Positions 1 through 64,000 of a DNA stretch of 64,000 nucleotides are shown here, in pieces. How positions within the stretch are numbered: position 1 is the first letter of the stretch; every line of letters starts with the position of its first letter. The notes beneath the pieces are model-generated. The model saw only the letters and a program-made list of their open reading frames with translations, was not told the origin of the DNA and made no database searches. The position numbers were made by a program, and so were the translations under genes. Location of the stretch: the IMG/VR virus record IMGVR_UViG_3300007513_000001, positions 186,001 to 250,000 of that record; one strand, written 5' to 3'.

Positions 1-1044
1 GGACTAAACGTTTTAAATAAAGCTAACGCGCTTATGAATGATAGAGCAGCCTCTACAGATCCAAAAGGTCTTGCTGGGGATGATCCACCGGGCGGTGGAC
101 TCGGTCTTGGCGGAACAGCTGGAAACGGATCAATGTCTGGGCTGGGACGCCAAAACAACGTAGTTTTCTCTTACAGAAAAGCTGTAGAGATTATGACTGA
201 TCCAATGATAGTCAACACTAATCTTCTTGCGGTACCAGGCATAAGAGATCCATTCATTACTGATCTTGCTGCTGATAGAACTAGAGATTATTCAATGGCT
301 ATGTATGTTATGGACATTCAGCAGTACGACGAAGATGAAAATAGACTGTTTGATTCTGACACTGCGAAGCGAGATGTAAGAGAAACTGCCGAGCAGTTTG
401 AAGGCCGTAGAGTTAATAACAACTATGCTGCGACTTACTTCCCCGACGTATATATCGATGACCCAGTTAATAATAAGAGTGTTTTAGTTCCTTCATCTGT
501 AGTTGCTATGGGGGCTTTGGGTTATAACGACACTGTAGCATATCCTTGGTTCGCGCCTGCTGGATTTAACCGCGGATCATTAGACAACGTTAGAAATACT
601 GCGGTGAGATTAACTGCTGGAGATAGAGATGAGCTATATGATGCTAGAGTTAATCCTATAGCTAATTTTCCAAATGGCGGATTCGTCATCTTCGGCCAAA
701 AGACCCTGCAGATCAACAAGAGTGCGCTTGACAGGGTAAACGTTCGAAGAATGTTACTTGAAGTCAAGAGATTAGTGGTTCAAGTAGCAGATAGACTGTT
801 ATTCGAACCAAACACACCGGCAACAAGATCGAGATTTATTTCTCAAGTTGCACCAATTTTAGCACTAGTTCAATCACAGGCAGGTATAGAGAAGTTTTCT
901 GTGGTCATGGACGACACAAACAATTCGCCACAAGATGTAGAGCAAAATAAACTGAATGGTAGAATAGTGGTTGTTCCCACTCGTTCTGTTGAATTCATTG
1001 CTATTGACTTTATTATCACAAATAGTGGCGTATTGTTCATGTAA
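1..1044 (+). CDS. Contractile tail sheath protein 1, C-terminal part (5' end outside the window)
   Basis: The frame is open from base 1 (GLNVLNKANALMND...). It carries the sheath C-terminal motifs PWFAPAGFNRG, FGQKTLQ...SALDRVNVRR, LFEPN and PTRSVEFIAIDF. Confidence 0.93.
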   Translation, partial: GLNVLNKANALMNDRAASTDPKGLAGDDPPGGGLGLGGTAGNGSMSGLGRQNNVVFSYRKAVEIMTDPMIVNTNLLAVPGIRDPFITDLAADRTRDYSMAMYVMDIQQYDEDENRLFDSDTAKRDVRETAEQFEGRRVNNNYAATYFPDVYIDDPVNNKSVLVPSSVVAMGALGYNDTVAYPWFAPAGFNRGSLDNVRNTAVRLTAGDRDELYDARVNPIANFPNGGFVIFGQKTLQINKSALDRVNVRRMLLEVKRLVVQVADRLLFEPNTPATRSRFISQVAPILALVQSQAGIEKFSVVMDDTNNSPQDVEQNKLNGRIVVVPTRSVEFIAIDFIITNSGVLFM

Positions 1045-1085
1045 TGAATAGTTACTTGTAAGAGAAATTTTAGGAGCACAAATAA

Positions 1086-4000
1086 ATGGCTGAATTAACT
1101 TTTAAAAGTCCGGGAGTTGCAACAAGGGAGATTGACCTTTCAGGTCCGACTAGTGTTGCCCCTCAAGGTACCCCAGCTGGAATAATCGCTACGGCAAATC
1201 AAGGTCGAGCTTTTGTTCCAGTGACAGTTGCTACTTACCAAGATTTCATCGCAACATTCGGAGCTTCCGATGGCGAGAAATTTGGACCGTTAGCTATGAA
1301 CGAATGGATGAGAAATGCAAAGGCGGGTACTTATCTAAGAGTTCTCGGCGTTGGCGATGGAAAAAAGAGAATTACATCGCAAACAACAGATGCTGGTGGT
1401 TACGACATTTATCCTGGAGCAGTAAAAAATGCAGGATTTATTGTAGGGACCAAACAATTAAACGATAAAGGATACCTCAACACTAACGTTTATGCTTACG
1501 ACTATGGTGTAGCTGGCGGAACATATATGTTTGGCGCACTAATGTCTGAATCTGCAGGAAGTACAATATTTTCCGATGCGGGTTTGCAGAGCAAAAATTA
1601 TTCGTGGATTGGATATGGCGCAAAAGCAGTTCCAATTTTAAGAGCTGTTTTAATGGTTGCATCTGGTGTTACTTTAGGACTTTCTGGCAACTTAGTTAAA
1701 GGGCCGGGCGCTGGAGTTGTAACAGCTTCTGCCACAGGAACAAAGGGAATATTAAGCTCTGCGTTTGACGGCGGTGCAAGTTGGGGAGAGCTAGATCTTA
1801 CCTCGGCAAACCACTACAACTTTACAATGCTGTTAAACGGGCACAAGAACACCTCGGCTTATCCAAATACAATTACAGCTTCTATGTCTCCTTGGAGCCC
1901 TTCATATTTTACAAATGTATTCAACACAGATCCAACTAAACTACAGCAAGCTGGATATTATATGTACACGCATTATGATATTGCTCCAACTCTTGCGGTT
2001 GTTACTGGTACCGGAGTAGTTTCAGTCAATGCTTGGACCGGATCTTATGCAGCTTCGAACTATGAGCCCTGCTTATTCGTTCTAACAGCTTCTGATGGAG
2101 TTAACCAAGGAACGACTACTAAACCTAATTACGAAAACTTCTCTGACAGGTTCCGAACAGCTTTCTCTCCTTGGGCAATATCTCAGAAATTCGGTGGAAA
2201 ATATAAAAACTTGTTTAGATTCCACTGCTTAGATGACGGCCAATATCCAAACACTTTAACAAAAGTTTCTATTAGTAATTTTAAAAAGGGTGCCACTGAA
2301 GAAAATTATGGAACTTTCGATGTAGAAATTAGGGCTTTCGGAGACACCGACGCTGAAAAACAAGTTTTAGAATCCTACCTTGGAGTTAATTTAGATCCAA
2401 CTTCTGATGATTACATTGCAAGAAGAATTGGAAATGTCCACCAATACTTTGATTTTGACCACAAGGTCGCAAGTCAAAAATTGGTAATTGAAGGCATTCA
2501 TCCAAACATGAGTAAATACGTTAGGGTAGAAGTGCACAACGAAGTAGATGTTCAAAATACTCCGGTCACTTCCTTACCGATAGGATATCGTGGTCCTTAT
2601 CACTTAGTTACATCTGGTTCAGACATATTCTCAGATCCAGGTTATCCTGCAATGAATACTATTACAGGCTCAGCTGCTGACGCTGACGGTAGTGGGGTCA
2701 TGGCCCAAGGAACTGTAATCGCGCAATCAACTTGGGGCGAAAGAATGGTAGAACCCCCTATCCCTTATAGACTTTGTATCTCAAACAACACAGGAGATAA
2801 AAGAACGGCTAATAGCTCTTATTATTGGGGTGTCCAGTTTACTAAGCAAGATAGGATTTATGAAAAAGGCCCTAACGCTAGTAACGTTTTGGAAGAGTCA
2901 TTAGCTTCTTATACTAAATACTTTCCTCGGTTCGCCACCGGCCAACGACACGTTTCAGTCGGGAATAACGCCGGAGCTTTAGACGCTAGTGGAACCGTAT
3001 TAGACTCAGATAAATTTAATAACAATATCTTCACGCTCGAAAGAGTTCAAGTTCACACTAAATCTTCAGAAGACAAAGTAGATTCTAAAGAGTGGGCATT
3101 CTCAGTCTATAGAAGATCAGGGGTGTTAAGTTCTTCACTTCTAAAGAGCGATGGAACTTATTCAACTGGTCGCTTCTTAAATGTCGATAAAGACTTTGGA
3201 GATGTAGCTTCTCGCAAATACATGAAATTTACGATGTTTATGCAGGGAGGATTTGACGGCGTTAATATCTTCGATGAAGATAAAGCTAAGCTTAATAATG
3301 CTGCTGCATCCCGCGAGATGGATGATGAGAACCAAGGCTACGCGCAAGGTCCAACAGTTGCAACTTACATGAAAGCTATCGATGTAATGTCTGAAAAATC
3401 AGATGCTGATATTATGCTCTTAGCTATTCCTGGAATCCGCGAGACAAAAATTACTGATCACGCACTAGACAGAACTGAAGAGCGTTTCGATGCTATGTAC
3501 GTCATGGATATTGAAGAAAGAGACACTCAGAATAATGTAGTAACTGGATCTCTAGAGATAATTGGTGTTAATAACACTGTTACTAATTTTAAATCTAGAA
3601 ATCTTGATAGCTCATTTGGAGCTGCTTACTTCCCAGACACCTATATTACTGATCCAGCGACTGGAACCAATGTAAGGTGTCCACCATCAGTTTCAGTTTT
3701 AGGAGCTATGTCGTTAAACGATGCAGTTGCATATCCATGGTATGCTCCAGCAGGATTTACTCGAGGCGCTCTGTCTACTACTCTTTGGGCTCACGTCCAG
3801 TTGAGTCGAGCTAATTTAGACACACTTTATGATGCTGATATTAACCCAATAACAAACTTCCCAACTTCTAACGGGGTCGTAGTATTCGGTCAAAAGACAA
3901 TACTCCGGTCTGCTAGCGCTTTGGATAGAGTAAACGTTAGAAGGCTTCTTATCGATATTCGTAGAAAAGTTAGAAAAATTGCAGATACTTTCCTCTTTGA

Positions 4001-4235
4001 GCCTAACCGAGAAGATACTCTTGCTAGATTCTCTGCTTCAGTAACGCCTGTTCTTACAAGAATTCAGCAACAGCAGGGTCTCGATAGGTTCAAGGTCTTA
4101 ATTGACACCACAACCACCACCCAGGCTGATGTAGAAAATAATACTATTAGAGGAAAAATATTCTTGCAGCCCACTCGCTCTGTCGAGTTCATATCTCTTG
4201 ATTTCGTTGTTACAAATAATGGGACAGAGATTTAG
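1086..4235 (+). CDS. Contractile tail sheath protein 2 (T4 gp18-like)
   Basis: N-terminal SPGVATREID and C-terminal PWYAPAGFTRG / SALDRVNVRR / PTRSVEFISLDF motifs. AGGAG SD. Confidence 0.95.
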   Translation: MAELTFKSPGVATREIDLSGPTSVAPQGTPAGIIATANQGRAFVPVTVATYQDFIATFGASDGEKFGPLAMNEWMRNAKAGTYLRVLGVGDGKKRITSQTTDAGGYDIYPGAVKNAGFIVGTKQLNDKGYLNTNVYAYDYGVAGGTYMFGALMSESAGSTIFSDAGLQSKNYSWIGYGAKAVPILRAVLMVASGVTLGLSGNLVKGPGAGVVTASATGTKGILSSAFDGGASWGELDLTSANHYNFTMLLNGHKNTSAYPNTITASMSPWSPSYFTNVFNTDPTKLQQAGYYMYTHYDIAPTLAVVTGTGVVSVNAWTGSYAASNYEPCLFVLTASDGVNQGTTTKPNYENFSDRFRTAFSPWAISQKFGGKYKNLFRFHCLDDGQYPNTLTKVSISNFKKGATEENYGTFDVEIRAFGDTDAEKQVLESYLGVNLDPTSDDYIARRIGNVHQYFDFDHKVASQKLVIEGIHPNMSKYVRVEVHNEVDVQNTPVTSLPIGYRGPYHLVTSGSDIFSDPGYPAMNTITGSAADADGSGVMAQGTVIAQSTWGERMVEPPIPYRLCISNNTGDKRTANSSYYWGVQFTKQDRIYEKGPNASNVLEESLASYTKYFPRFATGQRHVSVGNNAGALDASGTVLDSDKFNNNIFTLERVQVHTKSSEDKVDSKEWAFSVYRRSGVLSSSLLKSDGTYSTGRFLNVDKDFGDVASRKYMKFTMFMQGGFDGVNIFDEDKAKLNNAAASREMDDENQGYAQGPTVATYMKAIDVMSEKSDADIMLLAIPGIRETKITDHALDRTEERFDAMYVMDIEERDTQNNVVTGSLEIIGVNNTVTNFKSRNLDSSFGAAYFPDTYITDPATGTNVRCPPSVSVLGAMSLNDAVAYPWYAPAGFTRGALSTTLWAHVQLSRANLDTLYDADINPITNFPTSNGVVVFGQKTILRSASALDRVNVRRLLIDIRRKVRKIADTFLFEPNREDTLARFSASVTPVLTRIQQQQGLDRFKVLIDTTTTTQADVENNTIRGKIFLQPTRSVEFISLDFVVTNNGTEI

Positions 4236-4275
4236 TTTGCGTAATACTTAGTTTATACCATAGGAGAAAAAGAAA

Positions 4276-4764
4276 ATGGCCGAAACTCTCGCAGTTCAAG
4301 ACATGCTTCCAAATAAATTTGAGCCAAAAAGAAAATTTAGATGGATATTTGCTATCGAAGGAATCGATGCTTTCTTAATGAAGGCAGCGGCTCGCCCCAA
4401 CGTTACAATTTCTGAACAGGAATTGCACTTCATTAATTCACGGAGATACCTTGCTGGTAAGATGAATTATGATCCAATCAGTGTTACCCTTTATGATCCA
4501 ATTGCTCCATCTGGAGCTCAACAGGTCATGGAGTGGGTTCGTACACATTCAGAATCTGTTTCTGGTAGATCTGGTTATGCTGATTTCTATAAAAGAGATT
4601 GCCAGCTTAAAATGCTAGATCCAGTAGGAACAGTAGTGGAGCTCTGGGATCTTAAGGGATGCTTTTTAACTAATGCTAACTTTAACGATCTAGATTATAC
4701 AGCTGAAGATCCAACCGAAATTGCTTTGACGATTAGATTCGACAATTGCGTACTTCAATACTGA
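4276..4764 (+). CDS. Tail tube protein (T4 gp19-like)
   Basis: 162 aa directly after the sheath, with FEPKRKFRW, ITLYDP-like, QQVMEW and YKRD...LDP.G..VE.W.L motifs. Confidence 0.9.
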   Translation: MAETLAVQDMLPNKFEPKRKFRWIFAIEGIDAFLMKAAARPNVTISEQELHFINSRRYLAGKMNYDPISVTLYDPIAPSGAQQVMEWVRTHSESVSGRSGYADFYKRDCQLKMLDPVGTVVELWDLKGCFLTNANFNDLDYTAEDPTEIALTIRFDNCVLQY

Positions 4765-4802
4765 TATTTTCTCCATTTTCTTTTTAGTTTTGAACTGCTT
4801 AG

Positions 4803-4835
4803 CAGCTCCGTTTAACGACGGAGCTGTTTTATTTT
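4803..4835 (+). terminator. Intrinsic terminator after the tail tube gene
   Basis: Perfect 9-bp stem CAGCTCCGT / ACGGAGCTG with a 6-nt loop, followed by TTTTATTTT. Confidence 0.85.
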
Positions 4836-4888
4836 ACATTTGCTGAAATTGGTAAAAATTACAGTAAGATCTTTATTTAGGAGATTAA

Positions 4889-5755
4889 ATGTCTGATAAC
4901 AGTGATAGAGCAAAAAGAAACGAAGTTTTCGGATCTGGCAACGGACCTACTGGTCACGCTCCCGGCATGCCGACTAGAAATGTAATGAAAGACGATTTTG
5001 GCTTGGATATTCCAGTCGACATCGTTCCATTGCCTTCGAAGGGGGTAGTCTACCCAGTAGATTCTGCGATGTATGGAAAGGAAACAGTTTCCATCAGAGC
5101 AATGACAGCTAGAGAAGAAGATATTTTAACTTCTAGAGCTCTTATTAAAAATGGAACGGTTATTTCCGAGCTTCTAAAGTCCTGTATTGTTGACGAAGGC
5201 TTCGAGCCTATGAATATGTTAACTGGCGACCGGAATGCCCTGATGACAGCTCTGAGGATCACGGGCTATGGTGCTGAGTATAGTGTGGAAGTTAATTGTC
5301 CAGCATGTAGTGAAAGATCTAAACAAGATTTTAATCTTGCAGAACTTCCAGTCAAAAGATTAGAAATAAATCCAGTTTCCGATGGCGCTAATTTGTTCGA
5401 AGTTGATTTACCGGTAACTAAGAAAACAGCACGGTTTAAGTTTTTAATAGGCTCTGATGAGCAAGAAATATCTACTGTTTCTGAAAGAAGAAAGAAGGCG
5501 GGTCAGAGAACTGATAATTTAGTTACGACAAGACTTCAATATTCTCTAGTTTCTATTGGCGGTATTACCGATAAATCTAAGCTTAATATTTTTATTAGAA
5601 GCATGCCAGCTAAAGACTCTCTTTTCTTGAGAAGATATATTGATGCTAACGAACCAGGAATAGAAATGAAGGCTTGGATGGAATGCCCATCTTGTTTTGA
5701 GTCTTCGGAGGTAAAAATGCCGCTTGGCGCAAGCTTTTTTTGGCCTGAATCCTGA
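4889..5755 (+). CDS. Tail/baseplate-hub assembly chaperone (T4 gp26-like)
   Basis: LPSKG..Y, MTAREEDIL and GDR.A....LR..GYG motifs, two CxxC pairs, FFWP end. Lies between the tube and tape-measure genes. Confidence 0.75.
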   Translation: MSDNSDRAKRNEVFGSGNGPTGHAPGMPTRNVMKDDFGLDIPVDIVPLPSKGVVYPVDSAMYGKETVSIRAMTAREEDILTSRALIKNGTVISELLKSCIVDEGFEPMNMLTGDRNALMTALRITGYGAEYSVEVNCPACSERSKQDFNLAELPVKRLEINPVSDGANLFEVDLPVTKKTARFKFLIGSDEQEISTVSERRKKAGQRTDNLVTTRLQYSLVSIGGITDKSKLNIFIRSMPAKDSLFLRRYIDANEPGIEMKAWMECPSCFESSEVKMPLGASFFWPES

Positions 5756-5993
5756 AGATAAAAAAGTGTTTTTAGAACACACTTTCTTGCTTATGTATTA
5801 TAGCGGTTTTTCTTACATTGAGTGCTATAATATGCCGATATGGCAGAGGGTGTGGTTTATTAATCGAATTAATGAAGAAATAAAGAAATCGCAAGGTCAG
5901 TCTCACGCCGCGCATCACAACGATCCTCAAACAAGAGCCATGATGAATCGAGCTCGATCAAATGTGCCCAGTAAATTAAGAAGATTTACTTGA
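5724..5993 (+). CDS. Small tail-assembly ORF overlapping the chaperone, possibly a frameshift extension
   Basis: Has only a TTG start with no SD and overlaps the upstream gene across a T7 run. Contains a Y.MP...R.W motif typical of T/gp51-like extensions. Confidence 0.6.
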   Translation: MAQAFFGLNPEDKKVFLEHTFLLMYYSGFSYIECYNMPIWQRVWFINRINEEIKKSQGQSHAAHHNDPQTRAMMNRARSNVPSKLRRFT

Positions 5994-6022
5994 TGGGTAA
6001 TAGTTATATTGAGAGGCGCAAA

Positions 6023-6283
6023 ATGTCAAAGAAAAACAATGCTGGTGAGAAAAAATTATTCGCAGCTTCAGCTGCTTATATTTTGGGTTTGGGTCCCGTT
6101 CAAACGATACGTGGAACCCCAGTCCAAGTAGAAGCTTATAAAAAAACAATAGCAGCCTCTAGAAATCTTTACGAAGCTTTAGAGATAAGTGAAGACTCAA
6201 GTGCAGTTTTGGCTTTAATTGAAGAAAAGAATAAGAAAGCAAGAGACTTATATAACAAAACGGGCATTCGCTGGCCATTTTAG
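6023..6283 (+). CDS. Hypothetical protein (tail module)
   Basis: GAGAGG SD before the ATG at 6023; preceded by an ATAGTTA motif. Confidence 0.6.
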   Translation: MSKKNNAGEKKLFAASAAYILGLGPVQTIRGTPVQVEAYKKTIAASRNLYEALEISEDSSAVLALIEEKNKKARDLYNKTGIRWPF

Positions 6284-6369
6284 TTTACTACAGCTTCAGA
6301 TTTAACACCATAAATTTCTGGAGAAGATATTTATTACATAAGTCGTAAAATTGCATGTAGAGAATATTA

Positions 6370-9300
6370 ATGGCCAATGACGATCAGCACCAGTTAGACA
6401 TCCAATCACAGATAAATAAAGTTATCGAAGCTCGTGCTGCGCTAATGAAAAATGTGACTTCTGAAATAAGCGCGCAAGTTTCAATGGCCCAGGAATTATG
6501 CAAGGCTTTAGATTGCGAAGATCTCGAAGGCATGCAAGAGAGGATGGATGGTTTCCACGAAGCTCTTAATAGAGCGGGAGATTCTGCTAGGGATATGGAT
6601 TCAACCCTAGTTGACATCGGCGAAGCCGCGGAGGATTCTGCCAGCTCAGCGAATAATTTAGTTAGTGAATTAGCAGATATTGCTCCAAAAGCCACGGGCG
6701 CCGTTGGGGCGATGAATGCGTTTAAGGGCGTAAAAACTTCTCTCCATGGCCTTTGGGATACTGTTAGTGGATTAGGCAGTTCTTTGATGAATATTGGCGG
6801 CGCTATAATGGGCGCTGTTTCTGCTGGAATAGGTTTTTTAGCTGATAAAGCTATGCAGGCTGGAAATGCTAATGTTGGCTTTGCTAACGCAATGAACAAA
6901 CTAAATGCCGCGTTTGGGGAATCTTCAGCGCAAGCAAAAAATGTGCGCGGAGCTTTTGATAATATAAAATCTGGCTCCAACGCAATGGGAGAGGCTGGAG
7001 TTTCTCTCACGGCCATTTATGGCCGAGGCCCAGATGGTATGGCTGCAGCCTTAGAAGATATAACTGAACTAGCTAAAGAGATGGGAACTGAGTTCAACAA
7101 GCTAGGCGACGACTTTGAAAAAAATGCTGGCCAGTATATGCTTGCTTATAAGGGCTTGGGACTCTCGGCCGAAGCTTTAGCAAATATAAACAAAGAAGCC
7201 ATGGCTGGTGGAAAAAAGACTTCCGATGTTTTAAAGATGCAGGCAAAGATGGTGGGTCATCTCTCTAAAGAGTATGGCGTATCCGTCAAGCAGATGGGAA
7301 AGAATTTGTCCGAAATGGCAGAGGCACATGAGACATTCGGAGGAATGTCTCAAAAGCAGTTAACTGCGACTGCAGCTTTTGCTGCGAAGCTTGGTGTTGA
7401 GATTAAATCCCTGGCAAGCGTTACTAAAAAATGGGACGATTTTGCCAGTGCGGCGGAAGGAGCTTCTGAATTGGCAGCCAGCTTTGGCATGGCTATTGAC
7501 ACTATGGATATGATGAATGCGGATCCAGCTGAGAAAATAGGGATGCTCAGAGACAGTTTCCACGCAGCAGGAAAATCTTTCGCAGATATGTCCAGGCAAG
7601 AAAAGGCCAGGTTGGCAGAGCTTTCAGGCGGACTCTCAACTAAAGAACTCGAGACAATGTTAGATCCAGCTAATGCTGGTTTATCTTTTGATGAGCTCGA
7701 AGCCGCAGCTCAAGATGCTGCCGATGGAGCAATCACTCAAGAAGAAGCCAATGTGATGTTAGCTAAATCTATTGAAAAGCTTACGGAAGCTTTTGGTGGA
7801 ATGACAAACGTTGGCGGACCGCTAGATGCGTTTTTGCAGGGTGTAACTCAGGGAATAATGAAGTCTCCACAAATGAGAGAGATTTTAAATAATTTCCGAG
7901 AAGTCTTAATGACTATCTACAACGCTGGAAAAGAAGTCGGTAAAATGTTCATGGAGCTCTTTCCCGGAATGGAACAGTTTGCGGGTGGTTTTGCTGAGCT
8001 TCTTAATCCTGAACAATGGAAAGCCATGATGGGAGATGTCGTTGAAGCTTTTAGAGAGTTCTTTATTCTGTTAGAGACAGATCCAGAAGCTGCAATGGAT
8101 AACTTGATAGAAAAAATTAAAACTATTTTTACTGACTTTTTTGCTGGTAACGAAGGCTCTAGCATGATGCAAGAAGGTCTACAAAAAATGTGGGGGGCTA
8201 TCCAGGGTATTGTTGGTTGGCTAGCCAAAAAATTAGCTGAATTTATGGCGCAAATATTTGATGCTCTTATGAAGAGCGCGCTGTTTAAGAAAGCTGCAAC
8301 TGCTCTTGGTATGTTTGTCGGCGCCAGATTTGCTCTTGGTTTAGCAATGGCTGCTGGGCAAGCAATGTTTGTCGAGTGGTTAAAGAATAAGTTTTTTCCA
8401 AAAGGTGCGGCTGATAAGATTGCTAAGACAGCTGGTAAAGGTGTTGGCGGCGCAGTCGGTGAAGGCGCAGAAGACGGAGTCAGGTCTAATAAAGGAATAA
8501 TAGAAGCTCTAAAGGAAATTACTGAGAAAGACATCAAAAAAGCTTTTAAAATTGGAATGTATTTAGTCGCGTTCGTTTCTATAGCTATGGTAGCGTTGGC
8601 TGGAGCTTTCTTTTTGGTATCTAAAATATTAGGTGCTCTTTCAGTAGAAGAAATGGTGAAGGGCATAGTAGGATTAGCTTCGGCATTAGGTGCAACTTGG
8701 GTAATGATTCAATTTGCTAAAATGATGAAGAAAGCTGATATCATGAAAGCTTCTATGGGTATGTTGGCCGCGGCGGGAATGTTTTTGGTATCTGGTTATT
8801 TATATGCTACAGGCTTAAAACTTATGCACGGTGTTCTCGAGGGCATTCCGTTGTTGCGAATGGTAGAGGTTATGGCTATGCTTGGTATGGCTCTGCTAGC
8901 AACTTGGGGTATGATCCTTTTGGGTTCTTTGCTGGTAGCCGATGGTGGAGTCATGATGGCCATGACAGCTCTCGGAATGCTCGCTGCTGGATTATTGTTC
9001 TTGATTACTGCTCCAATATTCGGTGCTGGCTTAGTGGCTTTACACGATACCATGGCCGGTATTGATCTCATGAGAATGATCGAAGTCATGGCGATGTTGG
9101 GAATGGCACTATTAGCAACTTGGGGGATGGTTATGGTTGGAGCTACATTAGGCTCTTCTCTCGTAGCCATCGGCCTTGCATTAATTGGTAGTTTGGCTGC
9201 TGGCGCTTTGTTTGTAGTCATGTCAACAGTTCTAGGCGCTGCGATGATAGAGTTTTATAATGCAATGTCTGGTATAGACGCAACAAGAATGATTCTTCTT

Positions 9301-11127
9301 TTATCAGCAATGGGTCAAGTTCTGCTAATGGTTACTTTGTTCATGCCAATTGCCGCTGCTTTAGGCTTGGTAGCCATGGCTTCTTTTGGAATGGGGATCG
9401 CTGTTGTGAAAAAAGGATTTAAAGTTATTGGAGAACTTGCTTCCTCGATGGCTGAATCGTTAGTTCCAGCTATAGAAACAATAGGCGCCATGCGAATCGG
9501 AGATCCAACCGCTTTTGAGAAAAAGATGGATGCTATTTTTCAAATTATTGAAGCTACTGAAAAATTCGGAGATATGGCAATAAAAATTGCTGTATTAGAT
9601 ACCATAGCAACGGCCGAAGGCGGCGAAGCTGGAGCGATACTAGAGGGAGCAGCTTCGTTTATAGATTCAATGCTTGGCGGTATGGTCGATCTAATAGATG
9701 CCATGGTGTTGATGACAAACTTAATAGGCGAAGATGATATAGGAAAACTTGGTGCAATGGGCAGTCTTATAGCCTCAATATCGACTTTAATGACATCACT
9801 TCAGCCTCCACCCGCTTTACTTGAAGCTATGAAACCATCATATAGTGTTGGAATGCTTGGAGTGTCAAGGCAAGCTCCAGACGTGGCGGGAATTATGGGA
9901 GCCTATGGTGGCGCAGTAGTACGAATCATGAAGACTATGACAAAGCACTTACCGCCAATGCTTAAATCTATTATGGAGCTTGATCTAGGCGAAGACCCCT
10001 GTAAAGCAATACAAAAAATGCAAGCCATCGCTATTGCAATAGACGCAATAGGCAAGATGGCAGCTACTATGGGTGGTATGGCAGCTGAAATGATGTGCAT
10101 CCATGAAAATCAGCGCCATTGGTATAGTAATGATGCTAGTATGACTGATACTATGAAAACTTATAATGGCGCGATTGTATCTATTATGAAATCCATGAAA
10201 CAGCACATTCCAGAAATGCTAGAAGTAGTTATCGAAGCTGCTAAAAAGATAGACAATCCAGAAAAAGCATTGAAAAGCATGGAAGTTGTATCTAAAGCTC
10301 TTACTGCTGTTGGGTCTTTTGCTTCAGGGATAGGATCAATCGCTTCTTTAATACCAGAAGATGATTCTTGGAACCCATTCGCCGATGATCCAGATAGGGC
10401 GGCTCAGTTGACCAACGATATAAGAGACATAGTTGATGCTGTTAAAGACGCCATACCTGGATTAGTTGAGGCTTTATTAAGTGTAGAGATTGGAAATCCC
10501 CAAGCTGCAATGGGCAAATTAGAAGTAGTAAGTGCTGTCTTAGAAAGAGTGGCTCAGTTTGGAAGAGTTATAAAAGGCATCGGTGGAGATATGGGCGATG
10601 CAGGAGGAGCATTAGCTTTTGCCGCTGATGCAACTAACGCATTTGATATAGTGACAACCATTATTACAGGCCACGGAAAGTCTATGGAAGGCAAGTCTAG
10701 CATGCGGGATCTGGTGACAGCTATTAATGATCTTCCAATTAGTAGAAGTACGGGCACAAACTTAGAAATCGCTGGTCAAATGATTGAACACGTTGCGCAA
10801 TTTATAAATCACTCAACAGCGATAATGGAGACAATTAGTGGCACATCATCTTTGGCAATTGGCACTGCTGTTGGCACCGCAGTAGATGCTTATAATGCAG
10901 TTTCTCAAGAACTAACAAGAATAGACCCCATAAACATTGACGCTATTATGTCTGCAGTTGAAACAGGGCTGCAAGTCAACAGAGATCAGATTACAGTCCA
11001 AGATAATGGGCTTACAATTCAGTTAAGCCTTAACGTTACTATGGAAGCTGACGACTTAGCAGAAGTGCTAGTTGAAAAGAAACTTGTTGTAGCCGGAACA
11101 GGCATGGAAAATCAAAACCCAAACTAG
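6370..11127 (+). CDS. Tape measure protein
   Basis: 1585 aa, Ala/Gly/Met-rich and helical, with hydrophobic internal repeats. Sits after the tube and chaperone genes. Confidence 0.85.
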   Translation: MANDDQHQLDIQSQINKVIEARAALMKNVTSEISAQVSMAQELCKALDCEDLEGMQERMDGFHEALNRAGDSARDMDSTLVDIGEAAEDSASSANNLVSELADIAPKATGAVGAMNAFKGVKTSLHGLWDTVSGLGSSLMNIGGAIMGAVSAGIGFLADKAMQAGNANVGFANAMNKLNAAFGESSAQAKNVRGAFDNIKSGSNAMGEAGVSLTAIYGRGPDGMAAALEDITELAKEMGTEFNKLGDDFEKNAGQYMLAYKGLGLSAEALANINKEAMAGGKKTSDVLKMQAKMVGHLSKEYGVSVKQMGKNLSEMAEAHETFGGMSQKQLTATAAFAAKLGVEIKSLASVTKKWDDFASAAEGASELAASFGMAIDTMDMMNADPAEKIGMLRDSFHAAGKSFADMSRQEKARLAELSGGLSTKELETMLDPANAGLSFDELEAAAQDAADGAITQEEANVMLAKSIEKLTEAFGGMTNVGGPLDAFLQGVTQGIMKSPQMREILNNFREVLMTIYNAGKEVGKMFMELFPGMEQFAGGFAELLNPEQWKAMMGDVVEAFREFFILLETDPEAAMDNLIEKIKTIFTDFFAGNEGSSMMQEGLQKMWGAIQGIVGWLAKKLAEFMAQIFDALMKSALFKKAATALGMFVGARFALGLAMAAGQAMFVEWLKNKFFPKGAADKIAKTAGKGVGGAVGEGAEDGVRSNKGIIEALKEITEKDIKKAFKIGMYLVAFVSIAMVALAGAFFLVSKILGALSVEEMVKGIVGLASALGATWVMIQFAKMMKKADIMKASMGMLAAAGMFLVSGYLYATGLKLMHGVLEGIPLLRMVEVMAMLGMALLATWGMILLGSLLVADGGVMMAMTALGMLAAGLLFLITAPIFGAGLVALHDTMAGIDLMRMIEVMAMLGMALLATWGMVMVGATLGSSLVAIGLALIGSLAAGALFVVMSTVLGAAMIEFYNAMSGIDATRMILLLSAMGQVLLMVTLFMPIAAALGLVAMASFGMGIAVVKKGFKVIGELASSMAESLVPAIETIGAMRIGDPTAFEKKMDAIFQIIEATEKFGDMAIKIAVLDTIATAEGGEAGAILEGAASFIDSMLGGMVDLIDAMVLMTNLIGEDDIGKLGAMGSLIASISTLMTSLQPPPALLEAMKPSYSVGMLGVSRQAPDVAGIMGAYGGAVVRIMKTMTKHLPPMLKSIMELDLGEDPCKAIQKMQAIAIAIDAIGKMAATMGGMAAEMMCIHENQRHWYSNDASMTDTMKTYNGAIVSIMKSMKQHIPEMLEVVIEAAKKIDNPEKALKSMEVVSKALTAVGSFASGIGSIASLIPEDDSWNPFADDPDRAAQLTNDIRDIVDAVKDAIPGLVEALLSVEIGNPQAAMGKLEVVSAVLERVAQFGRVIKGIGGDMGDAGGALAFAADATNAFDIVTTIITGHGKSMEGKSSMRDLVTAINDLPISRSTGTNLEIAGQMIEHVAQFINHSTAIMETISGTSSLAIGTAVGTAVDAYNAVSQELTRIDPINIDAIMSAVETGLQVNRDQITVQDNGLTIQLSLNVTMEADDLAEVLVEKKLVVAGTGMENQNPN

Positions 11128-11138
11128 AGAGGAAATAA

Positions 11139-11438
11139 GTGAGTAAAGACGATAAAAAAGAAGATGCATTTACGGAAGAGCAGTTAAAAGACGTAAATCA
11201 AAAATTGAATGACAGCGCCATTCCAGAATTTGATGTGAAGGGCACCTTGGAGTCCCTAGAAGCATATTCTCACTTTTTAGATCAGTGCCCAGAAGAACAA
11301 AAAGAAAAAGTTTTAGAAGATGTCCAAAAGCAAACAGATGCTTGGCAAAAAGTGTTTGATGGTTTTAAAGAAGCGTTAAAAGATCCAGAGTCGAAACAGC
11401 GTTTAAGAAAAATGATAATAGATGGCTGGAAAAAATAA
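11139..11438 (+). CDS. Hypothetical protein
   Basis: GTG start with GAGG SD; charged helical 99 aa. Confidence 0.6.
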   Translation: MSKDDKKEDAFTEEQLKDVNQKLNDSAIPEFDVKGTLESLEAYSHFLDQCPEEQKEKVLEDVQKQTDAWQKVFDGFKEALKDPESKQRLRKMIIDGWKK

Positions 11439-11485
11439 AGCCTTGCTATTTATGAATAGCGGTAAATAAATTAAAAGGAGATAAA

Positions 11486-14400
11486 ATGAGTGAAATAAAA
11501 GATTCTGATTTTGCTCCTGAGCCGTCTAATGCTGACGGGACAGTTAATATTGATTTACCCGATGAGATCCAAGGTATCACTAGCGCTGATCCCCCTAAGC
11601 AAACTTTGGGAGATTGGCTTGCAGACACAACTTCAAAAAATACATACGGCCCAGCAAGCGGGTTAGAGAGAAATCCAGCATTCCAAGGGCAAATAGAAAG
11701 ACCTCCAATTGTAACTGGGGGAGAAAGTTCTAGTGCAAGGGTATTTTTTGATGATGTGTTAGATCAAGCTTCTTCTTATTTTGAAAACATTACCGCTGGT
11801 GGTACACCTGACACCCGCGAGGGCGGAACTTTTACACCAACTCAATTAGCTACTTTATTAGAAAAAAATAACCCACAATCTGCAGATGAAGCAAAAACGG
11901 GAAACACACTATTGTCTAGCGTCGAAGGAGACCCCTTTAATACAGCTGGCACTACAAACTATGGAGATAGTTCTAAAACTGCTTTGCAGGGAAGGATAAA
12001 CGGAGTCTTAAGATATAATAGATTTAGCCCTGGAGGAGAGTCTCCGTATATCCAAGACAGAGAGTACTCAAGAGGAATTTGGGCTAATCAAACAAAGTTT
12101 GGCGAGTTCGATGAAAATGGAAAAACTCCTTCTTTGGAAGATTTAGCAAAAGTTGGTCTATCCCTTATGTTAAGAGCAACAGGAGATAATTCTGATCCAG
12201 ATAGTCAAGGCACTGGTGGCGCGATGTTAACTGGAATATTACCTCAGCTAGCAATGAAAAAAGTGGATGTGGTAGATTTAGATGCTGCTGCCACCCTAGA
12301 TTCAGTTGCAGGAATCACCACTGAAGGATCTACTTTTAACTATATTGATGAGAAAGGTATACGCAGAAAGGGTTCTGCTACAGAGCCTCTAGATGCTGAA
12401 AGCAAAAAATCATTCGGGCAACTAAACAGTTATCTCGAGCCTTTTGGAGGACCACTCCCAACTTCAATGATTTTATTGGCTGTTTTATCTGCGTTAGCAA
12501 CTTTAGTTGCTGGAGTCATCATCGGCCTATTTTTAGATTTAATAATCTTAATATTTCCAAATGTAGACGCTACTCAACCTGGGCAAATATATCCATTGGG
12601 AGCTGCATCTGGAACTCCCGCATATGGAAGAGGTGGCACTGGCCAAAGTATTAAAAAGTTTTTAAACATGCCAGTTCTTAGATCTGGAGAGCCATTCTGG
12701 AAATGTATGTCCTTGGGCGCAGTTCAGTTTTACTCTAAGCTTTTGGGAGTGAGCGCCGGATATTATACTATAGTGTCTAGAGCCGCAATTCGAGATGTAG
12801 AGCAAATAGCTGACGCTTTTTCAAATATGCCATCAATTACAGATCCGATAGGCTTTATCGCAGGCTTGTTTATGATAATGGAGGCATTTGCAACTTCTAC
12901 AACGTTTAATTTTTTAAACACTATAGCCAAAATAGGCGATATTGGTTATCTCACTGGCGGGTGGGGCGGCAAAGGTCCATGGACTCAAAGCCCTTATCCA
13001 GATGGAATTCCGCCTGAACAAATTAAGCCAACGCTTGCTGTTGCACACACAAAGTCTAGAACACTGGTTGCTGGGCAAACAGATGATTCTACTTCTTTAT
13101 CATGGAGATTTGGATCTACTCCGTCTATGCATTTACTTCCTGCTGGTTTTGATACTTACGTGAAAAGAAAAAATTGGCCAGGATTATCTCTAAAAAATGC
13201 TTTTACTTCTGAGGCAGATTCTACTGATAATCCAAACGGATATGAAAAAATACAACGTATGCCAGCTGGTAAATTTAGAATAGACCAAGAGGAAGTAGAT
13301 AGGATAGAAAACATTTTAGATACTTCTTATATGCCATTTTATTTACATGATGTAAGAACTAATGAAATTCTTTCTTTCCATGCGTTTTTTGAAGCGATCA
13401 CAGATAGTTTCGCGCCAAAATGGAAAGAAGAAGAAGGCTTTGGTCGAATGGACCCAGTCCAAATATACCAAAACACTCAGCGAAAAATGGGGATAAACTT
13501 TTATATAGCTGCAACTAATCCAGATGATCATGATGAAATGTGGTATTCTATAAACAGATTGGTCGCAATGGTGTATCCACAGTGGTCTAAAGGAATTCAG
13601 CGGCAAGACGCTGAAGGTAATAAGTTTATTCAGCCATTTTCGCAAATTCCAACTGCTTCACCATTAGTCAGGTTGAGGGTAGGAGAATTATTTAAAACAA
13701 ATTATTCTGATTTAAATCTTGAAAGGCTTTTTGGAATTGTGACCAATGCTTTTGGCTTAGTTGTAGACGATGCAGAAAAATCACAAGAGATTCAAGAAAA
13801 AATTGAAGCTGCCAGCGCTAATGCTCGTGCTTTATTAGAAAAAGCAAATCTCGGCCCTCCTCCGTATGGTGATGTCCTTGGCCTCATAACTACTCTTTCT
13901 TTAGGCCTGCCGGTCATGCCAGCCCAGGGCTTTGCTCCAGATATGCCCGTTGAAGTAACAGCCAACAAGTTCCCGCGGGCAAAATCTGGCTTAGTTCCTG
14001 GAACTTTCGAAATCGATTCAGCTGCTGGAGAGATACAATTAACAGAAGCGCAAAATAGAGAAGGTGTCGTGAAGGGCTGGATTGCCACACCCATGATCAC
14101 TTTGGGAATGTCGGAAGATGATGTTTCTAAAGCTGGCCAAGAAGCGGAGCAACCGCCAGAAGTCAAATATATTGTTGAACTACCTTCTTTGGGGGACGAT
14201 CCAGTAGTTGTTATAGCGAATCAAGCAAATGTGTCAACAGAAAAATCAAACATTCAACAGCGGTACATAAACGCTTTTATAGCCGAAGCTTTTGCAGCTG
14301 GTGGAGCCGCAATACCGCCAGCTGGTATGCCAGGAGCTGCTGGTGATACTAGTGGCAGGGCTGGAATAGCAAACGACGCAGAGTGGTTTTATGCAGAAGA

Positions 14401-14785
14401 AGTGAGAAAATTCTTTTCTGCTGAAGAAAATGCAGTTGTTCGGTCATTTAAGTCTGCGGGTGGACAAGGAATAGCTGGGGTAATAAACGCGCTAGATTTT
14501 GATTATATGATAGACAAGGTTGGTTGGGAAACTGCTCCTGGAAGCAGAGCTCCACAAATGGTTAAAGTTTCTATTGGATTTTCTCCAATACATGATATTC
14601 CTCTTGGCTTGGCGCACGACGGTTCAATGAGGGCAGTTTCACATCCAGTTGGAAGTAAAGTTAGGGGCTTGTATGGAGCTCCAAACGCAGGATATGGAGA
14701 CGAAGCGTACTTCAGGGCCCTCGAAGTGTTTAAGTCAATGACTACTCCGCCACCTCCGCCCACTACTACACCGGAACTGGAATAA
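11486..14785 (+). CDS. Baseplate/tail-tube initiator-like protein (gp48/gp54-type tube domain) with hydrophobic segments
   Basis: Segment PFYLHDVRTNEILSFHAF...D.F.P.W....FGRMDPV..Y.NT.R and SPLVRLRVG resembles tube-initiator domains. Located between the TMP and LysM genes. Confidence 0.6.
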   Translation: MSEIKDSDFAPEPSNADGTVNIDLPDEIQGITSADPPKQTLGDWLADTTSKNTYGPASGLERNPAFQGQIERPPIVTGGESSSARVFFDDVLDQASSYFENITAGGTPDTREGGTFTPTQLATLLEKNNPQSADEAKTGNTLLSSVEGDPFNTAGTTNYGDSSKTALQGRINGVLRYNRFSPGGESPYIQDREYSRGIWANQTKFGEFDENGKTPSLEDLAKVGLSLMLRATGDNSDPDSQGTGGAMLTGILPQLAMKKVDVVDLDAAATLDSVAGITTEGSTFNYIDEKGIRRKGSATEPLDAESKKSFGQLNSYLEPFGGPLPTSMILLAVLSALATLVAGVIIGLFLDLIILIFPNVDATQPGQIYPLGAASGTPAYGRGGTGQSIKKFLNMPVLRSGEPFWKCMSLGAVQFYSKLLGVSAGYYTIVSRAAIRDVEQIADAFSNMPSITDPIGFIAGLFMIMEAFATSTTFNFLNTIAKIGDIGYLTGGWGGKGPWTQSPYPDGIPPEQIKPTLAVAHTKSRTLVAGQTDDSTSLSWRFGSTPSMHLLPAGFDTYVKRKNWPGLSLKNAFTSEADSTDNPNGYEKIQRMPAGKFRIDQEEVDRIENILDTSYMPFYLHDVRTNEILSFHAFFEAITDSFAPKWKEEEGFGRMDPVQIYQNTQRKMGINFYIAATNPDDHDEMWYSINRLVAMVYPQWSKGIQRQDAEGNKFIQPFSQIPTASPLVRLRVGELFKTNYSDLNLERLFGIVTNAFGLVVDDAEKSQEIQEKIEAASANARALLEKANLGPPPYGDVLGLITTLSLGLPVMPAQGFAPDMPVEVTANKFPRAKSGLVPGTFEIDSAAGEIQLTEAQNREGVVKGWIATPMITLGMSEDDVSKAGQEAEQPPEVKYIVELPSLGDDPVVVIANQANVSTEKSNIQQRYINAFIAEAFAAGGAAIPPAGMPGAAGDTSGRAGIANDAEWFYAEEVRKFFSAEENAVVRSFKSAGGQGIAGVINALDFDYMIDKVGWETAPGSRAPQMVKVSIGFSPIHDIPLGLAHDGSMRAVSHPVGSKVRGLYGAPNAGYGDEAYFRALEVFKSMTTPPPPPTTTPELE

Positions 14786-14788
14786 AAA

Positions 14789-15082
14789 ATGAGCGTTTCT
14801 AGATATGGAAGAACACAAATTGTAAAAGGTGGTACTCAGTATGGCACTTCTAAAGGTTCCACAGCCATTTATTATGCTGTTAAGCGCGGCCAAATTAGTT
14901 ACTACAGAAGAGTATCCAAAGAGGGCGAGCGCTTAGACACTATCGCTGGAGAAGTTTGGGGCAACGCGTCCCTGTGGTGGATCATAGCCGCAGCTTCTGG
15001 TATCGGGTGGGGAACTCAAGTTCCGCCAGGCGTAGTTTTAAGAATACCTTCTAATTTAGAAGATATAGCGATGTTTGTTTAA
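14789..15082 (+). CDS. LysM/tail-X baseplate wedge protein (gp53-like)
   Basis: GERLDTIA...WG...LWWIIA..SGI...PG..LRIP motif. Confidence 0.85.
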   Translation: MSVSRYGRTQIVKGGTQYGTSKGSTAIYYAVKRGQISYYRRVSKEGERLDTIAGEVWGNASLWWIIAAASGIGWGTQVPPGVVLRIPSNLEDIAMFV

Positions 15083-15092
15083 GGGGGCCACT

Positions 15093-18000
15093 ATGGGAAA
15101 AGCAGAAATGCTAGAACAGGCTTGCCAATCCCTTGGTGGGTATTTTGGTGCCAACACAAAAGATCGCTTTATGGACAAAGTTTTAGAAACTAATCCAGAG
15201 TTTGTGGAACAACCAGATGGGTCTGTGATGATCGTCTATTATAAAGTAGACGATGAGCTAGCTAAAGAAGTAGTATCTATAGTTGATGGCGGAAAATATT
15301 CGTATGAACTTTTGTCATCTAGCAAATTTGATGGAATAGACGCAGAATCTAAATCTGCGCTTCAAAATGCTTTTATTTTTGTCTGTAAAGATGATGTTGG
15401 AGACCCAGCTGGCTTACGGCACGAAGCAGTAACGATGGCTGATATGTTGGGAGCTACAGCAGCAGGAGTAAACCAAAATCAGCCTTACATGAGATCTCAA
15501 CCCGCGCTTTCCACTATCCAGGTTTTACCAGTTAAGCTTAACTTTTCTAATAGAGATACTGGTGCCCTTCAAATTTTTCTTAATGCTATTCCTACAATTG
15601 AGTGGTCCAGAGCGGTTCCTTATCTATCAGCCGAAGTAATAAGTCCAGGCAATGTAATTCAGGGTGGATTCATTCAAAAAATGGGTTTAATGAGATTTTT
15701 AATGGGCACTGCATTCGTCCAAAGTGATTCTGGTGGCTCTCCCGATGAAATAATGGCAAATGCAGTCTCTGCCGACGTTGCAGGAATGAATGCTGCCGCT
15801 ATAATAGATGCAGCCATAGAAGAAAATAGACAGGCAGATTTACCCGAAGAGCTCCAGAGTGACGAAGAGGCTGCTCCAGCAACATATTCTTCTGCCGGGA
15901 TGGAAATTTTTACTGCTCCCCAGACACTAATAAATGCAGACGAACAATATAGATCTTTTGAAGGGATTGCTTATAGTCATATAGAGGGTGGAATCGCAGA
16001 TATAGGAGCTGCCATGTCGGCAGAAGAAAGAGCTAATAACCAAGAATTCTTTTTTCCCGGAGAGCCAGGATCTACGCGGCCCGCCCCCATTTTAGATCGG
16101 ATGCGGCCATTTATGAGCATCAACGATGTAAATATTAGCGTCAAGCCAACTAACGGAATGATGTCTCATAAATCTGCAAAAATGAAGCTTACTCTTCATG
16201 ATAGATCTAGATTGGCTGAAATAGCTGAATTCGTAAAACCTTCTAGTTTTGGCCAAACGGAAATCTTGCTAGAGTACGGCTGGAGTCATCCCGATTGGGC
16301 TACAAATGAATACGGAAAATTTATAAATTGTTTAAGAGTTAAAGAGAAATTTGGTGTCTACAATACAGCTTACAGCTTTGATGACGCGGGCCAGGTTAAA
16401 ATTACGCTAGATATGGTAACTAAAGGTACTGCCCATATGAATATTACTGACATCGGCATGAGCAGTGAAGTTCAAGCTAAGTGGTATTTCATGGAAAAGC
16501 TGATCGAAAAAATCCGTCAAGTAAGAAGACAAGTTCTTTCTGATGAGGGTATGAGAGATGTAATTGGAATGAGTGTAATTTCTTCTTTAAGCCCTAGCAA
16601 CATTGGAGACGCTTTTGATGGAGAAAAACTTCAAGAGCTTAATGCCTTTATTTCAAATAGTCTTAATAGTGAAAATGAAGATATGGCTGATCTTGCCACA
16701 TATATGAATGACTTAAAGAGTAGTGTAGAAAGTTTTAATACTACGATTGGTGATGTGATCGCTGCTAAAATAACTCAAGCAAAAGCTGTGGGAGACCCTT
16801 TTTTAGTTAAAAGAAATGGAGATCCTTTAATAACTCCATGGATTCAACCTTCTTGGCAGGGGAGGGGAAGCGCTACTATATCTCCAGAAGACAATGCGAA
16901 CTACTGTTCATTAGCAAAAATAATGAACTTATTTTTAGGTTTGCCTATTGCAGAGAGCGGAAGATTTGAAGAAGTTCAAATGATATTTTATTGCTTTAAT
17001 GATAGAGCAAGCCATATGGCTAAATACAATATAGGCTCTTATCCAGTTAGAATAGATGGGGATAATGGATTTGATAAACTTTTCACAGCATATCAAGAAG
17101 AGAAAATTCAAGTTTCTCCTGCTAGATTTATAAATTTTATGAATACTAACTTTTTAAGCAATCAGGCCGCAGAAGCATATGGATTCTCTAAACTATACAC
17201 AAGAAATGACGACGGAAAAGTTGAAGTCACCGAAACTTCAAACAACAATCCTGGAGACACTAAGACGTTTAAGGATGCGGTCCTTGAAGAGGCTTACGGT
17301 ACAACAGAAGGCTTAGTATTTAAACTTCCAAGAGTACAAATGTATGTTGAAGCCGTTCCTCATACCGCAGATGTAGATCCAAGCGAAGCAGGTGAACCTT
17401 GGAGACCCGGCCACGGAAACACAATACTTCGGCTACATTTCTTTGATGCTGTTGCAACAAAATATGCTGGGGAAGCAGATTTAATTAAAGCGTCAAGAAA
17501 TAGCGATATAGGATCTATAGCTTCTGTTTTAAGAGATGTTATATCGACAGAAGATGGAGATCAAAGCCAGCACGGCATTCAGTTCAAACAAACTATGGAA
17601 TCAGCTGTAGAGCACGGACTGCTAGAAAAAGTTGTCGCTAGTGCAGCAGCTGGAGGTGGAGAATTCTGGCGTCCTGTTGGTGGAGTACCAAGACTTAAAC
17701 ACTTTGTCAAAATGTCAATGCCAACAATAAATTATGGGAGCCAAAACTGTTCTGTGAAATCAATATCTGCAGATTCTATGCATAACTCTAAAGATACTAC
17801 TATTCATATGCAAAGAGCTCAAAGAAATGCGTCTTCAGACGCTAATGCTCCCGGAGAACAAGACCGTGGCCTTCCGTTAAGAATGATGCCAATGAAAATA
17901 AAAATCAAGTCTTTGGGTTGTCCTTTAGTTTCTCACGGTCAGCAAATGTTTGTAGACTTCTTTACAGGAACTTCGGTTGACAACACTTATGCAGTAAATG

Positions 18001-18146
18001 GCTTAACTCACGACCTTTCTCCTGGCACTTTTGAAACAAGTTTTGATATGGTTCCATTTGGAGATGCTTATGGAGCTTACGAATCTTTAGACACCATGAT
18101 TCAAAAAGCTTCTGGTATAGTTGAAAGAGCTCAAGAAGGCGAATAA
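15093..18146 (+). CDS. Baseplate hub-like protein (gp27 / late control D-like)
   Basis: Follows the LysM gene, with LLEYGWS and a C-terminal G.P....Q.....G...D..Y.V....H....G.FET motif. Start moved to the ATG at 15093. Confidence 0.6.
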   Translation: MGKAEMLEQACQSLGGYFGANTKDRFMDKVLETNPEFVEQPDGSVMIVYYKVDDELAKEVVSIVDGGKYSYELLSSSKFDGIDAESKSALQNAFIFVCKDDVGDPAGLRHEAVTMADMLGATAAGVNQNQPYMRSQPALSTIQVLPVKLNFSNRDTGALQIFLNAIPTIEWSRAVPYLSAEVISPGNVIQGGFIQKMGLMRFLMGTAFVQSDSGGSPDEIMANAVSADVAGMNAAAIIDAAIEENRQADLPEELQSDEEAAPATYSSAGMEIFTAPQTLINADEQYRSFEGIAYSHIEGGIADIGAAMSAEERANNQEFFFPGEPGSTRPAPILDRMRPFMSINDVNISVKPTNGMMSHKSAKMKLTLHDRSRLAEIAEFVKPSSFGQTEILLEYGWSHPDWATNEYGKFINCLRVKEKFGVYNTAYSFDDAGQVKITLDMVTKGTAHMNITDIGMSSEVQAKWYFMEKLIEKIRQVRRQVLSDEGMRDVIGMSVISSLSPSNIGDAFDGEKLQELNAFISNSLNSENEDMADLATYMNDLKSSVESFNTTIGDVIAAKITQAKAVGDPFLVKRNGDPLITPWIQPSWQGRGSATISPEDNANYCSLAKIMNLFLGLPIAESGRFEEVQMIFYCFNDRASHMAKYNIGSYPVRIDGDNGFDKLFTAYQEEKIQVSPARFINFMNTNFLSNQAAEAYGFSKLYTRNDDGKVEVTETSNNNPGDTKTFKDAVLEEAYGTTEGLVFKLPRVQMYVEAVPHTADVDPSEAGEPWRPGHGNTILRLHFFDAVATKYAGEADLIKASRNSDIGSIASVLRDVISTEDGDQSQHGIQFKQTMESAVEHGLLEKVVASAAAGGGEFWRPVGGVPRLKHFVKMSMPTINYGSQNCSVKSISADSMHNSKDTTIHMQRAQRNASSDANAPGEQDRGLPLRMMPMKIKIKSLGCPLVSHGQQMFVDFFTGTSVDNTYAVNGLTHDLSPGTFETSFDMVPFGDAYGAYESLDTMIQKASGIVERAQEGE

Positions 18147-18190
18147 TTTATAGCTAACCATTTATGGTTTCGTGGTTATTTTATAATATC

Positions 18191-19396
18191 ATGAAACTAT
18201 TGATAGCGTCATCTAATTTTGGAAAAGATAAGCATTTAGCTTATGATGGCGAAAATTATTCTTGGGTTTCGTCAATTGACAATGATTCTTTAATTTTGTG
18301 TGGTGATCCGCACAAGAGTTACGCTATAGATCATCTTTGTTCTTTGCTTAAGCTAGAAAAACCTTCACTTCTTGATGAAGCTCAAAAAAAATCTTTTGAA
18401 GAACTTGGAGTGTCTACATCAGAAATTCCAACTATGTGGATTTACCCTTCAGAAAAATTTAAAAAGCGCTTAGAAAAAATCACAGAATGGGCTTCTGATA
18501 TATACGAAAATTTAGATGGGTATTCCTATATAAAGACGTTCCAAGAAGAACTAGAGTTACTTCAGGGTATGGAAGCGGCTATGTTTGACACAACCTCATT
18601 TAATCGGTGGTGCTTGGGTAAAAGTATAGACAAAAAAGTTAAAAAATCTTTTGCCACAAATCGCTTTGGGTATCTAGAAAGAGTCTCTTACAACAATTAT
18701 TCTACAAGGACTGGAAGGATAGTAACACAGTCTGGACCGCAACTTTTGACGGCTAACAAAGAAATTAGAAAATTTTTAAAATCTAGATACAAAAATGGAA
18801 AGATAATTCAGTTAGATTTCGTATCTCTCGAGCCAAGAGTGGCTTTGTATGCTGCTGAAAATGATTTTGTTCAAGATGTTTACAAGATGTTTAATGAAGT
18901 TTATTTTGCTAATTCTTTAGAGCGCTCTCAAATTAAAAAGCTCGTGCTGTGCGCTCTGTACGGAGCAGGTACAAGAACTTTAAAGAAAATATTGCCAGAA
19001 AACATTTCTCCTTCTAAGGCGGTGAAAAATGTTAGAGAAGCAATGAATTTTTCTAATTTAGTAGAAACCAAGAAAAAAGAACTTCAAGAAGATTCTGAGA
19101 TGACTAATTTTTTTGGAAGAAAAATAATTCCTTCATCTGATCGAGATTCTATCATTTTCAATAATTGGGTTCAATCTTCAGCGGTTGATGTCTCTTTACT
19201 TGGGTTTAGAAAATTGATAAAGAGGTTCAGAGACTTCAATATAAAATTTAATCCTCTCTTTTTAATTCACGACGCTTTAATAATTGACGCGTCTCCAGAA
19301 ATGATCGAAAAATTAGAACCTGAGAGCGATATTAATGTTTTTATAGACGCTTTGGGCAATTTTCCACTTTCGTTGGAATACCTATCCGAAAAGTGA
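18191..19396 (+). CDS. Short family-A DNA polymerase (polymerase domain only)
   Basis: TRTGR, motif A DFVSLEPR, motif B RSQIKKLVLCALYG, motif C LIHDAL. No exonuclease domains recognisable. Confidence 0.8.
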   Translation: MKLLIASSNFGKDKHLAYDGENYSWVSSIDNDSLILCGDPHKSYAIDHLCSLLKLEKPSLLDEAQKKSFEELGVSTSEIPTMWIYPSEKFKKRLEKITEWASDIYENLDGYSYIKTFQEELELLQGMEAAMFDTTSFNRWCLGKSIDKKVKKSFATNRFGYLERVSYNNYSTRTGRIVTQSGPQLLTANKEIRKFLKSRYKNGKIIQLDFVSLEPRVALYAAENDFVQDVYKMFNEVYFANSLERSQIKKLVLCALYGAGTRTLKKILPENISPSKAVKNVREAMNFSNLVETKKKELQEDSEMTNFFGRKIIPSSDRDSIIFNNWVQSSAVDVSLLGFRKLIKRFRDFNIKFNPLFLIHDALIIDASPEMIEKLEPESDINVFIDALGNFPLSLEYLSEK

Positions 19397-19419
19397 TATT
19401 TATATCAAAGGTGTTGAAA

Positions 19420-20202
19420 ATGAGAGAAGCTCAACTTAGAAAATATATTCAGAAAATTATAAAAGAGCAAGCTAAAAAAGAACCTCAAGAAACTGAGAAG
19501 CTTAAAGGTGGTAGATACAAGAAGGAAATTGAATCCTTGAAACTTGTTCCCCCTGGCGAACTAATGAAACGCTTAAAAGCAAAGAAAGCATCGGGTGATT
19601 CGACCGGACAAAAGCTTGCTTCTTTTCTTGGTTCCGCTGCTGGTGGCGTAGAAGAAATGAGGCTAGTTTATGGTAAACCCATAAGAAAAGAAGACAAGGC
19701 CGGGCACCAGGGAGTATCAATCCCGCTCAATTCTATCAAGGGCGGAGCTGGAACAATTCCGCCAAGAGACGGAAGAAGATATATACAGCATACAGTAACT
19801 GCGGGTTTAGAATCTGGATATTTACCGCTCCCTAAAAAAGAAGTCCAAATAGAGATTTTTGGTAAGGGAGTTTTGGTATATGTGGCTAAAAAGAAATATT
19901 CGTGGGGCAAAGGAGAAAAGAAAAAAGAAGAAAAACCAAAAGATGAATCTCATCACGGAGTAGATGAAGAGCTTTTGGGTGAGCCAGATCTTTCGCAAGA
20001 AGATGAAAGGCAGGACGATGAAACAAAAGACGAATATAGTGTTTCAGCTAACGTAGCCGGAGTTGTAACGCCTCTTGGGACTGGACCTGACGGCGGAAAA
20101 GGAAAAAAGAAGAAAAATTCTCCAAGAAAAAGAGCGATAGACGCTAATAAAAGAGCTTTCGGAGGCGGAGAGATATACAAGCCCGCAAAGAAAAATAAAT
20201 AA
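19420..20202 (+). CDS. Hypothetical basic protein, possible internal virion protein
   Basis: N-terminal LRKYIQKIIKEQ motif shared with other ORFs; late-type motif upstream. Confidence 0.55.
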   Translation: MREAQLRKYIQKIIKEQAKKEPQETEKLKGGRYKKEIESLKLVPPGELMKRLKAKKASGDSTGQKLASFLGSAAGGVEEMRLVYGKPIRKEDKAGHQGVSIPLNSIKGGAGTIPPRDGRRYIQHTVTAGLESGYLPLPKKEVQIEIFGKGVLVYVAKKKYSWGKGEKKKEEKPKDESHHGVDEELLGEPDLSQEDERQDDETKDEYSVSANVAGVVTPLGTGPDGGKGKKKKNSPRKRAIDANKRAFGGGEIYKPAKKNK

Positions 20203-20244
20203 ATCGCTCTCGAAATCTTATATCTAATAATATAAGGTTCCAAC

Positions 20245-20685
20245 ATGAAAAAAACGAAACCACAATTCAACGTGGGCGATTTGATAGCAGTCTTTGGTGG
20301 AGAGATAAAACAAGAGACAGAAAGTGCCGACAAAGTTTATTTCTGTGAAATAATATCAGTCGGCCAAAGTGATCTAATGGTAGAAGAAAAGTCTGATTCT
20401 TATTCCGTTAGAAAGCTTTTTTATATAGTCCCTAAAGATATATGCGTTAAGATCGAAATTGATCCGACCGTTGTGGTCAAAGCGCGATGCTTGGAACCGA
20501 AGATTGGAGATTTAGTCCTTTCTTATATAAGAGAAGCGTTCAAAAAAGAAGAACCTGTTGAAATAACTGGAATATTGTATAAAATAGTTTATAAGTTCGG
20601 CCGGCCATCAAAAGCAACAATAATTCATGACAATGAAATGAAAGAAGTACCCTTTTCAAGTTTAATGGTTTTGCAAAGAAATTAA
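20245..20685 (+). CDS. Hypothetical protein (two SH3/KOW-like beta segments)
   Basis: Repeated F/P.vGDL motifs. Confidence 0.5.
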   Translation: MKKTKPQFNVGDLIAVFGGEIKQETESADKVYFCEIISVGQSDLMVEEKSDSYSVRKLFYIVPKDICVKIEIDPTVVVKARCLEPKIGDLVLSYIREAFKKEEPVEITGILYKIVYKFGRPSKATIIHDNEMKEVPFSSLMVLQRN

Positions 20686-20686
20686 A

Positions 20687-20715
20687 TTGAACAATTCACT
20701 ATAAAGTTATAGATT
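20687..20715 (+). promoter_or_regulatory. Sigma70-like promoter upstream of the SSB gene
   Basis: TTGAAC-N17-TAGATT. Confidence 0.6.
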
Positions 20716-20782
20716 TATTATGTGGTTATCTACCACACTTCAAACTAAAAATCTGCACATTTAAACATTTAAGGAGTTAAAA

Positions 20783-21592
20783 ATGGCAATCGATCTAGAT
20801 GCAATCCGCAAGAAGCTAAATCAGCTTTCTGGCAACAATTCAAAGCGTAATTCGATGTGGCGTCCCCAAGAGGGAGAAGATCACACAGTTCGAATTCTAG
20901 CTTTTTCTGATAACGACGGACAACCCTTTAAGGAGCGTTGGTTCTATTATAATATTGGCAACAATCCAGGCCTCCTTGCGCCTCACCAGTTTGGTCAACC
21001 AGATCCTATTCAAGATCTGATCAACACTCTTAGGAATGATGGAACTAAGGAGTCTTATGAGCTAGCTAAGAAGCTTTATCCAAAAATGCGAGCTTACGCT
21101 CCAGTGATTGTTCGAGGAGAAGAATCGCAAGGAGTTCGTCTCTGGTCTTTTGGAAAGACGGTGTATCAGTCACTTCTCAACTTGATGCTTGATGATGAAG
21201 TGGGCGATATTACAGATCCAACAACCGGCCGCGACATTAAAGTAACTTGCACGAAACCCCCCGGCCGGATGTGGGCCACGACTGAAGTTCGTCCTCGTAT
21301 GAGTACTTCGGATCTAGCAGAGAGCGCAAAGCAAGCTAAGCAGTGGCTCTCAGAAATTCCAGATTTGGATGATTTGTACCAATGCAAAACTTATGAAGAG
21401 TTGGAAACTATTGTTAACGCATGGCTCAACGGAGATACTGAAGAAAATTCTAACGACTATGGCTCCACTCGTGGAGGAAACACGACAACTCAGCCGAAAA
21501 CGCCTCAAACAACCGAGGCAGATAATTCTAAAATGGCTGAGAAGTATGCAAGTCTCGATGACGCTTTCGCTGATATCGAAAAAGATTTCTAA
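20783..21592 (+). CDS. ssDNA-binding protein (T4 gp32-like)
   Basis: W.P......VRIL, G..LW.FGK and DITDP..GRD motifs, plus an acidic C-terminal tail (LDDAFADIEKDF). Confidence 0.88.
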   Translation: MAIDLDAIRKKLNQLSGNNSKRNSMWRPQEGEDHTVRILAFSDNDGQPFKERWFYYNIGNNPGLLAPHQFGQPDPIQDLINTLRNDGTKESYELAKKLYPKMRAYAPVIVRGEESQGVRLWSFGKTVYQSLLNLMLDDEVGDITDPTTGRDIKVTCTKPPGRMWATTEVRPRMSTSDLAESAKQAKQWLSEIPDLDDLYQCKTYEELETIVNAWLNGDTEENSNDYGSTRGGNTTTQPKTPQTTEADNSKMAEKYASLDDAFADIEKDF

Positions 21593-21623
21593 GATATAGA
21601 TTAAAGCATCATCTTAATTTCGG

Positions 21624-21665
21624 GGCGCCGGCTTTCTTTAAAAGAGTTTAGCCGGCGCCTTTTTT
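21624..21665 (+). terminator. Intrinsic terminator after the SSB gene
   Basis: 10-bp stem GGCGCCGGCT / AGCCGGCGCC followed by T6. Confidence 0.85.
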
Positions 21666-21666
21666 G

Positions 21667-21695
21667 ATGAACATCGAAGACTCTTTTTTTATATT
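21667..21695 (+). promoter_or_regulatory. Sigma70-like promoter for the recA-exonuclease-helicase-RNR operon
   Basis: ATGAAC-N17-TATATT directly after the terminator. Confidence 0.55.
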
Positions 21696-21714
21696 ACAAT
21701 AGGAGAATTAATTT

Positions 21715-22908
21715 ATGGCAAAAAAGAAAAAAGAAAAAACTCAAGCTGATGATTTTACTAGCGATTTAATAAAGCAGCTCAACAAGGAACACGGCTCTAA
21801 AGTTGCCTACAATTTAGAAAATGATGAATCTCCTACGCATATCAAACGCTGGATAAGCACGGGCTGCAAACAACTAGACTATATTGTTTCTAATCGTCCG
21901 AATGGTGGATTGCCAGAGGGAAGAATTATTGAAATATTCGGTCCTCCATCTATTGGGAAATCTCACATTGCTATTCAAATTGCACGCACAACTCAAAAAA
22001 TGGGAGGAATTGTAGTTTATATCGATACTGAAAATGCTACCTCAGTTGAAAACTTGGGCAATTTAGGCGTTAACATTTCTAAACGTTTTGTGTACGTCGA
22101 CACTCATTGCACCGAAGAAGTGTTATCAATAGCAGAGTCAACGATTCTAAAAGCAAGAGCGATGGAGAAGGATGTCCCAATTACTATTATTTGGGATTCT
22201 GTAGCGGCTTCTTCTCCGAAGGCTGAACTAAATGGTACTTATGAGCAAAACTCTATCGGACTTCAGGCGAGAGCTATTTCCAAAGGAATGCGTAAAATAA
22301 CTGGCGTCATCGGTCAAACGAATGCTTTGTTCGTGATTCTTAATCAAATTAGAACTAAGATTGGCGTAATGTATGGAGATCCAACTACGACCCCTGGCGG
22401 GAAAGCAATTCCATTCCACTCTTCTGTTAGAATTAAGCTTGGAGCTGGCCAGCAGATCCAAAACAAAGACAAAGAAGTCATTGGTATCAACGTGTCTGCA
22501 AAGACTATCAAGAATAAAGTTGCGCCACCATTTCGGACTGCTAATTTTGAGATACATTTTGGCAAAGGTGTATATGAACACGAGCAAGTCTTTGATTTAT
22601 TGAGAAAGCATGGTCCAGAAATCGTAGATGGAAACGAAATTAACATATCTGGTACAGGAGCTTGGAAAAATCTCGCAGTCGTAAATGTAGAAACGGGTGA
22701 AATTTTAGTAGAGAAGAAATTTTATAAAGCTGACTTTGGAGAAGTTTGGAAAAACCCTGAATATGAGCCGTATATTGAGAAGCTGCTTAATTGTTGTTTA
22801 GTAAAAACTTTAAAAGATCCCGAAAGCATGGATTTAGACATTGAATCATTTGAAGAAGTAAGATCTCTAGCAATGGAAGCAGATTTGTTATTAGAGTCTA
22901 ATGAATAA
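21715..22908 (+). CDS. recA: RecA recombinase
   Basis: GGLPEGRIIEIFGPPSIGKS Walker A, IDTE, DSVAA, NQIR.KIGVMYGDP.TTPGGKA and KNKVAPPF. Confidence 0.95.
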   Translation: MAKKKKEKTQADDFTSDLIKQLNKEHGSKVAYNLENDESPTHIKRWISTGCKQLDYIVSNRPNGGLPEGRIIEIFGPPSIGKSHIAIQIARTTQKMGGIVVYIDTENATSVENLGNLGVNISKRFVYVDTHCTEEVLSIAESTILKARAMEKDVPITIIWDSVAASSPKAELNGTYEQNSIGLQARAISKGMRKITGVIGQTNALFVILNQIRTKIGVMYGDPTTTPGGKAIPFHSSVRIKLGAGQQIQNKDKEVIGINVSAKTIKNKVAPPFRTANFEIHFGKGVYEHEQVFDLLRKHGPEIVDGNEINISGTGAWKNLAVVNVETGEILVEKKFYKADFGEVWKNPEYEPYIEKLLNCCLVKTLKDPESMDLDIESFEEVRSLAMEADLLLESNE

Positions 22909-23863
22909 AAAAGAAAGACCAATAGTTTTTATCGATGCTTTGAATTTTTTTATGCGTCATTTCACAGTAAACCCTTCAGTTGGTGTGAATGGCCAGCATG
23001 TAGGCGGAGCTTTAGGGTTCTTAAGGGGCTTGGGATATTTAGCCGATTTATTAAACCCAGAGTGTGTATATGTGGTCTGGGAAGGGGGCGGCTCGCCTCG
23101 AAGAAGAAACATATTTCCCGAATACAAGAAAAACAAACGACCAGTAAAGCTTAATAGGTTTTACGAGGGAGATATTCCAAACACGATAGAAAATCGAAAC
23201 TATCAAGTTAATCTTATAGTCAACCTTTTAAAAAGGTCAGGCATAAAACAAATATACACCTCGGATTGCGAAGCAGATGATGTTATAGGCTACGTTTGCA
23301 AAAGAGAATTTAAAGAAAACCAAAAAGTGATAGTTTCGTCAGACAAAGATTATTATCAACTTTTAGAAGATGAAAAAATAAGAGTCTGGTCTCCAGGCCA
23401 GAAAGATTTCGTAACTTCTGAAAAAATTTTAAAAAAATTTGGTGTCACTGCTGCCAATTATTGCCTATGTCGATGCTTTACTGGCGATGGTTCTGACGGC
23501 ATTCCGGGAATAAAAGGTGTTGGTTTTCGATCATTAGTGAAACGATTTCCAGATTTAGCTTCTTCTGGATCGATGAATGTAGAAGAAATAGTTAGTTTAA
23601 GTAGATCCAAAGCGGTGAACAGCAAACTTCAGATCTATCAAAATATCATCAAAGATGATGAAATAGTCAGGAGAAATTGGAAATTGATGTACTTAGATAC
23701 TTCCAATCTCTCGTTTAACCAAATACAAAAAATAAAAAGTCAACTGGAATCCGAGATTCCAAAAATGAATAAAATGGATTTTATGAGGATTATTCTAAGA
23801 GAAGGAATTCAAGATTTCGATGTAGAAAAATTCTTCATGAGCATGAAAGCAATGAGCTATTAG
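22901..23863 (+). CDS. 5'-3' exonuclease / flap endonuclease (Pol I N-terminal or T4 RNase H family)
   Basis: ID..N, YK..K, EADDVI, SSDKDYYQL and GD.SDGIPGIKGVG. Confidence 0.92.
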   Translation: MNKKERPIVFIDALNFFMRHFTVNPSVGVNGQHVGGALGFLRGLGYLADLLNPECVYVVWEGGGSPRRRNIFPEYKKNKRPVKLNRFYEGDIPNTIENRNYQVNLIVNLLKRSGIKQIYTSDCEADDVIGYVCKREFKENQKVIVSSDKDYYQLLEDEKIRVWSPGQKDFVTSEKILKKFGVTAANYCLCRCFTGDGSDGIPGIKGVGFRSLVKRFPDLASSGSMNVEEIVSLSRSKAVNSKLQIYQNIIKDDEIVRRNWKLMYLDTSNLSFNQIQKIKSQLESEIPKMNKMDFMRIILREGIQDFDVEKFFMSMKAMSY

Positions 23864-23871
23864 GAGTAATT

Positions 23872-25284
23872 GTGCTATCAGAAAATTATGACGTGTCTCC
23901 CAGCTCGGGAGTTTCATATTTCTCTAAATATGGAAAGCATTTTCAAGAAAAAATATTTCAGGGTCTATTGACAGACCATCGATGGGCTGCCCAAATAATG
24001 GAGGTAATGCATCCTGATTTTTTTGAACTTAAATACTTGACATATCTTTCAGAAAAATACTTTTCTTATTTTGAAAAATATAATACGTTTCCCACTCCAC
24101 AGTTGTTGATCTCTATAGTAAAGGAAGATTTATCTGATACTGGCGACATTCTTCTTAAAGAGCAAGTTGTAGAATTTCTTCATAGGCTCAAATCAAATCC
24201 AGATTTGGGAGACCAAAGCTATGTCAAAGACAAGGCTTTAGATTTCTGCAAATGCCAAGTTTTCAAAGAAGCTTTAGACAAGGCTGTAGATCTTATTTCT
24301 ACTGAAAAATTTGATTCTGTTGTCGGGCTCATGAAAGAAGCAGTTTCTGTTGGTATGCCAAGTAGTTTGGGTCACGATTTTTTCGAAGATATGGACTCTA
24401 GATTTGTTAAGAATACTAGAATCGTAATCCCTACGGGTCTTGCTAGATTAGATGCACACGACATTTTGCGCGGAGGCCTTGGCAGGGGAGAAATTGGCGT
24501 CATAACCGCAAATACTGGCGTGGGAAAATCTCATTGGCTTGTGGAGATGGGCGCTAATGCAATGCGTGCTGGCAAAAATGTTGTTCATTACACTTTCGAG
24601 CTTTCTGAAGAAGCCGTTGGCCTCAGGTATGATTCAAATCTTTGTGATATTGCAAATAATGATATCGTAAATCACAAAGAGAGCGTAGTTGATCACTATA
24701 AAGACAACGAGATGGGTAAATTAATAATCAAAGAGTACCCAACAGGGTCAGCTAGCGTTTTAACTTTAAAGAACCATTTAGACAAATTACTTTTGAAAAA
24801 TTTCAAGCCGCACATTATCATTGTAGATTATGCTGATATTATGAGATCAACAAGGTCTTTTGATTCTTTGAGGCATGAATTGAAATTAGTTTACGAAGAA
24901 TTAAGAAATTTAGCTATGGAACTTAGCATTCCAGTGTGGACGGCATCTCAAGCTAATAGAGATTCAGCAAATTCTGATATTGTCGGACTCGAAAATATGT
25001 CAGAAGCTTATGGCAAGGCAATGGTTGCTGATTTGGTGGTTTCTATATCGAGAAAAGCTACTGAAAAAGCTTCTGGAAAAGGTAGACTTTTTATTGCAAA
25101 AAATCGAGCTGGGCGAGACGGCCTTCTTTTTCCACTCTCAATCGACACCGCGAAATCTAAATTCGAGATTTTAGATGAAAATCACCTTACACTAAACGAA
25201 GCAGTAAAACAAGATAATAATGAAATGAAAGATCAGCTTCGCCTTCGATGGCAAGAAGTGAGAGGAATACAGAGAAATGGCTAA
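23872..25284 (+). CDS. Replicative DnaB-like helicase (gp41-like)
   Basis: ANTGVGKS Walker A, IIVDYAD, WTASQANR and AKNRAG. Confidence 0.92.
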   Translation: MLSENYDVSPSSGVSYFSKYGKHFQEKIFQGLLTDHRWAAQIMEVMHPDFFELKYLTYLSEKYFSYFEKYNTFPTPQLLISIVKEDLSDTGDILLKEQVVEFLHRLKSNPDLGDQSYVKDKALDFCKCQVFKEALDKAVDLISTEKFDSVVGLMKEAVSVGMPSSLGHDFFEDMDSRFVKNTRIVIPTGLARLDAHDILRGGLGRGEIGVITANTGVGKSHWLVEMGANAMRAGKNVVHYTFELSEEAVGLRYDSNLCDIANNDIVNHKESVVDHYKDNEMGKLIIKEYPTGSASVLTLKNHLDKLLLKNFKPHIIIVDYADIMRSTRSFDSLRHELKLVYEELRNLAMELSIPVWTASQANRDSANSDIVGLENMSEAYGKAMVADLVVSISRKATEKASGKGRLFIAKNRAGRDGLLFPLSIDTAKSKFEILDENHLTLNEAVKQDNNEMKDQLRLRWQEVRGIQRNG

Positions 25285-27718
25285 AATCTATCAAAAGGAA
25301 GAGGTAATAAAAGAAACTAATCTATATTTTGGTGGAGATGAATTAGCAACTAGCGCTATAGTAAACAAATACTTGCTTAGAGACGCTGAGGGAAATTGGT
25401 TAGAAAAAAATCCAGACCAAATGCATAAAAGGTTATCTAAAGAGTTTGCTAGAATAGAAAAAAAGTATAACGGATCTAGAGCTCTTGACGAAAATCAAAT
25501 TTATGATTTGTTAAAGAATTTCAAGCAAATTATTCCCCAGGGTTCTCCCATGTTCGGGATTGGAAATGATTATGCCATCGCAAGTCTTTCAAATTGTGTA
25601 GTTGTTGATTCGCCAGCAGATGATATAAGTTCTATTTTAAATCGGGGTAAAGATTTAGCGAATTTGTTTAAAAGAAGGTGCGGGGTTGGAATCGATATAT
25701 CGACGCTCCGGCCAGAAGGGACTTTTGTTTCAAATTCTGCAAGAACAACAACTGGTGCTTGGAGCTTTGCAGATTTTTATAGTTACGTTTGTCGTATGAT
25801 AGGTCAAAATGGTCGCCGTGGTGCTTTAATGATCACTCTCGACGTTCGTCATCCCGACATCGAAAATTTTGTAACTATGAAGCATGATCTCAAGAAAGTT
25901 ACTGGCGCTAATGTTTCTGTAAAAATAAACGATGAATTCATGAGAGCTGTGGAAAATAAACAGCCATTTACTCTGCAGTTTCCAATAGACTCAGATAATC
26001 CAACTATAGTTAAAGAAATAGACGCGCAATCTTTATGGAGCGTTATTATAGATAGCGCTACGAAAACAGCAGAGCCCGGATTAATGATGTGGGATAATAT
26101 CCTCGAAGATCTCCCGGCAGAATCTTATAGTAGCGATGGATTTAAAACGATTACCACGAACCCTTGCGGAGAAATTCCTTTAAGCGCTTACGATTCTTGC
26201 AGATTAATAGCCATTAATTTAACTAGTTTCGTAAACAATCCATTTGAAGCGAGCGCCGCTTTTGATTTTGAAAAATTCAAAATGATCTCAAGATACGCGA
26301 TGAGATTAAGCGATGATCTTATTGATTTAGAAGCAGAAAAATTAAAAACTATATTGGAAAAAGTAGATACGGAAGATGAAAAAATTTTATGGACAAAACT
26401 TTTAAAAGCTTGCTTAAACGGTAGGAGAACCGGTTTAGGAACTCTTGGTTTGGGTGATGTATTAGCCTCTCTTGGTTTGGTTTATGGTTCTGAAGAATCT
26501 ATTTTTCTTATAGAAAAGATATACGAAAGCTTAAAAATATCAGCTTATACAGAAAGCGTTATTCTTTCTGAAGAAAGGGGCCCTTTTAAAGTTTGGGATT
26601 GGGAAAAAGAAAAAGACAACTCTTTTATTAAGCGGCTCCCTGAAAGTCTCAAGTCTGCTATTAAAAAACACGGCCGCCGAAACATAGCTTGTTTAACAAA
26701 CGCCCCTACTGGCACGTGTTCAATTGCAGCTCAAACTTCAAGCGGAATTGAGCCTATTTTTAGGTTAAGCTACACAAGAAGAAAAAAAATAAATCCAGAC
26801 GAAAATGAAAAACCAGATTTCGTTGATAGCCTTGGAGATAAATGGAAAGAGTTTGAAATATATCATCATTCCGTAAAACAATACATGGAGATTAACAAAA
26901 AAAATAAAGATAATCTTCCAAACTATTTTATTACTTCTGAAGAAATTGACTGGTCTAAAAGAATCGAAGTTCAAGCTGCCATCCAGCGCCACATCGATCA
27001 CTCCATAAGCAGTACTATTAATTTACCCGCCAACACTAAACCAGAAGTTGTCGACACCCTTTACAGAAAAGCTTGGAAGCATGGTTTGAAAGGGGTGACA
27101 GTTTACGTTGACGGATCTAGAGCTGGAGTGCTAATCACTAAAAAAGAAAAGAAGTCCAAACTACAGTACCACTCTGCTCCAAAAAGAGAAGAAATGTTGA
27201 GTTGTGAGATACATAGAGCTTCTATAACAGGAGATGATTGGACTATTTTAGTTGGGTTGTACGATGGAAAGCCATACGAAATTTTCGGAGGTCTTTCAGA
27301 ATATGTAGAGATCCCTAGAAAGCATACTAGCGGAAAAATTAGAAAAAGGTCTAGAAAAACAGTAGAATCAAAATATGATCTAATTTTAGGTGAAGGAGAA
27401 GACGAATTAACTATAAAAGATGTAGTAAGCGTTTTTAGAAACCCTAACCATACAGCTTTTACAAGGACTATTTCACTGTCGATGCGCCACGGAGTGCCAG
27501 TCCAGTATTTAGTAGAGCAGCTTCAAAAAGATAAAGAAGCTGATTTATTTTCTTTCAGTAAAGTTATAGCTAGAGTGCTAAAAAAATATATTAAAGACGG
27601 AACAAAAGTAAGCAACGGAATCATAGATTGTAATTGTGAAAATAGAGAGCATTCTAAAGTGGTGTATCAAGAAGGGTGCGCTACTTGTCTGACTTGCGGA
27701 CATGCTAAGTGTGGATAA
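25277..27718 (+). CDS. nrdJ: Class II (adenosylcobalamin-dependent) ribonucleotide reductase
   Basis: SNC, GRRGALM, TNPCGEIPL, APTGT, ISSTINL and KGVTVY motifs, with a C-terminal EGC..C..CG. No beta-subunit gene nearby. Confidence 0.9.
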   Translation: MAKIYQKEEVIKETNLYFGGDELATSAIVNKYLLRDAEGNWLEKNPDQMHKRLSKEFARIEKKYNGSRALDENQIYDLLKNFKQIIPQGSPMFGIGNDYAIASLSNCVVVDSPADDISSILNRGKDLANLFKRRCGVGIDISTLRPEGTFVSNSARTTTGAWSFADFYSYVCRMIGQNGRRGALMITLDVRHPDIENFVTMKHDLKKVTGANVSVKINDEFMRAVENKQPFTLQFPIDSDNPTIVKEIDAQSLWSVIIDSATKTAEPGLMMWDNILEDLPAESYSSDGFKTITTNPCGEIPLSAYDSCRLIAINLTSFVNNPFEASAAFDFEKFKMISRYAMRLSDDLIDLEAEKLKTILEKVDTEDEKILWTKLLKACLNGRRTGLGTLGLGDVLASLGLVYGSEESIFLIEKIYESLKISAYTESVILSEERGPFKVWDWEKEKDNSFIKRLPESLKSAIKKHGRRNIACLTNAPTGTCSIAAQTSSGIEPIFRLSYTRRKKINPDENEKPDFVDSLGDKWKEFEIYHHSVKQYMEINKKNKDNLPNYFITSEEIDWSKRIEVQAAIQRHIDHSISSTINLPANTKPEVVDTLYRKAWKHGLKGVTVYVDGSRAGVLITKKEKKSKLQYHSAPKREEMLSCEIHRASITGDDWTILVGLYDGKPYEIFGGLSEYVEIPRKHTSGKIRKRSRKTVESKYDLILGEGEDELTIKDVVSVFRNPNHTAFTRTISLSMRHGVPVQYLVEQLQKDKEADLFSFSKVIARVLKKYIKDGTKVSNGIIDCNCENREHSKVVYQEGCATCLTCGHAKCG

Positions 27719-27757
27719 ATCTGTAACGGATAAAATTTATAAAAGTAGAGAAGAGAA

Positions 27758-28360
27758 ATGAAGTGGATTACGAAAATATCTCCATTAGTTAAAGAATTTG
27801 AATTGAGAAAAAACCCGATTATTATTCGAGTAAATAAGTTCGATGAAGAAGCAGCTAAAAAGTTTAGTCAGGAAGTAGCGCAAGCTCATAACACTGGCCA
27901 AAAAGTTATTCCAGTAGTAATAGATTCTTACGGAGGGCAAGTATATAGTTTAATGTCTATGATTAGCGCTATTAAAAACTCTGAGCTTCCTGTAGCCACA
28001 ATAGTTGAGGGCAAGGCTATGTCGTGCGGTGCTATATTGTTTTCTTTCGGTACAGCCGGCTATAGGTTTATGGATGCTGATGCAACAGTAATGATTCATG
28101 ACGTTTCTTCTATGGATATGGGTAAGGTTGAAGAATTAAAAGCTGGAGCAATGGAAGCAGATCGATTAAATCAAATTGTGTATAAAATGATGGCACAAAA
28201 CTGTGGTAAAAAAGACGATTATTTCATGAAGCTTGTAGACAAGAAAAAGCACGCCGATTGGTTCTTAGACGCTAATGAAGCTAAAAAGCACGGGCTAGCA
28301 AATCACGTCAGAGTTCCGGTTTTACACGTTAAAGTAAATGTAGACTTAGATTTTGAGTAG
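27758..28360 (+). CDS. ClpP-like protease
   Basis: IDSYGG, G.AMSCGA (catalytic Ser), MIHD (His) and D.FL.A.EA...GL. Confidence 0.88.
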   Translation: MKWITKISPLVKEFELRKNPIIIRVNKFDEEAAKKFSQEVAQAHNTGQKVIPVVIDSYGGQVYSLMSMISAIKNSELPVATIVEGKAMSCGAILFSFGTAGYRFMDADATVMIHDVSSMDMGKVEELKAGAMEADRLNQIVYKMMAQNCGKKDDYFMKLVDKKKHADWFLDANEAKKHGLANHVRVPVLHVKVNVDLDFE

Positions 28361-28374
28361 ATAGGAGCTACAAA

Positions 28375-29310
28375 ATGGCTATAGACAAAGTTTTTTATAA
28401 CAAGAGCTCAGCAGATTCTTTGGGTTGGAAACCAGATTGGTTCAACGCGAAATATCATGATGAAGATCTAGTTAAAGCAATTCGAGCTTGGCAAAAAGAA
28501 AGGGGCTTAACAGCCGACGGGCTTTGTGGACCAGCGACGTATAGAAGAATCTGGACAGAAAGAGACGCTGAAATAGGAAACTATATACCTTATCATCATA
28601 AAGCAAAAGATCGTAATTTTATCATTCACAACAGTAAGCCAATCCACATAGAGTGGGATAAAGTCGTGTTATGGTCTGATGAGGGTGGATTAAAAATGAA
28701 GCCAGGTACATATTACGATTATGGTGGCAAACCAGATAGAAATCCCTCACATTTCGTGAATCATTGGGATGTATGCCTTTCTTCTGAGTCGTGCGTAAAA
28801 GTTCTTAACAAAAGAGGGGTTTCCGTACATTTTTGCATTGATAACGATGGAACAATATACCAAATTTTGGACACTCAACACGGAGCTTGGCACGCTGGAA
28901 ACGTTTATGGAAACAAACAAGGGATTGGCGTAGAGATAAGCAATGCTTATTACACAAAATACCAAAACTGGTATGTTAAAAATGGATTCGGAGAAAGACC
29001 AATTCAAGAACACGGTTACGTACACGGCAGAACTCTAGACCCGTTCACCGATTTTTATCCAGTTCAACTCGAAGCGCTTAAAGCTCTGTGGAAAGCTGTT
29101 CACCTTGGACTTGGTGTTCCTCTAGAATATCCAAAAAATTCTGATGGATATATTGAAACTGGGGTCCACAAAGATGTTTCAAAGGGTAAGTTCGCTGGTT
29201 TTTGTAATCATTATAATTTTACTAGAAACAAAATAGACTGCGCTGGCTTAGACCTTCCCTCTCTTCTTCAAGATGTTATAAATTCTCCAAAGTATTGTTT
29301 GGACGACTAA
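28375..29310 (+). CDS. Endolysin: peptidoglycan-binding domain plus N-acetylmuramoyl-L-alanine amidase
   Basis: WQ...GLTADGLCGP.T PG-binding motif; SVHF.ID.DG.IYQ, AWHAG, IGVEI and H......K.DC amidase_2 motifs. Confidence 0.88.
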   Translation: MAIDKVFYNKSSADSLGWKPDWFNAKYHDEDLVKAIRAWQKERGLTADGLCGPATYRRIWTERDAEIGNYIPYHHKAKDRNFIIHNSKPIHIEWDKVVLWSDEGGLKMKPGTYYDYGGKPDRNPSHFVNHWDVCLSSESCVKVLNKRGVSVHFCIDNDGTIYQILDTQHGAWHAGNVYGNKQGIGVEISNAYYTKYQNWYVKNGFGERPIQEHGYVHGRTLDPFTDFYPVQLEALKALWKAVHLGLGVPLEYPKNSDGYIETGVHKDVSKGKFAGFCNHYNFTRNKIDCAGLDLPSLLQDVINSPKYCLDD

Positions 29311-29311
29311 A

Positions 29312-29758
29312 ATGGCAAACATAAAAAATCGCTGGAGAACGATGAGTTTAGTTTCTACGCATCTGTGTAAAACTAGCGACGTTGGATTTCATGGAAATCT
29401 TTTTGGAGGTAAGCTTTTAGCTTGGCTCGACGAAGCAGGAGCTGCTTTATCGGCTGAGTTTACAGAGACGGGAAAAATTGTTACGAAACATATTTCAGAA
29501 GTAAACTTTCAAAGCCCTGTCAGGCCAGGCCAGCTTATTAAGATTTATGGAAAGATTTTAAAAGTTGGAAAAACGTCTTTGACGATAGAAGTAGAAGCTA
29601 GGAGACACAGTATTTATAACGGAACGCAAAAACCAGTTTGTAAATGTCAGATGGTTTTTGTTAGAATCGATGGTGATGGAGAGGCTGTGCCTATCCCTCC
29701 CCATATTCACCAAAAATTCGCTCGGCCCATTGAAAGAGGAAATAAAGATGGAAAATAA
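29312..29758 (+). CDS. Hotdog-fold acyl-CoA thioesterase (YciA-like)
   Basis: HGNLFGGKLLAWLDEA, F..PV..G and VGKTS. Confidence 0.85.
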   Translation: MANIKNRWRTMSLVSTHLCKTSDVGFHGNLFGGKLLAWLDEAGAALSAEFTETGKIVTKHISEVNFQSPVRPGQLIKIYGKILKVGKTSLTIEVEARRHSIYNGTQKPVCKCQMVFVRIDGDGEAVPIPPHIHQKFARPIERGNKDGK

Positions 29759-30464
29759 ATCAATAGAGCTTTATGGAGACGGCATTGGCTCTGTAGATTA
29801 TGTCGACCACATGGGTTCCGATCTTACTATTGTCAACAGCGCTCGCGTATCATTTGGCAAGCAAAAAATGACAATGGATAAAAGAGATGAAAAACTTATT
29901 AAGTACCTTATGGAACACAAGCACACCTCAACGATGGAACACAATATTGTTACGTTTCGTTTTACTGTTCCTCTTTACGTTAGGTCTCAGCATCATCGTC
30001 ATAGAACTTGGTCCTATAATGAGATCTCTCGCAGATACACGGATGTAGATATTAGATTTTATGAACCAAAATCTTTTAGAACTCAGCATGAATCAAATCG
30101 ACAAGCGTCTAATACAAAAGAATTAATCAATCCAGAGTTAAATTTGGGCGGCGGCAAATATAAGATGACAGCTGCGGAGGCATCAATCGGACTTCGAAAT
30201 ACTTCACTAGAACTTTTTAATTTATTGATTGAATCTGGTGTTTGCCGAGAACAAGCCAGAGGAATACTCCCGCAAAACATGTACACAGAATACTATGGTA
30301 CTGTCGATCTAAATAATTTGCTTAAATTTGTTGAGCTTAGAACGCATGATGGTGCTCAGTGGGAAATTCAAAAAGTCGCTGAAGCTTGTTTAGATATTGC
30401 TGAAACTCTGTGGCCAATTACTATTAATTGTTACAGAGAAACTAGGGGCAAAACTCATGAATGA
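29748..30464 (+). CDS. thyX: Flavin-dependent thymidylate synthase
   Basis: RHRTWSYNEISRRY signature, ARVSF, EQAR..LP and AQWEI. Start at ATG 29748 with GAGG SD. Confidence 0.95.
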   Translation: MENKSIELYGDGIGSVDYVDHMGSDLTIVNSARVSFGKQKMTMDKRDEKLIKYLMEHKHTSTMEHNIVTFRFTVPLYVRSQHHRHRTWSYNEISRRYTDVDIRFYEPKSFRTQHESNRQASNTKELINPELNLGGGKYKMTAAEASIGLRNTSLELFNLLIESGVCREQARGILPQNMYTEYYGTVDLNNLLKFVELRTHDGAQWEIQKVAEACLDIAETLWPITINCYRETRGKTHE

Positions 30465-30675
30465 AAATGACAGATCTACCCTTAATGACAAGCAAATGCT
30501 TTTCACGCTTATTACAGCTTTGGTTAAGCGTGAGGGTGGAGAAATACGAATTTCTGAAGAAGAGATGGATTCCGTTATAAAACAAGACATCATGATGATG
30601 TATTATGATAAAAAATTAGCTGAAATAATTTTAACAGTAAAGCTTTTGGGGTCTGAAATATCTGGAGAACAATGA
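30457..30675 (+). CDS. Hypothetical protein
   Basis: ATG overlaps the end of thyX; GGGG SD. Confidence 0.5.
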   Translation: MNENDRSTLNDKQMLFTLITALVKREGGEIRISEEEMDSVIKQDIMMMYYDKKLAEIILTVKLLGSEISGEQ

Positions 30676-30709
30676 TTAAATCTTCTATACTTATAGAAGT
30701 GGTGAAGAG

Positions 30710-30892
30710 ATGTTTTTTCTAAAAATTTGGAATTTTTTAAAAATAAAATTTAAAAAAAAAGATCCTATTGCTGATGAGCTCCCAGAAACCATAATTTATT
30801 TTAATGAGTACTCGCATTATAGACTAAAGTTTAATGCTGATAAAAACATGTATCAAAAAGTTCTCGAATATCAAGAAGAGAACATAGATTAA
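30710..30892 (+). CDS. Hypothetical small protein
   Basis: GGTG SD and ATACTTA motif upstream. Confidence 0.4.
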   Translation: MFFLKIWNFLKIKFKKKDPIADELPETIIYFNEYSHYRLKFNADKNMYQKVLEYQEENID

Positions 30893-30937
30893 TAGAAGAA
30901 CGTATTATATTTATAGACGTTAACCCAGTGAGCGTTT

Positions 30938-31177
30938 ATGTCTAGTTCTAATAAGTGCATTGAAGTCTCTGAATCGATATTAAAGTTAAGAACTTTAAGA
31001 GAAAAGCTCTGTAAAAATGACGATGAATGGAAAAAAGCTTTTGAAGTAAGAGACTATGTTATAAGTGGATTGCAAGAACTTCAAGACATGCTTGACGATG
31101 AAACAACAGCTAAAAAAGATTGTTCTTTAAAATTGAGAGAAATATTACATTACTTCAAGGAAAACAACAATGTCTGA
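30938..31177 (+). CDS. Hypothetical protein
   Basis: ORF track; overlaps the next gene. Confidence 0.5.
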   Translation: MSSSNKCIEVSESILKLRTLREKLCKNDDEWKKAFEVRDYVISGLQELQDMLDDETTAKKDCSLKLREILHYFKENNNV

Positions 31178-31490
31178 TCAAGATGGCTGGAGCGAATATT
31201 CTCGTTTAGTTCTTAAAGAGCTTGAAACCTTAGCGTCAAGCATACAATCTTTAAATTCTGAAATTCAAGAGCTCAAACAAGAGATTGCTAGAATGAGAGA
31301 ACGCGAAGACCGAGTTGACGAGCTTCGAGCGTGGAAAGAAAAAGTCGATGAAGTTGCTTCCCCATCTCAATTACAAACTGTACTCAAAGAAGTAGATGAT
31401 CTCAAACAGTTTAAAACGAAAGCAGTTACAATCTTTGCGGTTGTGCAGTTTGGCATGGCGTTTTTCGCTTGGGCAATGAAATTTATGTAA
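31170..31490 (+). CDS. Coiled-coil protein with a C-terminal membrane anchor
   Basis: Heptad-rich N-terminal part followed by AVTIFAVVQFGMAFFAWAM. Confidence 0.6.
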   Translation: MSDQDGWSEYSRLVLKELETLASSIQSLNSEIQELKQEIARMREREDRVDELRAWKEKVDEVASPSQLQTVLKEVDDLKQFKTKAVTIFAVVQFGMAFFAWAMKFM

Positions 31491-31513
31491 AGATTATTTG
31501 ATTGTGTTATAAT
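31485..31513 (+). promoter_or_regulatory. Sigma70-like promoter with extended -10, probably leaderless
   Basis: ATGTAA-N17-TATAAT with TG at -15/-14; ATG lies 6 nt downstream. Confidence 0.65.
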
Positions 31514-31519
31514 CAAATA

Positions 31520-32329
31520 ATGACGAATGAAGAATTCCAGCGCTTACTTGGAAAAGGTTTATGGTGGGACCAAGTAATTAATCCAAAGACAAGATCGTGC
31601 TACGATGATCTTAAAAATCTGCCGAATGTATTTGAGTGTTTCTGCCAGGCTCATCCCCTTCCAATACGCCCAGCTTTACCATATTACGATGGCGATAAAA
31701 AAATCACAACTTTGCTAGCAGGAATTCCAAGATCGGGAAACACTGTTACCTGGCAGATTTTAAACTCTTTAACCGATGGCCATGTTGTTAGAACCCACGG
31801 GTTTGCGGATAGCTGCCCTCTTTTATATGATTTTAGCGAAATTATTATAACTGTTAGGCACCCTTATGATGTAGCACATTCTATGAAAAGGCTGGGGTGG
31901 TATTCTAAAGAAAAAAATAAAGAAATTTGGAGCGATTTAAAAAACTTTACAAAGGTCAGTCAGTTTCAAAACTTAGGTTATCGCGCTGATTTAAAAATAA
32001 CGTATTTAAAATACGAAGAAGTCTGGAATAAGCCAGAGCAAAGAATAAGATATTTGAGCGACTTTTTAAATAAAAAACTGACAAATCAAGAGTTCAAAAA
32101 TGTTCTTTACGATACATCGATAGAAAAAAATATAAAAAGATCTAAAGCTCAAAGAATTCTATCTTTTAAAGCTGGGAAAAAGATTCAAGATAAAAATAAA
32201 ATTAATCCAAACCATATCGGCCCAAGAAAGGGTGCTCCCGGCGAAGGCCAAAATCTAAATAGAGATACGAAGATGGAAGTTTTTCAAACTTGCAGTTGGG
32301 CTTTTAATTGTTTTGGATATGAAAGATAG
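31520..32329 (+). CDS. Sulfotransferase-family protein
   Basis: 5'-PSB loop GIPRSGNT, 3'-PB motif VRHPYDVAHS and LKYEE. Confidence 0.7.
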   Translation: MTNEEFQRLLGKGLWWDQVINPKTRSCYDDLKNLPNVFECFCQAHPLPIRPALPYYDGDKKITTLLAGIPRSGNTVTWQILNSLTDGHVVRTHGFADSCPLLYDFSEIIITVRHPYDVAHSMKRLGWYSKEKNKEIWSDLKNFTKVSQFQNLGYRADLKITYLKYEEVWNKPEQRIRYLSDFLNKKLTNQEFKNVLYDTSIEKNIKRSKAQRILSFKAGKKIQDKNKINPNHIGPRKGAPGEGQNLNRDTKMEVFQTCSWAFNCFGYER

Positions 32330-32337
32330 GAGAAGAT

Positions 32338-33144
32338 ATGCCTGAAGGGCCAGAATGTAAAAGGATTGGGGAGTCTCTCGCTCGAGAAGTCTCTAATAAG
32401 ACCATCGTGGGTATCGATATTTTAGGAGGCAGATATACTAAGAAAGAGCCTTCCGGTTTATCAGATTTAATTTCTGAATTGCCAGTAGGCGTCGTTGGAG
32501 TGGGCGTGCATGGAAAATTTATTTATTGGATCTTGCTCAAAGAATACTCTCTTTGGAACACGTTGGGAATGAGTGGATTTTGGTCTGGTGAAAAACAAAA
32601 GCATTCTAGAATAAGATTTAGCTTTTTAGATGGCTCTCAAGTTTATTTTAACGACACTAGAAATTTTGGAACTGTTAAGTTAGTAAAGGGAAAATCTGAG
32701 CTAGTAAAAAAACTACAGTCTCTTGGACCAGACATGCTTTCAGAAGACGTAGAAGACTCAACTTTTATTTCAGCTTTAAGAAAAAAGAATAAGCACAACA
32801 TTTGCAAAGTTATCATGGATCAAAGCGTAATAGCTGGTGTCGGAAATTATGTAAAAGCAGAATCTCTTTGGCTTGCTAAAATTAATCCAGCTAACGCAGT
32901 ATCAGAGTTAAATGATGAAAAGCTTGTTTCGCTTAACACTTCTATAAAAAATGTTCTTAGAGCTTCTTACCAAAGCGGAGGAGCAACAATTAAATCATAT
33001 CAAAATTTTAACGGTGAAATTGGAGATTACTCTTCGAAGTTTTTAGTATATAATCAGAAAACTGATCCTCACGGAAACAAAGTAATCAAATATCGAACTC
33101 CAGACGGAAGAACGACGCACTGGGTACCAGAAATTCAAATTTAG
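32338..33144 (+). CDS. Fpg/Nei DNA glycosylase-AP lyase lacking a Zn finger
   Basis: N-terminal MPEGPE, HGKF, LGMSG, F.D.R.FG, LGPD and H2TH DQ..IAGVGNY...E.L. The C-terminus GRTTHWVP has no cysteines. Confidence 0.92.
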   Translation: MPEGPECKRIGESLAREVSNKTIVGIDILGGRYTKKEPSGLSDLISELPVGVVGVGVHGKFIYWILLKEYSLWNTLGMSGFWSGEKQKHSRIRFSFLDGSQVYFNDTRNFGTVKLVKGKSELVKKLQSLGPDMLSEDVEDSTFISALRKKNKHNICKVIMDQSVIAGVGNYVKAESLWLAKINPANAVSELNDEKLVSLNTSIKNVLRASYQSGGATIKSYQNFNGEIGDYSSKFLVYNQKTDPHGNKVIKYRTPDGRTTHWVPEIQI

Positions 33145-33153
33145 GAGAATAAA

Positions 33154-33432
33154 ATGGCAGAAAATAATTATAAAATGACAGATCACGCAATCGCGCACGT
33201 TGCTAAGCTCGTTCAGGTTGCTATGCTTACTGGCACAGATATTGTCGACCACTTGAGATCTCTAGAGTTTTCTTTAGATGAGTCTGGAAATCTTGTACCG
33301 GCAGAAAAGTCTTTATCTTCTTTAGGCATGGAAATTGAATCTATGTTTACTGAAATTGAAAATTCGCAACCCCAAGAAGAAGAAAACAATTTTCAATTAG
33401 ATTCTCGAAACGTCTCTATTTTTGAAGCTTAA
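33154..33432 (+). CDS. Hypothetical protein
   Basis: AGGAG SD; QVAMLTGTDIVDHLR segment. Confidence 0.6.
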   Translation: MAENNYKMTDHAIAHVAKLVQVAMLTGTDIVDHLRSLEFSLDESGNLVPAEKSLSSLGMEIESMFTEIENSQPQEEENNFQLDSRNVSIFEA

Positions 33433-33471
33433 AGCGAAAATGTGATACTTAGCATTAGCAAGTGTCATACA

Positions 33472-34281
33472 ATGAAAGCATCAAACAAAAGAGAAAAAAT
33501 AAAGCTTAGCCAAAAATATTCAGAAATGAATTTTTGGAAGAGCTCTCTTGAAGATATAAAAGATTTATTTCATGCTTATGATATAGAATTATCTGATTTT
33601 TTGCAACAACTAGAATTTGCGGTCGGGGAATCTGTTAAATCTCCAACAGAAGAAACTTCAATAATAAACCGAGAAGAAAAAGAAGATCCTCAAGCTAAGC
33701 TTGAAAACCCCCAATCTTGCAAAGAGTCTTTTGAAGAAAAAGAAAGAGAAGTTTACAATAATTCTGCTCCTTCGTGGATGAAAAAAGCTTTTAAAGCTAT
33801 TGCGATAAAAACGCATCCAGACAAAGTTTTATTTAGAGACGACTTATCTGAATCGCAAAAAGAAGATTTAGTAAAAAAATATGCTGCAGCTGCTGATGCA
33901 ATAGCGTCATCAAGCGGAATTGCTCTGTTGGAGATATCGAAATCTTTAGATATTGAATTAGATCTTTCGCCTAAAGAGCAGATTGATATGCTAGAAAACA
34001 AAATAAAAAAAATAAAATCTGAAATCCATGATCATAAAGCAATGGTTTCTTGGTCTTGGGGAGAATCTGAAGGAGATTTAAGCACTAGGACTAATTTAAT
34101 AGTTTACGTTAGAAGCTATTTGAAAAAACCAGTTTTAAATGCTAGCACAATAAAAACTCTTATAGAGAAATACGAAAATGGAGAAACTCTTTTTGAAAAA
34201 AACAATAAAAGAGATAAAATATTAAAAAGAAAAGTAGGAACGCACCCACATCCAAGCATCGGGAAAATGAGAAAAAAATGA
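33472..34281 (+). CDS. J-domain (DnaJ-like) protein
   Basis: KKAFKAIAIKTHPDK, the helix II-HPD motif. Confidence 0.7.
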   Translation: MKASNKREKIKLSQKYSEMNFWKSSLEDIKDLFHAYDIELSDFLQQLEFAVGESVKSPTEETSIINREEKEDPQAKLENPQSCKESFEEKEREVYNNSAPSWMKKAFKAIAIKTHPDKVLFRDDLSESQKEDLVKKYAAAADAIASSSGIALLEISKSLDIELDLSPKEQIDMLENKIKKIKSEIHDHKAMVSWSWGESEGDLSTRTNLIVYVRSYLKKPVLNASTIKTLIEKYENGETLFEKNNKRDKILKRKVGTHPHPSIGKMRKK

Positions 34282-34538
34282 AAGAAGGATCTCTTATTGT
34301 TTTTGAGCAATCAGCCCACGGTCAAGCTTTAGCAGACTACAAACTAAAAAATGTAGAAAATCAAATGGAGCTTTTTACATACCATTCAGCTCTAATAGAG
34401 CCTGGTGATTATGGAGTAATATGTAAATTACAAAAATTTGACTCTTTTAACCATGTGCTTTTAGCTGATGTTTTGATTGGAGATACTTTAATTTTCGATG
34501 TAGATCTAAGCGTTACTGAAATTTCTATAGTAAATTAG
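34278..34538 (+). CDS. Hypothetical protein
   Basis: ATGA overlap with the preceding gene. Confidence 0.5.
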   Translation: MKEGSLIVFEQSAHGQALADYKLKNVENQMELFTYHSALIEPGDYGVICKLQKFDSFNHVLLADVLIGDTLIFDVDLSVTEISIVN

Positions 34539-35269
34539 AAACATTCTCTAGCTAAAGATACGCTGCCACCTTCACCAACTATAAAAGTTTTGATTTTGAC
34601 GTGAGGAAAATAATCTTTGCAAAGGTCGGCAATAGCATTGACGTTTCCTGAGCTGTCATCATAGAAATAAACTTCTTCTGGGTTATACTGATCTATGTAA
34701 GATCTCATTATTTTAGCTTTTGCTCCTGGTCCACCGCCACTGTCTCCCGCGGTGTTGATGTCAGAGCTAGATATGCTTAGTCCTTGATCAGATAAAAATT
34801 GAGCTATGTCTTTTTGATTAGTTGGGGTTATATTTTTTCCAGCTAGCGATTGAAGGTTTGAAGTTCCAGACCTAGCAGTAATGATTACTAGCATAGATCC
34901 GGGCATACCTTGCGCGCTTTTCGCGATAGACAAAACATTGTCTATGGGAGAAACTGTATCTAAATCAATGCTTGCTGTTTTAGAAAAATCAAACTTGTCT
35001 TCTAGTTCGTTGGCTGTTAAGAAATTTAGGTCTTTTCTTGCTTTTTCTTCGTATTTAGCAAAATCTTCTGAAGAGAACCAAACAACTTCACTCGAAGTTT
35101 CTCGATCATCAACAGCTTCAAAGTCTAAATTGTTATCGATAATCCAGTCCATAAATTGCGGATCTGATTCGTTGTTAGAATTAATTCTTTGTACTCCGAT
35201 TATACTGTTGGTGATAGCCAACGTATCATCAAAATCAAAAGCGAACAATTTTTTGATATTTTGAGGCAT
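34535..35269 (-). CDS. HAD-superfamily hydrolase
   Basis: Motif I FDFDDTL, II ITARS, III K, IV FYDDS. AGGA SD. Confidence 0.8.
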   Translation of the reverse strand: MPQNIKKLFAFDFDDTLAITNSIIGVQRINSNNESDPQFMDWIIDNNLDFEAVDDRETSSEVVWFSSEDFAKYEEKARKDLNFLTANELEDKFDFSKTASIDLDTVSPIDNVLSIAKSAQGMPGSMLVIITARSGTSNLQSLAGKNITPTNQKDIAQFLSDQGLSISSSDINTAGDSGGGPGAKAKIMRSYIDQYNPEEVYFYDDSSGNVNAIADLCKDYFPHVKIKTFIVGEGGSVSLARECF

Positions 35270-35321
35270 TTTTTAGTTTCCTTTTATAAAATATAAATAT
35301 TAATGATAAAGTGAGATACTA

Positions 35322-35612
35322 ATGAATTCTTTACGTCTGTTAATTAGAGAGATTCTAAGAGAGCAAGTTGTTGGCTATACGCCGCCGTCTAAAGATGACG
35401 ATGACAATAGCGGTTATATAGAGTTTGGCGATTTGTCGGCACCTTCGAAAGAAAAAACTTCTGAAACAGAAGATCCAGAAGATCAAGAACAGCTAAGCGC
35501 GCAAGAGCAACAATTAACTCAGCAGCGCCAGCAAGACATAGACAAAAAAGACGCTAATGCTGTAAACTACGACGGAAGGGAACTACAAAGATTAAGAAAT
35601 TCAACAGGATAA
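35322..35612 (+). CDS. Hypothetical acidic protein, possible internal virion protein
   Basis: N-terminal LRLLIREILREQ motif. Confidence 0.55.
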   Translation: MNSLRLLIREILREQVVGYTPPSKDDDDNSGYIEFGDLSAPSKEKTSETEDPEDQEQLSAQEQQLTQQRQQDIDKKDANAVNYDGRELQRLRNSTG

Positions 35613-35613
35613 A

Positions 35614-35642
35614 GTGAAAAACCTCTCGTTATTTGATATAAT
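35614..35642 (+). promoter_or_regulatory. Sigma70-like promoter for dnaE
   Basis: GTGAAA-N17-TATAAT with an extended TG. Confidence 0.65.
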
Positions 35643-35665
35643 GGATTATCAATAGAGGTTTTTAA

Positions 35666-38600
35666 GTGAAGGTTCCTAGTAAGTTTTTTGGTTTGCATTC
35701 CCATTCTGGTTTTTCTATTTTTGATGGTCTTGGATACCCCCAAGAGCATATTGACTTTTGCCGCGAAAATGGATTAGATGGTTGGTCTTTGACCGATCAT
35801 GGTCATATGAACGGTTTTGCGCATGCTTATCTCCATACAGAAAAATTAAATAAAGCTGGAGGCAACTTTAAGCTTATTCCGGGTTGTGAAATGTATGTCC
35901 ACCCAGATTTAGACGTGTGGAAGCTAGATTATGAAATAAACAAAATGGCTAAAAAAGGCGACAAAGAAGCTTTGGATATTCTAAAAAAGCAAAGAGAAGC
36001 AATTCAAACTCCGCTTTTAGCTTTTGTAGATGAACACGATGAAACTTTAGATGTCGGTTTAGAGGGTGCCTCTTTAACTGTTGAAAACGAGGAAGAAACG
36101 AAATCAGGAAAATTTTACGATCCAATCAAACGTCGACACCATTTAGTAGTTTTACCGAAAACGTCTGAAGGTCTACAAAGGTTGTTTCATTTGATTTCTA
36201 GAGGGTACACAGAAGGATTCTATAGGTTTCCAAGAGTGGACTATAAGATGCTTAAAGAGGCAGCCAAGGGAGGCCATCTAATGGTTTCGACAGCTTGTAT
36301 TGGCGGCCCTTTAGCTTATGACGTATTTCAACCACTACAAGAAACTAACTTTGAAGATCTTATTCCTTCGCTTTTTGATGACGAATCTTTGAGAAATAAA
36401 ATTCTTTCTAAGTTTGAATATTCTTATGACCAGCTCGCAGACGCTGTTGGCGAAGAAAACGTTATGCTAGAACTTCAATTCAACAAGCTTCCAGCTCAGC
36501 ACTTAGTGAATAGAGCAATATTAGAATTTGCAAGAACACGGTCTTTAACCGACCAACTTGTCGTTACTTGCGATTCTCATTATGCTTCTCCAGAGCACTG
36601 GAAAGAAAGAGAACTCTATAAAAAGTTGGGCTGGCTAAATTATAAAAGCTTTAATCCAGACAATCTTCCAAAATCTAAAGACGATCTTAAGTGTGAGCTT
36701 TATCCTAAAAATGCTCAACAGGTGTGGGAATCTTATCTTGAAACTTCTGCTGAGCATGATTTTTATAATAGCGATGAAATATTTGAAGCTATCGAAAGAA
36801 CTCACGATGTAGCTCACGAAATGATTGGCGAGATACACCCAGACCGCAAAATGAAACTTCCGTCGTATGTCGTTCCAGAAGGGGTGACAGCAAATAAAGC
36901 TCTTTTAGAAGCTTCTAAAGAGGGGCTGGTCAAGCGAGGGCTAGCAAATAAGCCAGAATATGTGGAGCGGATGAAAACCGAGCTAAAAGTTATTTTTGAT
37001 AAAAACTTTTCTGAGTATTTTCTTACAATGAAAGCAATTATTGATTTAGCTCGAGAAAAAATGCTAGCTGGCCCAGGTCGAGGCTCTGGTGCGGGATCTT
37101 TAGTAAACTATGCACTGTATATTACGGATATCGATCCTGTAGAATATGGGCTTTTGTTTGAGCGTTTTATGTCTCCAGAGCGTACTGAAATGCCAGATAT
37201 CGATACAGATATTGCGGATAGAGATGAGCTCATCAAGATTCTTAGAAGTAATTTTGGAAATAAAAACGTAATTCCAATTTCAAATTACAATACTTTTAAA
37301 ATCAAGAGTCTTCTTAAAGATGTATCTAGGTTTTACGGCATTGAGTTTTCTGAAGTAAACAAAACTTTAGCTTCATTAGAAAGAGAAGTAGCCCAAGGAA
37401 GAAAAGCTGACGGCGTAGATGCAGCTTTTGATATTAGTTTTGAAGAAGCTAAAAAGTATTCTACGAAAGTCAGAGATTATCTAGAAAAATACCCGCAAAT
37501 TGCTGATCCTATAAACGTGTTATATAAGCAAAACAAGGCTCTCGGCCGACACGCTGGTGGAGTAATTGTATCTGAAAAGATCGAAGAAAGAATGCCGTTG
37601 ATTGTTGCTAGGGGAGAAATGCAAACTCCTTGGGTAGAAGGCATGAACTATAAACATCTAGAAGAATTTGGGTGGATCAAATTTGATTTACTTGGATTGG
37701 AAACACTTAGAATTATTGAGAGGACTATTTCTCTTGTTTTAGAAAAGTCTGGAATAGAAAATCCTTCTTTCGAGCAAATTGTTGAATGGTACAATTCTCA
37801 TATTGCTCCAAATGTGATAGATTTCAACGACCAAAAAGTTTATGAAAATGTTTATCACTCTGGAAGATGGGCTGGAATTTTTCAGTGTACTCAGCGAGGA
37901 GCTCAAGCGCTTTTCAAAAGAGCTAAGCCGGTAGGGTTAGTTGATTTGGCTACTTTGACTTCTATTTACCGACCAGGTCCACTGTCTGCCAAAGTAGACA
38001 AACTTTATATTAAGGCTAAAAACAATCCAGAAAATGTTTTTTATGGTCATCCATTGATTGAACAAGTTCTTAATTCAACTTATGGAATGATTATTTTTCA
38101 AGAGCAAGTAATGGAGCTTTGCCACGTGGTTGCTGGATTCCCTAAAGCTGAATGTAACAAACTTAGAAAAATGATGAAGCCAGTTGGTTCTGGTAATGAA
38201 AACATAAAGAAAGCTGCCGCCCTTAAGAATAAGTTTGTAGAAGGCGCATCAAAAAATGGTGTAGAGAAAAATATTGCTAGCGAGCTTTATGATAGGATTC
38301 TGTATTTCTCTGGGTACGGATTTAATAAGTCTCACGCGGTTTCTTATGCTGTGAACTCATATCATTGTGCATGGTTCATGACCTATTTTGAACAAGAGTG
38401 GATTCAAGCTTACTTAGAAGCATGTTCAGGAAATCCTAAAAAGCTTTCAAAGGCTTTAAGCGAAGTAAAGGCGCTTGGCTATAAAATAGTCCCAATTGAC
38501 ATTAATAAAGCTGGTAAAGCTTGGACTTGCATAGACGATAATTCTTTGATGCCCTCATTTTTGTCTTGCAAAGGTGTGGGCGCAGCAGCGGTTGAAGAAA

Positions 38601-39265
38601 TTTTGGAAAAACGCCCTTACAAATCGCTTGAAGATATGTTTTGGAGTGAAGATGGAACTTGGAAGCATGCTAAATTCAACAAGAGAGCTATAGAGTCCTT
38701 GATAAAAATTAGAGCTTTTGACTCCCTAGAGTGCGTCGGCCCAGACAAAGATTTTAAGAGTTATGCGCATATGCACTCTGTTGTTATAGAAAACTTTAAC
38801 GAGCTTAGAAAACGTACTAAGAAAGATCCTTATCGTGGAAAAAATAATTTCTTTAAAATTCTTGTAGAGAGCTCTGAAATTTCTGAGTGGTCTTTCGACG
38901 CAATGATGAATTTTGAACAAGAGCTTTTGGGAACCATTAATGTAGAAGCTCTTTTACCAGAAAAATTTGTAAAAAGAATGAATGACAAAAATATTCTTTC
39001 TTTAGATGAACATTGTGGTAGAGAGTTTTACTGGTTTGTTTTAACAAAAGCAATCCCCAAACTCACAAAAAACAAGAAGCCGTACTTACTCTTGAACGGC
39101 ATAGCTTCAACAGGAAAATCTCATAGAATGTTTTGCTGGGGAGTGCCCAAAGATGCTGATTTAGATCCTTTTACTTTTTGCATCGCAGAAGTAGATAAAA
39201 ATGATTTCGGAATGTCTACGAAGTGGAACAGGATCAAAAAATTTAGCTTTAATGATCTTTCTTAA
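35666..39265 (+). CDS. dnaE: DNA polymerase III alpha subunit (family C)
   Basis: PHP motifs HSH..FS..DG, TDHG, GCE, CDSHY; also GPGRGSGAGSLV, FERF, PDIDTD, RHAGG, KFDLLGL and GYGFNKSHA. Confidence 0.96.
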   Translation: MKVPSKFFGLHSHSGFSIFDGLGYPQEHIDFCRENGLDGWSLTDHGHMNGFAHAYLHTEKLNKAGGNFKLIPGCEMYVHPDLDVWKLDYEINKMAKKGDKEALDILKKQREAIQTPLLAFVDEHDETLDVGLEGASLTVENEEETKSGKFYDPIKRRHHLVVLPKTSEGLQRLFHLISRGYTEGFYRFPRVDYKMLKEAAKGGHLMVSTACIGGPLAYDVFQPLQETNFEDLIPSLFDDESLRNKILSKFEYSYDQLADAVGEENVMLELQFNKLPAQHLVNRAILEFARTRSLTDQLVVTCDSHYASPEHWKERELYKKLGWLNYKSFNPDNLPKSKDDLKCELYPKNAQQVWESYLETSAEHDFYNSDEIFEAIERTHDVAHEMIGEIHPDRKMKLPSYVVPEGVTANKALLEASKEGLVKRGLANKPEYVERMKTELKVIFDKNFSEYFLTMKAIIDLAREKMLAGPGRGSGAGSLVNYALYITDIDPVEYGLLFERFMSPERTEMPDIDTDIADRDELIKILRSNFGNKNVIPISNYNTFKIKSLLKDVSRFYGIEFSEVNKTLASLEREVAQGRKADGVDAAFDISFEEAKKYSTKVRDYLEKYPQIADPINVLYKQNKALGRHAGGVIVSEKIEERMPLIVARGEMQTPWVEGMNYKHLEEFGWIKFDLLGLETLRIIERTISLVLEKSGIENPSFEQIVEWYNSHIAPNVIDFNDQKVYENVYHSGRWAGIFQCTQRGAQALFKRAKPVGLVDLATLTSIYRPGPLSAKVDKLYIKAKNNPENVFYGHPLIEQVLNSTYGMIIFQEQVMELCHVVAGFPKAECNKLRKMMKPVGSGNENIKKAAALKNKFVEGASKNGVEKNIASELYDRILYFSGYGFNKSHAVSYAVNSYHCAWFMTYFEQEWIQAYLEACSGNPKKLSKALSEVKALGYKIVPIDINKAGKAWTCIDDNSLMPSFLSCKGVGAAAVEEILEKRPYKSLEDMFWSEDGTWKHAKFNKRAIESLIKIRAFDSLECVGPDKDFKSYAHMHSVVIENFNELRKRTKKDPYRGKNNFFKILVESSEISEWSFDAMMNFEQELLGTINVEALLPEKFVKRMNDKNILSLDEHCGREFYWFVLTKAIPKLTKNKKPYLLLNGIASTGKSHRMFCWGVPKDADLDPFTFCIAEVDKNDFGMSTKWNRIKKFSFNDLS

Positions 39266-39294
39266 TTGTAAAAATCACAAACTCGGAGTAGAAT
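39266..39294 (+). promoter_or_regulatory. Sigma70-like promoter heading the base-modification operon
   Basis: TTGTAA-N17-TAGAAT; ATG lies 6 nt downstream. Confidence 0.65.
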
Positions 39295-39300
39295 AATCTT

Positions 39301-40146
39301 ATGGTTGAAAACTATATAAATTTAAATCAAGCGTTTGTTGAAGAATTAGTAGACCTCAAATTTAACGGTGAAGAAGTTAAGTCGAGAGGATTCACGCAAA
39401 AAGAAAAATTGTTTTGCTCTTTCATTATAAAAGATCCAACAGATCTAAAGATCAAAGTGCCCGCCCGCAAGTTTAATGAAGATTACGCTGTTTTAGAGTG
39501 GCTTTGGTATCTTACTTCCAATTGCGAAGTAAGCAATATTGGGAAGTTTGCTGATATATGGAATAAAATAGCTGATGAAGATAATTTAGTTGAATCAAAT
39601 TATGGAAGTTATATAAAGCCTGCTTGGTATGATTTAGTAAACGAGCTTCTTAACGATAGAGATACAAGAAGAGCTACTTGCGTAATTAACCAACCTCACC
39701 ATCGATGGAAAAATCCTAACGACTACCCCTGCACTCATTATATTCATTTTTTTATTAGAGGAGATGCTCTTCACTTGGGAGTTTACATGAGATCTAACGA
39801 TGCAGTTTTTGGTTTTTGCAATGACGTTTTTACTTTTGCGTTGTTTCAACAGCTTATGTTAAACGAACTAAATTCTCGTGGTGCTAATTTAAAGCTAGGC
39901 AATTATTACCATTCAGCTGGAAGCTTTCATGTTTATGATCGACATTACGAAATGCTAGAAAAAATCTCAAAAAACTACTTTAAGAAAGCTAGAAAAGAAG
40001 GGTATCCCACATTTGAAAAAATGACTTTAAATCCAGATTTAACTTGGCCAAAAATGGAAAAATTTATATCTTTTTTTGAAGAAAACCTAGACAAAGACGA
40101 AATATCGAGTAAGATTAAAGAGATTAGGGAGATTATCTTTCAATGA
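39301..40146 (+). CDS. Thymidylate-synthase-fold dNMP-modifying enzyme, dCMP hydroxymethylase-like
   Basis: TRRA, catalytic YPCT, MRSNDAVFGFCND and SFHVY. Has Asp at the position of E. coli ThyA Asn177. Confidence 0.85.
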   Translation: MVENYINLNQAFVEELVDLKFNGEEVKSRGFTQKEKLFCSFIIKDPTDLKIKVPARKFNEDYAVLEWLWYLTSNCEVSNIGKFADIWNKIADEDNLVESNYGSYIKPAWYDLVNELLNDRDTRRATCVINQPHHRWKNPNDYPCTHYIHFFIRGDALHLGVYMRSNDAVFGFCNDVFTFALFQQLMLNELNSRGANLKLGNYYHSAGSFHVYDRHYEMLEKISKNYFKKARKEGYPTFEKMTLNPDLTWPKMEKFISFFEENLDKDEISSKIKEIREIIFQ

Positions 40147-40424
40147 ATATTCTTGACGAAGCTAACAAAATTATTAACGAAAGATCTGAAGAAAAAGAAA
40201 GACAATATGGCCCGATGGGCGAAGGCTTAGAGCGCGCTGCAATGATTGCTTCTGGGATGACTGGAAAAGATTTTACTGCCGACGATATTTTTGCTGCTTT
40301 AGTAGCTCTTAAGTTTTCGAGGCACTCATACAATTATAAAGAAGATAATTTTTTAGATGCCGCAGCTTATCTGGGCGCGTGGAATAACTACATTCAAAAG
40401 GGTTTGAAAAATGAAAATAAGTAA
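40143..40424 (+). CDS. Small all-alpha protein (DUF6378 / NTP-pyrophosphohydrolase-like)
   Basis: IL.EA..II..R....YG and LK.SR.......D...D...Y pattern. Confidence 0.6.
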   Translation: MNILDEANKIINERSEEKERQYGPMGEGLERAAMIASGMTGKDFTADDIFAALVALKFSRHSYNYKEDNFLDAAAYLGAWNNYIQKGLKNENK

Positions 40425-40845
40425 AGTAAGAAGTGTTAAAACTCCAACTCGAGGAACTCCTGAATCTGCAGGCATAGATTTTTATGTTCCGCAAGGAATG
40501 GTTGTTAGCTTACCTCCGGGTTATTCTTGTTTGATGCCAAGCGGAATAAAGGCTAATGTTCCAGCAGGCCATGCTTTAATTGCATTTAACAAGAGTGGCG
40601 TAGCTGTAAAAAAGAATCTCCACGTCGGCGCATGCGTTGTTGATGAAGATTATCAAGGAGAGATCCATATTAACTTGATCAATGTTGGCAGAGAAACAGT
40701 GAAAATTTCTTCTGGAGAAAAAATTATACAATTTGTTTTACTTCCAGTATTTTATGACACAATTGAAGAAGTAGAACTAGAAAATCTTTATGAACAACAA
40801 ACCCAGCGCGGCGAAGGCGGATTTGGAAGTACGGGAGTTGAGTGA
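40411..40845 (+). CDS. dut: Trimeric dUTPase
   Basis: SAGIDF, KSG, VDEDYQGEI, IIQFV and RGEGGFGSTG. Confidence 0.93.
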   Translation: MKISKVRSVKTPTRGTPESAGIDFYVPQGMVVSLPPGYSCLMPSGIKANVPAGHALIAFNKSGVAVKKNLHVGACVVDEDYQGEIHINLINVGRETVKISSGEKIIQFVLLPVFYDTIEEVELENLYEQQTQRGEGGFGSTGVE

Positions 40846-41900
40846 TGAATTATTTTGTAGATTATGAATTACCAAAAAGTTGCAAAATCGGTATTGATGG
40901 ATTAGAGCGCAATATTCCAACTCGTAAACATAGTCACAACGCGGCTTGGGTTCATTTGTATAAAAACATGCTTCAATCTGCCGGCTGGGAAGACGTTCAC
41001 GTCTTGGGAAATCATGATACTTACGAAGGCTATGAAGCCATGATTTTTTATCCTGGAATTGCTTATTCGGGAGCCATTAATTTCTTTTTTGGAGTGGATG
41101 ATAATGTCGTTAGAAGATTTTCTAGAGTTCAAGACTTTGAAGGCCCGACATTTATTTTAAATCATGAAATGCCCCTTATCGGAAACACGATCAAAGGAAG
41201 ACTTCATAATAAATCTACTAGTAGTCGAGTTGGAAACCTTAAGCTAGACTTGTTAGACGATATCTGCAAGTCTACTCGTAGAATCGACTATGTAGAAAGA
41301 TCGAAAAAACTTTGTTTTGGAGACAGCCACTGCTTCTCAACTTATGCCCCCGGGTATTCTGTTTGTCGAAACGATGGTCTTACACTTTTTTCTACTTTAC
41401 GAAATGGAGTGAAGCAAACCATTGAAGAAAAATCGGGTATGATGACTAAAGATTTAACTCATCTTACGTTTTATATGGGTAATATTGATATTCGACATCA
41501 CCTCATGAGACAAGAAAACCCTTTTGAAAAAGCCCATGCAATGGGAATAGAATTGGGATACCAGCTTAAATCTTTAGGCATTCCAAACATAGAAATTGTT
41601 CACGTTCTTCCAATTGAAAATATTTCTCGAAAACTTCCAAAAACTGGCTACTATAAGAAGACTCCATATTTTGGAACTTGGGAAGAAAGAACCAAACTAG
41701 TCAATACATTTAACAACGCTGTGGATAAAATTTGTATAGAAAACAAATGGAATACTTTCCATTGGCCCGAAGAGTTTTTAAATGATTCTAAAGAGTTGGA
41801 TTTTGAATATATGGAGCGTCCAAAAAGTGTTCATTTAAGCCCAGTTTCTTATAGGTGGGATCTTTTTGAAAATAAATTAAATAGCTTGCATAGTAGCTAA
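40842..41900 (+). CDS. Conserved phage protein with an SGNH/GDSL-like C-terminal domain
   Basis: FGDSH (block I), G..L (block II), YMGNIDIRHH (block III) and SVHL (block V). Confidence 0.55.
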   Translation: MMNYFVDYELPKSCKIGIDGLERNIPTRKHSHNAAWVHLYKNMLQSAGWEDVHVLGNHDTYEGYEAMIFYPGIAYSGAINFFFGVDDNVVRRFSRVQDFEGPTFILNHEMPLIGNTIKGRLHNKSTSSRVGNLKLDLLDDICKSTRRIDYVERSKKLCFGDSHCFSTYAPGYSVCRNDGLTLFSTLRNGVKQTIEEKSGMMTKDLTHLTFYMGNIDIRHHLMRQENPFEKAHAMGIELGYQLKSLGIPNIEIVHVLPIENISRKLPKTGYYKKTPYFGTWEERTKLVNTFNNAVDKICIENKWNTFHWPEEFLNDSKELDFEYMERPKSVHLSPVSYRWDLFENKLNSLHSS

Positions 41901-41914
41901 AAATGGAGAAAAAT

Positions 41915-43105
41915 ATGCCAAAAAATAAATCAATTCGAGTTGCAATTGTCGGTGTCGGAAATTGCGCTAATTCTTTCTATCAAGGATTAACATATTATGC
42001 TGGATACACCGAAGGCCAAGAGCGCGACGGCGTTATGAAGAGCCGAATCGGAGGATATTCAGTAGCTGACCTCGATGTTGTAGCTGCGTTTGATATAGAC
42101 AAAAGAAAAGTCGGCAAGTGTTTTAGAGAAGCTATGTGGGCTAAACCAAACTGTACTCCAGAATATGAACCTAATGTTCCCGATGGTCCAATAGTTCAGA
42201 TGGGCCCAGTGTTAGATGGGGTACCGTCTTTGATGAAATCTTATCCAGACGATGAAGCTTTTAGACCAGCTGATTTAGAGCCCGTAGATGTGGCTCAGAT
42301 ATTAACAGACTTAAAGGTGGATATTCTAATCAACTATCTACCAGTGGGTTCTCAGAAGGCTACTGAGTGGTATGCAGAACAGTGTCTAAAGACGGGAGTT
42401 TCTCTTCTTAACTGTATTCCAGTCTTTATTGCTTCTAATCCAATTTGGGAACAGAAGTTTATTGATGCTGGAATTCCTTTGGTTGGGGACGATATGAAAT
42501 CTCAGTTTGGGGCGTCTATTTTATCTCAAATGCTGCAAGAATTAGCTTTCGCCCGAGGACTAAATGTGAATGCTCATATTCAGCGTAATGTTGGTGGAAA
42601 TACTGATTTCTTGAATATGGTCGATCAATCTAGGTTAAAGTATAAAAAGGTTTCTAAGGAAAATGTAATTCGATCTCAGCATGTTATCAGGGGAGTTGAT
42701 CCAGAAGAATCATTCTTACATGCTGGCCCTTCAGAATATATTCGTTTTTATGGAGATAACAAGGTTGCCAATTTTAGAGTAGAGATGGAAGGTTTCCTCG
42801 GCGCACCAGTAATTCTAGACGCGCAACTTTCCGTAATCGACTCTCCAAACTCTGGTGGAGTTGTTATCGACGCGGCTCGATATCTAAAGGTTGCGAGAGA
42901 AATGGGGATTGTTGGAGCTTTGCGTGGGCCATCTGCCTTTACGCAAAAAACCCCGCCCCAACAATTAATGTTTTCAGAAACTCTTTACGAATGCGACGCT
43001 CTTTCAGAGAGAAAGCTTACTAGATTTACAAAGAGGCAAACTCAAAATTACAGTGCGGAAGAGTTGTATCAATCTTGCCCAGCAGGAAACAAGGAAGTAG
43101 ATTAA
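41915..43105 (+). CDS. ino1: Myo-inositol-1-phosphate synthase (bacterial/archaeal type)
   Basis: VAIVGVGNCA, AFDID.RKVG, NYLPVGS, GDD.KSQ.GA, NVGGNTDFLNM, YGDNK and DSPNSGGVVIDA. Confidence 0.95.
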   Translation: MPKNKSIRVAIVGVGNCANSFYQGLTYYAGYTEGQERDGVMKSRIGGYSVADLDVVAAFDIDKRKVGKCFREAMWAKPNCTPEYEPNVPDGPIVQMGPVLDGVPSLMKSYPDDEAFRPADLEPVDVAQILTDLKVDILINYLPVGSQKATEWYAEQCLKTGVSLLNCIPVFIASNPIWEQKFIDAGIPLVGDDMKSQFGASILSQMLQELAFARGLNVNAHIQRNVGGNTDFLNMVDQSRLKYKKVSKENVIRSQHVIRGVDPEESFLHAGPSEYIRFYGDNKVANFRVEMEGFLGAPVILDAQLSVIDSPNSGGVVIDAARYLKVAREMGIVGALRGPSAFTQKTPPQQLMFSETLYECDALSERKLTRFTKRQTQNYSAEELYQSCPAGNKEVD

Positions 43106-43106
43106 A

Positions 43107-43823
43107 ATGCCGAAAATCCACGAGCAAAAAGGGAAATTATTTAATCCTGAAGCTGGAAATTTTGAAGAATGCATTATTAAACTAAACCCTCGTAATAACT
43201 TTTGGTATCGTCCTGGCACTTTTGATCTTAATTCTATTAGAGAGTGCCGAGACAACTATAGTGAAATAGACACTTGCGGAAAAGTTGTTCTAGATCTGGG
43301 TGCCAATATTGGCGGTTTTGCTCGGATGGCTCTTCAAAAGGGCGCGAAACAAGTTATTGCTCTAGAGCCGTGCCCATATAATTTTCAACTGCTAGAGATT
43401 AATGCTGAAAATGCTGAAAACATAAATGCAGCAGTTTCAGAAGAAGATACTGATAGCGTTGTTTTTCATTATGCTAGTTCTAAAAGAAATTCTGTTTCTT
43501 CTTCTACGGTTCGACGCAGAAACGCTTCGGGAACCACTATTTCAGTCCCAGGCCTTTCTTTTGGAGGGCTATTAGAGAAATATAAGCCTGAAATTCTTAA
43601 AATTGATATCGAAGGAAAAGAGTATGATATTTTAGATTCGATTAAAGAGATACCAGATTTTGTAGAAGTTGTTGGTATTGAATTTCACAATACTCGAAAA
43701 CCATATTCGGAATATCCTTCTCGTTTTTTTCCAGAATCTACTTGGAAAAAAGTAGAGCACCCTATTTTGATGTACGGACAGAAAAAGGTTTTAGATTACA
43801 CATTTTATCGCAAAGTTGTTTAG
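43107..43823 (+). CDS. FkbM-family SAM-dependent (O-)methyltransferase
   Basis: VLDLGANIG, ALEP...NF..L..N and LKIDIEG.EY....EFH. Confidence 0.88.
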   Translation: MPKIHEQKGKLFNPEAGNFEECIIKLNPRNNFWYRPGTFDLNSIRECRDNYSEIDTCGKVVLDLGANIGGFARMALQKGAKQVIALEPCPYNFQLLEINAENAENINAAVSEEDTDSVVFHYASSKRNSVSSSTVRRRNASGTTISVPGLSFGGLLEKYKPEILKIDIEGKEYDILDSIKEIPDFVEVVGIEFHNTRKPYSEYPSRFFPESTWKKVEHPILMYGQKKVLDYTFYRKVV

Positions 43824-43832
43824 GAGAAAATA

Positions 43833-44249
43833 ATGGTTGTTAATGGTTTTGATATTGACGGAGTGATTCACCTTGGAGATAGTGTCTGTGGAATCCGCCC
43901 TGGTCCTGGTGATGTGATTATTACCGGTCGAAGTTTTGAGGAAGAGGCCGAAACTCTAGCTTTTCTTCGTCGTAATGGAATTAATAATCCAGTATTTTTT
44001 AACCAGTGTCATTATGATGAAAAAACTCGTGAAGGTTCTGGTTGGCACAAAGGCGAAACTATTAAGTTGTTGCATCGAGCTGGCCTCAGCATTCGATATT
44101 TTTTCGAAGACGATGAAGTTCAAAAAGCCGAAATTGAAAGAATTTTAGCAGAAAAAGAAATCTGGAATATGCCAACCAAAGTAATTCACGTTAACAATCC
44201 ACATGTAGCGAAAGAGAATAGACGTCACTTAGAGGATTTACATGAGTAA
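43833..44249 (+). CDS. Capless HAD phosphatase
   Basis: GFDIDGVI, IITGRS, HK and FFEDD. Confidence 0.85.
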   Translation: MVVNGFDIDGVIHLGDSVCGIRPGPGDVIITGRSFEEEAETLAFLRRNGINNPVFFNQCHYDEKTREGSGWHKGETIKLLHRAGLSIRYFFEDDEVQKAEIERILAEKEIWNMPTKVIHVNNPHVAKENRRHLEDLHE

Positions 44250-45687
44250 TTCTGAGCTTCTTAAAATGACTGATAAGCAGCTTTTTGATGAAATTCCCTC
44301 TCATAAAAAGCAAGATTTTATAGACTTTATAAAAGAGCTTAATCGAAGAGAGTATTTAGTTAGATTTGCAAAATCGTGCACCTTTGAAAGCTTTCAGCAT
44401 TTACCTGGTACTTCTTTTAAATTTGGTAATGGTTTTATCGTAAATGGAAAATCAGTCCCTTATTTCCACCCCAATCGTAGCTTTCATGATGAAATTATTT
44501 GGTTGAATGAAAATCTTTTCTACAACCCTCATGCTACTTTTGAAGACAAGCTCATCAACGCAGCGATTGTAAAGTTTTATGGGCCATCTAACACTTTGAA
44601 GCTTATTGCTAGCGGAACAGGAAAGAATTTTGTAGATTATAAACGATTCATAGGAGACGCTAAGTATCTTCAACAAGTTTGTGTAAATTTGGAAACAGCT
44701 GTGAAAAATAAAGAGAAGATATACGGAACCACAGAACTAAGAACAAGCCTACAAACTGCTGCTCGAAACTACGCAAGAGACGTTGGTTCTCCAATAGATA
44801 AACTTGAATTAATTCCGTTGGTAGATAGAAAAGTTAGATCATGTCGACCTTCTGATATTCTTTTTTGGTTTACTAAGATCGGTCCAGATTTTGTAAATTT
44901 TTATAAGAAGACTCCAAACATGGAAGAGTCTTTCAAGTTTTTAAATTCTTTTAGAGGGATTGGAAATTATTATGGTTATCATTTTAGTTGCAATCTTGCT
45001 CGTATGCCCTCCGTTGGAAATTTAATATTCAAGGGTACCCCTGGCAAAATCGATGAAGATGATGAATATGTTGTTCCGGGTGTTGGAGCGATGTCTGCGA
45101 TAAATTGGTTTTATGAACACCGCGGCCACTCTATAAACACAAAAGTTGGAAAAAAATTAATAAACGCTATTCGCGAACACCAAAATGATTTCTTCGATTT
45201 AAAGAAATCTGACAATTCTAAATTTTATATGGAAAAAGTTTCTGAGCTTGGGTATTTTACTAATTTCGGCTGTGAAATATCTTGCTGCCAGTTCGGAGTT
45301 TATCGAAGATTAAGAGAAGATAAAAAATTAGCTTTAAGAAGAGCAGCTGCACCAATTTCAAAAGAGGAAGTCAAAATGATTCTTACGCCAAAAACCCTAA
45401 TGCAAAAACTGGGTCTTATTTCAGAAGATAAGCCTTCTGAAGAACACATCCAAACCACCAATCCCGCTTTAGATTTTTCTTCTACAAGCAAAGAAGATTT
45501 AATTCTTGCTATTGTCGATGAATCTGGAGGAGCTTGTTCACATTCTGCAGTGGCAAAAATGATAGAAGAAAAGGGATATACTCAATATAAACAGTCTGGA
45601 AGCTGGAAAGAAAGCTGGGTAATAATGAGAGAATTAGTTAAAAAGGGTGCTCTAGTTAAAGATGGAAAATTTTATCGGAGGTCGTAA
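44242..45687 (+). CDS. aGPT-Pplase / amino acid:DNA transferase-like protein (HhH glycosylase fold) with a C-terminal wHTH-like tail
   Basis: GIGNYYGYH...NL (HhH), VVPGVGA..AI and EISCCQF..Y, matching the family G.G.f.a / GpGa / E...Ce..ky pattern. Confidence 0.65.
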   Translation: MSNSELLKMTDKQLFDEIPSHKKQDFIDFIKELNRREYLVRFAKSCTFESFQHLPGTSFKFGNGFIVNGKSVPYFHPNRSFHDEIIWLNENLFYNPHATFEDKLINAAIVKFYGPSNTLKLIASGTGKNFVDYKRFIGDAKYLQQVCVNLETAVKNKEKIYGTTELRTSLQTAARNYARDVGSPIDKLELIPLVDRKVRSCRPSDILFWFTKIGPDFVNFYKKTPNMEESFKFLNSFRGIGNYYGYHFSCNLARMPSVGNLIFKGTPGKIDEDDEYVVPGVGAMSAINWFYEHRGHSINTKVGKKLINAIREHQNDFFDLKKSDNSKFYMEKVSELGYFTNFGCEISCCQFGVYRRLREDKKLALRRAAAPISKEEVKMILTPKTLMQKLGLISEDKPSEEHIQTTNPALDFSSTSKEDLILAIVDESGGACSHSAVAKMIEEKGYTQYKQSGSWKESWVIMRELVKKGALVKDGKFYRRS

Positions 45688-46865
45688 TGCAAAACGTGAG
45701 GTGGGGAACTATCATTCCCCTTATTGGGGGTAGCGCTATAGGGTGCTCTCAAGCCACTAAAAATAAGCCAGAATTTCATCTTAGTTATTCTGCTTTTGGC
45801 GCTAACGAAAAGTATTTAACCGATTATTGGAAAGACGTACCTCGTATAGTTTTAGATGAAGGTGGAGAAATCCCAAATCAGCAAATTGATTTTATCAACT
45901 CAGTTTGTCCATGCGCGGGTTTAAGTCAGCTTAATACTTCTAGAAGCAAAGATATGCGTGAATCTAAAAATTACTGGATGTACGAATCCGCTCAAAGGAT
46001 AATGGGAGAACTTAAACCGAGAGTTTACTGGGGAGAAAATGCTCCCGGCCTTTTTACTAATTCGGGTGCGTACGTACGTGACAAGCTTAAAACCCTGGCC
46101 AAAGAACATGGTTATTCCTTTTCTCTTTATAAAACTGATACTCAAAAACATGGAATACCACAGCGAAGAGTAAGAACTTTTTATTTTTTTTGGAGAGATA
46201 CTAATCCGCCTATTTTAAATTATTTTGATCAAACTCCTGTCCCTTTTGCAGAGTACATCAAAGAGATACCAGATACAGCAACTTTACAAGATCAGTTTAA
46301 TATTGCGGGAAAAATTTCTGACAATTTTGATTCTTACGCTTTCGTTCTTCAGAAGTTGAAAATAACCCACAGAGAATTCGTGAAATCTAATGATTCCGGG
46401 TCTATTCATTCAATTTTTTCTTACCTTGCTGAAAATGAACTTTTAAAAGAGTGCATAGACTGGATAGAAAAAAACAAAAATGAAGAAACAGCTGAACACA
46501 GAAGATTGAAAGCTATTTATAAAAAAGTTCAATCTGGTGGGAGATTTATGGATGCTTCTCCGGGGTATTATTATGCTAGAACTAACGCTATAGTGGGAAG
46601 GACTTTAACGCATTTAGTTCACCCCACTGAAGATCGCGGCATGTCTATTCGAGAGCTGCTTCATATGATGGGGCTGCCTCATGACTTTGAAATGAGCGAT
46701 AGAAAATCCTTGAATGTAATAGCGCAGAACGTTCCTACGTGTACAGCCCGAGATATGGCTACTCAAGTTATTGAATACTTAAACGGTGGTTTACAAATTG
46801 CAGAAAACAGTTTTTTAATGCAAAATAACTTAAAACAGGAGACCACGTTATGCGAGCCCTTGTAA
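45687..46865 (+). CDS. DNA cytosine-C5 methyltransferase-fold protein with an atypical motif I
   Basis: Motif IV CPCAGLS, VI ENAP, VIII PQRRVR, IX R.MS.RE...MGLP and X AQNVP. Motif I reads IPLIGG instead of FxGxGG. Confidence 0.85.
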   Translation: MQNVRWGTIIPLIGGSAIGCSQATKNKPEFHLSYSAFGANEKYLTDYWKDVPRIVLDEGGEIPNQQIDFINSVCPCAGLSQLNTSRSKDMRESKNYWMYESAQRIMGELKPRVYWGENAPGLFTNSGAYVRDKLKTLAKEHGYSFSLYKTDTQKHGIPQRRVRTFYFFWRDTNPPILNYFDQTPVPFAEYIKEIPDTATLQDQFNIAGKISDNFDSYAFVLQKLKITHREFVKSNDSGSIHSIFSYLAENELLKECIDWIEKNKNEETAEHRRLKAIYKKVQSGGRFMDASPGYYYARTNAIVGRTLTHLVHPTEDRGMSIRELLHMMGLPHDFEMSDRKSLNVIAQNVPTCTARDMATQVIEYLNGGLQIAENSFLMQNNLKQETTLCEPL

Positions 46866-47836
46866 CTGGAGGTTGCGGATTTATTGGATCATGCATCTCT
46901 AAAAAATTAGTAGATTCAGGATGGGATGTTGAGATAGTTGACGATATGTCTAATGGGAATTATGAGTTTTTAGATGGCTATCGCATAAGATCAGTTCCGG
47001 TTCAGCTTGGTGAAAGTTTTGAAAACCAAGTCAAAAAGCAAGAACATCAAATTTTAGTTTTGGTTGGAGATTTTACTAGCTACGAAGTCGTTAGAAGAAT
47101 TGTGGAAAAAAAATATGATGTAATATTTCATTGCGCAGCCAATCCACGCGTAGAATACTCAGTTCAAAACCCTGTTGAAACAACAGACGAAAATCTAACT
47201 AAAACAATTAAGCTTTTTACTCACTCTATTGGAAACGTCAAAAGGATAGTGTTTTCCTCTAGTTGTTCAATATACGGTGATCCGTGGACTCTTCCTACTA
47301 CAGAATCTCACGGAAAAAATCCAAATAGTCCATACGCGCTTCAAAAGCTTTGTGTCGAAGAGTTTGCGCGACTGTATTCTAAAACTTATGATTTAGACAT
47401 AGCTTGTTTGCGATACTTCAATGTTTATGGCCCTTATCAATATGGAGGGTCTCCATATTCTACAGCTATCGTATCTTGGTGTGACAAAGTAAAAAATGGT
47501 TTACCGCTTCGCAGTGATGGTGATGGAACGCAGTCTAGAGATATGGTTTTTGTAGAAGACGTTGCGAGAGCAAATATTTTAGCTGCGACTCATAAAGAAA
47601 ACTTTAGTGGAAAATGCATTAATATTGGAACTGGAGCTTCTTATACTAATAATCAAATTTTAGATATTTTTAAGTCTAAGTTTCCCGACATAGAAATTAG
47701 TCATGCACCAGAAAGATCCGGAGACGTAAAACACACTCAGGCATGCACAAAAGAAGCAAGGAATTTTTTAGGATTCAGAACTGAATATTCTTTAGAAGAA
47801 GGTCTAGAAAAAACTTTTGACTGGTGGGAGATTTGA
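46850..47836 (+). CDS. NAD-dependent NDP-sugar epimerase/dehydratase
   Basis: GGCGFIG, FSSS...YG, YALQK, LRYFNVYGP and GDG.Q.RD. Confidence 0.92.
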   Translation: MRALVTGGCGFIGSCISKKLVDSGWDVEIVDDMSNGNYEFLDGYRIRSVPVQLGESFENQVKKQEHQILVLVGDFTSYEVVRRIVEKKYDVIFHCAANPRVEYSVQNPVETTDENLTKTIKLFTHSIGNVKRIVFSSSCSIYGDPWTLPTTESHGKNPNSPYALQKLCVEEFARLYSKTYDLDIACLRYFNVYGPYQYGGSPYSTAIVSWCDKVKNGLPLRSDGDGTQSRDMVFVEDVARANILAATHKENFSGKCINIGTGASYTNNQILDIFKSKFPDIEISHAPERSGDVKHTQACTKEARNFLGFRTEYSLEEGLEKTFDWWEI

Positions 47837-48393
47837 TGAAAAATGAATTTGTTATGTTTGTCGGACCCATGTTTGGTGGGAAAACTACTAAACTTTTAAG
47901 CGCGATAGACAGATATCGATATCAAGGTAGAGACATTCATGTGTTTAAACCGATAGTAGATGAAAGATATTCTAAGGAAGAAATAGTAACCCATTGGGGA
48001 ACTAAAATTCCAGCTACTAGAATCACCTCTCCAGTTAGCAGCCTTCATCCAGTATTTGAGCCTTTCTATCACCTTAAAGAATCTTGCGTTTTAGCAGTAG
48101 ATGAAGCTTTTATGTTAGAGGGAGTTGGAAAAGTTTTGGTCGACCTGTTTAGAAGAGGCCACACAGTGCTTGTTTCTTCTCTTCAGCTTTCTTCTGATTT
48201 TACTCCATATAAAGAGCTTCAAACCATGCTTCCGTACGCTACAAAAGTAGAAGTTTGTCCGGCAGTATGCTCTACGTGCGGCGCAGACGCGCACTATACT
48301 AAAAAGGTTGGCGGTCGTTCTGATCACGCAATCGAGGTAGGGGGATCAGAGATGTATCAGCCTAAGTGTTTAGAGCATTTTTATTTGGGATAA
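47836..48393 (+). CDS. tdk: Thymidine kinase
   Basis: GPMFGGKTT, D.RY, VDEA, C..CG and Y.P.C..H. TGATG coupling to the preceding gene. Confidence 0.9.
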   Translation: MKNEFVMFVGPMFGGKTTKLLSAIDRYRYQGRDIHVFKPIVDERYSKEEIVTHWGTKIPATRITSPVSSLHPVFEPFYHLKESCVLAVDEAFMLEGVGKVLVDLFRRGHTVLVSSLQLSSDFTPYKELQTMLPYATKVEVCPAVCSTCGADAHYTKKVGGRSDHAIEVGGSEMYQPKCLEHFYLG

Positions 48394-48395
48394 TT

Positions 48396-48424
48396 ATGAA
48401 ATTCTAGTTAATTCTAGTTATAAT
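48396..48424 (+). promoter_or_regulatory. Sigma70-like promoter containing a 10-bp direct repeat
   Basis: ATGAAA-N17-TATAAT; ATTCTAGTTA occurs twice at 48401-48420. Confidence 0.5.
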
Positions 48425-48428
48425 TTTA

Positions 48429-48869
48429 TTGAAGGATATTTTAACATTGTCAGACAAACACCACAAATCATCTTGGAAGTCTAGATCTTCTCTTGCTGTT
48501 ACCCCATGGGGATCTGAGATCCGATGGGCTGCAACTGCCGGAGTAAATGGAAAATGCCTCAGCATTAACAAGGGCATGAGAACAAGCTTAAAATACTATA
48601 AGTTAAAAGACGAAGTTCTTTTTCTTTACAAGGGGAAGATTTTAGTAACTCACGGAGATGAAAAAACTATAACGCATCCAGAAACACATCCATATGTTCA
48701 ATCTATTCTTGCGCCTGGAGAAATGGTAATAGTGCAGAGCCATTGCCCTTACAGGATTGAAGCTTTAGAAGATTCTGAAGTTATTGAAATAGGCTCTCGA
48801 GGTCCAGGCGACACAGTCATGCTGGAGGATGATTTCGGGAGAGCAGATAAAGCAGATAAGGAGCTTTAA
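48429..48869 (+). CDS. Cupin (mannose-6-phosphate-isomerase type II C-terminal-like); start uncertain
   Basis: PWG.E, TSL..Y..K.E, RI.A.EDS...E and EDDFGR. Confidence 0.7.
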   Translation: MKDILTLSDKHHKSSWKSRSSLAVTPWGSEIRWAATAGVNGKCLSINKGMRTSLKYYKLKDEVLFLYKGKILVTHGDEKTITHPETHPYVQSILAPGEMVIVQSHCPYRIEALEDSEVIEIGSRGPGDTVMLEDDFGRADKADKEL

Positions 48870-49775
48870 ATGACAGTAACTGACCCATCTTCAGTCAATG
48901 TAGTGATATATCACGCAGACTGCACTGACGGATTCGGAGCTGCATACGCAGCTTGGAAACTACTTGGAAATAGAGCTGAATATCATGCATGTAAACATGG
49001 TAAACCACCGCCAGACGTAAAAGGAAAAGTTGTTGCTATTTTAGATTTTTCTTATGACAATGCTACAACTAAACGAATGATAGAAGACGCGGAAGGGCTG
49101 ATCATCATCGATCATCATAAGTCAGCAGTCGTAGAATTGCACGATATCAGTAATGCTATTTTTGATATGGCTCATTCTGGAACAGTTCTTTCTTGGAACT
49201 TTTTTCACCCGGGAAAAGAATCTCCTAAGTTTTTGACTTATATTGAAGATCGCGATCTTTGGAAGTGGGAACTCCCATATTCAAAAGAATTTAGTGCAGC
49301 ATTTGATATGGTTCCATTTGAATTCGAGGAATTTGAAAAATTTGAAGACGATTCTGTATTCGATGACGCTGTAAAACGAGGTTCTTACATTTTGGCGTAT
49401 TCAAAAACTGTTGTAAAGAAAGTTTGTGAAAAAGCTGAGCCGAGAAAGTTTGAAGGTAAGGATGTACTAGTCGTCAATGCGTCTCACTGGATGTCAGAGA
49501 TTGGAGCTCGTCTTTCTCCAGACTGCGATTTTGCGATGATCTGGTATTGGGATCACGTTGCGCAGCACACTAAAGTTTCTCTAAGAGCTTTTCATGAAAC
49601 TGTGGACGTTTCTGAAATTTCTAAAAAGTTCGGTGGCGGCGGCCACAAAAAAGCAGCTGGATTTCAGCTTTCCAAAAGTAAGCATGTTGAAGATTTATTT
49701 GATAAGCCGAAAACAACTAGAAAAAAATCTACTAAATCTTCAGCTAAAACTGTAAAGAAAACGGAGACTTCTTGA
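48870..49775 (+). CDS. DHH/DHHA1 phosphoesterase
   Basis: YH.DC.DG, DHH, EDRDLW, SLR and GGGGH..AAG. Confidence 0.9.
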   Translation: MTVTDPSSVNVVIYHADCTDGFGAAYAAWKLLGNRAEYHACKHGKPPPDVKGKVVAILDFSYDNATTKRMIEDAEGLIIIDHHKSAVVELHDISNAIFDMAHSGTVLSWNFFHPGKESPKFLTYIEDRDLWKWELPYSKEFSAAFDMVPFEFEEFEKFEDDSVFDDAVKRGSYILAYSKTVVKKVCEKAEPRKFEGKDVLVVNASHWMSEIGARLSPDCDFAMIWYWDHVAQHTKVSLRAFHETVDVSEISKKFGGGGHKKAAGFQLSKSKHVEDLFDKPKTTRKKSTKSSAKTVKKTETS

Positions 49776-50173
49776 GACCGTCGTGGGATAAAATATGGAT
49801 GGATTTCGCAAGCTCAATCGCTGAGAGATCTTACGACCCAAGATTTCAAGTGGGCGCTGTTATTATTACTGAAGACAACAGCCAAGTTTTAGCTGTTGGA
49901 TATAACGGAAATTACGCTGGAGGTCCCAATGAAGTAGAATCAGAAACCCCTGGGGAATCTGGCATGCTTCATGCTGAAATTAATGCATTACTTAAAATGG
50001 ATTACAACAACCCTAAAAAGAAAAAGCTTTATCTAACTCTTTCTCCTTGTAGAATGTGCGCAAAGGCTATAATTAATAGCGGAATTAATGAAGTAGTTTA
50101 TGCTGAATCTTATAGGGACCTATCGGGGATAGAACTTTTAAAAGAATGTGGCATATCTGTAAGACACGTTTGA
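49772..50173 (+). CDS. dCMP deaminase
   Basis: VGAVI, GYNG, HAE.NA and SPC.MC. Confidence 0.92.
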   Translation: MRPSWDKIWMDFASSIAERSYDPRFQVGAVIITEDNSQVLAVGYNGNYAGGPNEVESETPGESGMLHAEINALLKMDYNNPKKKKLYLTLSPCRMCAKAIINSGINEVVYAESYRDLSGIELLKECGISVRHV

Positions 50174-50220
50174 TTCAGAACTTAATATGTAGTAATGAAT
50201 TGTAATTAACGAGGACCGTA

Positions 50221-51621
50221 ATGTCACGATTAACTATGAAAGAGAGATTCGAGCTTTTTGCGAAGTGTGGAGCTTTCGGAAATTTAGAAGATTTAATGCT
50301 TCAAGAATCCAGCGTTTCTTTTCTAATGATAGAACAATTAGAAAATGACGACGTTCAAAAACTTAGAACGTCTATTGCTAATAGTAAAAAGGTAGTAAAC
50401 CAAGCGAAATCATCTCTAGCTGATAAGTTTCCTAAATCTTTAGGACCTTATTTGTCTGGGCATGCTTCAAACCTTGACAAGGCTGAGCAGTTAGCTTCTA
50501 AAATAGATTTGTCTAACCCGGAAGGACTTAAGGGCATGCTTTCAAGCATGCTTGGCGGCAAAGTCGACGTCGGCAGAGCTCTTCAGGGAGTGTTAGAAAT
50601 TGAAGCACAGTCAAATCAATCGTTAGAAACTTTTAAAAATGCTATCGCCTTAATACACAGAAATCTTGATGGTAAGCTAGAAGACGACACGAAACTTTCG
50701 GAAATTCCAGCGGATGTGGGAATTACTTCAGATCAATTAAAAGACGCTGTTAAAAAAGCGTTTAAGGGAGCTGGCAAAAAAGGCGTATTCGCAAAGATGG
50801 CCGGCTTTTTTAAGAAAAAAGCGGCAGATATTCCTGGCGCTGAAGAGGTTGGAGAATTTCCAGCTGAAGAGTTTGCTACTGAACTTTTAGAATTACCGTT
50901 TAAAGAGCTGAAAGCTTTGGCTTCTGGCACGCAGAAATTAGAGCCTCCTGCGCCAAACGAAGATGCTATTACCGATGTAAATCAAAAAGCAGAAGAAGAA
51001 ACTACAGAAACCCCGGGAGAAGAAACTACAGAAACCCCGGGAGAAGACGCTGAAGAAACCCCTGGAGAAGATACTGAAGAGCCAGATGCTCCAGAAAACC
51101 CAGACCAAGAACAAGCGGAAAACGAAGCCGCTCTAGATGCGGCTGTTTCCGCTGAAGAAAACCAAGCCCAATCCCCCTTAAAAGCTGCCATGGACGCAGT
51201 TGATGGGTGGGTTAGTGGTCTTTCGCCATCATCTCAACAAACTCTCAAAAGAGGAAAAAGAGACGAAGAGCTTAAAACAGGGATTCAATCTGCCGTAGAG
51301 GACGTCGCCGGGGCTTTACAAAAAGCCGTGAAAGGCTCAATAGATAAGTGGGTTGGTACGCACGGTGAAACCCTTATTAAATCTAAACGTTTTAAGAAGG
51401 GAACTTTTGAAAATATGTCAGACACTATTGCTGACCTCATGGCCAATTTAATGATTTCCACTAACGAATCTGGAATACCACTTACTAAAAACAAGGTTCA
51501 AAAATCAGTTTATTCTTATTTAAACAGAAAATATTTGACTGATTACGATTCTATGATAAGTGAATCATCTAAAATTATGGATAGGTGGAATCATTTAGCG
51601 GGTTTAGATCATGAAAATTGA
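50221..51621 (+). CDS. Hypothetical protein with acidic repeats, probable internal virion protein
   Basis: EETTETPG repeats; C-terminal RWNHLAGL motif. Confidence 0.6.
   Translation: MSRLTMKERFELFAKCGAFGNLEDLMLQESSVSFLMIEQLENDDVQKLRTSIANSKKVVNQAKSSLADKFPKSLGPYLSGHASNLDKAEQLASKIDLSNPEGLKGMLSSMLGGKVDVGRALQGVLEIEAQSNQSLETFKNAIALIHRNLDGKLEDDTKLSEIPADVGITSDQLKDAVKKAFKGAGKKGVFAKMAGFFKKKAADIPGAEEVGEFPAEEFATELLELPFKELKALASGTQKLEPPAPNEDAITDVNQKAEEETTETPGEETTETPGEDAEETPGEDTEEPDAPENPDQEQAENEAALDAAVSAEENQAQSPLKAAMDAVDGWVSGLSPSSQQTLKRGKRDEELKTGIQSAVEDVAGALQKAVKGSIDKWVGTHGETLIKSKRFKKGTFENMSDTIADLMANLMISTNESGIPLTKNKVQKSVYSYLNRKYLTDYDSMISESSKIMDRWNHLAGLDHEN
50995..51084 (+). repeat. 24-bp tandem repeat (about 3.7 copies) encoding EETTETPG
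   Basis: GAAGAAACTACAGAAACCCCGGGA twice exactly, then degenerate copies. Confidence 0.85.
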
Positions 51622-51979
51622 TAAATTAGCTAATCGTCTCTTGCACGCAAGATATAAACAGCGGCTTCTTGAAGCGATATCAGAGGTAGATGTTGTAGAC
51701 GATCAAGGAAATATTATTATTGCTAAAGACTTAAAAGTTCGCCATAAAGATTCTGGTTACGAATATACGGTAGACGATGTAGTTGATGACGCCGGCGCAA
51801 TTAGTGTAGTTTTAAGAGAACCTTCAGAGCCCAGGTTTGAGCCGGCTGGCTCCGAAGCGCTATTGGGCTCTCCGCCAAACCAACAGCTTGATCTAAACGA
51901 AGACGACGCTGCCGAAGAAGAAGAGGTAGTTTTTATAGTAGACCAGGCAGAATTTGAAAAGGAGTACGAAGTCAAATGA
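51611..51979 (+). CDS. Hypothetical acidic protein
   Basis: Overlapping operon gene. Confidence 0.6.
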   Translation: MKIDKLANRLLHARYKQRLLEAISEVDVVDDQGNIIIAKDLKVRHKDSGYEYTVDDVVDDAGAISVVLREPSEPRFEPAGSEALLGSPPNQQLDLNEDDAAEEEEVVFIVDQAEFEKEYEVK

Positions 51980-52662
51980 GCAATTTAGAAAGAGATATAA
52001 AAAATCAAATTATTTCTGATTTGGGATTAGAAAATAGAGAGCTCTCTGAAGCTTATGTGACTCAAGCGAAGCAGTTTGAATTGAACACTGAATTATTGAG
52101 TTCGAAAACTAAGAAAGTTCAGCAAGAGATGATGAATGGTTATGTTGAAACTCTTAATCACGTTGCTGCTTCACTAGATACTGCCGCAGAAGACAACGCT
52201 AATTCAGATTCTTCAAAGTTCAGATCTTTAAAAATAGACGAAGTTTACAACATGAATGGTGCGTTTTTGTTCGGAATGCACTTTGAAAATATATCGGACC
52301 CTCAATCTAAAATAATGGTAGATTCTTTGACATTTATGCGCTTAGAGAGAGACTTTGGGACTTTTGATGAGTGGCAAAAAGATTTCATCGGTTGCGCCCT
52401 ATCATCTCGCTCGGGCTGGGTAGTGACAGTTTATAACGGGTTTTTAAATCGGTACATGAATGTCTGCATTGATTCTAACGATATTAGTGTACCACTCAAT
52501 TGTTATCCCCTTATAGTATTAAGCATGCACCCAGAGTCTTACGTGAGGGATTATCTGGGGGATAAGAAAGCCTATGTTTATGCGATGATGCAAGAATTTA
52601 AGTGGGACGTAGTAGAATCTAGATTCAAAAAATCTGATAAAATCAGCAAGGTGCTTAAATGA
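51976..52662 (+). CDS. Fe/Mn superoxide-dismutase homologue lacking metal ligands
   Basis: YV..LN, RDFGTFDEW..DF, GW, PL.VL, Y..DY...K..Y and W..V..RF are present, but the His/Asp ligands are replaced. Confidence 0.8.
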   Translation: MSNLERDIKNQIISDLGLENRELSEAYVTQAKQFELNTELLSSKTKKVQQEMMNGYVETLNHVAASLDTAAEDNANSDSSKFRSLKIDEVYNMNGAFLFGMHFENISDPQSKIMVDSLTFMRLERDFGTFDEWQKDFIGCALSSRSGWVVTVYNGFLNRYMNVCIDSNDISVPLNCYPLIVLSMHPESYVRDYLGDKKAYVYAMMQEFKWDVVESRFKKSDKISKVLK

Positions 52663-53318
52663 AAAGAGACGACCTAAAAGAATATTTCAGAAAATTTTAT
52701 TCTGACACTCTTTTGACTGAGCAAGATGATTTATTTGGCGATGACGAGAACGCAGATGATGAAGCGGCAGACGAAGAAGGCGATACTGAAGCTGAAGAAG
52801 AAGCAGCTCCAGAAGAGGAAGAAGAAGAAGAAGTAGAAATCGAAGCTGGAGACGAAGTCCGATTAAACAAGCCGTTCGAAGCTCAGATAGATTCAATTCT
52901 TTCAGATTTCGAAATGGATGCTCTAAAGAGTGCACAAATTAATGTTGTTGATTCTGAAGTTACCGCAGAGTCTAAATGGTGGAAAAAATCTCTTTCTAAT
53001 ATTTTGCTTGAGCAAGATGAAGAAGAAGTTACTACAGAAGCTGATATAGATTTAGATTTATTTGCATCTGATGTTGCTAGGCTTATTGGAAATTATGATG
53101 TTTTGTTAGACATGGAGTCGATTCTTTACAATAAAGCTAGAGAGCTGTTGGCGGTGAAGTATACTGAAGAAACTGCTGCTGCTTTCGATGAAATACTTCA
53201 AACTCGCTACGGGATAGAGTTAGCAAAACCTGTAGACGGTAAAGTTTCTTCTCCCGGAGAAGAAGTACAGCCCCCTCTTTCTGTGGGCGCAACTGGTGGA
53301 GAGGGCGGAGCAGCGTGA
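52659..53318 (+). CDS. Highly acidic hypothetical protein
   Basis: Glu/Asp-rich; LLTEQ and LLEQ motifs. Confidence 0.6.
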   Translation: MKRDDLKEYFRKFYSDTLLTEQDDLFGDDENADDEAADEEGDTEAEEEAAPEEEEEEEVEIEAGDEVRLNKPFEAQIDSILSDFEMDALKSAQINVVDSEVTAESKWWKKSLSNILLEQDEEEVTTEADIDLDLFASDVARLIGNYDVLLDMESILYNKARELLAVKYTEETAAAFDEILQTRYGIELAKPVDGKVSSPGEEVQPPLSVGATGGEGGAA

Positions 53319-53596
53319 CTAGCCCATTTCAAACTAGAAAATCTGTGCATGTTAATTTAACCACTGGTACTCATGCTGAGTTTAGAATGTCTCTTTTTGA
53401 AAGAGGTCTTTCGATGCAAGAAGTTTTTGAACATTTAGCATGTTCGATTGTTGACGGAGATTCTTACTTAAATAATCTTTTAGACAATCTTGAATATAAT
53501 AAGAAATATAGAGTAGGCACAAAGCAAATTATAAGCTCAGATTCTGAGACTATATTTGAGGAAATTAAAGCCAACAATACTTTTGGAGAAGATTAA
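53315..53596 (+). CDS. Possible ribbon-helix-helix DNA-binding protein
   Basis: RKSVHVNL beta-ribbon, then two helices with G.SMQE. Confidence 0.5.
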   Translation: MTSPFQTRKSVHVNLTTGTHAEFRMSLFERGLSMQEVFEHLACSIVDGDSYLNNLLDNLEYNKKYRVGTKQIISSDSETIFEEIKANNTFGED

Positions 53597-53887
53597 ATGT
53601 TTGATTTTTTGTTTAGAGATAATAAGGCTCGCGAAAACGTAGTTAGGCTTTCTAAAGAAGTTGATTCTCTCAACAAAGAATTAAACGAAGTAAAAGAAGA
53701 TTTAGATAAGATAAAAATTTCGTTAACAGAACTTCAAATGAGCTTAACTCTAGTTTTAGGTGCAACTCAAGGAGTGGCTGACGACTTAGCAGTGCTTTAT
53801 ACGACTGTTTTTGGATCTGAGCAGAAAAAAATATCAGCTTTGTCTTTTACAATGACAAAAACTGATGATGAAGACTACGAAAACTAA
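53597..53887 (+). CDS. Coiled-coil hypothetical protein
   Basis: GGAG SD; heptad pattern. Confidence 0.55.
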   Translation: MFDFLFRDNKARENVVRLSKEVDSLNKELNEVKEDLDKIKISLTELQMSLTLVLGATQGVADDLAVLYTTVFGSEQKKISALSFTMTKTDDEDYEN

Positions 53888-53910
53888 TATTTAAAAGTAG
53901 GAGGTGGTTT

Positions 53911-54102
53911 ATGAAGACACCACTTATGGATAAATTAGTTAATAAGTTAATTTCTAGGAAGTTTTTAGTTTTTCTTACGGCTACTGGACTTCTTACTTGG
54001 TCTGGATTAGATTCAGACACATGGGGCATGATCGCAATAGTCTACATTGGGGGACAATCAGTGATCGATGCTGCTTTAGCTTGGAAACATGGCGATAATT
54101 AG
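53911..54102 (+). CDS. Holin-like small membrane protein
   Basis: 63 aa, KL.SRKF followed by two hydrophobic segments; strong AGGAGG SD. Confidence 0.6.
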   Translation: MKTPLMDKLVNKLISRKFLVFLTATGLLTWSGLDSDTWGMIAIVYIGGQSVIDAALAWKHGDN

Positions 54103-54523
54103 TACAATGGCTACAGCGCTTTGGTGGATATCATTTCAAGCATGGCTTAAAAAAGCTTTGGCTTGGTGTAAGAAAAACTGGAAGCTTTTTGTGGGTATGG
54201 CTATCCCTATATTGATAATGATTATCTCTAGGAAGCGAGTCGATCTCAAAAAAGTTTTAGATAGAACTCGAGAAGATTACGAAAAAGAATTAGATCTAAT
54301 AGAAGAATCTAAACAAAAAGAGCTAGAGAAGCGAGATGAAGCTCGTAAAAATTATTTTTCTACTGTTGAAGAGATTAAAGAAAAATATGAAGAAGAAAGA
54401 AGCTCATTAGAGAAAGAAAAAACAGAAGCAATAGATAAACTTTTAGAAGAATACGCAGATGACCCCAAGGTTCTTACTGAGAAGATTAAAAGTTTAACAG
54501 GCGTAAGCATATATAATAAATGA
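54089..54523 (+). CDS. Membrane-anchored coiled-coil protein (i-spanin-like)
   Basis: N-terminal TM segment plus a charged coiled coil; overlaps the holin-like gene. Confidence 0.5.
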   Translation: MAIISTMATALWWISFQAWLKKALAWCKKNWKLFVGMAIPILIMIISRKRVDLKKVLDRTREDYEKELDLIEESKQKELEKRDEARKNYFSTVEEIKEKYEEERSSLEKEKTEAIDKLLEEYADDPKVLTEKIKSLTGVSIYNK

Positions 54524-54542
54524 ACTAATGGAGCAAAATTAA

Positions 54543-56117
54543 ATGTCCTATTCTTTAAAAGACGTTTACGGTTTTAATAAAAAGAAATCTAACCCTAAAA
54601 AAGTCCGCGCAAGAGATGTTGCTAAGCTAATACTCAGAGAAGCTATTTTAATAGAACAAGAAGAATTAGCGAAACAAGTTCAGTCTGCTGGTGGAAAGCC
54701 TATTACTCTTGTTGTTCTTTATGGACCACCAGCGGCCGGAAAGGGAGCTGCGAAAAAAGATATAGGTACTTTCATAGGAGCTTCTGGCGAGAAAGATTTT
54801 GAGAAATGGCTAGAAGACATTGGAGACGAAGGAAACAAGCATTTCCAAGAAGAAGATGCCGCCATGGTAAATATAACTACAAAGCAAATGGCACCTGCAG
54901 TGTATGGAGAAATTTCTAAGAGAGTCTCTGCCGGAGAAAATTTTGACGACGTAGTTCAAGAATATTTTCATGTAAATGAATCTGGCAAAAAGTTTTCAGT
55001 TGCTGATATTTTAAGCAAATCAGCTTTCGATAAACTTGAAAAGTCTGGAGGCGCAGAAGAATTTGCAAATTTCCCTCAAACCCAGGCATTCTTTACACAA
55101 GCTAGAGGTTTTTCTAAGCCTGTTGAGGGTTTATCTGACGACGTTAATAAAATGATGGGCCCAAGTGACGATTCACCCACACTTGGCATTCGAGCAGCCG
55201 CCGCTGGCAGATACATGAAAGATGTAAAATCGGAACTTCAGGGAATGTTAAGCACTGAAGAAATCGGATCTACTCCCTATGCCACAGTCTATTTAGCGGA
55301 TCAAGCTGGAGAGTCTACAGCTGATACAGCTAGAATTGCAGCTCTTGGAAAAATGAAAGAAGATCCAGAATTTGACGCTCTTAAAATAATCGGTGTATAT
55401 ATTCATCAACCAGCTGAAAGAACAAGGATAGCCAATCTTCATAGAGCATCTACTGGCGGCCGCCGAGTTGCTCAAAAAGAAGTTGACCGTATCTTTAAAG
55501 CGGGTCCAGAGATCGGAGCTGATGGAAACCTTGTAAATAAAGGAGCTGCTCTCGAAGCAATGGAAGGCGCTGGATTTGATCAAATTCACTTATACCACCC
55601 GCCAGACCCATTTGATCCTGAGGGAGTTGAAGTTAATGGGCGCCCAATAGGTAATGCTATTTGCGAACCTCTTGGATCCGGCAAGGGCCACTTAGATATC
55701 GAGGGCTGTGATCAGGAATCTGAGGGATCAGCGACAGGCGCAAAATCATTGAAGGGGATGGAAAAATACGCAGTTAAGCAAGCTAAAATTCCTGATGAAG
55801 AAGTTGAAGCAGCCGGTGGCGGAATTCCCGAAGATTTAGAAGCTGAAGAAAAAGAAAAGATAATTGCTGCTTTTAACAAAATGGGCTTCAGCGGAGTTTC
55901 AAGTGGAGATTTAGACAGCTACCTTACTACTTTAGCACCACCCAACGTAAGAGGTGCTTCTAAGCATGGAAAAGTCCCGTGGGCTGGTGATTTATTTGGA
56001 AAAGGAACAAATCCAACTGAGAAAATCACGCTTAAAGGAGAAAATGCCAGAAGTCAAAAGACTCAAGACGATGTTCTTCTTGAAAGGTGGCAACGCCTCG
56101 CGGGTTTACTTAAGTAG
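54543..56117 (+). CDS. P-loop kinase (zeta-toxin/AAA_33-like)
   Basis: VVLYGPPAAGKG Walker A and N..R...GGR.V lid motif; C-terminal RWQRLAGL. Confidence 0.6.
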   Translation: MSYSLKDVYGFNKKKSNPKKVRARDVAKLILREAILIEQEELAKQVQSAGGKPITLVVLYGPPAAGKGAAKKDIGTFIGASGEKDFEKWLEDIGDEGNKHFQEEDAAMVNITTKQMAPAVYGEISKRVSAGENFDDVVQEYFHVNESGKKFSVADILSKSAFDKLEKSGGAEEFANFPQTQAFFTQARGFSKPVEGLSDDVNKMMGPSDDSPTLGIRAAAAGRYMKDVKSELQGMLSTEEIGSTPYATVYLADQAGESTADTARIAALGKMKEDPEFDALKIIGVYIHQPAERTRIANLHRASTGGRRVAQKEVDRIFKAGPEIGADGNLVNKGAALEAMEGAGFDQIHLYHPPDPFDPEGVEVNGRPIGNAICEPLGSGKGHLDIEGCDQESEGSATGAKSLKGMEKYAVKQAKIPDEEVEAAGGGIPEDLEAEEKEKIIAAFNKMGFSGVSSGDLDSYLTTLAPPNVRGASKHGKVPWAGDLFGKGTNPTEKITLKGENARSQKTQDDVLLERWQRLAGLLK

Positions 56118-56138
56118 CTAGAAGTTTAATATTTTCAT

Positions 56139-56588
56139 ATGATTATGAAAAAAATATTTGCGGGAATAATAAGCCTTCAGCTTATTTTCATTCCTGTTTC
56201 TGCTCACGCTGAAGAGCTAATCGCTAACGTCAATGAAGGAGATCCCGCACCATTTAGTGGTACGCTGTTTAATCCAGAAGCTAGCGCTAGAGTAATAATA
56301 GAGTTGGAGCACGCAAATGCAGCTTGCGACCTTAGAATATCAGAGGCAACTGATAGTTTAACTGCTCGCCATACTTTTGAATTAGAAGTACTTCAATCTT
56401 CGCTAACAAGTTGCAATGATTTATGTACGGCTAGATTAGATATTCGACAGAATCAAATTGATTTTCTAAACCAGGAATTAACTAAGCAAAAGCCAGCAAA
56501 CCAAACGCTTTATTTTATAATTGGGGCAGTGCTGGGAGTTGGCTTAACTTTGGGTACTTCTTACGCATATTCAAATATTGTAAATTAG
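56139..56588 (+). CDS. Exported coiled-coil protein with a C-terminal TM segment (spanin-like)
   Basis: Signal peptide ending AHA, G.PAPF.G.L motif, coiled coil and C-terminal hydrophobic helix. Confidence 0.5.
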   Translation: MIMKKIFAGIISLQLIFIPVSAHAEELIANVNEGDPAPFSGTLFNPEASARVIIELEHANAACDLRISEATDSLTARHTFELEVLQSSLTSCNDLCTARLDIRQNQIDFLNQELTKQKPANQTLYFIIGAVLGVGLTLGTSYAYSNIVN

Positions 56589-56626
56589 CTTTCATCTACA
56601 TACTTAGTTATGTTCACGGAGTCATT

Positions 56627-57667
56627 ATGCCCAAGAGTAAAAGATCCAACTTATTAAAAACGATAGACAGCATTCTGTTCGAAGACGTATGGCAAAAGTA
56701 CGGTTCCGAATATATGTCTCATCCAATGGATCAAAAAGATTTTGAAGATACCACAGTACCACCAAGCTTGCCCATACAAGCTTTGGATCAAATGGCAACT
56801 CAGCTTACAGTAGAGCGTCCGCCAGTTGAAGATCCCGATTATATTCCTGATGGCGTAGAAGAGCTTTCTAGATCTGCTAGCACCCTTGCGCAGCAAGTTC
56901 CGAGAGATCAAGTCGCTTTTTTCTACGAGAAGATAAAAAAAGATTTAGAAGTTGCAATTGAAAATGAAAACAATCCAGAAACAGTAACTACTAAAAAAGA
57001 AGAAGAAGAGGCGGAAGAAGCTTCGCAGGCAGTTGAAAAAATGGACGAAACTAAAAACTTAAGAAGATATTTAAAAGGTTTGCTAAAAGAACAAGGTCGA
57101 GGACCTTCTGATTGGTCTCAGTTTAAACTGGGTAAACATTATGATGAAGATGAGCCAGAGGAATGGGAACTAGAAGACGAAGATCCACAACCCGCTGGAG
57201 GCTCTAATAAAGATACTATAAAGGGCAAACACATAGCAAAATACTACGGGAAAGCTGGTCCATCAGGAGTAAACGTATCTAGCGATAGATTAATGCAGAA
57301 TTTTCTCGCCCCACTTTTTAGCGTACCCTCAGAAGATTTAAGAGATGCAATGGATTATATTCGTTATTTCTATCGCGAGCACGCTACCGGAGAAGAGCCA
57401 CAAGGATCTGAGCAGTCATTTGTGAGTTATGTTCTTAAAAAAGTGGTGAAAGATTTAGTTAAAAAGAATCCTGACATAACTCAAACTCTTTTGCCTGCGG
57501 TTGTACAGCACGTTAAAGAAATGCCAGATAAACAATTTTCAAAACTCATAGACAAAGCTTCGAAAGAATCTTCTAGTGAAATTAAAGCTAGGGGAGAACT
57601 TGCGGATACTTTAGAAAGAGAAGATCCAGAACAATTTGAGGTCCTTCAAGATTTAGGGCTAGCTTAA
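56627..57667 (+). CDS. Hypothetical protein, probable virion protein
   Basis: Late-type motif upstream; internal LRRYLKGLLKEQ motif. Confidence 0.55.
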   Translation: MPKSKRSNLLKTIDSILFEDVWQKYGSEYMSHPMDQKDFEDTTVPPSLPIQALDQMATQLTVERPPVEDPDYIPDGVEELSRSASTLAQQVPRDQVAFFYEKIKKDLEVAIENENNPETVTTKKEEEEAEEASQAVEKMDETKNLRRYLKGLLKEQGRGPSDWSQFKLGKHYDEDEPEEWELEDEDPQPAGGSNKDTIKGKHIAKYYGKAGPSGVNVSSDRLMQNFLAPLFSVPSEDLRDAMDYIRYFYREHATGEEPQGSEQSFVSYVLKKVVKDLVKKNPDITQTLLPAVVQHVKEMPDKQFSKLIDKASKESSSEIKARGELADTLEREDPEQFEVLQDLGLA

Positions 57668-58047
57668 TGAACCTTCAAGATGTCTTAAAAGAGTATTTTG
57701 AAACTGAAGATTCTCCAAGGTCTTCTTTGAATGAGAGCATGGGCATGTTTTGTTCAGTTCCGGTGCAGCCAACGCAAAGAGACGATTGGGAAGTTGTGGC
57801 TAGTCCAAACCGCTTGAATAAAACATATGAATTTGAAAATTCGCAAATTCTTAAAGCTTTTTTACTAGAAATGCTAGACTATCAAGAGTCTGTTTCTCAT
57901 CATGGTAAATTTATTGTAGATTATCCAAAGGTCACCGTAGAAGTATATACACATGATCTAGACGATGTCACTGAAATAGATTTGGAATGGTCAAAAATGG
58001 CTGACAATATATACAGAGACGTTAATGACTATGCCCCAAGATACTGA
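57667..58047 (+). CDS. Pterin-4a-carbinolamine dehydratase-like protein
   Basis: W......L.K.Y.F, HH and V.V...THD...VT..D pattern. Confidence 0.75.
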   Translation: MNLQDVLKEYFETEDSPRSSLNESMGMFCSVPVQPTQRDDWEVVASPNRLNKTYEFENSQILKAFLLEMLDYQESVSHHGKFIVDYPKVTVEVYTHDLDDVTEIDLEWSKMADNIYRDVNDYAPRY

Positions 58048-58441
58048 TCCAGAGTTGTCTAGAGTCCTTTCGAATCCAGACAACTTGATAATAAGCGAGT
58101 CTCTTCTAGAGAGGCTTCCGACAAAAAAAGAGCCCCTACTACAAAGATGCAGTTTAAAAATTAACGACGCTTTGTATTCTGGTTTTTGTTTGCAGATAAA
58201 TTTTCAAAAAGATAAAGCAAAAATTTCTATAGAGCTAGAATCTAATGAGCCTAAATTTAAATTTATAGATTCTAATTTTCCAAATTCTCTCTTTCAGCAC
58301 CGCGTTTCTATTACGTTAGACGAAGAAGAAAAAATCATAACTGGTAAACTGCTTGAAGTTTCTTATGATTTATCTCTAAGCTCTAAATGTATAATGTCGT
58401 TAGAGATATATAATTACCAATTGGAGGGTCATCATGGCTGA
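58025..58441 (+). CDS. Hypothetical protein
   Basis: ORF track; overlaps both neighbours. Confidence 0.45.
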   Translation: MTMPQDTDPELSRVLSNPDNLIISESLLERLPTKKEPLLQRCSLKINDALYSGFCLQINFQKDKAKISIELESNEPKFKFIDSNFPNSLFQHRVSITLDEEEKIITGKLLEVSYDLSLSSKCIMSLEIYNYQLEGHHG

Positions 58442-58604
58442 TGAATTCGATTTTTCTAAATTCGTGAAAGATATAGAAAAAAGAGAGAACGAAGCTAAAA
58501 AGAAAAGGCTTCAACATCAAGAAGGTCAAAAAGACCATCCTATTAGAAAGCTGAATATTCTCACTAGAGAACTATGGCAAAATCGTATTAAATGGAGAAA
58601 ATAA
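58434..58604 (+). CDS. Small 56-aa protein missing from the ORF track (MADEFDFSKFVKDIEKRE...NRIKWRK)
   Basis: GGAGG SD 6 nt upstream; its TAA overlaps the ATG of the next gene (TAATG); fills the apparent gap exactly. Confidence 0.75.
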   Translation: MADEFDFSKFVKDIEKRENEAKKKRLQHQEGQKDHPIRKLNILTRELWQNRIKWRK

Positions 58605-59254
58605 TGAATTTTTCTCAATTAGACGAAATAACAAAATCTTCAGTAACGCAAGCTATTAAAGAATTATACACTCAGCTGCTAGAAGAAAAAGAACAAACAA
58701 CACAACATAAAACATCTTCTGAAATAGATGACCTCAATCTTAGAGCTAAAAAAGAAGCTCAATCTACCGATGAAGAAGAAGAAGAAGAAAAAGTAGTAGT
58801 AAAATCTACATCTACTGAAAAAGCTTCTTCAGAAGAAAAACCTGAAATCGTCGTTCCTGAAAAGCTGCCTGACGTTTTAGAGCCAGAATCTATCATTAAA
58901 TCTATAAACGTGATAAGATCTGGAAACTCTTTAAAAGATGCGGGCGTTCAAGAGAGATTCCAAATTTATTTTGATAAATTAGATCCCGCAGAAAAAGTAG
59001 CTCTTAAGGGATTTTTAGACGGGCTCGCCCAAGTTATAGCTGGTGATATACCTGGACAAGATGCTGTTGCACCTTCGTCTCCGCCATATAACGTCTCAAT
59101 GAAAGACAAACCTTTACAAAAAAAATCTAGCGCTAAATCATCTCCAGATGCTGGGCTTGCTGTCGGCAATAGCCAACCAGACGCTCCTATTATTGTCGGA
59201 GAAAGTGCTAATAAACAATGGGTTAAAAATGTATTCTCAAAAAATAAAAAATAG
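58604..59254 (+). CDS. Hypothetical acidic protein
   Basis: TAATG coupling; N.IRSG.SL segment; LLEE motif. Confidence 0.6.
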   Translation: MNFSQLDEITKSSVTQAIKELYTQLLEEKEQTTQHKTSSEIDDLNLRAKKEAQSTDEEEEEEKVVVKSTSTEKASSEEKPEIVVPEKLPDVLEPESIIKSINVIRSGNSLKDAGVQERFQIYFDKLDPAEKVALKGFLDGLAQVIAGDIPGQDAVAPSSPPYNVSMKDKPLQKKSSAKSSPDAGLAVGNSQPDAPIIVGESANKQWVKNVFSKNKK

Positions 59255-59261
59255 TCTTTTT

Positions 59262-59390
59262 GGCGGGCGGCCGTTCCTATCTCAGGTCGACCATAGGTTA
59301 AGCTACATTTCGCTACTTTCTGGTGCTTCTCCCAGCGACTTAAGTCGCTATCAACCCCAAGCAGGATAGTTAGCTAGCCGGTCGTCCGCC
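59262..59390. ncRNA. Candidate structured non-coding RNA
   Basis: GC-rich intergenic island closed by a 12-bp helix, with several internal hairpins. Confidence 0.45.
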
Positions 59391-59411
59391 TCTTATATAG
59401 TAGATAAAATA

Positions 59412-59672
59412 ATGAAAACTCTTAGAAAACTAATAAAAGAAATGATTGCCCAAGAAGATTCTTGGAGAAGGGTGGATGGCTCTGTAGTTCCGTTTGGCTG
59501 CCCAGAGTGCGTTGATGATATTACTGGTAGAATAGAAGATACTTCTACGCTAAGAGATCAAATACCTAAGGGGTCTGCAGATCGCGCTCATTTAAATGGC
59601 GTGTTAGCTTTTTTAAGAAAAAAGAACAGACAAGCTCAAAAACTTACGCATAATTTTGAGGATAATCTGTAA
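59412..59672 (+). CDS. Hypothetical protein with CxxC
   Basis: N-terminal LRKLIKEMI motif; CPEC. Confidence 0.55.
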   Translation: MKTLRKLIKEMIAQEDSWRRVDGSVVPFGCPECVDDITGRIEDTSTLRDQIPKGSADRAHLNGVLAFLRKKNRQAQKLTHNFEDNL

Positions 59673-59697
59673 AAAACTCCCTTTTTTATGGTATAAT
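59668..59697 (+). promoter_or_regulatory. Sigma70-like extended -10 promoter
   Basis: TGTAAA-N18-TATAAT with a TG extension. Confidence 0.55.
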
Positions 59698-59722
59698 ATA
59701 TCTATAATAAGGAGTAACGTCT

Positions 59723-61003
59723 ATGGGTGGTGTAGGTAAACATCTGAGTCATACTTGGGAAAACCTTGATATGACATTTGGAGAACTAAAAGGAATTCTT
59801 TCTGAGGCAAGTCTGGGAACACTGGAGGTTGTCGAGAAGTTTGACGGAGTTAACTTGCACTTTTGCGTTGACTCTCGTGGAATTCCACGATTCGCAAGAA
59901 ACGATACGCATAAAATGGGCGGCGGTCTCAATTTGAGAGAGCTTAGAGATTTCTTTGAAGGTCACCCAGCCCAGTCAACATTTGTGCGGGGTGCTACGGC
60001 AATTTGCGAGATGCTCACCGATGTTTGGTGGCCTCTTGGATTCACACGAAGAAATTGGGTTAATTGTGACGTCATCGACACAAAGAGGCCTCAATTACTT
60101 AATTATTCTCGCCCCGCAATTACTCTTCACGAAGTCGCTTCTTTTGATTCTTCTGGCAAAAAGTTAAACGTTAGTGAAAGCGTCCAAAATCAATTTAAGC
60201 GACTCATAGAATCAATGCCAGCAGCAGTCTCTTTTGATGGAGAAGAATTCGACGTTGTTGGGCCTCAAAAGATAGAGCTCAATCCGGTTGCTGGCACAGA
60301 AATCTATGATAGCGTGCTGCAGGCTATTTCTCACTGTCAATCAGCGACGCAAGTTAATAACGAAGATACTCTTCGAGAGTTTGCTTATCGCTCTATTTAC
60401 GCTGGAGTTACAAGCCAGATGAATATTTCAGAAAGACGAGCTAAAGATCTTGCTAATCTCATTGTTGGATATGACTCTCCAAAACTAGTAGAGATTAAAA
60501 AAGGTTTAAATCCCTCAGTAGCAAAACTAGTTTCTTCTGTTGGAAGAGCTAACGTAAGAGGCAAAGTAATAGCTGAAGCAATCCTTCCTATTGAAACCGC
60601 AATATCAACCCTTGGATCTTATATGCTGGATGGAGTATCTTCGGTACTTGTAGATAATCCTTCTGGAGAATGCGATAGAATCAAACTTGAATACATTTCA
60701 GCGCGCACTGTTTGCGAAAGCATTGATGATGGATATCAAGCACAAAGAATGGAGATCGTAGAAAAACATGTAAGAAAAATAGAGCTTGAAAATTATTCTT
60801 TGGAAAATTCGACATTTCAAGGCTTTGCAATTGAGGGTGTTGTTTTCGAACAATCCGGACAAAAATACAAACTGACAGGCCACTTCGCTGCAATCAATCA
60901 AATAGTCGGAACCACTCGCTACGGCCGAGGAAAAATTCCTGCTCTTGATGGAAACTCAGCAGAAAAGCAATATTCTATTTTAGAGAATCTGTCAGTCGGA
61001 TAA
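59723..61003 (+). CDS. Ligase-type covalent nucleotidyltransferase-fold protein (DUF6267-like)
   Basis: Motif I EKFDG, motif IV EGVV and motif V YKLTG; N-terminal HLSH..E. Confidence 0.6.
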   Translation: MGGVGKHLSHTWENLDMTFGELKGILSEASLGTLEVVEKFDGVNLHFCVDSRGIPRFARNDTHKMGGGLNLRELRDFFEGHPAQSTFVRGATAICEMLTDVWWPLGFTRRNWVNCDVIDTKRPQLLNYSRPAITLHEVASFDSSGKKLNVSESVQNQFKRLIESMPAAVSFDGEEFDVVGPQKIELNPVAGTEIYDSVLQAISHCQSATQVNNEDTLREFAYRSIYAGVTSQMNISERRAKDLANLIVGYDSPKLVEIKKGLNPSVAKLVSSVGRANVRGKVIAEAILPIETAISTLGSYMLDGVSSVLVDNPSGECDRIKLEYISARTVCESIDDGYQAQRMEIVEKHVRKIELENYSLENSTFQGFAIEGVVFEQSGQKYKLTGHFAAINQIVGTTRYGRGKIPALDGNSAEKQYSILENLSVG

Positions 61004-61567
61004 TAGAGCTTCTACGTTTTGATCTACGGTGTATTGAGAATAGCCTCTGTGGGTGTACACTAGTTCCATGTCTTCGTTAATGTAGAAAAAGGTTGGCCAA
61101 CTTTCAAGAGGCCACCCGTGGGGATCTGAGGGCTTAAGTAAACTTCTGTTACCAGCTAATACTGGTTCTGATATATTAAAAGTTTCTGCCCACCAAGTCA
61201 AATTGTTTGTTGTTGGATCTTCTCCAAAACTATTTTCTATTAATACAGTTATGTAATTTATTTCTGGAAAAGCAGCTACTGTTTCATCTATTCCACCAGC
61301 TGCAGATTGACAAGGGCCACACCACATAGCAGAAAAATCTAATACGATTGGCTCTCCATAAAAATCATACAAATTAACTTCGTTTCCGTTTTGATCTTTT
61401 AGAGAAAAATTGCAAGGATGACTCCCCACTTCAGCATCACAAGAATCCCAAGTTGCAAATGGGTATGGGTCTTGTTCACCGTCATCGATAATAACTGGAG
61501 TGGGTCCGCACCCATTACATCCGATCAGGCAAGTTGCTAAAATAATTGCAGAAAGTATTTTTTTCAT
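60992..61567 (-). CDS. TlpA/thioredoxin-like lipoprotein
   Basis: Lipobox LIGC, DFSAMWCGPC and WPTF. GAGGA SD before the ATG at 61567. Confidence 0.85.
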   Translation of the reverse strand: MKKILSAIILATCLIGCNGCGPTPVIIDDGEQDPYPFATWDSCDAEVGSHPCNFSLKDQNGNEVNLYDFYGEPIVLDFSAMWCGPCQSAAGGIDETVAAFPEINYITVLIENSFGEDPTTNNLTWWAETFNISEPVLAGNRSLLKPSDPHGWPLESWPTFFYINEDMELVYTHRGYSQYTVDQNVEALLSD

Positions 61568-61586
61568 AATGTCCTCTTTGTTTTTT

Positions 61587-63197
61587 TTATTGGCAAGACC
61601 AAATAGCATAATTAATGTTTATAGAGCTTCCATCGGCAGGTGATATTGAGAAAATAATCGTATTAGAAGAAGCTTCATAAGACCAATCAGATGAAACTAC
61701 TCCATCAACAGTCACCTCTATAGTGTCTTCAATTGGTGTATCAGATAGTGCAAACGCTAGTTGAGCGAGTGATTCTCTAGCCAATGTATCCATTGTGCTG
61801 CTCCAATCCGAAGCGCATATTGACATGAAAGTTCCACCTAAATCGTTTACTACGTCATAATAACCATCGCCAAACTGCGCCCCTCCATTAGTGGAACATC
61901 CAGAAGGATAATCTCCAGCAATTGCGTGAGCAACAACGAGGTCTGAAGAGCTTTTTAAAGTGGAAAGATTAGAAGAATAATCGGATGGTGACTTCGTAGG
62001 ATCACGATATGATTGGGATCCATCAGCTTCATCAGAAACATATACCACGACTAATCTTGCATCTGTTCGAAAAAATCCAGTTGAAGAAGTTGGAGAAGCA
62101 TCTCCACCATTGGTAGATTCATACGCTGCCCATAATCCAGCTTCAAGTGCGCTTCCCCTTGTTCCAATATAGTCGATTTGATCGTTGAATTCTGTTACAG
62201 GGTCAGGTGTCGAATTAGTAATAATATCGCCTACGAAATCAGGACTATCAGTAGTGATAAGCGCTATTTGATAAGAAACCCCCGCTGCGGAGAAAGCATT
62301 CATAAATGTGTCAAAGTTGTTCTGGAGATTTGTTTGATTTCCTCCCATGGATCCGGAGTTGTCAATAACAAAAAGAATATCTACGTCTACAGTTCCATCT
62401 TGTGTAAAAGAATCTGTTACCCAAGCCTCGACTTCTCCGAGTCCGTCTTGATCTGCAAAAGCCGTTGGTGTAGCTGGATCGTTAGACGAGATTTCTATAT
62501 ATGAAGCGTCGTCTAAAGTATCTACAGGGATATAATCTACATTAAGCTCTATTGTGTCTCCAGGAGAAACAGTGATAGGTAGTGCTCCCCATGAAGATTC
62601 ATATTCTTGTATAGAAAAATCTACGGGCAAGCTGGCAAAAAACTCAATATCTGAAATTATAAGATTTGAGTTTCCGATATTTCCTATTTCTACTGGAATT
62701 GTATCATCACATCCAAGATAAATTTTTCCGAAATCGTGGTAGTCTGGAGAAACTGTAATAACTGGTGCATCTCCAGATCCATCGAGAGTAACATTAACAA
62801 TAGGCTCATCTTCATCGTTAGAAACAATGCTAATTGTTTCGTAGTTAGTCTCATATGTCCCGGGAGAGTAAGAAACTATCAGAGCTACAGAGTTCAATGG
62901 CTCCACAATGCCAGTCGGCATAGATGTCAACGCGAAATTAGAATTTCCACTATGAAGATATATGTTAGAAATGTTGAGATCACCATTGCCGACATTGTCA
63001 ATATTGATAATAACATCTTGAGTTTCACTCCCTGCGCTTAGCGCTCCATAGCTGTGATGCGTGGGGTCTACTTCAATTTCAGGTGCCGTAATTCCAGGCT
63101 CTGCAGGTTCAACGTCTGGAGATATTTTATAGTCACTAGTACAGCTAATTGAAAGCAAAAATAAAGAAGAAAAAAAGAATTTAGTCCACGTATACAT
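61587..63197 (-). CDS. Lipoprotein with two Ig-like (choice-of-anchor D/ASH-like) domains and a vWA domain
   Basis: Lipobox SISC, repeated N.G...L.I / SND....P segments, MIDAS DNSGSM and VSDE. GAGGTG SD before the ATG at 63197. Confidence 0.8.
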   Translation of the reverse strand: MYTWTKFFFSSLFLLSISCTSDYKISPDVEPAEPGITAPEIEVDPTHHSYGALSAGSETQDVIINIDNVGNGDLNISNIYLHSGNSNFALTSMPTGIVEPLNSVALIVSYSPGTYETNYETISIVSNDEDEPIVNVTLDGSGDAPVITVSPDYHDFGKIYLGCDDTIPVEIGNIGNSNLIISDIEFFASLPVDFSIQEYESSWGALPITVSPGDTIELNVDYIPVDTLDDASYIEISSNDPATPTAFADQDGLGEVEAWVTDSFTQDGTVDVDILFVIDNSGSMGGNQTNLQNNFDTFMNAFSAAGVSYQIALITTDSPDFVGDIITNSTPDPVTEFNDQIDYIGTRGSALEAGLWAAYESTNGGDASPTSSTGFFRTDARLVVVYVSDEADGSQSYRDPTKSPSDYSSNLSTLKSSSDLVVAHAIAGDYPSGCSTNGGAQFGDGYYDVVNDLGGTFMSICASDWSSTMDTLARESLAQLAFALSDTPIEDTIEVTVDGVVSSDWSYEASSNTIIFSISPADGSSININYAIWSCQ

Positions 63198-64000
63198 TAT
63201 ATCCCACCTCCACGAGAGATCCATAGTCTGGAGTAGTGTCAAGTTTTACCGTATTTGTTTCTTCTGTGTAAGTCCATTCATAAATTGGGAATCTGTCAAC
63301 ATAGACGATAATTGATTCTAAAATAGGTTCCGGTTCGCTCAACTGGATAGAGTTTTGTTGTTGGGTGAGATAAGAAGATTCCGATAGCCAAACCGACCAA
63401 TCGTCGGTTTGCAAGTCTACAGTATCTTTTCCATATAGGTTAGCTAGCTCAATATATTTGAATCCTATTTCTTGAGCCCAACCATTCCCAGTTCCATCGT
63501 CTGGATTTACAACACAGACTACATCATGTCTTACATCTTGAAATTCGTCATGCATCCAATCGTAGAATAAATCAGAGGTGATAGCGCTTTGTTCATCTTC
63601 ATCAGAAATCAAAAATAACAGAAAGTCCGCCTCTTGACGCCTGAAGTCGTATAAATCTATGTTCGAAAAAAAAGTATAAGTAGAAGCAAAACCTTCTTCT
63701 GGCATTGTCATTGGAAGAAGGCCAGGCGCCATGAGCATGTCAATCGCTGAAGACGATGCATCATACGGGCCTGTATAAGATAGGTTGCTTGGGTCCATGG
63801 TAATATACCCAAATCGATAGTCAAGAGTGAGAGATTCAATATCTGCTCTCAATATATCCATTCCGTCTGCAACATCGTCATAATTGTCGCTCATAGAACC
63901 CGAGGTATCTAGTACGACTAAGACATCTAGCTCTTCTAGCTGTACTGGTTGAATATAAGAGTCAACAACTACTCTTACTTCGTGGTTATCAGTAACTTGA
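63181..64000 (-). CDS. vWA-domain protein, paralogue of the downstream gene (5' end outside the window)
   Basis: The frame is open to the window edge and reads LDVLVVLDTSGSM (MIDAS). Also ISDEDEQS and a shared C-terminal W.Y....NT....P..G....Y domain. Confidence 0.8.
   Translation of the reverse strand, partial: QVTDNHEVRVVVDSYIQPVQLEELDVLVVLDTSGSMSDNYDDVADGMDILRADIESLTLDYRFGYITMDPSNLSYTGPYDASSSAIDMLMAPGLLPMTMPEEGFASTYTFFSNIDLYDFRRQEADFLLFLISDEDEQSAITSDLFYDWMHDEFQDVRHDVVCVVNPDDGTGNGWAQEIGFKYIELANLYGKDTVDLQTDDWSVWLSESSYLTQQQNSIQLSEPEPILESIIVYVDRFPIYEWTYTEETNTVKLDTTPDYGSLVEVGYNVYVD

What the first reader, a model, noticed from the sequence alone, without database searches (positions are those of the whole stretch)
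41915..44249. Ino1-FkbM-HAD cassette: a self-contained (methyl-)inositol synthesis module in a phage
Three adjacent genes form a plausible route: glucose-6-P to inositol phosphate (Ino1), to inositol (HAD phosphatase), with O-methylation (FkbM). They sit between the SGNH-like and aGPT-Pplase-like genes, which suggests a swappable donor-synthesis module. Alternative uses are osmolyte, phosphatidylinositol or inositol-lipid supply.
Basis: inference. Interest (0 to 1): 0.75.

Follow-up and report, generated by a model that had tools for sequence, protein, structure and literature searches.

The report
Phage inositol module in DNA-modification operon
A jumbo phage carries genes for making the sugar-like molecule inositol inside its DNA base-modification operon, and the same gene pair sits in such operons in hundreds of other phages, which suggests an undescribed inositol-bearing DNA modification that has not yet been shown chemically.

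Summary
The three ORFs exist as described, all on the + strand: Ino1 41915(41903)-43105, FkbM 43107-43823, HAD 43833-44249. They are conserved in related viral contigs, with dN/dS about 0.03-0.09.

- **Ino1** is a close inositol-3-phosphate synthase homologue: E 1.4e-88 to M. tuberculosis Ino1, and 62% identity to a cellular Dyadobacter enzyme.
- **The 138-aa protein** is a capless HAD phosphatase with all four motifs invariant.
- **Ino1 and HAD form a conserved pair.** Of 58 distinct viral HAD relatives, 56 have Ino1 just upstream.
- **The pair always sits in DNA base-hypermodification clusters**, of three kinds:
  - TS-like / SGNH-like / HMUDK_hel (this window);
  - TET / AADT / P-loop kinase (Caulobacter phage Cr30);
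  - FolE / QueC / DpdA / QueE (Stenotrophomonas phage Moby).

  The kinds are intermixed on the Ino1 tree, which needs at least 16 context changes.
- **The cassette's position.** Here it splits two genes that are fused into one ORF in Aeromonas phages 31 and 44RR2.8t.
- **FkbM is optional.** It tracks the DNA-side enzymes and also occurs without Ino1.

Best reading: phage-made inositol, or inositol phosphate, is a donor for hypermodifying 5-hydroxymethylpyrimidine. In this phage the base is probably 5hmC, not 5hmU. No attachment chemistry is shown, and I found no paper describing this link.

The parts
39301..40146 (+). Thymidylate-synthase homologue, predicted dCMP hydroxymethylase. It would supply the hydroxymethyl-pyrimidine handle.
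   Evidence: PF00303 at 3.6e-16. Best PDB matches are MilA CMP hydroxymethylase (2e-22) and T4 gp42 (3e-18). Asp stands at the positions of E. coli ThyA L143 and N177, and D169 is kept. The rule for reading these positions comes from PMC13326640.
40143..40424 (+). DUF6378 protein, co-conserved with the TS-like and dUTPase genes.
   Evidence: PF19905 at 2.7e-11. Syntenic in all type-A loci.
40411..40845 (+). dUTPase-family nucleotide pyrophosphatase.
   Evidence: PF00692 at 2.5e-25, with a weaker dCTP-deaminase-like hit.
40842..41900 (+). Two-domain protein with an SGNH/GDSL-fold C-terminal half ('X352'). In Aeromonas phages it is fused to the HMUDK_hel protein.
   Evidence: No Pfam or PDB sequence hit. 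The model has pLDDT 90. Foldseek gives probability 1.0 to GDSL esterases, sialate O-acetylesterase and PatB. G160-D161-S162-H163, N214 and H219 are invariant and D216 is nearly so. It matches phrog_17781 positions 11-335 of 795, and tblastn hits the same ORF as the next-but-three gene in phage 31.
41915..43105 (+). Ino1: myo-inositol-3-phosphate synthase homologue (alternative start at 41903).
   Evidence: PF01658 at 78 bits. 1gr0 at E 1.4e-88 over residues 9-355. 62% identical to a cellular Dyadobacter inositol-3-phosphate synthase. D197, S200, N229, N233, D235, K248, K252, D313, S314, N316 and S317 are invariant in 71 phage homologues. TIGR03450 scores 323.6 bits, below its 638-bit equivalog cut-off.
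43107..43823 (+). FkbM-family SAM-dependent methyltransferase: an optional tailoring enzyme.
   Evidence: PF05050 at 1.2e-14. TIGR01444 at 1.2e-22. D63xGxxxG and K165xDIEGxE are invariant. Presence is variable.
43833..44249 (+). Capless HAD-superfamily phosphatase, the fixed partner of Ino1.
   Evidence: Invariant DxDGV, TGRS, K and EDD motifs. The model has pLDDT 92. The most probable structural matches are T4 Pnkp 3'-phosphatase, the LNS2 domain, GmhB and MDP-1, all at E >= 1e-3. phrog_415 'polynucleotide kinase' at 4e-7. Ino1 lies upstream of 56 of 58 relatives.
44242..45687 (+). HMUDK_hel-domain protein with no P-loop kinase domain: a putative DNA base-directed transferase or targeting subunit.
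   Evidence: PF18723 at 30.4 bits against a cut-off of 25. No GxxxxGK[ST] motif in the sequence. Atlas neighbours are HMUDK_hel, ADDT and aGPT-Pplase3 clusters. C349 is invariant. It overlaps the HAD stop codon by 8 nt. It matches phrog_17781 positions 376-779.
45687..46865 (+). C5-cytosine DNA methyltransferase-like enzyme, co-occurring with HAD and HMUDK_hel.
   Evidence: PF00145 at 3.1e-19. PCAGLS, GENA, QRRVR and AQNVP motifs are present. It co-occurs in L027, L029, L104 and L108 in other gene orders.
46850..47836 (+). NAD-dependent SDR epimerase/dehydratase (GalE-like).
   Evidence: PF01370 at 2.8e-48. TIGR01179 galE scores 174 bits, below its cut-off. It recurs next to X352 in L071, L082, L087, L097 and L108.
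47824..48393 (+). Thymidine kinase, the last gene of the tightly packed array.
   Evidence: PF00265 at 5.8e-32.

Best explanation
**What it is.** Ino1 converts host glucose-6-phosphate to myo-inositol-3-phosphate, and the small capless HAD enzyme removes the phosphate. Together they are a portable two-gene unit that gives the phage a cyclitol most bacterial hosts do not make.

**Where it acts.** In this phage the unit lies in one tightly packed operon with:
- a TS-like enzyme predicted to make 5-hydroxymethyl-dCMP;
- a dUTPase-family enzyme;
- an SGNH-like protein;
- a kinase-less HMUDK_hel protein, related to amino-acid:DNA transferases and carrying an invariant cysteine;
- a C5-methyltransferase-like enzyme;
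- a GalE-like SDR.

**Proposed mechanism.** After replication, the DNA-directed proteins (SGNH-like plus HMUDK_hel, possibly the C5-MT-like enzyme) activate the 5-hydroxymethyl group. They then couple it to a hydroxyl of inositol or inositol-3-phosphate. In the second case the HAD enzyme removes the phosphate on the DNA. FkbM then O-methylates the product, or the base-side hydroxyl, as an optional tailoring step. The result would be bulky cyclitol-bearing pyrimidines that block host nucleases.

**Shown:** gene identities, conservation, the Ino1-HAD pairing, and its repeated embedding in DNA-modification clusters.

**Inferred:** every chemical step, the identity of the modified base, and the order of events.
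For: - **Ino1 looks like an authentic synthase.**
- **HAD motifs and fold.**
- **Pairing.** Ino1 lies upstream of 56 of 58 distinct HAD relatives, 36 of them within 150 bp.
- **Contexts of the pair**:
  - A: TS / DUF6378 / dUTPase / SGNH / Ino1 / HAD / HMUDK_hel;
  - B: TET-JBP / ADDT / Ino1 / HAD / P-loop nucleotide kinase 3, including Cr30 (RP13 has ADDT upstream of the pair);
  - C: FolE / Ino1 / HAD / QueC (/ DpdA / QueE), including Moby.
- **Independent associations.** The context types are intermixed on the Ino1 tree, which needs 16 changes; well-supported branches force at least 6-9 per type.
- **Position.** The cassette sits between two genes that are one ORF in Aeromonas phages.
- **Operon-like packing.** Genes abut or overlap, which would permit translational coupling.
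- **Purifying selection.**
- **No lipid or nucleotide-sugar route.** The complete genome lacks CDP-alcohol phosphatidyltransferase and NTP_transferase, and the controls were positive.
- **Precedents.**
  - O-nucleophile transfer to 5-PmdU by AADTs: serine in phage ViI (PMC8989533).
  - Phage-encoded donor synthesis that includes a small HAD phosphatase, in RB69 and DLP3 (PMC13326640).
Against: - No enzyme here is known to use inositol, and no inositol-modified nucleoside has been reported.
- No P-loop hydroxymethyl kinase of the PF18751 type and no PF18724 AADT were found in this genome. The activation step is therefore unexplained. The PF18724 search matched none of the control genomes either, so that negative carries little weight.
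- In context C (7-deazaguanine) I can name no plausible attachment chemistry. This hints that the pair may serve a role common to all three contexts other than being the appended group.
- HAD relatives occur without a nearby Ino1 in L029/L030 and L100.
- Ino1 scores below the NCBIfam equivalog cut-off, and K199 is Arg in most phage homologues.
- The genome also holds two glycan-synthesis islands that could use inositol.
Confidence: 0.5

Rival explanations
1. Inositol is made for a purpose other than DNA. Ino1-HAD would be an auxiliary metabolic module supplying free inositol for glycans, virion decoration, lipids, osmoprotection or host manipulation. It would lie among DNA-metabolism genes only because that is where phages keep early metabolic genes.
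For: - The closest named cellular homologue is a Bacteroidota inositol-3-phosphate synthase.
- The genome has two large glycosyltransferase islands with GT4 enzymes (the family of MshA, by general knowledge) and a GFO/IDH/MocA oxidoreductase.
- The pair occurs with chemically unrelated base pathways, including 7-deazaguanine.
- Published genome papers treat phage Ino1 as an incidental bacterial-like gene (PMC9025141).
Against: - The pair is not merely near DNA genes. It sits inside the modification clusters: between ADDT and the kinase, between FolE and QueC, and between two halves of a gene pair that is fused elsewhere.
- The association was re-formed many times on the Ino1 tree.
- Small contigs carry the pair with only DNA-modification genes around it.
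- The genome has no CDP-alcohol phosphatidyltransferase and no sugar nucleotidyltransferase.
Confidence: 0.2
2. The HAD protein is not an inositol-phosphate phosphatase. It would act on DNA or nucleotides: removing unused 5-phosphomethyl groups, a 3'-phosphate, or dNMPs. Its pairing with Ino1 would then reflect a shared pathway, not consecutive steps. Inositol phosphate itself could be the end product or the appended group.
For: - It has a capless HAD architecture. Its most probable structural matches are T4 Pnkp 3'-phosphatase and LNS2 domains, which act on large substrates.
- It matches PHROG 'polynucleotide kinase'.
- It overlaps the HMUDK_hel gene here and abuts the P-loop kinase in type-B clusters.
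- It occurs with HMUDK_hel and C5-MT but without a nearby Ino1 in L029/L030 and L100.
Against: - Ino1 is its upstream neighbour in 56 of 58 cases.
- Capless HADs such as GmhB also act on small sugar phosphates, and GmhB is among the structural matches.
- All Foldseek E-values are weak (>= 1e-3).
Confidence: 0.2
3. The Ino1 homologue makes a different cyclitol phosphate, or uses a different sugar phosphate. This would parallel Ari2, the MIPS relative that makes a five-membered cyclitol phosphate. The product would then not be myo-inositol.
For: - The second-best PDB match is the five-membered-cyclitol-phosphate synthase 6k96, at E 5.8e-48.
- The TIGR03450 score is half the equivalog cut-off.
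- Position 199 is Arg in 46 of 71 phage homologues, where the window protein and M. tuberculosis Ino1 have Lys.
Against: - The match to true Ino1 is far stronger: 301 bits against 167.
- It is 62% identical to an annotated cellular inositol-3-phosphate synthase.
- The conserved motifs shared with 1gr0 are invariant.
Confidence: 0.08

Closest known systems
Thymidine hypermodification pathways of phages M6, ViI, PhiW-14, SP10 and PaMx11 (5-HMUDK + AADT/aGPT-Pplase; PMC5889632, PMC8989533)
   Same: - A hydroxymethyl-pyrimidine is installed first.
- A helical, DNA-glycosylase-like protein of the HMUDK_hel/ADDT group is encoded beside genes that supply or tailor the appended group.
- Tailoring enzymes differ between close relatives.
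- Type-B relatives of the module (Cr30, L020, L080 and others) carry TET, ADDT and a P-loop kinase.
   Different: - The known donors are glycine, serine, putrescine and glutamate. None needs a phage-encoded synthesis route, and none is a cyclitol.
- This window has no P-loop kinase domain on its HMUDK_hel protein. A search with the one kinase family tested (PF18751) and one with the AADT family (PF18724) found nothing in the genome.
- An SGNH-like protein takes the place of the kinase domain as fusion partner.
- The TS homologue carries the dCMP signature, not the dUMP one.
De novo myo-inositol synthesis (Ino1/MIPS plus inositol monophosphatase), as in Actinobacteria, Bacteroidota, archaea and eukaryotes
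   Same: The first enzyme is a close homologue. A phosphatase gene follows it, so the same two-step logic is available.
   Different: - The phosphatase is a 138-aa capless HAD, not an IMPase-family enzyme. No Pfam family matched it.
- The cellular Dyadobacter Ino1 stands alone, with no HAD neighbour.
- No downstream lipid or mycothiol genes are present.
Glycosylated hmC / 5hoC systems with phage-encoded donor synthesis (T-even phages; RB69 and DLP3 arabinosyl-5hoC, PMC13326640)
   Same: - A TS homologue makes the modified dCMP before replication.
- A cluster encodes synthesis of the appended group, including a small HAD-like phosphatase predicted to dephosphorylate a sugar phosphate.
- The diagnostic TS residues are used the same way.
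   Different: - Those systems use NDP-sugars and GT-B glycosyltransferases.
- The window's operon has no nucleotidyltransferase and no glycosyltransferase.
- The window's TS homologue keeps D169, so it is not a 5hoC synthase.
Phage 7-deazaguanine DNA modification clusters (FolE/QueD/QueE/QueC/DpdA)
   Same: Relatives of the Ino1-HAD pair sit between FolE and QueC in Moby, L024, L068, L070, L074, L083 and L098.
   Different: The window has no deazaguanine genes. No known deazaguanine derivative contains a cyclitol, to my knowledge, and searches found none.

Membership tests
Myo-inositol-3-phosphate synthase (MIPS/Ino1) | Inos-1-P_synth catalytic domain above Pfam's gathering score | tested here: met
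   PF01658 at 78 bits against 27, covering residues 203-314 and the full profile.
Myo-inositol-3-phosphate synthase (MIPS/Ino1) | Full-length similarity to an enzyme of solved structure, with the shared motifs conserved | tested here: met
   1gr0 at E 1.4e-88 over residues 9-355. GDDxKS, NVGGNxDFLN, SKKxSK and DSPNS are aligned, and their key residues are invariant in 71 phage homologues.
Myo-inositol-3-phosphate synthase (MIPS/Ino1) | Score above NCBIfam's equivalog cut-off (TIGR03450 mycothiol_INO1) | tested here: not met
   323.6 bits against a cut-off of 638. That model is built on the actinobacterial clade, and the window protein is 62% identical to a Bacteroidota enzyme.
Myo-inositol-3-phosphate synthase (MIPS/Ino1) | Converts glucose-6-phosphate to inositol-3-phosphate with bound NAD+ | not testable with these tools
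   Needs an enzyme assay.
HAD-superfamily phosphatase | Four catalytic motifs: DxDx(T/V), (S/T), K, (D/E)D | tested here: met
   D7, D9, G10, V11, T31, K64, K73, E92, D93 and D94 are invariant in 36 diverse relatives.
HAD-superfamily phosphatase | Rossmannoid HAD core fold | tested here: inconclusive
   The model has pLDDT 92. Foldseek probabilities are 0.97-1.0 to T4 Pnkp phosphatase, the LNS2 domain and VSP, and 0.72-0.93 to GmhB and MDP-1. TM is 0.5-0.6 and all E-values are >= 1e-3. No Pfam or NCBIfam HAD model matched.
Inositol monophosphatase family (IMPase, SuhB-like) | IMPase fold and sequence family | tested here: not met
   No Pfam family matched at E <= 0.01, and the fold is HAD-like. 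It may work like an IMPase, but it is not a member.
FkbM-family methyltransferase | Methyltransf_21 / TIGR01444 domain above cut-off, with the SAM-binding glycine motif | tested here: met
   PF05050 at 55.2 bits against 22.7. TIGR01444 at 80.9 bits against 37.7. D63xGxxxG and K165xDIEGxE are invariant.
5-HMUDK/AADT thymidine hypermodification system | P-loop 5-hmdU DNA kinase | tested here: not met
   The HMUDK_hel protein has no Walker A motif. No PF18751 match in the complete genome. Only that one P-loop kinase family was searched.
5-HMUDK/AADT thymidine hypermodification system | HMUDK_hel or ADDT (aGPT-Pplase) helical DNA-directed domain | tested here: met
   PF18723 at 30.4 bits against 25, the only copy in the genome. 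PF18724 was not found, but that search matched none of the control genomes either.
5-HMUDK/AADT thymidine hypermodification system | A source of 5-hydroxymethyl-uracil in DNA (dUMP hydroxymethylase or T-dioxygenase) | tested here: not met
   The TS homologue has Asp at the ThyA N177 position, which is the dCMP signature (rule from PMC13326640). This is a sequence inference, not an assay. Tet_JBP was not searched in the window's own genome.

The most novel reading that the evidence does not exclude
Hundreds of phages would covalently attach a cyclitol to their DNA bases. The cyclitol would be myo-inositol, O-methylated in some lineages. Cultured examples include Caulobacter phage Cr30, the Stenotrophomonas Menderavirus group and Ralstonia phage RP13. 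The donor would come from a portable Ino1-HAD module that plugs into at least three different base-modification chassis. In this jumbo phage the chassis would be a kinase-independent one: an SGNH-like enzyme, fused to the HMUDK_hel domain in Aeromonas phages, would take the place of the P-loop kinase in activating 5-hydroxymethylcytosine.
Probability: 0.35. Interest if true: 0.85.

Novelty: new variant of a known kind. Interest (0 to 1): 0.75.

Why it matters
Phage DNA hypermodifications decide which restriction and CRISPR defences a phage escapes. They have also yielded new enzymes and DNA chemistries.

- **A new class of appended group.** All known pyrimidine hypermodifications append amino acids, polyamines or sugars. 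A cyclitol would be new, and it would be the first non-lipid, non-thiol use of bacterial-type inositol synthesis that I know of.
- **It is widespread.** 419 viral contigs encode a relative of the HAD partner.
- **It is testable now.** The module occurs in phages already in culture, so one LC-MS run on virion DNA could settle the question.
- **It points to other untested parts.** The kinase-less HMUDK_hel proteins, the SGNH-like partner and the C5-methyltransferase-like enzyme are all untested components of DNA-modification machinery.

Tried and rejected
- **Megablast of 40842-45687 against cultured phages:** no match. The phage has no close cultured relative; its DnaE protein is at most about 30% identical to any.
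- **PDB sequence searches** for the HAD, SGNH-like and HMUDK_hel proteins gave nothing usable.
- **Promoter and terminator scan** of 34000-51000 found no more sites than in shuffled sequence. It cannot define the transcription unit.
- **Complex prediction** of FkbM with the HMUDK_hel protein returned 'no answer'. It counts neither for nor against binding.
- **Own-genome searches** for P-loop nucleotide kinase 3 and ADDT were negative. The ADDT control matched nothing anywhere, so that negative is weak.
- **Literature:** seven searches linking inositol or Ino1 with phage DNA modification, plus one for 5-HMUDK/aGPT-Pplase. None found a paper making the connection, and the 'inositol' hits were names of glycosyltransferase homologues. 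The library lacks most subscription journals, so this is not proof of novelty.
- **Rejected: the HMUDK_hel gene is a 5-hmdU kinase.** It has no kinase domain.
- **Rejected: the TS homologue is a 5hoC synthase.** D169 is retained.
- **Rejected: phosphatidylinositol or CDP-inositol supply.** The needed enzymes are absent.
- **Not done:** mapping Ino1 residues onto experimentally defined catalytic residues beyond the printed 1gr0 alignment, host prediction, and any use of sequencing reads.
Full report
**1. The observation**

The window is bases 186001-250000 of a complete 293,409-bp virus record with direct terminal repeats. Its GC content is about 38%.

- 41903-43105 (400 aa)
- 43107-43823 (238 aa)
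- 43833-44249 (138 aa)

It is preceded by GGAG at 41905-41908, and database relatives are 396 aa, so it is probably the true start.

Every gene from 39301 to 48393 abuts or overlaps its neighbour. The HAD stop codon overlaps the next gene's start by 8 nt. The consensus promoter and terminator scan found no more sites than in shuffled sequence.

**2. What the three proteins are**

*Ino1.*
- It matches Pfam Inos-1-P_synth at 78 bits against a cut-off of 27.
- It matches the M. tuberculosis Ino1 structure 1gr0 at E 1.4e-88 over residues 9-355. The MIPS-related five-membered-cyclitol-phosphate synthase 6k96 is much weaker, at 5.8e-48.
- It is 62% identical to a cellular inositol-3-phosphate synthase from Dyadobacter. 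That gene stands alone in its genome.
- In an alignment of 71 phage homologues, D197, S200, N229, N233, D235, K248, K252, D313, S314, N316 and S317 are invariant. K199 is Lys or Arg.
- It scores 323.6 bits on NCBIfam TIGR03450, below the 638-bit equivalog cut-off. The activity is therefore a strong inference, not a database call.

*FkbM.* It passes both Pfam PF05050 and TIGR01444. It keeps the SAM-binding and DIEGxE motifs.

*The 138-aa protein.*
- It has no Pfam, NCBIfam or PDB sequence match.
- It carries all four HAD motifs, invariant across 36 diverse relatives.
- It folds confidently (pLDDT 92) into a capless HAD core.
- The most probable structural matches are T4 Pnkp 3'-phosphatase, the LNS2 domain, GmhB, MDP-1 and plant VSP. 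All have weak E-values, >= 1e-3.

*Selection.* Against relatives L007 and L010, all three genes have dN/dS of 0.03-0.09. dS is saturated, so the ratios are rough.

**3. The surroundings**

- *39301-40146* is a thymidylate-synthase homologue. Its best solved relatives are the CMP and dCMP hydroxymethylases MilA and T4 gp42.
  - I used the diagnostic positions set out in PMC13326640.
  - It has Asp at the ThyA L143 position and Asp at the N177 position, and it keeps D169.
  - That is the signature of a dCMP hydroxymethylase. It is not the signature of a dUMP hydroxymethylase or a 5-hydroxy-dCMP synthase.
- *Elsewhere in the window:* ThyX, thymidine kinase and dCMP deaminase. Thymine is therefore probably ordinary, and the modified base is probably a cytosine derivative. 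This is a sequence inference.
- *40842-41900* has an SGNH/GDSL-fold C-terminal half. GDSH, N214 and H219 are invariant and D216 is nearly so.
- *44242-45687* matches only the helical domain of 5-hmdU DNA kinases (PF18723).
  - It has no Walker A motif.
  - Its nearest Atlas families are HMUDK_hel, ADDT and aGPT-Pplase3.
  - It has an invariant cysteine, C349. Amino-acid:DNA transferases are thought to use a thiolate (PMC8989533).
- *Fusion of the two flanks.* These two flanking genes match the N- and C-terminal halves of one PHROG. They map to one ORF in Aeromonas phages 31 and 44RR2.8t. The cassette therefore sits between two parts of one functional unit.
- *Downstream:* a C5-cytosine-methyltransferase-like enzyme with intact motifs and a GalE-like SDR.

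**4. Related sequences**

- *Seeded with Ino1.* 23 viral loci were found. The whole block from the TS-like gene to thymidine kinase is syntenic in the closer ones.
- *Seeded with the HAD protein.* 419 viral contigs encode a relative. Among 58 distinct HAD proteins with enough upstream sequence:
  - 56 have Ino1 upstream on the same strand within 1.6 kb;
  - 36 of those are within 150 bp;
  - the other 20 are separated by more than 150 bp: FkbM lies between in the window's clade, an unnamed ~400-aa protein in L102/L103, and nothing my query set recognised in the remainder;
  - the two exceptions are L100 and L104.
- *The pair's neighbours fall into three sets*:
  - A: TS / DUF6378 / dUTPase / SGNH-like / Ino1 / (FkbM) / HAD / HMUDK_hel, also found permuted;
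  - B: TET-JBP / ADDT / Ino1 / HAD / P-loop nucleotide kinase 3, which includes Caulobacter phage Cr30; Ralstonia phage RP13 has ADDT upstream of the pair;
  - C: FolE / Ino1 / HAD / QueC (/ DpdA / QueE), which includes Stenotrophomonas phage Moby.
- *Tree.* On a maximum-likelihood tree of 70 Ino1 sequences the three sets are intermixed. The tree needs 16 changes of context, and well-supported branches alone force at least 6-9 per set. The association with DNA-modification genes therefore arose, or was rebuilt, many times.
- *HAD without Ino1.* HAD relatives occur without a nearby Ino1 in L029/L030 and L100. There they sit with HMUDK_hel, C5-MT and two SDR epimerases.

**5. FkbM is a variable extra**

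- It is missing from many type-A clusters (L018, L031, L042-L062).
- In L008, Ino1 is 92% and HAD 82% identical to the window's proteins. FkbM is 46%, HMUDK_hel 31% and C5-MT 54%. FkbM therefore changes together with the DNA-side enzymes.
- Its subfamily usually sits beside HMUDK_hel or ADDT. Fifteen of the 23 nearest loci also have Ino1, and all but one of those also show HAD.
- L130, L132 and L120 carry HMUDK_hel, FkbM and a TS-like gene close together, with no Ino1 or HAD.
- FkbM-family enzymes are known O-methyltransferases of sugars and of the FK506 cyclohexyl ring (general knowledge). O-methyl-inositol is therefore plausible but not required.
- The complex prediction for FkbM with HMUDK_hel gave no answer.

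**6. Explanation**

I think the pair makes inositol or inositol phosphate as a building block for post-replicative modification of 5-hydroxymethylpyrimidine. In this phage that is probably 5hmC. FkbM would be an optional tailoring step.

- The capless HAD fold leaves open whether dephosphorylation happens before or after attachment.
- The activation step is unknown. There is no P-loop kinase of the expected kind. The SGNH-like partner might activate the hydroxymethyl group in another way; this is speculation.
- Against the lipid and nucleotide-sugar routes, the genome has no CDP-alcohol phosphatidyltransferase and no NTP_transferase.
- The main weaknesses:
  - no enzyme here is known to use inositol;
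  - I can name no chemistry for the deazaguanine context;
  - the genome has two glycan islands that could be another sink.

**7. Comparison and novelty**

- The logic matches known thymidine hypermodification (PMC5889632, PMC8989533). It also matches glycosyl-hmC/5hoC systems that carry their own donor synthesis (PMC13326640).
- The window fails two defining features of the 5-HMUDK/AADT system: the kinase domain and a 5hmU source.
- The donor would be of a new chemical class.
- I searched the paper library eight times and found nothing linking inositol synthesis to phage DNA modification. One genome paper lists the gene as a stray bacterial-like gene.
- I rate it a new variant of a known kind, with interest 0.75. 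The interest rests on how common the module is and on its presence in cultured phages, where one mass-spectrometry experiment would decide.

Noticed in passing
window 40842-41900 and 44242-45687: The two genes flanking the cassette are the N- and C-terminal halves of a single ~795-aa ORF in Aeromonas T4-like phages 31 and 44RR2.8t (PHG31ORF233c; phrog_17781). In that ORF an SGNH-like domain takes the position that the P-loop kinase holds in canonical 5-hmdU DNA kinases.
   Followed up: partly
window 39301-40146: The TS homologue has Asp at the ThyA L143 and N177 positions and keeps D169. That predicts a dCMP hydroxymethylase, so the cluster may modify cytosine rather than thymine. TS homologues in L021, L022 and L130 have the Asn (dUMP) form instead.
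   Followed up: partly
window 45687-46865: A C5-cytosine methyltransferase-like gene with intact PC, ENx, QxRxR and NV motifs co-occurs with HAD and HMUDK_hel in several gene orders (L027, L029, L104, L108). Its role is unclear in a phage predicted to replace C with 5hmC.
   Followed up: partly
L130:7165-10776 (also L132, L120): A minimal cluster in a small PolA phage: HMUDK_hel (266 aa), FkbM (270 aa), an unknown 240-aa protein and a TS-like gene, with no Ino1, HAD, kinase or ADDT. It could be a DNA hydroxymethyl O-methylation system.
   Followed up: partly
L029:4055-5260, L027:5615-6793, L100, L102-L104: An unnamed ~400-aa protein with no Pfam match recurs next to the HAD gene. This includes loci where Ino1 is absent or not adjacent.
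   Followed up: no
genome G000:C1:82000-91400 and 102100-113400 (outside the window; L196, L197): Two glycan-synthesis islands. They hold GT2, GT4 and GT9 glycosyltransferases, a GFO/IDH/MocA oxidoreductase, a PfkB kinase, NeuB, a carbamoyltransferase, UDP-glucose dehydrogenase and several SDR epimerases. Two 'GT4-conflict' glycosyltransferases sit beside a PD-(D/E)XK nuclease.
   Followed up: partly
window 29658-30464, 31502-32329, 32338-33144, 51976-52662: The window also encodes ThyX, a sulfotransferase-domain protein, an Fpg/Nei-type DNA glycosylase and an Fe/Mn superoxide-dismutase-like protein. It further encodes ClpP, an amidase endolysin, a DnaE-type polymerase, dCMP deaminase and a DHH phosphoesterase.
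   Followed up: no
L025:296-1799: In a contig labelled as a giant-virus MAG (GVMAG), the Ino1 homologue matches in three separate pieces. This suggests frameshifts, an intron or an assembly error.
   Followed up: no
L008:10409-11887, L018:9750-11114, L012:4895-5653: In close relatives where Ino1 is 76-92% identical, the HMUDK_hel protein is only 24-27% identical by tblastn. This looks like replacement of the DNA-side enzyme rather than gradual divergence.
   Followed up: partly

Follow-up and report, generated by a model that had tools for sequence, protein, structure and literature searches.

The closest characterised relatives of the enzyme examined here are the aGPT-Pplase clade 2 or amino-acid:DNA transferases (Pfam PF18724, ADDT), which include PaMx11 gp46 (PDB 8z2m), M6 gp51, ViI gp247, PhiW-14 gp109 and SH-Ab 15599 Pplase2. 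They have a helical, DNA-glycosylase-like fold with a helix-hairpin-helix (HhH) motif, and all characterised HhH-fold DNA group transferases act on kinase-activated 5-hydroxymethyluracil (5-hmU). The substrate of this clade, 5-PmdU, is made by a partner 5-hmdU DNA kinase (PF18748) from a 5-hmdU precursor supplied by a dUMP hydroxymethylase. In PaMx11 gp46, a 5-PmdU glycinyltransferase, E243, T244 and C247 form the active site, T244 being a metal ligand (PMC11472151), and the Glu and Cys of the Glu-x3-Cys motif are the residues shown to be essential or in the active site (PMC8989533; PMC11472151). A second family, PF18723 (HMUDK_hel), comprises the stand-alone M6 gp55 and the C-terminal domain of the SP10 gp186 5-hmdU DNA kinase. 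PF18723 proteins have no demonstrated function, and M6 gp55 was dispensable for transfer in vitro (PMC8989533). Meanwhile, all characterised decorations of hydroxylated cytosines are glycosylations by GT-fold enzymes, such as the T4 alpha- and beta-glucosyltransferases and the RB69/DLP3 arabinosyltransferases.

We analysed a window of 64,000 nucleotides (positions 186,001 to 250,000) of the jumbo-phage record IMGVR_UViG_3300007513_000001, together with the complete genome of 293,409 bp. An earlier note, made from the sequence alone, had described a divergent aGPT-Pplase-like transferase with altered HhH-type motifs, an extra C-terminal domain resembling a winged helix and no partner kinase in the operon. 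This observation was confirmed. An ATG-started ORF of 481 aa (P0001) runs at 44242..45687 on the + strand and overlaps the stop of the upstream gene by 8 nt. At least 159 homologues were found, with identities from 89% down to about 41% in the listed hits, which is far more than chance, and IMG/VR gave 80 loci, the most distant of which was about 25% identical.

To determine which family the protein belongs to, we compared it with Pfam profiles. The only hit was PF18723 (30.4 bits against a gathering cut-off of 25, E 3.4e-7, aa 91-357; 32.2 bits for aa 80-380 alone), and most homologues carry the precomputed PF18723 label. The match is weak, as M6 gp55 itself scores 190 bits, and it covers profile positions 57-274 only. 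The target gave no PF18724 hit even at E<=10, an hhalign comparison of the 39-member alignment with M6 gp51 gave no alignment, and a profile of the same alignment searched against all PDB sequences gave 0 hits, including 8z2m. Thus the nearest sequence family is the uncharacterised PF18723 clade and not the proven transferases, which corrects the note, and the link to clade 2 rests on fold and motif only.

The fold was examined using an AlphaFold model (mean pLDDT 89). The catalytic helical core, shared by the whole family, corresponds to aa 1-380 (44242..45381, +), and its best match among solved structures was PaMx11 gp46 (8z2m_A; Z 10.0, rmsd 4.7, 233 of 287 residues, model aa 23-382). It should be noted that a Z of 10 is modest for a helical protein and that a Foldseek search of the PDB found nothing at E<=1e-3. 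The nearest Atlas cluster was HMUDK_hel (TM 0.72). Residues of about 413-481 (45478..45684, +), joined to the core by a low-confidence linker (aa ~380-412), fold in the model as helix-strand-helix-helix-strand-strand and match winged-helix proteins, namely MecI (Z 10.8, rmsd 1.7, 65 aligned), Fur (Z 10.1), Z-alpha (Z 8.9) and PadR. This domain occurs only in the nearer relatives, whereas most family members end at about residue 380-420.

The structures of Qng1/DUF2419, a queuosine-5'-monophosphate hydrolase (PDB 7ugk, 7u07), were near-equal matches (Z 9.4 and 8.8 over about 220-245 residues; model aa 3-361), and weak Foldseek rows at E about 1 included the glycosylases AlkA, Mag1 and MutY. This raises the possibility that P0001 is a glycosylase or nucleoside hydrolase that excises or salvages a base, the sugar-phosphate genes beside it being unrelated auxiliary metabolic genes. 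We consider this unlikely, since there is no Pfam HhH-GPD (PF00730) or DUF2419 hit, the conserved Cys-Glu dyad is the transferase signature, and the linkage to the neighbouring genes described below persists across unrelated phage backbones (jumbo, T4-like and polB-type), which is hard to explain by chance.

The alignment of 39 members, whose pairwise identity to the target goes down to 42%, has about 80 invariant columns. In the HhH-like hairpin motif GIGNYYGYH (aa 239-247; 44956..44982, +), G239, I240 and Y243-H247 are invariant, and hhalign places this motif on the GWGPFMAYE block of M6 gp55; an AGPGA block is aligned as well. In the motif EISCCQFGVY (aa 345-354; 45274..45303, +), E345, I346, C349 and Q350 are invariant. 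E345 and C349, the putative catalytic dyad, align with E291 and C295 of M6 gp55. This is the only E-x3-C in the protein and, judged from the sequence, it sits at the C-terminal position equivalent to that of the single E-x3-C in M6 gp51 (E243/C247), SP10 gp186 (E587/C591) and Aeromonas phage 31 ORF233c (E749/C753). SP10 gp186 even shares the Cys-Cys pair. Compared with the E..lCE..KY motif of PF18723, E, C and Y are kept, but the Glu after the Cys is Gln and the Lys is Val. The Thr that follows the Glu in PaMx11 gp46 is replaced by the invariant I346.

The note had left open that a kinase is encoded elsewhere. To test this, the complete genome was searched with the kinase profile PF18748, which gave no match at E<=1; no PF18724 match was found either. 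The Walker-A ORFs outside the window are AAA_5, an XPD-like helicase, PrkA and PhoH-PIN, plus two chance motif matches in a glycosyltransferase and a sugar dehydratase. Those inside the window are RecA, a DnaB-like helicase, thymidine kinase, chance matches in large proteins and in the target itself, and one 524-aa protein (54543..56117) with no Pfam match; the Walker-A proteins that could be annotated are unrelated to the kinase. No conserved P-loop protein sits in the cassette across 83 related loci, and a 248-aa Walker-A protein conserved about 7 kb downstream in the polB-type phages is not HMUDK-like. The kinase encoded elsewhere therefore finds no support in the complete genome.

Next, we examined the precursor base. 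The sole ThyA-family homologue of the genome (P0244; 39301..40146, +) matches PF00303 (3.6e-16) but scores far below the thymidylate synthase equivalog cut-offs. It has D-Y-P-C, R-S-N-D and N-D, aligned to C148/D179 of T4 gp42, and carries the cytosine/hydroxymethyl signature (L143D, D169 kept, N177D), which is the 5hmdCMP-synthase signature given in PMC13326640. The ThyA homologues beside the cassette in related loci all carry RSND plus Asp at the Asn177 position, and Asp at the Leu143 position wherever the catalytic-Cys context could be read, while the SPO1 and SP10 dUMP hydroxymethylases have Asn at the Asn177 position, which discriminates uracil from cytosine. A ThyX (29658..30464, +; PF02511 1.6e-46 at genome 215802-216416, window 29802-30416) would make dTMP separately. 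Therefore P0244 is a predicted dCMP hydroxymethylase and 5-hydroxymethylcytosine (5-hmC) is the likely substrate, although the note had framed the gene against 5-hmU pathways. However, a tblastn search of this genome found no homologue of a T4-like dCTPase, nor of other accessory genes from related loci, so complete replacement of cytosine is not established. A canonical thymidine hypermodification pathway, with P0001 acting on phosphorylated 5-hmU and the kinase encoded elsewhere or supplied by an unrecognised kinase, could be suggested by the characterised members of the superfamily and by a dUTPase (40411..40845, +; PF00692 2.5e-25; TIGR00576 111.5 bits, above cut-off) and a dCMP/cytidine deaminase-family protein (49772..50173, +; PF00383 4e-23; near the cassette in 13 groups) in the operon. 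Given the kinase searches, the Asp residue and ThyX, we regard it as very unlikely.

The gene belongs to a conserved cassette, which the note had missed apart from a suspected link to an SGNH-like protein. Presence of each gene was counted among the 41 related loci with full flanks. The SGNH partner P0003 (352 aa; 40842..41900, +) is present in 41 of 41. It consists of an N-terminal alpha/beta domain and a predicted SGNH/GDSL-hydrolase-fold domain (aa ~150-352; model pLDDT 90, Foldseek GDSL esterases with probability 1.0, 2hsj Z 12.2), and G160-D-S-H163, N214 and H331 are invariant. P0003 matches the N-terminal half of phrog_17781 (E 2e-48) and the target its C-terminal half (E 7e-91), and the two proteins are fused in the T4-like Aeromonas phages 31 and 44RR2.8t. 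A prediction of the complex between P0001(1-380) and P0003 returned no answer (score 0.00), which is no evidence either way. An inositol-3-phosphate (myo-inositol-1-phosphate) synthase homologue (41903..43105, +) is present in 40 of 41 loci (PF01658 7.5e-22; TIGR03450 1.6e-96, below its equivalog cut-off; PDB 1gr0, M. tuberculosis Ino1, 1.4e-88; 6k96, a five-membered cyclitol-phosphate synthase, 5.8e-48). An FkbM-family methyltransferase (43107..43823, +; PF05050 1.2e-14; TIGR01444 1.2e-22) is present in 28 of 41 loci and in 11 of 19 groups. A 720-aa apparent fusion of FkbM with the target (P0080) translates only with TGA=W; it was not counted as a fusion and no alternative code was adopted.

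The 138-aa protein P0002 (43833..44249, +), translationally coupled to the target, is present in 38 of 41 loci. Because of a PHROG hit annotated as polynucleotide kinase, we first considered it as the missing kinase, but it has no Walker A, and its family (phrog_415 hit) conserves D.DGV, IITGR, SG.HK and EDD, which are HAD motifs I-IV. It was therefore assigned as a minimal HAD-type phosphatase. The one locus without the synthase, that of 44RR2.8t, belongs to a phage in which searches of the whole genome found neither the synthase nor the HAD gene, and in its close relative phage 31 a Na+/solute (SSF) symporter gene sits next to the fusion gene. The same synthase and HAD pair is embedded in an unrelated DNA-modification cluster in Stenotrophomonas phage Mendera, where the adjacent gp042 is unrelated to the target and carries a DSGGLQ motif that, in our reading, is reminiscent of TGT/DpdA enzymes.

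Other neighbours are a DUF6378 protein of 93 aa without assigned function (40143..40424, +; PF19905 2.7e-11; 30 of 41 loci), a divergent C5-cytosine DNA methyltransferase-like protein (P0245; 45687..46865, +; PF00145 3.1e-19; IGG, CPC, ENA and QRRVR motifs; 13 of 41 loci, 8 groups), which would be odd if all cytosine were replaced, and a GalE-like NAD-dependent sugar epimerase/dehydratase (46850..47836, +; PF01370 2.8e-48; TIGR01179 174 bits, below cut-off), linked only in the nearest phage groups (4 groups). As the genes lie among nucleotide-metabolism genes and Qng1 acts on a mononucleotide, the cassette might instead modify a nucleotide pool or a non-DNA target before replication, for example making a modified dCMP derivative or an inositol-containing metabolite. 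This is improbable, since the HhH motif and the winged helix point to a DNA substrate and every characterised relative acts on polymeric DNA.

We propose, with a probability of about one half, that P0001 is a post-replicative DNA base-modifying enzyme of the aGPT-Pplase/HMUDK_hel superfamily, representing a distinct, uncharacterised clade that works without a nucleobase kinase. In this view, the phage would incorporate 5-hmC made by its ThyA-like dCMP hydroxymethylase, and P0001 would bind DNA through its HhH core, helped by the winged helix, and flip out the base. Cys349 would add to C6 while Glu345 activates the ring, and the C5-CH2-OH oxygen would leave, either directly or after activation by P0003, giving an exocyclic methylene to which a small hydroxylated nucleophile, probably a cyclitol, would then add. 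The synthase and the HAD phosphatase would make a cyclitol and FkbM would O-methylate it, while in Aeromonas phages the symporter would import the substrate instead; the synthase and phosphatase could, however, serve another purpose. The homology, the predicted fold, the conserved dyad, the gene linkage and fusion, the absence of the kinase and the ThyA signature were shown by the analysis. Meanwhile, in the absence of biochemical or DNA-composition data for any member, the substrate base, the enzymatic activity with its covalent mechanism, the role of the SGNH protein and the identity of the attached group are inferred. The interpretation given in the note was thus partly supported: the superfamily, the winged helix, the lack of a kinase and, strongly, the link to the SGNH-like protein held, while acylation by that protein or a phosphorylated donor, which it suggested as activation chemistry, remain conjectures.

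A less likely alternative is that P0001 is not itself a group transferase but a DNA-recognition and base-flipping module, like the helical domain fused to the kinase in SP10 gp186, which would present the modified base to the SGNH-fold enzyme (and perhaps to FkbM) for the chemistry, such as O-acylation of 5-hmC. The definition of PF18723 as the helical domain of a kinase, the dispensability of M6 gp55, the fusion, the invariant SGNH catalytic residues and the winged helix, which adds DNA binding, would fit this. On the other hand, the invariance of Glu345, Cys349 and about 80 other positions is unusual for a pure binding module, and the dyad is the catalytic pair of the proven transferases.

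More tentatively still, a widespread family of aquatic phages (jumbo, T4-like and polB-type) would replace cytosine by 5-hmC and attach a carbocyclic polyol (myo-inositol or an O-methyl-inositol, possibly through an inositol-phosphate intermediate) to the C5-methylene by means of a Cys-dependent HhH-fold transferase, an SGNH-fold partner and no nucleobase kinase. That would be the first cyclitol-bearing DNA base and the first aGPT-Pplase-type chemistry on cytosine. Literature searches found no description of this cassette or of inositol on phage DNA. The family points to a third route of decoration, which would be directed at cytosine, need no kinase and work with an SGNH-fold protein, and its dedicated donor-supply module suggests a chemically new DNA adduct. 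Such modifications shape resistance to restriction, CRISPR and other nucleases and yield enzymes for DNA labelling. The fused form is carried by cultured Aeromonas phages (44RR2.8t, 31 and relatives), and T4-derived or PCR-made 5-hmC DNA is an available substrate.

Compared with the clade 2 transferases, P0001 shares the predicted fold, the single Glu-x3-Cys near the C-terminal end of the core and a phage pyrimidine-hypermodification context next to a ThyA-like hydroxymethylase. It differs in the lack of a sequence-level match, a core about 100 aa longer, the winged helix, the Ile in place of the metal-ligand Thr, the missing kinase, the probable 5-hmC precursor and neighbours that suggest a polyol rather than an amine or amino-acid donor. 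With PF18723 it shares the aligned sequence blocks, but in the loci examined it is linked to the SGNH-fold protein and not to the P-loop kinase. Qng1 is comparable in structure only: no sequence relationship was detected, its substrate class is different, and it lacks the E-x3-C context and any phage hypermodification setting. With the T4 and RB69/DLP3 enzymes, P0001 would share the predicted biological role, the post-replicative decoration of a hydroxylated cytosine made by a ThyA homologue; Aeromonas phage 44RR2.8t carries gene 42, and its relative phage 31 carries the fused enzyme between motA and nrdC.10. The predicted fold and the proposed chemistry are entirely different, as the model is all-helical plus a winged helix with no GT-A or GT-B fold or other glycosyltransferase match, there is no NDP-sugar pathway in the conserved core, and an ether or other C5-methylene substitution is proposed rather than glycosyl transfer to the hydroxyl.

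The window covers bases 186001-250000 of a complete 293,409-bp phage genome with direct terminal repeats taken from IMG/VR. The genes located from about 35.6 kb to 54 kb all lie on the + strand, mostly abutting or overlapping each other, and encode a Pol III alpha-type polymerase followed by nucleotide-metabolism genes. The polymerase gene (window 35666-39265), located just upstream of the modification genes of this jumbo phage, codes for a bacterial-type DNA polymerase III alpha subunit with PHP, NTPase, finger and HHH_6 domains. In spite of the surrounding nucleotide-metabolism genes, a nucleotide-level or non-DNA role of the protein studied here was considered unlikely.

The ORF at 44242..45687 encodes a protein of 481 aa (P0001), and its ATG overlaps the stop of the upstream gene by 8 nt. 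The motif EISCCQFGVY pointed out in the earlier note corresponds to residues 345-354. A word-index search revealed at least 159 homologues, listed from 89% down to about 41% identity; most of them are about 380-430 aa in length, a subset is 480-570 aa, and a few are about 790-805 aa. In an alignment of 39 sequences (A1), about 80 positions are invariant, including E345, I346, C349, Q350 and a GIG.YYGYH hairpin block. Therefore, the gene is real and under strong constraint, and the observation made in the earlier note holds.

To assign P0001 to a family, the protein was compared with Pfam. The only match, even at E<=10, was PF18723 HMUDK_hel (E 3.4e-7, 30.4 bits against a cut-off of 25, aa 91-357), and no aGPT-Pplase2/ADDT match appeared. 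The scanning of reference proteins clarified what these families are. M6 gp51, the proven glycine:DNA transferase, is PF18724 ADDT, M6 gp54 is the P-loop kinase PF18748, the stand-alone M6 gp55 is PF18723 (8e-56), and SP10 gp186 is PF18748 plus PF18723. As M6 gp55 was not needed for transfer in vitro (PMC8989533), the closest named family of P0001 has no established activity.

An AlphaFold model built from A1 had a mean pLDDT of 89.2. A Foldseek search with this model found nothing significant in the PDB. Meanwhile, an exhaustive structural alignment placed three entries as the only multi-hundred-residue matches to the core, namely PaMx11 gp46/PUGT (8z2m, a 5-PmdU glycinyltransferase) at Z 10.0 with 233 residues aligned, and the Qng1/DUF2419 entries 7ugk and 7u07 at Z 9.4 and 8.8. 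It should be noted that these Z values are modest for helical proteins, and we rely on them only together with the Pfam hit and the motif. In spite of the resemblance to Qng1, we consider it improbable that P0001 is a glycosylase or hydrolase. Residues about 410-481 matched winged-helix domains at Z 8-11. The nearest structural cluster in the ESM Atlas was a viral 'HMUDK_hel' cluster (TM 0.72).

In PaMx11 gp46, the flipped thymine is held by Cys247, while Glu243 and Thr244 bind the metal (PMC11472151), and mutation of the conserved Cys or Glu inactivates M6 gp51 and ViI gp247 (PMC8989533). To find out whether these residues are kept, we examined the E-x3-C motifs of the related proteins. M6 gp51 (E243/C247), M6 gp55 (E291/C295), SP10 gp186 (E587/C591), Aeromonas phage 31 ORF233c (E749/C753) and P0001 (E345/C349) each have exactly one such motif, located about 30-45 residues before the end of the helical core. 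The alignment with hhalign placed FGCEISCCQFGVYRR of P0001 on RDIEHTLCEFDKYER of gp55, and the AGPGA and hairpin blocks were aligned as well. The earlier note had described the motif as altered, and this is correct, as E, C and Y are kept while E becomes Q and K becomes V. The Thr metal ligand is Ile in P0001.

We then searched for the kinase that the earlier note had not recognised in the operon. The profiles PF18748 and PF18724 gave no match at E<=1 in the complete genome. The Walker-A ORFs outside the window are AAA_5, an XPD-like helicase, PrkA and PhoH-PIN, plus two chance motif matches in a glycosyltransferase and a sugar dehydratase. Within the genome (G000:C1, positions 67052-68992, 88396-89253 and 93565-94602, outside the window), the jumbo phage encodes a PrkA-type AAA/kinase protein, a family-9 glycosyltransferase and a Polysacc_synt_2 sugar dehydratase. 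Inside the window, the Walker-A matches fall in RecA, a DnaB-like helicase, thymidine kinase, several large proteins and P0001 itself by chance, and one 524-aa protein (54543..56117) that has no Pfam match. The 138-aa protein encoded just upstream of P0001 has a PHROG 'polynucleotide kinase' hit, but it is a minimal HAD phosphatase, as its family conserves D.DGV, IITGR, SG.HK and EDD. A canonical 5-hmU pathway with a hidden kinase was thus considered the least likely of the alternatives.

To determine which base is the likely substrate, we analyzed the genes for pyrimidine synthesis. The genome has one ThyA-family gene (P0244, window 39301-40146) and also a ThyX (window 29658-30464). P0244 scores far below the thymidylate-synthase equivalog cut-offs. 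When aligned with T4 gp42, 44RR2.8t gp42 and the SPO1 and SP10 dUMP hydroxymethylases, P0244 has FGFCND where T4 has FGFRND (D179), while the dUMP enzymes have Asn at that position. According to PMC13326640, N177D marks dCMP as the substrate, L143D/E marks a hydroxymethyl product, and D169N marks 5-hydroxy-dCMP synthases. P0244 has D-Y-P-C (L143D), R-S-N-D (D169 kept) and N177D, which is the 5hmdCMP-synthase signature. Every non-canonical ThyA homologue located beside the cassette in other phages keeps RSND and has Asp at the N177 position, and Asp at the L143 position is seen wherever the catalytic-Cys context could be read. These results indicate that the likely substrate is 5-hmC, not 5-hmU, although P0244 remains a predicted dCMP hydroxymethylase. 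No dCTPase was recognised in the genome, which bears on how far cytosine would be replaced. In the polB-type phage group, the gene directly downstream of the P0001 homologue (locus L003, 11243-11710) codes for an NTP pyrophosphohydrolase (phrog_173, 1.3e-13; 36 loci), a candidate dCTPase. Taken together, the interpretation offered in the earlier note was partly supported.

The profile of PHROG 17781 is 795 aa long; its N-terminal half matches the ORF 40842..41900 of the window (P0003) and its C-terminal half matches P0001. This fusion is real in Aeromonas phages 31 and 44RR2.8t (ORF233c, 795 aa). P0003 has no Pfam match and at least 513 homologues. It was modelled with pLDDT 90 as an N-terminal alpha/beta domain plus an SGNH/GDSL-hydrolase domain (Foldseek prob 1.0; 2hsj Z 12.2), and G-D-S-H160-163, N214 and H331 are invariant. 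It is possible, though rather doubtful, that P0001 is a non-catalytic base-flipping module for this SGNH enzyme. A 720-aa 'FkbM methyltransferase-P0001' fusion on record (locus L006, 7685-9847) translates only if TGA is read as Trp; it is probably two adjacent genes or a gene-calling artefact and was not counted as a fusion.

For the examination of gene neighbourhoods, we collected 83 loci with P0001 homologues, forming 28 groups at 80% identity and coming from jumbo, T4-like and polB-type phage backbones. The neighbours were counted in the 41 loci having at least 5 kb upstream and 3 kb downstream, which form 19 groups. The SGNH-fold protein was present in 41 of these 41 full-flank loci, the inositol-3-phosphate synthase homologue in 40, the HAD phosphatase in 38, DUF6378 in 30, the FkbM methyltransferase in 28, the ThyA homologue in 16 and the C5-methyltransferase-like protein in 13. 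No P-loop family is conserved in the cassette. The synthase is closest to M. tuberculosis Ino1 (1gr0, 1.4e-88), and next is a five-membered cyclitol-phosphate synthase (6k96). In one T4-like locus (L005, 8895-9368), a nucleoside 2-deoxyribosyltransferase-like protein (PF15891) sits between the synthase and HAD genes of the cassette.

In the genome studied here, a divergent C5-cytosine methyltransferase-like protein with IGG, CPC, ENA and QRRVR motifs (window 45687-46865) is encoded immediately downstream of P0001. It recurs near the cassette in 8-11 phage groups, its role in a phage that probably replaces C by 5-hmC being unexplained. The cassette is followed by a small cupin ('cysteine dioxygenase' PHROG), a DHH/DHHA1 phosphoesterase and a protein with an Fe/Mn superoxide dismutase C-terminal domain (window 48429-49775 and 51976-52662), of which the cupin and the DHH protein are conserved only in the nearest relatives. 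In addition, a sulfotransferase-domain protein (PF00685 7e-08) is encoded next to an Fpg/Nei-type DNA glycosylase (window 31502-32329 and 32338-33144), and both are unusual phage genes.

Aeromonas phage 44RR2.8t (complete genome) is an informative exception, as it has the fusion but no synthase or HAD gene anywhere. In its close relative phage 31 (NC_007022), the gene immediately upstream of the fusion (6286-7809) codes for a Na+/solute symporter (PF00474 7e-53; the best NCBIfam equivalog is of the YidK type, 265 bits, below its cut-off). Import appears to replace synthesis there. Conversely, in Stenotrophomonas phage Mendera (NC_048804, 7101-12627), the inositol-1-phosphate synthase and a 123-aa HAD-like protein (E 3e-44 to the family profile of P0002, the upstream HAD phosphatase) lie between a GTP cyclohydrolase (FolE) and QueC-like and QueE-like genes, without the P0001 homologue or the SGNH protein. 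Next to them is a 403-aa protein carrying a DSGGLQ motif like that of TGT/DpdA enzymes. This looks like a 7-deazaguanine DNA-modification cluster with the same synthase and HAD pair embedded. Sixteen Stenotrophomonas, two Caulobacter and one Ralstonia phage records carry this synthase. Both observations fit a portable 'donor supply' sub-module serving DNA-modification systems, although this remains an inference.

A literature search revealed no description of this cassette, and among 50,697 phage records only Aeromonas Biquartavirus-type phages carry a recognisable P0001 homologue. By analogy with the clade-2 enzymes, we propose that Cys349 adds to C6 of a flipped 5-hmC and Glu345 activates the ring, the C5-CH2-O group then departs to give an exocyclic methylene, and a nucleophile is added. 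Without a kinase, the hydroxyl may leave directly, as C5-methyltransferases can couple nucleophiles to 5-hmC without activation in vitro, or it may leave after transient activation by the SGNH partner. The cyclitol that would be made by the synthase and phosphatase, possibly O-methylated by FkbM, is the most economical candidate for the group that is added. While the conservation and gene linkage described here rest on direct comparison of sequences, none of these steps is shown by our analysis and each of them, including catalysis by P0001, is inferred. Compared with phage M6, in which the transferase gp51 belongs to PF18724 and the kinase gp54 to PF18748, the genome studied here combines a PF18723 protein that keeps the E-x3-C motif of gp51 with the lack of a match to either of these two families, and if the cyclitol adduct is real, it is a new DNA chemistry.

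What the first reader, a model, noticed from the sequence alone, without database searches (positions are those of the whole stretch)
45687..46865. C5-MTase with intact catalytic motifs but a non-canonical SAM loop (IPLIGG)
The PC, EN and RxR motifs are kept while FxGxGG is replaced. Ordinary C5 methylation would conflict with C5 already being substituted at the nucleotide level. C5-MTases are known to activate hmC and couple nucleophiles in vitro without SAM, and some variants use SAM analogues such as carboxy-SAM. Inference: this protein may be a sequence-specific installer or editor of the hypermodification rather than a plain methylase.
Basis: partly seen in the sequence, partly recalled or inferred. 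Interest (0 to 1): 0.65.

Follow-up and report, generated by a model that had tools for sequence, protein, structure and literature searches.

The report
Phage C5-methylase relative, remodelled cofactor loop
A marine jumbo phage that makes 5-hydroxymethyl-dCMP also encodes a relative of cytosine-C5 DNA methylases that keeps all catalytic residues but has a rebuilt cofactor pocket, and this enzyme type always travels with hydroxymethylcytosine genes, so its chemistry needs testing.

Summary
ORF 45687-46865 (+, 392 aa) has the C5-cytosine DNA methyltransferase fold and keeps the catalytic PC, EN(A) and QxRxR motifs. It reads I-P-L-I-G-G where FxGxGG normally sits.

This is not a one-off. The same motif-I variant is invariant across a large, mostly viral clade (437 clusters at E<=1e-30). 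The same clade also has Gln to Ala after the catalytic Cys, ENV to ENA and GNxVP to AQNVP.

The neighbouring thymidylate-synthase homologue carries the signature of a dCMP hydroxymethylase. Every clade-bearing viral contig that is at least 30% complete (14 of 14) also encodes such an enzyme.

The "installer/editor" reading is neither shown nor excluded:
- **For it:** the strict link to 5hmC genes, and a natural equivalent of the engineered Q82A pocket-widening change.
- **Against it:** dedicated transferases of different kinds sit next to a constant methylase-like gene. The Asn that CmoX swaps to bind carboxy-SAM is retained, and the genome has no CmoA. Eukaryote-like relatives are fused to CXXC and TET domains.

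My best guess (about 0.4) is a post-replicative C5 methylase for cytosines that escaped replacement. A real 5hmC-dependent chemistry remains about 0.25 likely.

The parts
45687..46865 (+). C5-cytosine DNA methyltransferase-fold protein (392 aa), member of a distinct virus-centred clade
   Evidence: ORF; PF00145 3.1e-19; AF2 model pLDDT 89.6; structural matches to DNMT1, CmoX, HaeIII and HhaI at Z 23-25; 2882 word-search homologues; 437 clusters at E<=1e-30
45714..45734 (+). Motif I variant I-P-L-I-G-G-S in place of F-x-G-x-G-G
   Evidence: invariant in the family; alignment to canonical enzymes
45906..45917 (+). Motif IV C-P-C-A: catalytic Cys76, with Ala77 at the M.HhaI Gln82 position
   Evidence: phmmer alignment to M.HhaI; invariant in the family; Q82A effect in PMC3526304
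46035..46043 (+). Motif VI E-N-A (ENV with Val replaced by Ala)
46161..46175 (+). Motif VIII Q-R-R-V-R (QxRxR)
46725..46736 (+). Motif X Q-N-V-P: Asn348 at the M.HhaI Asn304 / CmoX Arg350 position
   Evidence: CmoX criterion from PMC12783734
39301..40146 (+). Thymidylate-synthase homologue with the dCMP hydroxymethylase signature (predicted 5-hm-dCMP synthase)
   Evidence: PF00303; best PDB matches MilA and T4 gp42; diagnostic residues
40143..40845 (+). DUF6378 protein and trimeric dUTPase, a conserved pair that follows the hydroxymethylase in several clades
40842..44249 (+). Inositol module: unknown 352-aa protein, myo-inositol-1-phosphate synthase, FkbM methyltransferase, small HAD/PNKP-like phosphatase
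   Evidence: conserved together in other lineages
44242..45687 (+). 481-aa all-helical protein with an HMUDK_hel-type domain and a C-terminal winged helix; candidate DNA-level transferase; its stop overlaps the methylase-like start
   Evidence: PF18723 3.4e-7 here, 1e-12 in relatives; phrog_17781 7e-91; AF2 pLDDT 70.5
46850..47836 (+). NAD-dependent epimerase/dehydratase overlapping the 3' end of the methylase-like gene
   Evidence: the same kind of gene flanks the methylase-like gene in other clades
47824..50173 (+). Thymidine kinase, cupin-like 146-aa protein, DHH/DHHA1 phosphoesterase, dCMP deaminase (nucleotide-pool genes of the same operon)

Best explanation
The gene encodes an active DNA-acting enzyme of the C5-cytosine methyltransferase superfamily. 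It belongs to a separate, mostly viral clade whose cofactor pocket has been rebuilt in one fixed way. It sits inside a 5-hydroxymethylcytosine hypermodification module. In that module the phage makes 5-hm-dCMP with a TS homologue, incorporates it, and decorates it with products of a variable donor cassette; here that cassette is an inositol-phosphate synthase set plus an HMUDK_hel-type protein.

The mechanism I think most likely is as follows. After replication the enzyme flips out cytosines that were incorporated unmodified. Cys76 attacks C6, with Glu117 and Arg161/Arg163 assisting. A one-carbon group is then transferred from SAM, or a close sulfonium analogue, bound in a non-canonical pose. 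Sites that escaped nucleotide-level replacement therefore also end up blocked at C5.

Shown: the fold, the catalytic motifs, the family-wide fixed pocket changes, the genomic association and the dCMP-hydroxymethylase signature. Inferred: the substrate (unmodified C), the cofactor (SAM) and the product (5mC).
For: - **Catalytic apparatus:** it is complete and invariant across the clade.
- **N-terminal subdomain:** it is as conserved as the core, with 12 invariant positions in the first 60 residues, so the pocket is functional and not decaying.
- **Motif X Asn:** Asn348 is retained at the position that CmoX changes to Arg when the cofactor changes.
- **Transferases differ between clades while this gene stays constant:** AGT-like, GT-B-like and HMUDK_hel proteins all occur beside it, so it is not the donor-specific installer.
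- **S-TIM5-type cyanophages:** they have the gene with a dCMP-specific ThyA-like enzyme and no transferase nearby.
- **Eukaryote-like relatives:** they nest inside the clade, keep the same motif I variant, and are fused to CXXC, C2H2 and TET2-like domains. In those settings a 5mC writer is the simplest role.
- **Residual C is plausible:** no MazG, PRA-PH or dUTPase_2-type dCTPase is detectable in the complete genome.
Against: - **Lost SAM contacts:** the Phe and first Gly of motif I have no equivalent. By the offsets of the structural alignments, the ribose-binding Glu of motif II falls on S33-S35, not on an acidic residue, although this mapping is approximate.
- **Q82-equivalent Ala:** in M.HhaI the Q82A change cuts methylation about 16-fold.
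- **Below curated threshold:** the protein scores under NCBIfam's dcm cut-off.
- **Tight linkage to hydroxymethylase genes:** a plain anti-restriction methylase would not be expected to occur only with dCMP hydroxymethylase genes (14/14).
- **Possible lack of substrate:** DUF6378 or the dUTPase homologue could be the missing dCTPase, which would leave no unmodified C.
- **No biochemical data exist for any member of the clade.**
Confidence: 0.4

Rival explanations
1. 5hmC editor. The enzyme flips 5hmC, or an activated 5-CH2-OX derivative. Cys76 adds at C6, the oxygen substituent leaves to give an exocyclic methylene intermediate, and a nucleophile bound in the former SAM site is coupled to give 5-CH2-Nu-cytosine. 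No SAM is needed.
For: - Strict co-occurrence with dCMP hydroxymethylase genes across phages with different replicative polymerases.
- Smaller residues at two positions facing C5 and the transferable group: Q82-equivalent Ala77 and ENV to ENA.
- The TET2-fused relative P0265 additionally has Gly at the N304 position. That is the same pair of positions altered in the engineered M.SssI Q142A/N370A, and the engineered eM.SssI couples thiols to 5hmC.
- M.HhaI adds formaldehyde to C, and methylases can remove it from 5hmC.
- The canonical SAM loop is lost.
Against: - No conserved partner supplies a common nucleophile, and the donor cassettes differ between clades.
- O-glycosylation of 5hmC by GTs needs no C6 activation.
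- In water, an unactivated hydroxyl nucleophile competes poorly.
- S-TIM5-type phages have the gene without any donor cassette.
- Phage members keep Asn at the N304 position.
- A predicted complex with the neighbouring 481-aa protein gave no verdict.
Confidence: 0.25
2. Alkyltransferase with an unusual donor. The enzyme acts on unmodified C like CmoX, but transfers a group larger than methyl from a SAM-derived or other nucleoside-containing donor held in the rebuilt pocket.
For: - Precedent: CmoX is a phage C5-methylase homologue that uses carboxy-SAM, and it ranks third among structural matches.
- The Q82A-like change favours larger groups in M.HhaI.
- Five pocket changes are fixed together across the clade.
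- An NAD-dependent epimerase/dehydratase gene abuts the methylase-like gene in two clades.
Against: - No cofactor-synthase gene is conserved beside it.
- The complete genome has no CmoA.
- Asn, not Arg, sits at the N304 position, and VCPC replaces SPPC.
- It needs C5-H substrates, the same limitation as the best explanation.
Confidence: 0.2
3. Non-catalytic DNA-binding or base-flipping accessory: a pseudo-enzyme that presents bases to the neighbouring transferases.
For: The start codon overlaps the upstream gene in several clades, and the SAM loop is lost.
Against: The catalytic Cys, Glu and both Arg residues are invariant over 437 clusters and in eukaryote-like relatives. The upstream partner differs between clades. 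The complex prediction gave no support.
Confidence: 0.05

Closest known systems
Bacterial/phage type II C5-cytosine methyltransferases (M.HhaI, M.HaeIII, Dcm; Pfam PF00145)
   Same: Same fold (Z 22-24). Motifs IV (PC), VI (EN), VIII (QxRxR) and the Asn of motif X are kept, and a target-recognition domain lies between motifs VIII and IX.
   Different: Motif I FxGxG is absent, replaced by I-P-L-I-G-G. The residue after the catalytic Cys is Ala, not Gln. ENV becomes ENA and GNxVP becomes AQNVP. The target-recognition region is conserved across the clade instead of varying. The protein scores below NCBIfam's dcm cut-off. It is not paired with a restriction enzyme, and it is linked to dCMP hydroxymethylase genes.
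CmoX, phage DNA cytosine C5-carboxymethyltransferase using carboxy-SAM (PDB 8YF3; PMC12783734)
   Same: A phage C5-methylase homologue whose altered pocket changes the transferred group. It is part of a hypermodification pathway and is a top structural match (Z 24.4).
   Different: CmoX is defined by SPPC and Arg350 and by a CmoA neighbour. Here the motifs are VCPC and Asn348, and the complete genome has no CmoA. CmoX keeps the Phe of motif I and the ribose-binding Glu.
Engineered pocket-widened C5-methylases (M.HhaI Q82A/N304A, M.SssI Q142A/N370A) and their atypical reactions
   Same: The clade naturally carries Ala at the Q82 position, and the TET-fused relative also has Gly at the N304 position. 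Engineered enzymes of this kind transfer bulky groups, and eM.SssI couples thiols to 5hmC.
   Different: Those are laboratory variants with an intact motif I, acting with synthetic cofactors or high concentrations of exogenous reagents. No natural enzyme is known to use such reactions.
T4-type 5hmC pathway (gp42 dCMP hydroxymethylase plus DNA glucosyltransferases) and phage MT-TET-GT pathways
   Same: Nucleotide-level 5hm-dCMP synthesis is followed by DNA-level decoration. One related cluster has a T4 AGT-like gene directly upstream of the methylase-like gene.
   Different: T4 has no C5-methylase homologue. In MT-TET-GT pathways the methylase supplies 5mC to a TET enzyme, but no Tet_JBP gene is found in this complete genome.

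Membership tests
C5-cytosine DNA methyltransferase superfamily (PF00145 fold) | Overall fold and a significant profile match | tested here: met
   PF00145 E=3.1e-19; AF2 model matches DNMT1, HhaI, HaeIII and CmoX at Z 22-25 over 270-330 residues
C5-cytosine DNA methyltransferase superfamily (PF00145 fold) | Motif IV Pro-Cys catalytic nucleophile | tested here: met
   P75-C76 aligns to HhaI P80-C81; invariant in the family
C5-cytosine DNA methyltransferase superfamily (PF00145 fold) | Motif VI Glu-Asn and motif VIII QxRxR | tested here: met
   E117-N118 and R161/R163 align to HhaI E119-N120 and R163/R165; invariant
Canonical SAM-dependent C5 methylases (Dcm/HhaI type) | Motif I F-x-G-x-G SAM-binding loop | tested here: not met
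   I-P-L-I-G-G sits in its place, or F-x-G is deleted. Pfam, PADLOC and NCBIfam alignments all start after this region
Canonical SAM-dependent C5 methylases (Dcm/HhaI type) | Motif II acidic residue binding the SAM ribose, and motif III Asp binding adenine | tested here: inconclusive
   E41 and D57 are conserved, but the sequence alignments disagree. Structural-alignment offsets place the motif II position near S33-S35. No residue-level superposition was available.
Canonical SAM-dependent C5 methylases (Dcm/HhaI type) | Curated family score (NCBIfam TIGR00675 dcm) | tested here: not met
   41.2 bits against a cut-off of 100.65
Canonical SAM-dependent C5 methylases (Dcm/HhaI type) | SAM binding and methyl transfer to C5 of cytosine in DNA | not testable with these tools
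   Needs biochemistry; no member of this clade has been assayed in the literature I could search
CmoX carboxy-SAM C5-carboxymethyltransferases | SPPC motif and Arg at the HhaI N304 position | tested here: not met
   VCPC and Asn348; criteria from PMC12783734
CmoX carboxy-SAM C5-carboxymethyltransferases | Phage-encoded CmoA (Cx-SAM synthase) | tested here: not met
   No TIGR00740 match in the complete 293-kb genome
Phage MT-TET(5mYOX)-GT cytosine hypermodification | TET/JBP dioxygenase in the genome | tested here: not met
   No PF12851 match in the complete genome, although the control genomes did not ring either. A TET2-like domain was found only in a distant eukaryote-like relative.
dCMP hydroxymethylase (T4 gp42 type), for the neighbouring TS homologue | Asp at ThyA N177 (cytosine), Asp retained at D169 (not a 5hoC synthase), Ser/Arg at the deoxyribose positions, Asp at L143 | tested here: met
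   RSNDAVFGFCND and NDYPC in the window protein; criteria from PMC13326640 and PMC5175136

The most novel reading that the evidence does not exclude
The clade is a natural family of C5-methylase-fold enzymes that no longer methylate. Instead they use Cys-C6 covalent catalysis on 5-hydroxymethylcytosine in DNA, supplied by a dCMP hydroxymethylase in phages and by a fused TET in eukaryote-like relatives, to exchange or elaborate the 5-CH2-OH group. This would be the natural counterpart of the 'atypical' reactions so far seen only in vitro.
Probability: 0.25. Interest if true: 0.9.

Novelty: new variant of a known kind. Interest (0 to 1): 0.6.

Why it matters
C5-methylase homologues have only recently been shown to do more than methylate; CmoX was reported in 2025. 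This clade is large and environmentally widespread, and it has a fixed, unusual cofactor pocket. It is tied genomically to 5hmC production in phages with several different replication machineries, and apparently to TET in eukaryote-like relatives.

If it is a plain methylase, it shows that the FxGxG loop is dispensable, and that 5hmC phages run a second, DNA-level safeguard for C5. If it acts on 5hmC, it would be a new enzymatic route of DNA hypermodification and a ready-made tool for 5hmC labelling. Two cultured phages carry relatives (Pseudoalteromonas phage vB_Psh_XG4 and cyanophage S-TIM5), so the question can be tested directly.

Tried and rejected
- **Carboxy-SAM (CmoX-type) enzyme: rejected.** Asn348 instead of Arg, VCPC instead of SPPC, and no CmoA in the genome.
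- **Methylase feeding a TET: rejected for this phage.** No Tet_JBP match in the genome.
- **Neighbouring TS homologue as a 5-hydroxycytosine synthase or dUMP hydroxymethylase: rejected.** Asp at both the D169 and N177 positions.
- **Complex prediction of the 481-aa upstream protein with the methylase-like protein:** no verdict (score 0.00). This is not evidence either way.
- **Fold of the 481-aa protein:** AF2 pLDDT 70.5, and Foldseek against the PDB found nothing beyond a C-terminal winged helix.
- **PDB sequence searches** for DUF6378, the 481-aa protein and the 352-aa protein found nothing.
- **ESM Atlas search** for DUF6378 gave no usable hit.
- **Megablast of the cluster against phage records:** no match.
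- **Sequencing runs:** only marine and seawater metagenome contigs hold the stretch, with no raw reads or RNA. I did not use read laying, because contigs cannot show base modification.
- **Literature searches** found no description of this clade or of inositol-containing phage DNA.
Full report
**Setting.** The window is positions 186001-250000 of a complete 293,409-bp viral genome with direct terminal repeats. Near-identical sequence occurs only in marine and seawater metagenomes. No close relative exists among deposited phage genomes.

**The observation.**
- ORF 45687-46865 (+) encodes 392 aa.
- It has a GGAGG ribosome-binding site, and its ATG overlaps the stop of the upstream gene as TAATG.
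- Pfam assigns it to PF00145 (C5 cytosine DNA methylase) at E=3.1e-19, but the match starts only at profile position 56. PADLOC methylase models likewise start at residue 40 or later.
- NCBIfam's dcm model scores 41 bits against a cut-off of 100.65.
- Alignment to M.HhaI gives these equivalences: P75-C76-A77 = P80-C81-Q82, E117-N118-A119 = E119-N120-V121, and R161/R163 = R163/R165.
- An AlphaFold2 model built on 30 homologues is confident (pLDDT 89.6). It matches DNMT1, CmoX, the Cp-933R prophage methylase, HaeIII and HhaI at Z 23-25.
- In an alignment with E. coli Dcm and two ordinary phage C5-methylases, F-x-G-x-G-G is replaced by I-P-L-I-G-G. A profile-profile alignment instead treats F-x-G as deleted.
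- Either way, the adenine-stacking Phe and the first Gly are gone.

**It is a family trait.**
- A word-based search found 2882 homologues.
- An exhaustive profile search found 437 clusters (at 50% identity) with E<=1e-30.
- In 30 diverse members the following positions are invariant: P11, L12, G14, G15, S16, G19, C20, P28, F37, N40, E41, W48, C74-P75-C76, G78-L79-S80, G116-E117-N118-A119-P120, P158-Q159, R161, R163, H312-P313, R317 and A346-Q347-N348-V349-P350.
- Across 86 family ORFs from fetched loci, the motifs PL[IV]GG, CPCAGLS, GENAP and QNVP are nearly universal.
- The cofactor-side subdomain is therefore under the same purifying selection as the catalytic core. The pocket is rebuilt, not decayed.
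- A long branch separates the clade from ordinary C5-methylases.
- Only six matches occur in 185,579 prokaryotic species genomes. Five are in metagenome-assembled contigs, one of them identical to a viral contig. The sixth is a frameshifted prophage copy.

**The premise that C5 is already substituted.** The TS homologue at 39301-40146 matches MilA CMP hydroxymethylase (2e-22) and T4 gp42 (3e-18) better than any thymidylate synthase. Its diagnostic residues are:
- Asp at the ThyA N177 position, which indicates a cytosine substrate.
- Asp retained at D169, so it is not a 5-hydroxycytosine synthase by the criterion of PMC13326640.
- Ser and Arg at the positions that MilA changes in order to accept ribose (PMC5175136).
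- Asp three residues before the catalytic Cys, as in gp42.

It is therefore predicted to be a 5-hm-dCMP synthase.

**Association.** Every relative examined lies in a phage that has such an enzyme.
- Direct examples are L004, L005, phage XG4, and the 420-aa clade, where the two genes lie about 30-60 kb apart. S-TIM61 has a ThyA-like enzyme with Asp at N177.
- Of all viral contigs at least 30% complete that carry the methylase-like gene, 14 of 14 also carry a divergent TS homologue. Contigs without one are fragments of 26% completeness or less.
- Of the 20 divergent TS homologues recovered in those searches, 19 show the RSND..G...D and D-x-x-C-T signatures. The twentieth is cut off by a contig end.
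- The carrier phages have different replicative polymerases, Pol III alpha or family B.

**Neighbours.**
- In this window the gene is preceded by an unknown 352-aa protein, myo-inositol-1-phosphate synthase, an FkbM methyltransferase, a small HAD/PNKP-like phosphatase and a 481-aa HMUDK_hel-domain protein. It is followed by an NAD-dependent epimerase/dehydratase.
- The inositol set recurs next to the methylase-like gene in distant lineages, there accompanied by a GT4 glycosyltransferase.
- Other clades have different genes at the same place:
  - a cytidylyltransferase plus a T4 AGT-like glucosyltransferase;
  - a HAD, a nucleotidyltransferase/kinase and GT-B-like proteins;
  - a large amino-sugar cluster with an epimerase directly upstream.
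- The donor-specific transferases therefore vary while the methylase-like gene stays constant.
- This genome has no CmoA and no detectable TET/JBP. It has several GT1 and GT2 genes 75-100 kb away. It has no recognisable MazG, PRA-PH or dUTPase_2-type dCTPase.

**What the pocket changes suggest.**
- In CmoX, adenine stacks on Phe25 and Phe48, the ribose binds Glu47, and Arg350 (HhaI Asn304) binds the extra carboxylate.
- By the offsets of the structural alignment, Phe25 falls on Ile10 and Glu47 falls near Ser33-Ser35. This mapping is approximate, so I rate motif II as inconclusive.
- Asn348 is kept, which argues against carboxy-SAM.
- Ala77 replaces the conserved Gln82. In M.HhaI the Q82A change lowers methylation about 16-fold and raises transfer of a larger group 4-fold, and Gln82 was judged the residue most important for methyl transfer (PMC3526304).
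- The analogous M.SssI Q142A/N370A is the standard pocket-widened variant. An engineered M.SssI couples thiols to 5hmC, and M.HhaI adds formaldehyde to C.
- The clade thus naturally carries one of the two engineered changes.

**Eukaryote-like relatives.**
- The exhaustive search also returned longer proteins from short, gene-sparse marine metagenome contigs.
- These keep the motif I variant and the catalytic motifs, and they carry extra domains: a CXXC zinc finger (P0124), or C2H2-type fingers with Lys/Glu-rich tails (P0121, P0123, P0170).
- In P0265 (47 cluster members), a C2H2 finger sits upstream of the methylase-like domain and a TET2-like Cys-rich/DSBH region sits downstream (E=1.5e-12 to human TET2).
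- Five of these relatives nest next to the 420-aa phage clade (SH-aLRT 97). P0265 sits on a long basal branch (a quick tree only).
- P0265 has Gly at the Asn304 position.
- These fusions tie the clade to the 5mC/5hmC pathway. They can be read either as 'writer plus oxidase' or as 'oxidase plus 5hmC editor'.

**Weighing.**
- Firm conclusions: this is an active-looking DNA C5 enzyme of a distinct clade, and it is a constant companion of nucleotide-level 5hmC synthesis.
- I favour a post-replicative methylase for residual cytosines (0.4). The reasons are that the chemistry needs the fewest assumptions, the installers are clearly other proteins, S-TIM5-type phages have it without installers, the CXXC and TET fusions fit a writer, and full exclusion of dCTP is not evident.
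- The 5hmC-editor reading (0.25) and a larger-group donor (0.2) remain real possibilities. The reasons are the lost SAM contacts, the Q82A-like change and the strict link to hydroxymethylase genes.
- A pseudo-enzyme is unlikely (0.05).
- None of these readings can be settled without biochemistry. The experiments are simple, and cultured carriers exist.

Noticed in passing
window 40842-45687 (also L010-L016, L080, L081, L084): A conserved 'inositol module' sits inside a 5hmC gene cluster and recurs in distant phage lineages. It comprises an unknown 352-aa protein, myo-inositol-1-phosphate synthase, an FkbM methyltransferase, a small HAD phosphatase and an HMUDK_hel-domain protein. This suggests an inositol-containing DNA hypermodification, which I could not find described in the literature searched.
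   Followed up: partly
P0124, P0121, P0123, P0170, P0265; loci L134-L136: Members of the same methylase-like clade occur on gene-sparse marine metagenome contigs as longer, eukaryote-like proteins fused to CXXC or C2H2 zinc fingers. In P0265 the fusion partner is a TET2-like domain. Five of them nest beside a phage clade in the tree, which suggests transfer between viruses and eukaryotes.
   Followed up: partly
L100 2967-4229 (Victivallis vadensis DSM 14823 contig): The only copy found in an isolate genome lies in a lambda-like prophage, next to portal, capsid and terminase genes. It has a 1-nt frameshift exactly inside motif I: I-I-P-L-I-G, then a change of frame.
   Followed up: partly
L001 4763-5599 (-) = L006 (Cyanophage S-TIM61 'ThyA'): The annotated ThyA of S-TIM5-type cyanophages has Asp at the E. 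coli N177 position (RSNDMATGVPLD). This predicts a dCMP-specific enzyme, making 5-methyl- or 5-hydroxymethyl-dCMP, rather than a thymidylate synthase.
   Followed up: partly
genome G000 about 83-88 kb and 105-113 kb (outside the window): Seven GT1/GT2 glycosyltransferase-domain matches lie in two clusters far from the hydroxymethylase operon. Their targets (DNA, virion or host) are unknown.
   Followed up: no
window 29658-30464, 31502-32329, 32338-33144: ThyX, a sulfotransferase-domain protein and an Fpg/Nei-type DNA glycosylase lie upstream of the polymerase. ThyX and Fpg are also conserved near the cluster in related phages (L005, the P0059 context).
   Followed up: no
L096 (contig labelled Pacearchaeota MAG, 425 kb) and L087 (IMG/VR contig): The methylase-like proteins on these two contigs are identical. 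Several 'bacterial or archaeal MAG' contigs that carry the gene are probably mis-binned phage contigs.
   Followed up: no
window 40143-40845: The DUF6378 plus trimeric dUTPase pair always follows the hydroxymethylase. The genome has no recognisable MazG, PRA-PH or dUTPase_2 dCTPase, so one of these two may be the dCTP-excluding enzyme.
   Followed up: partly
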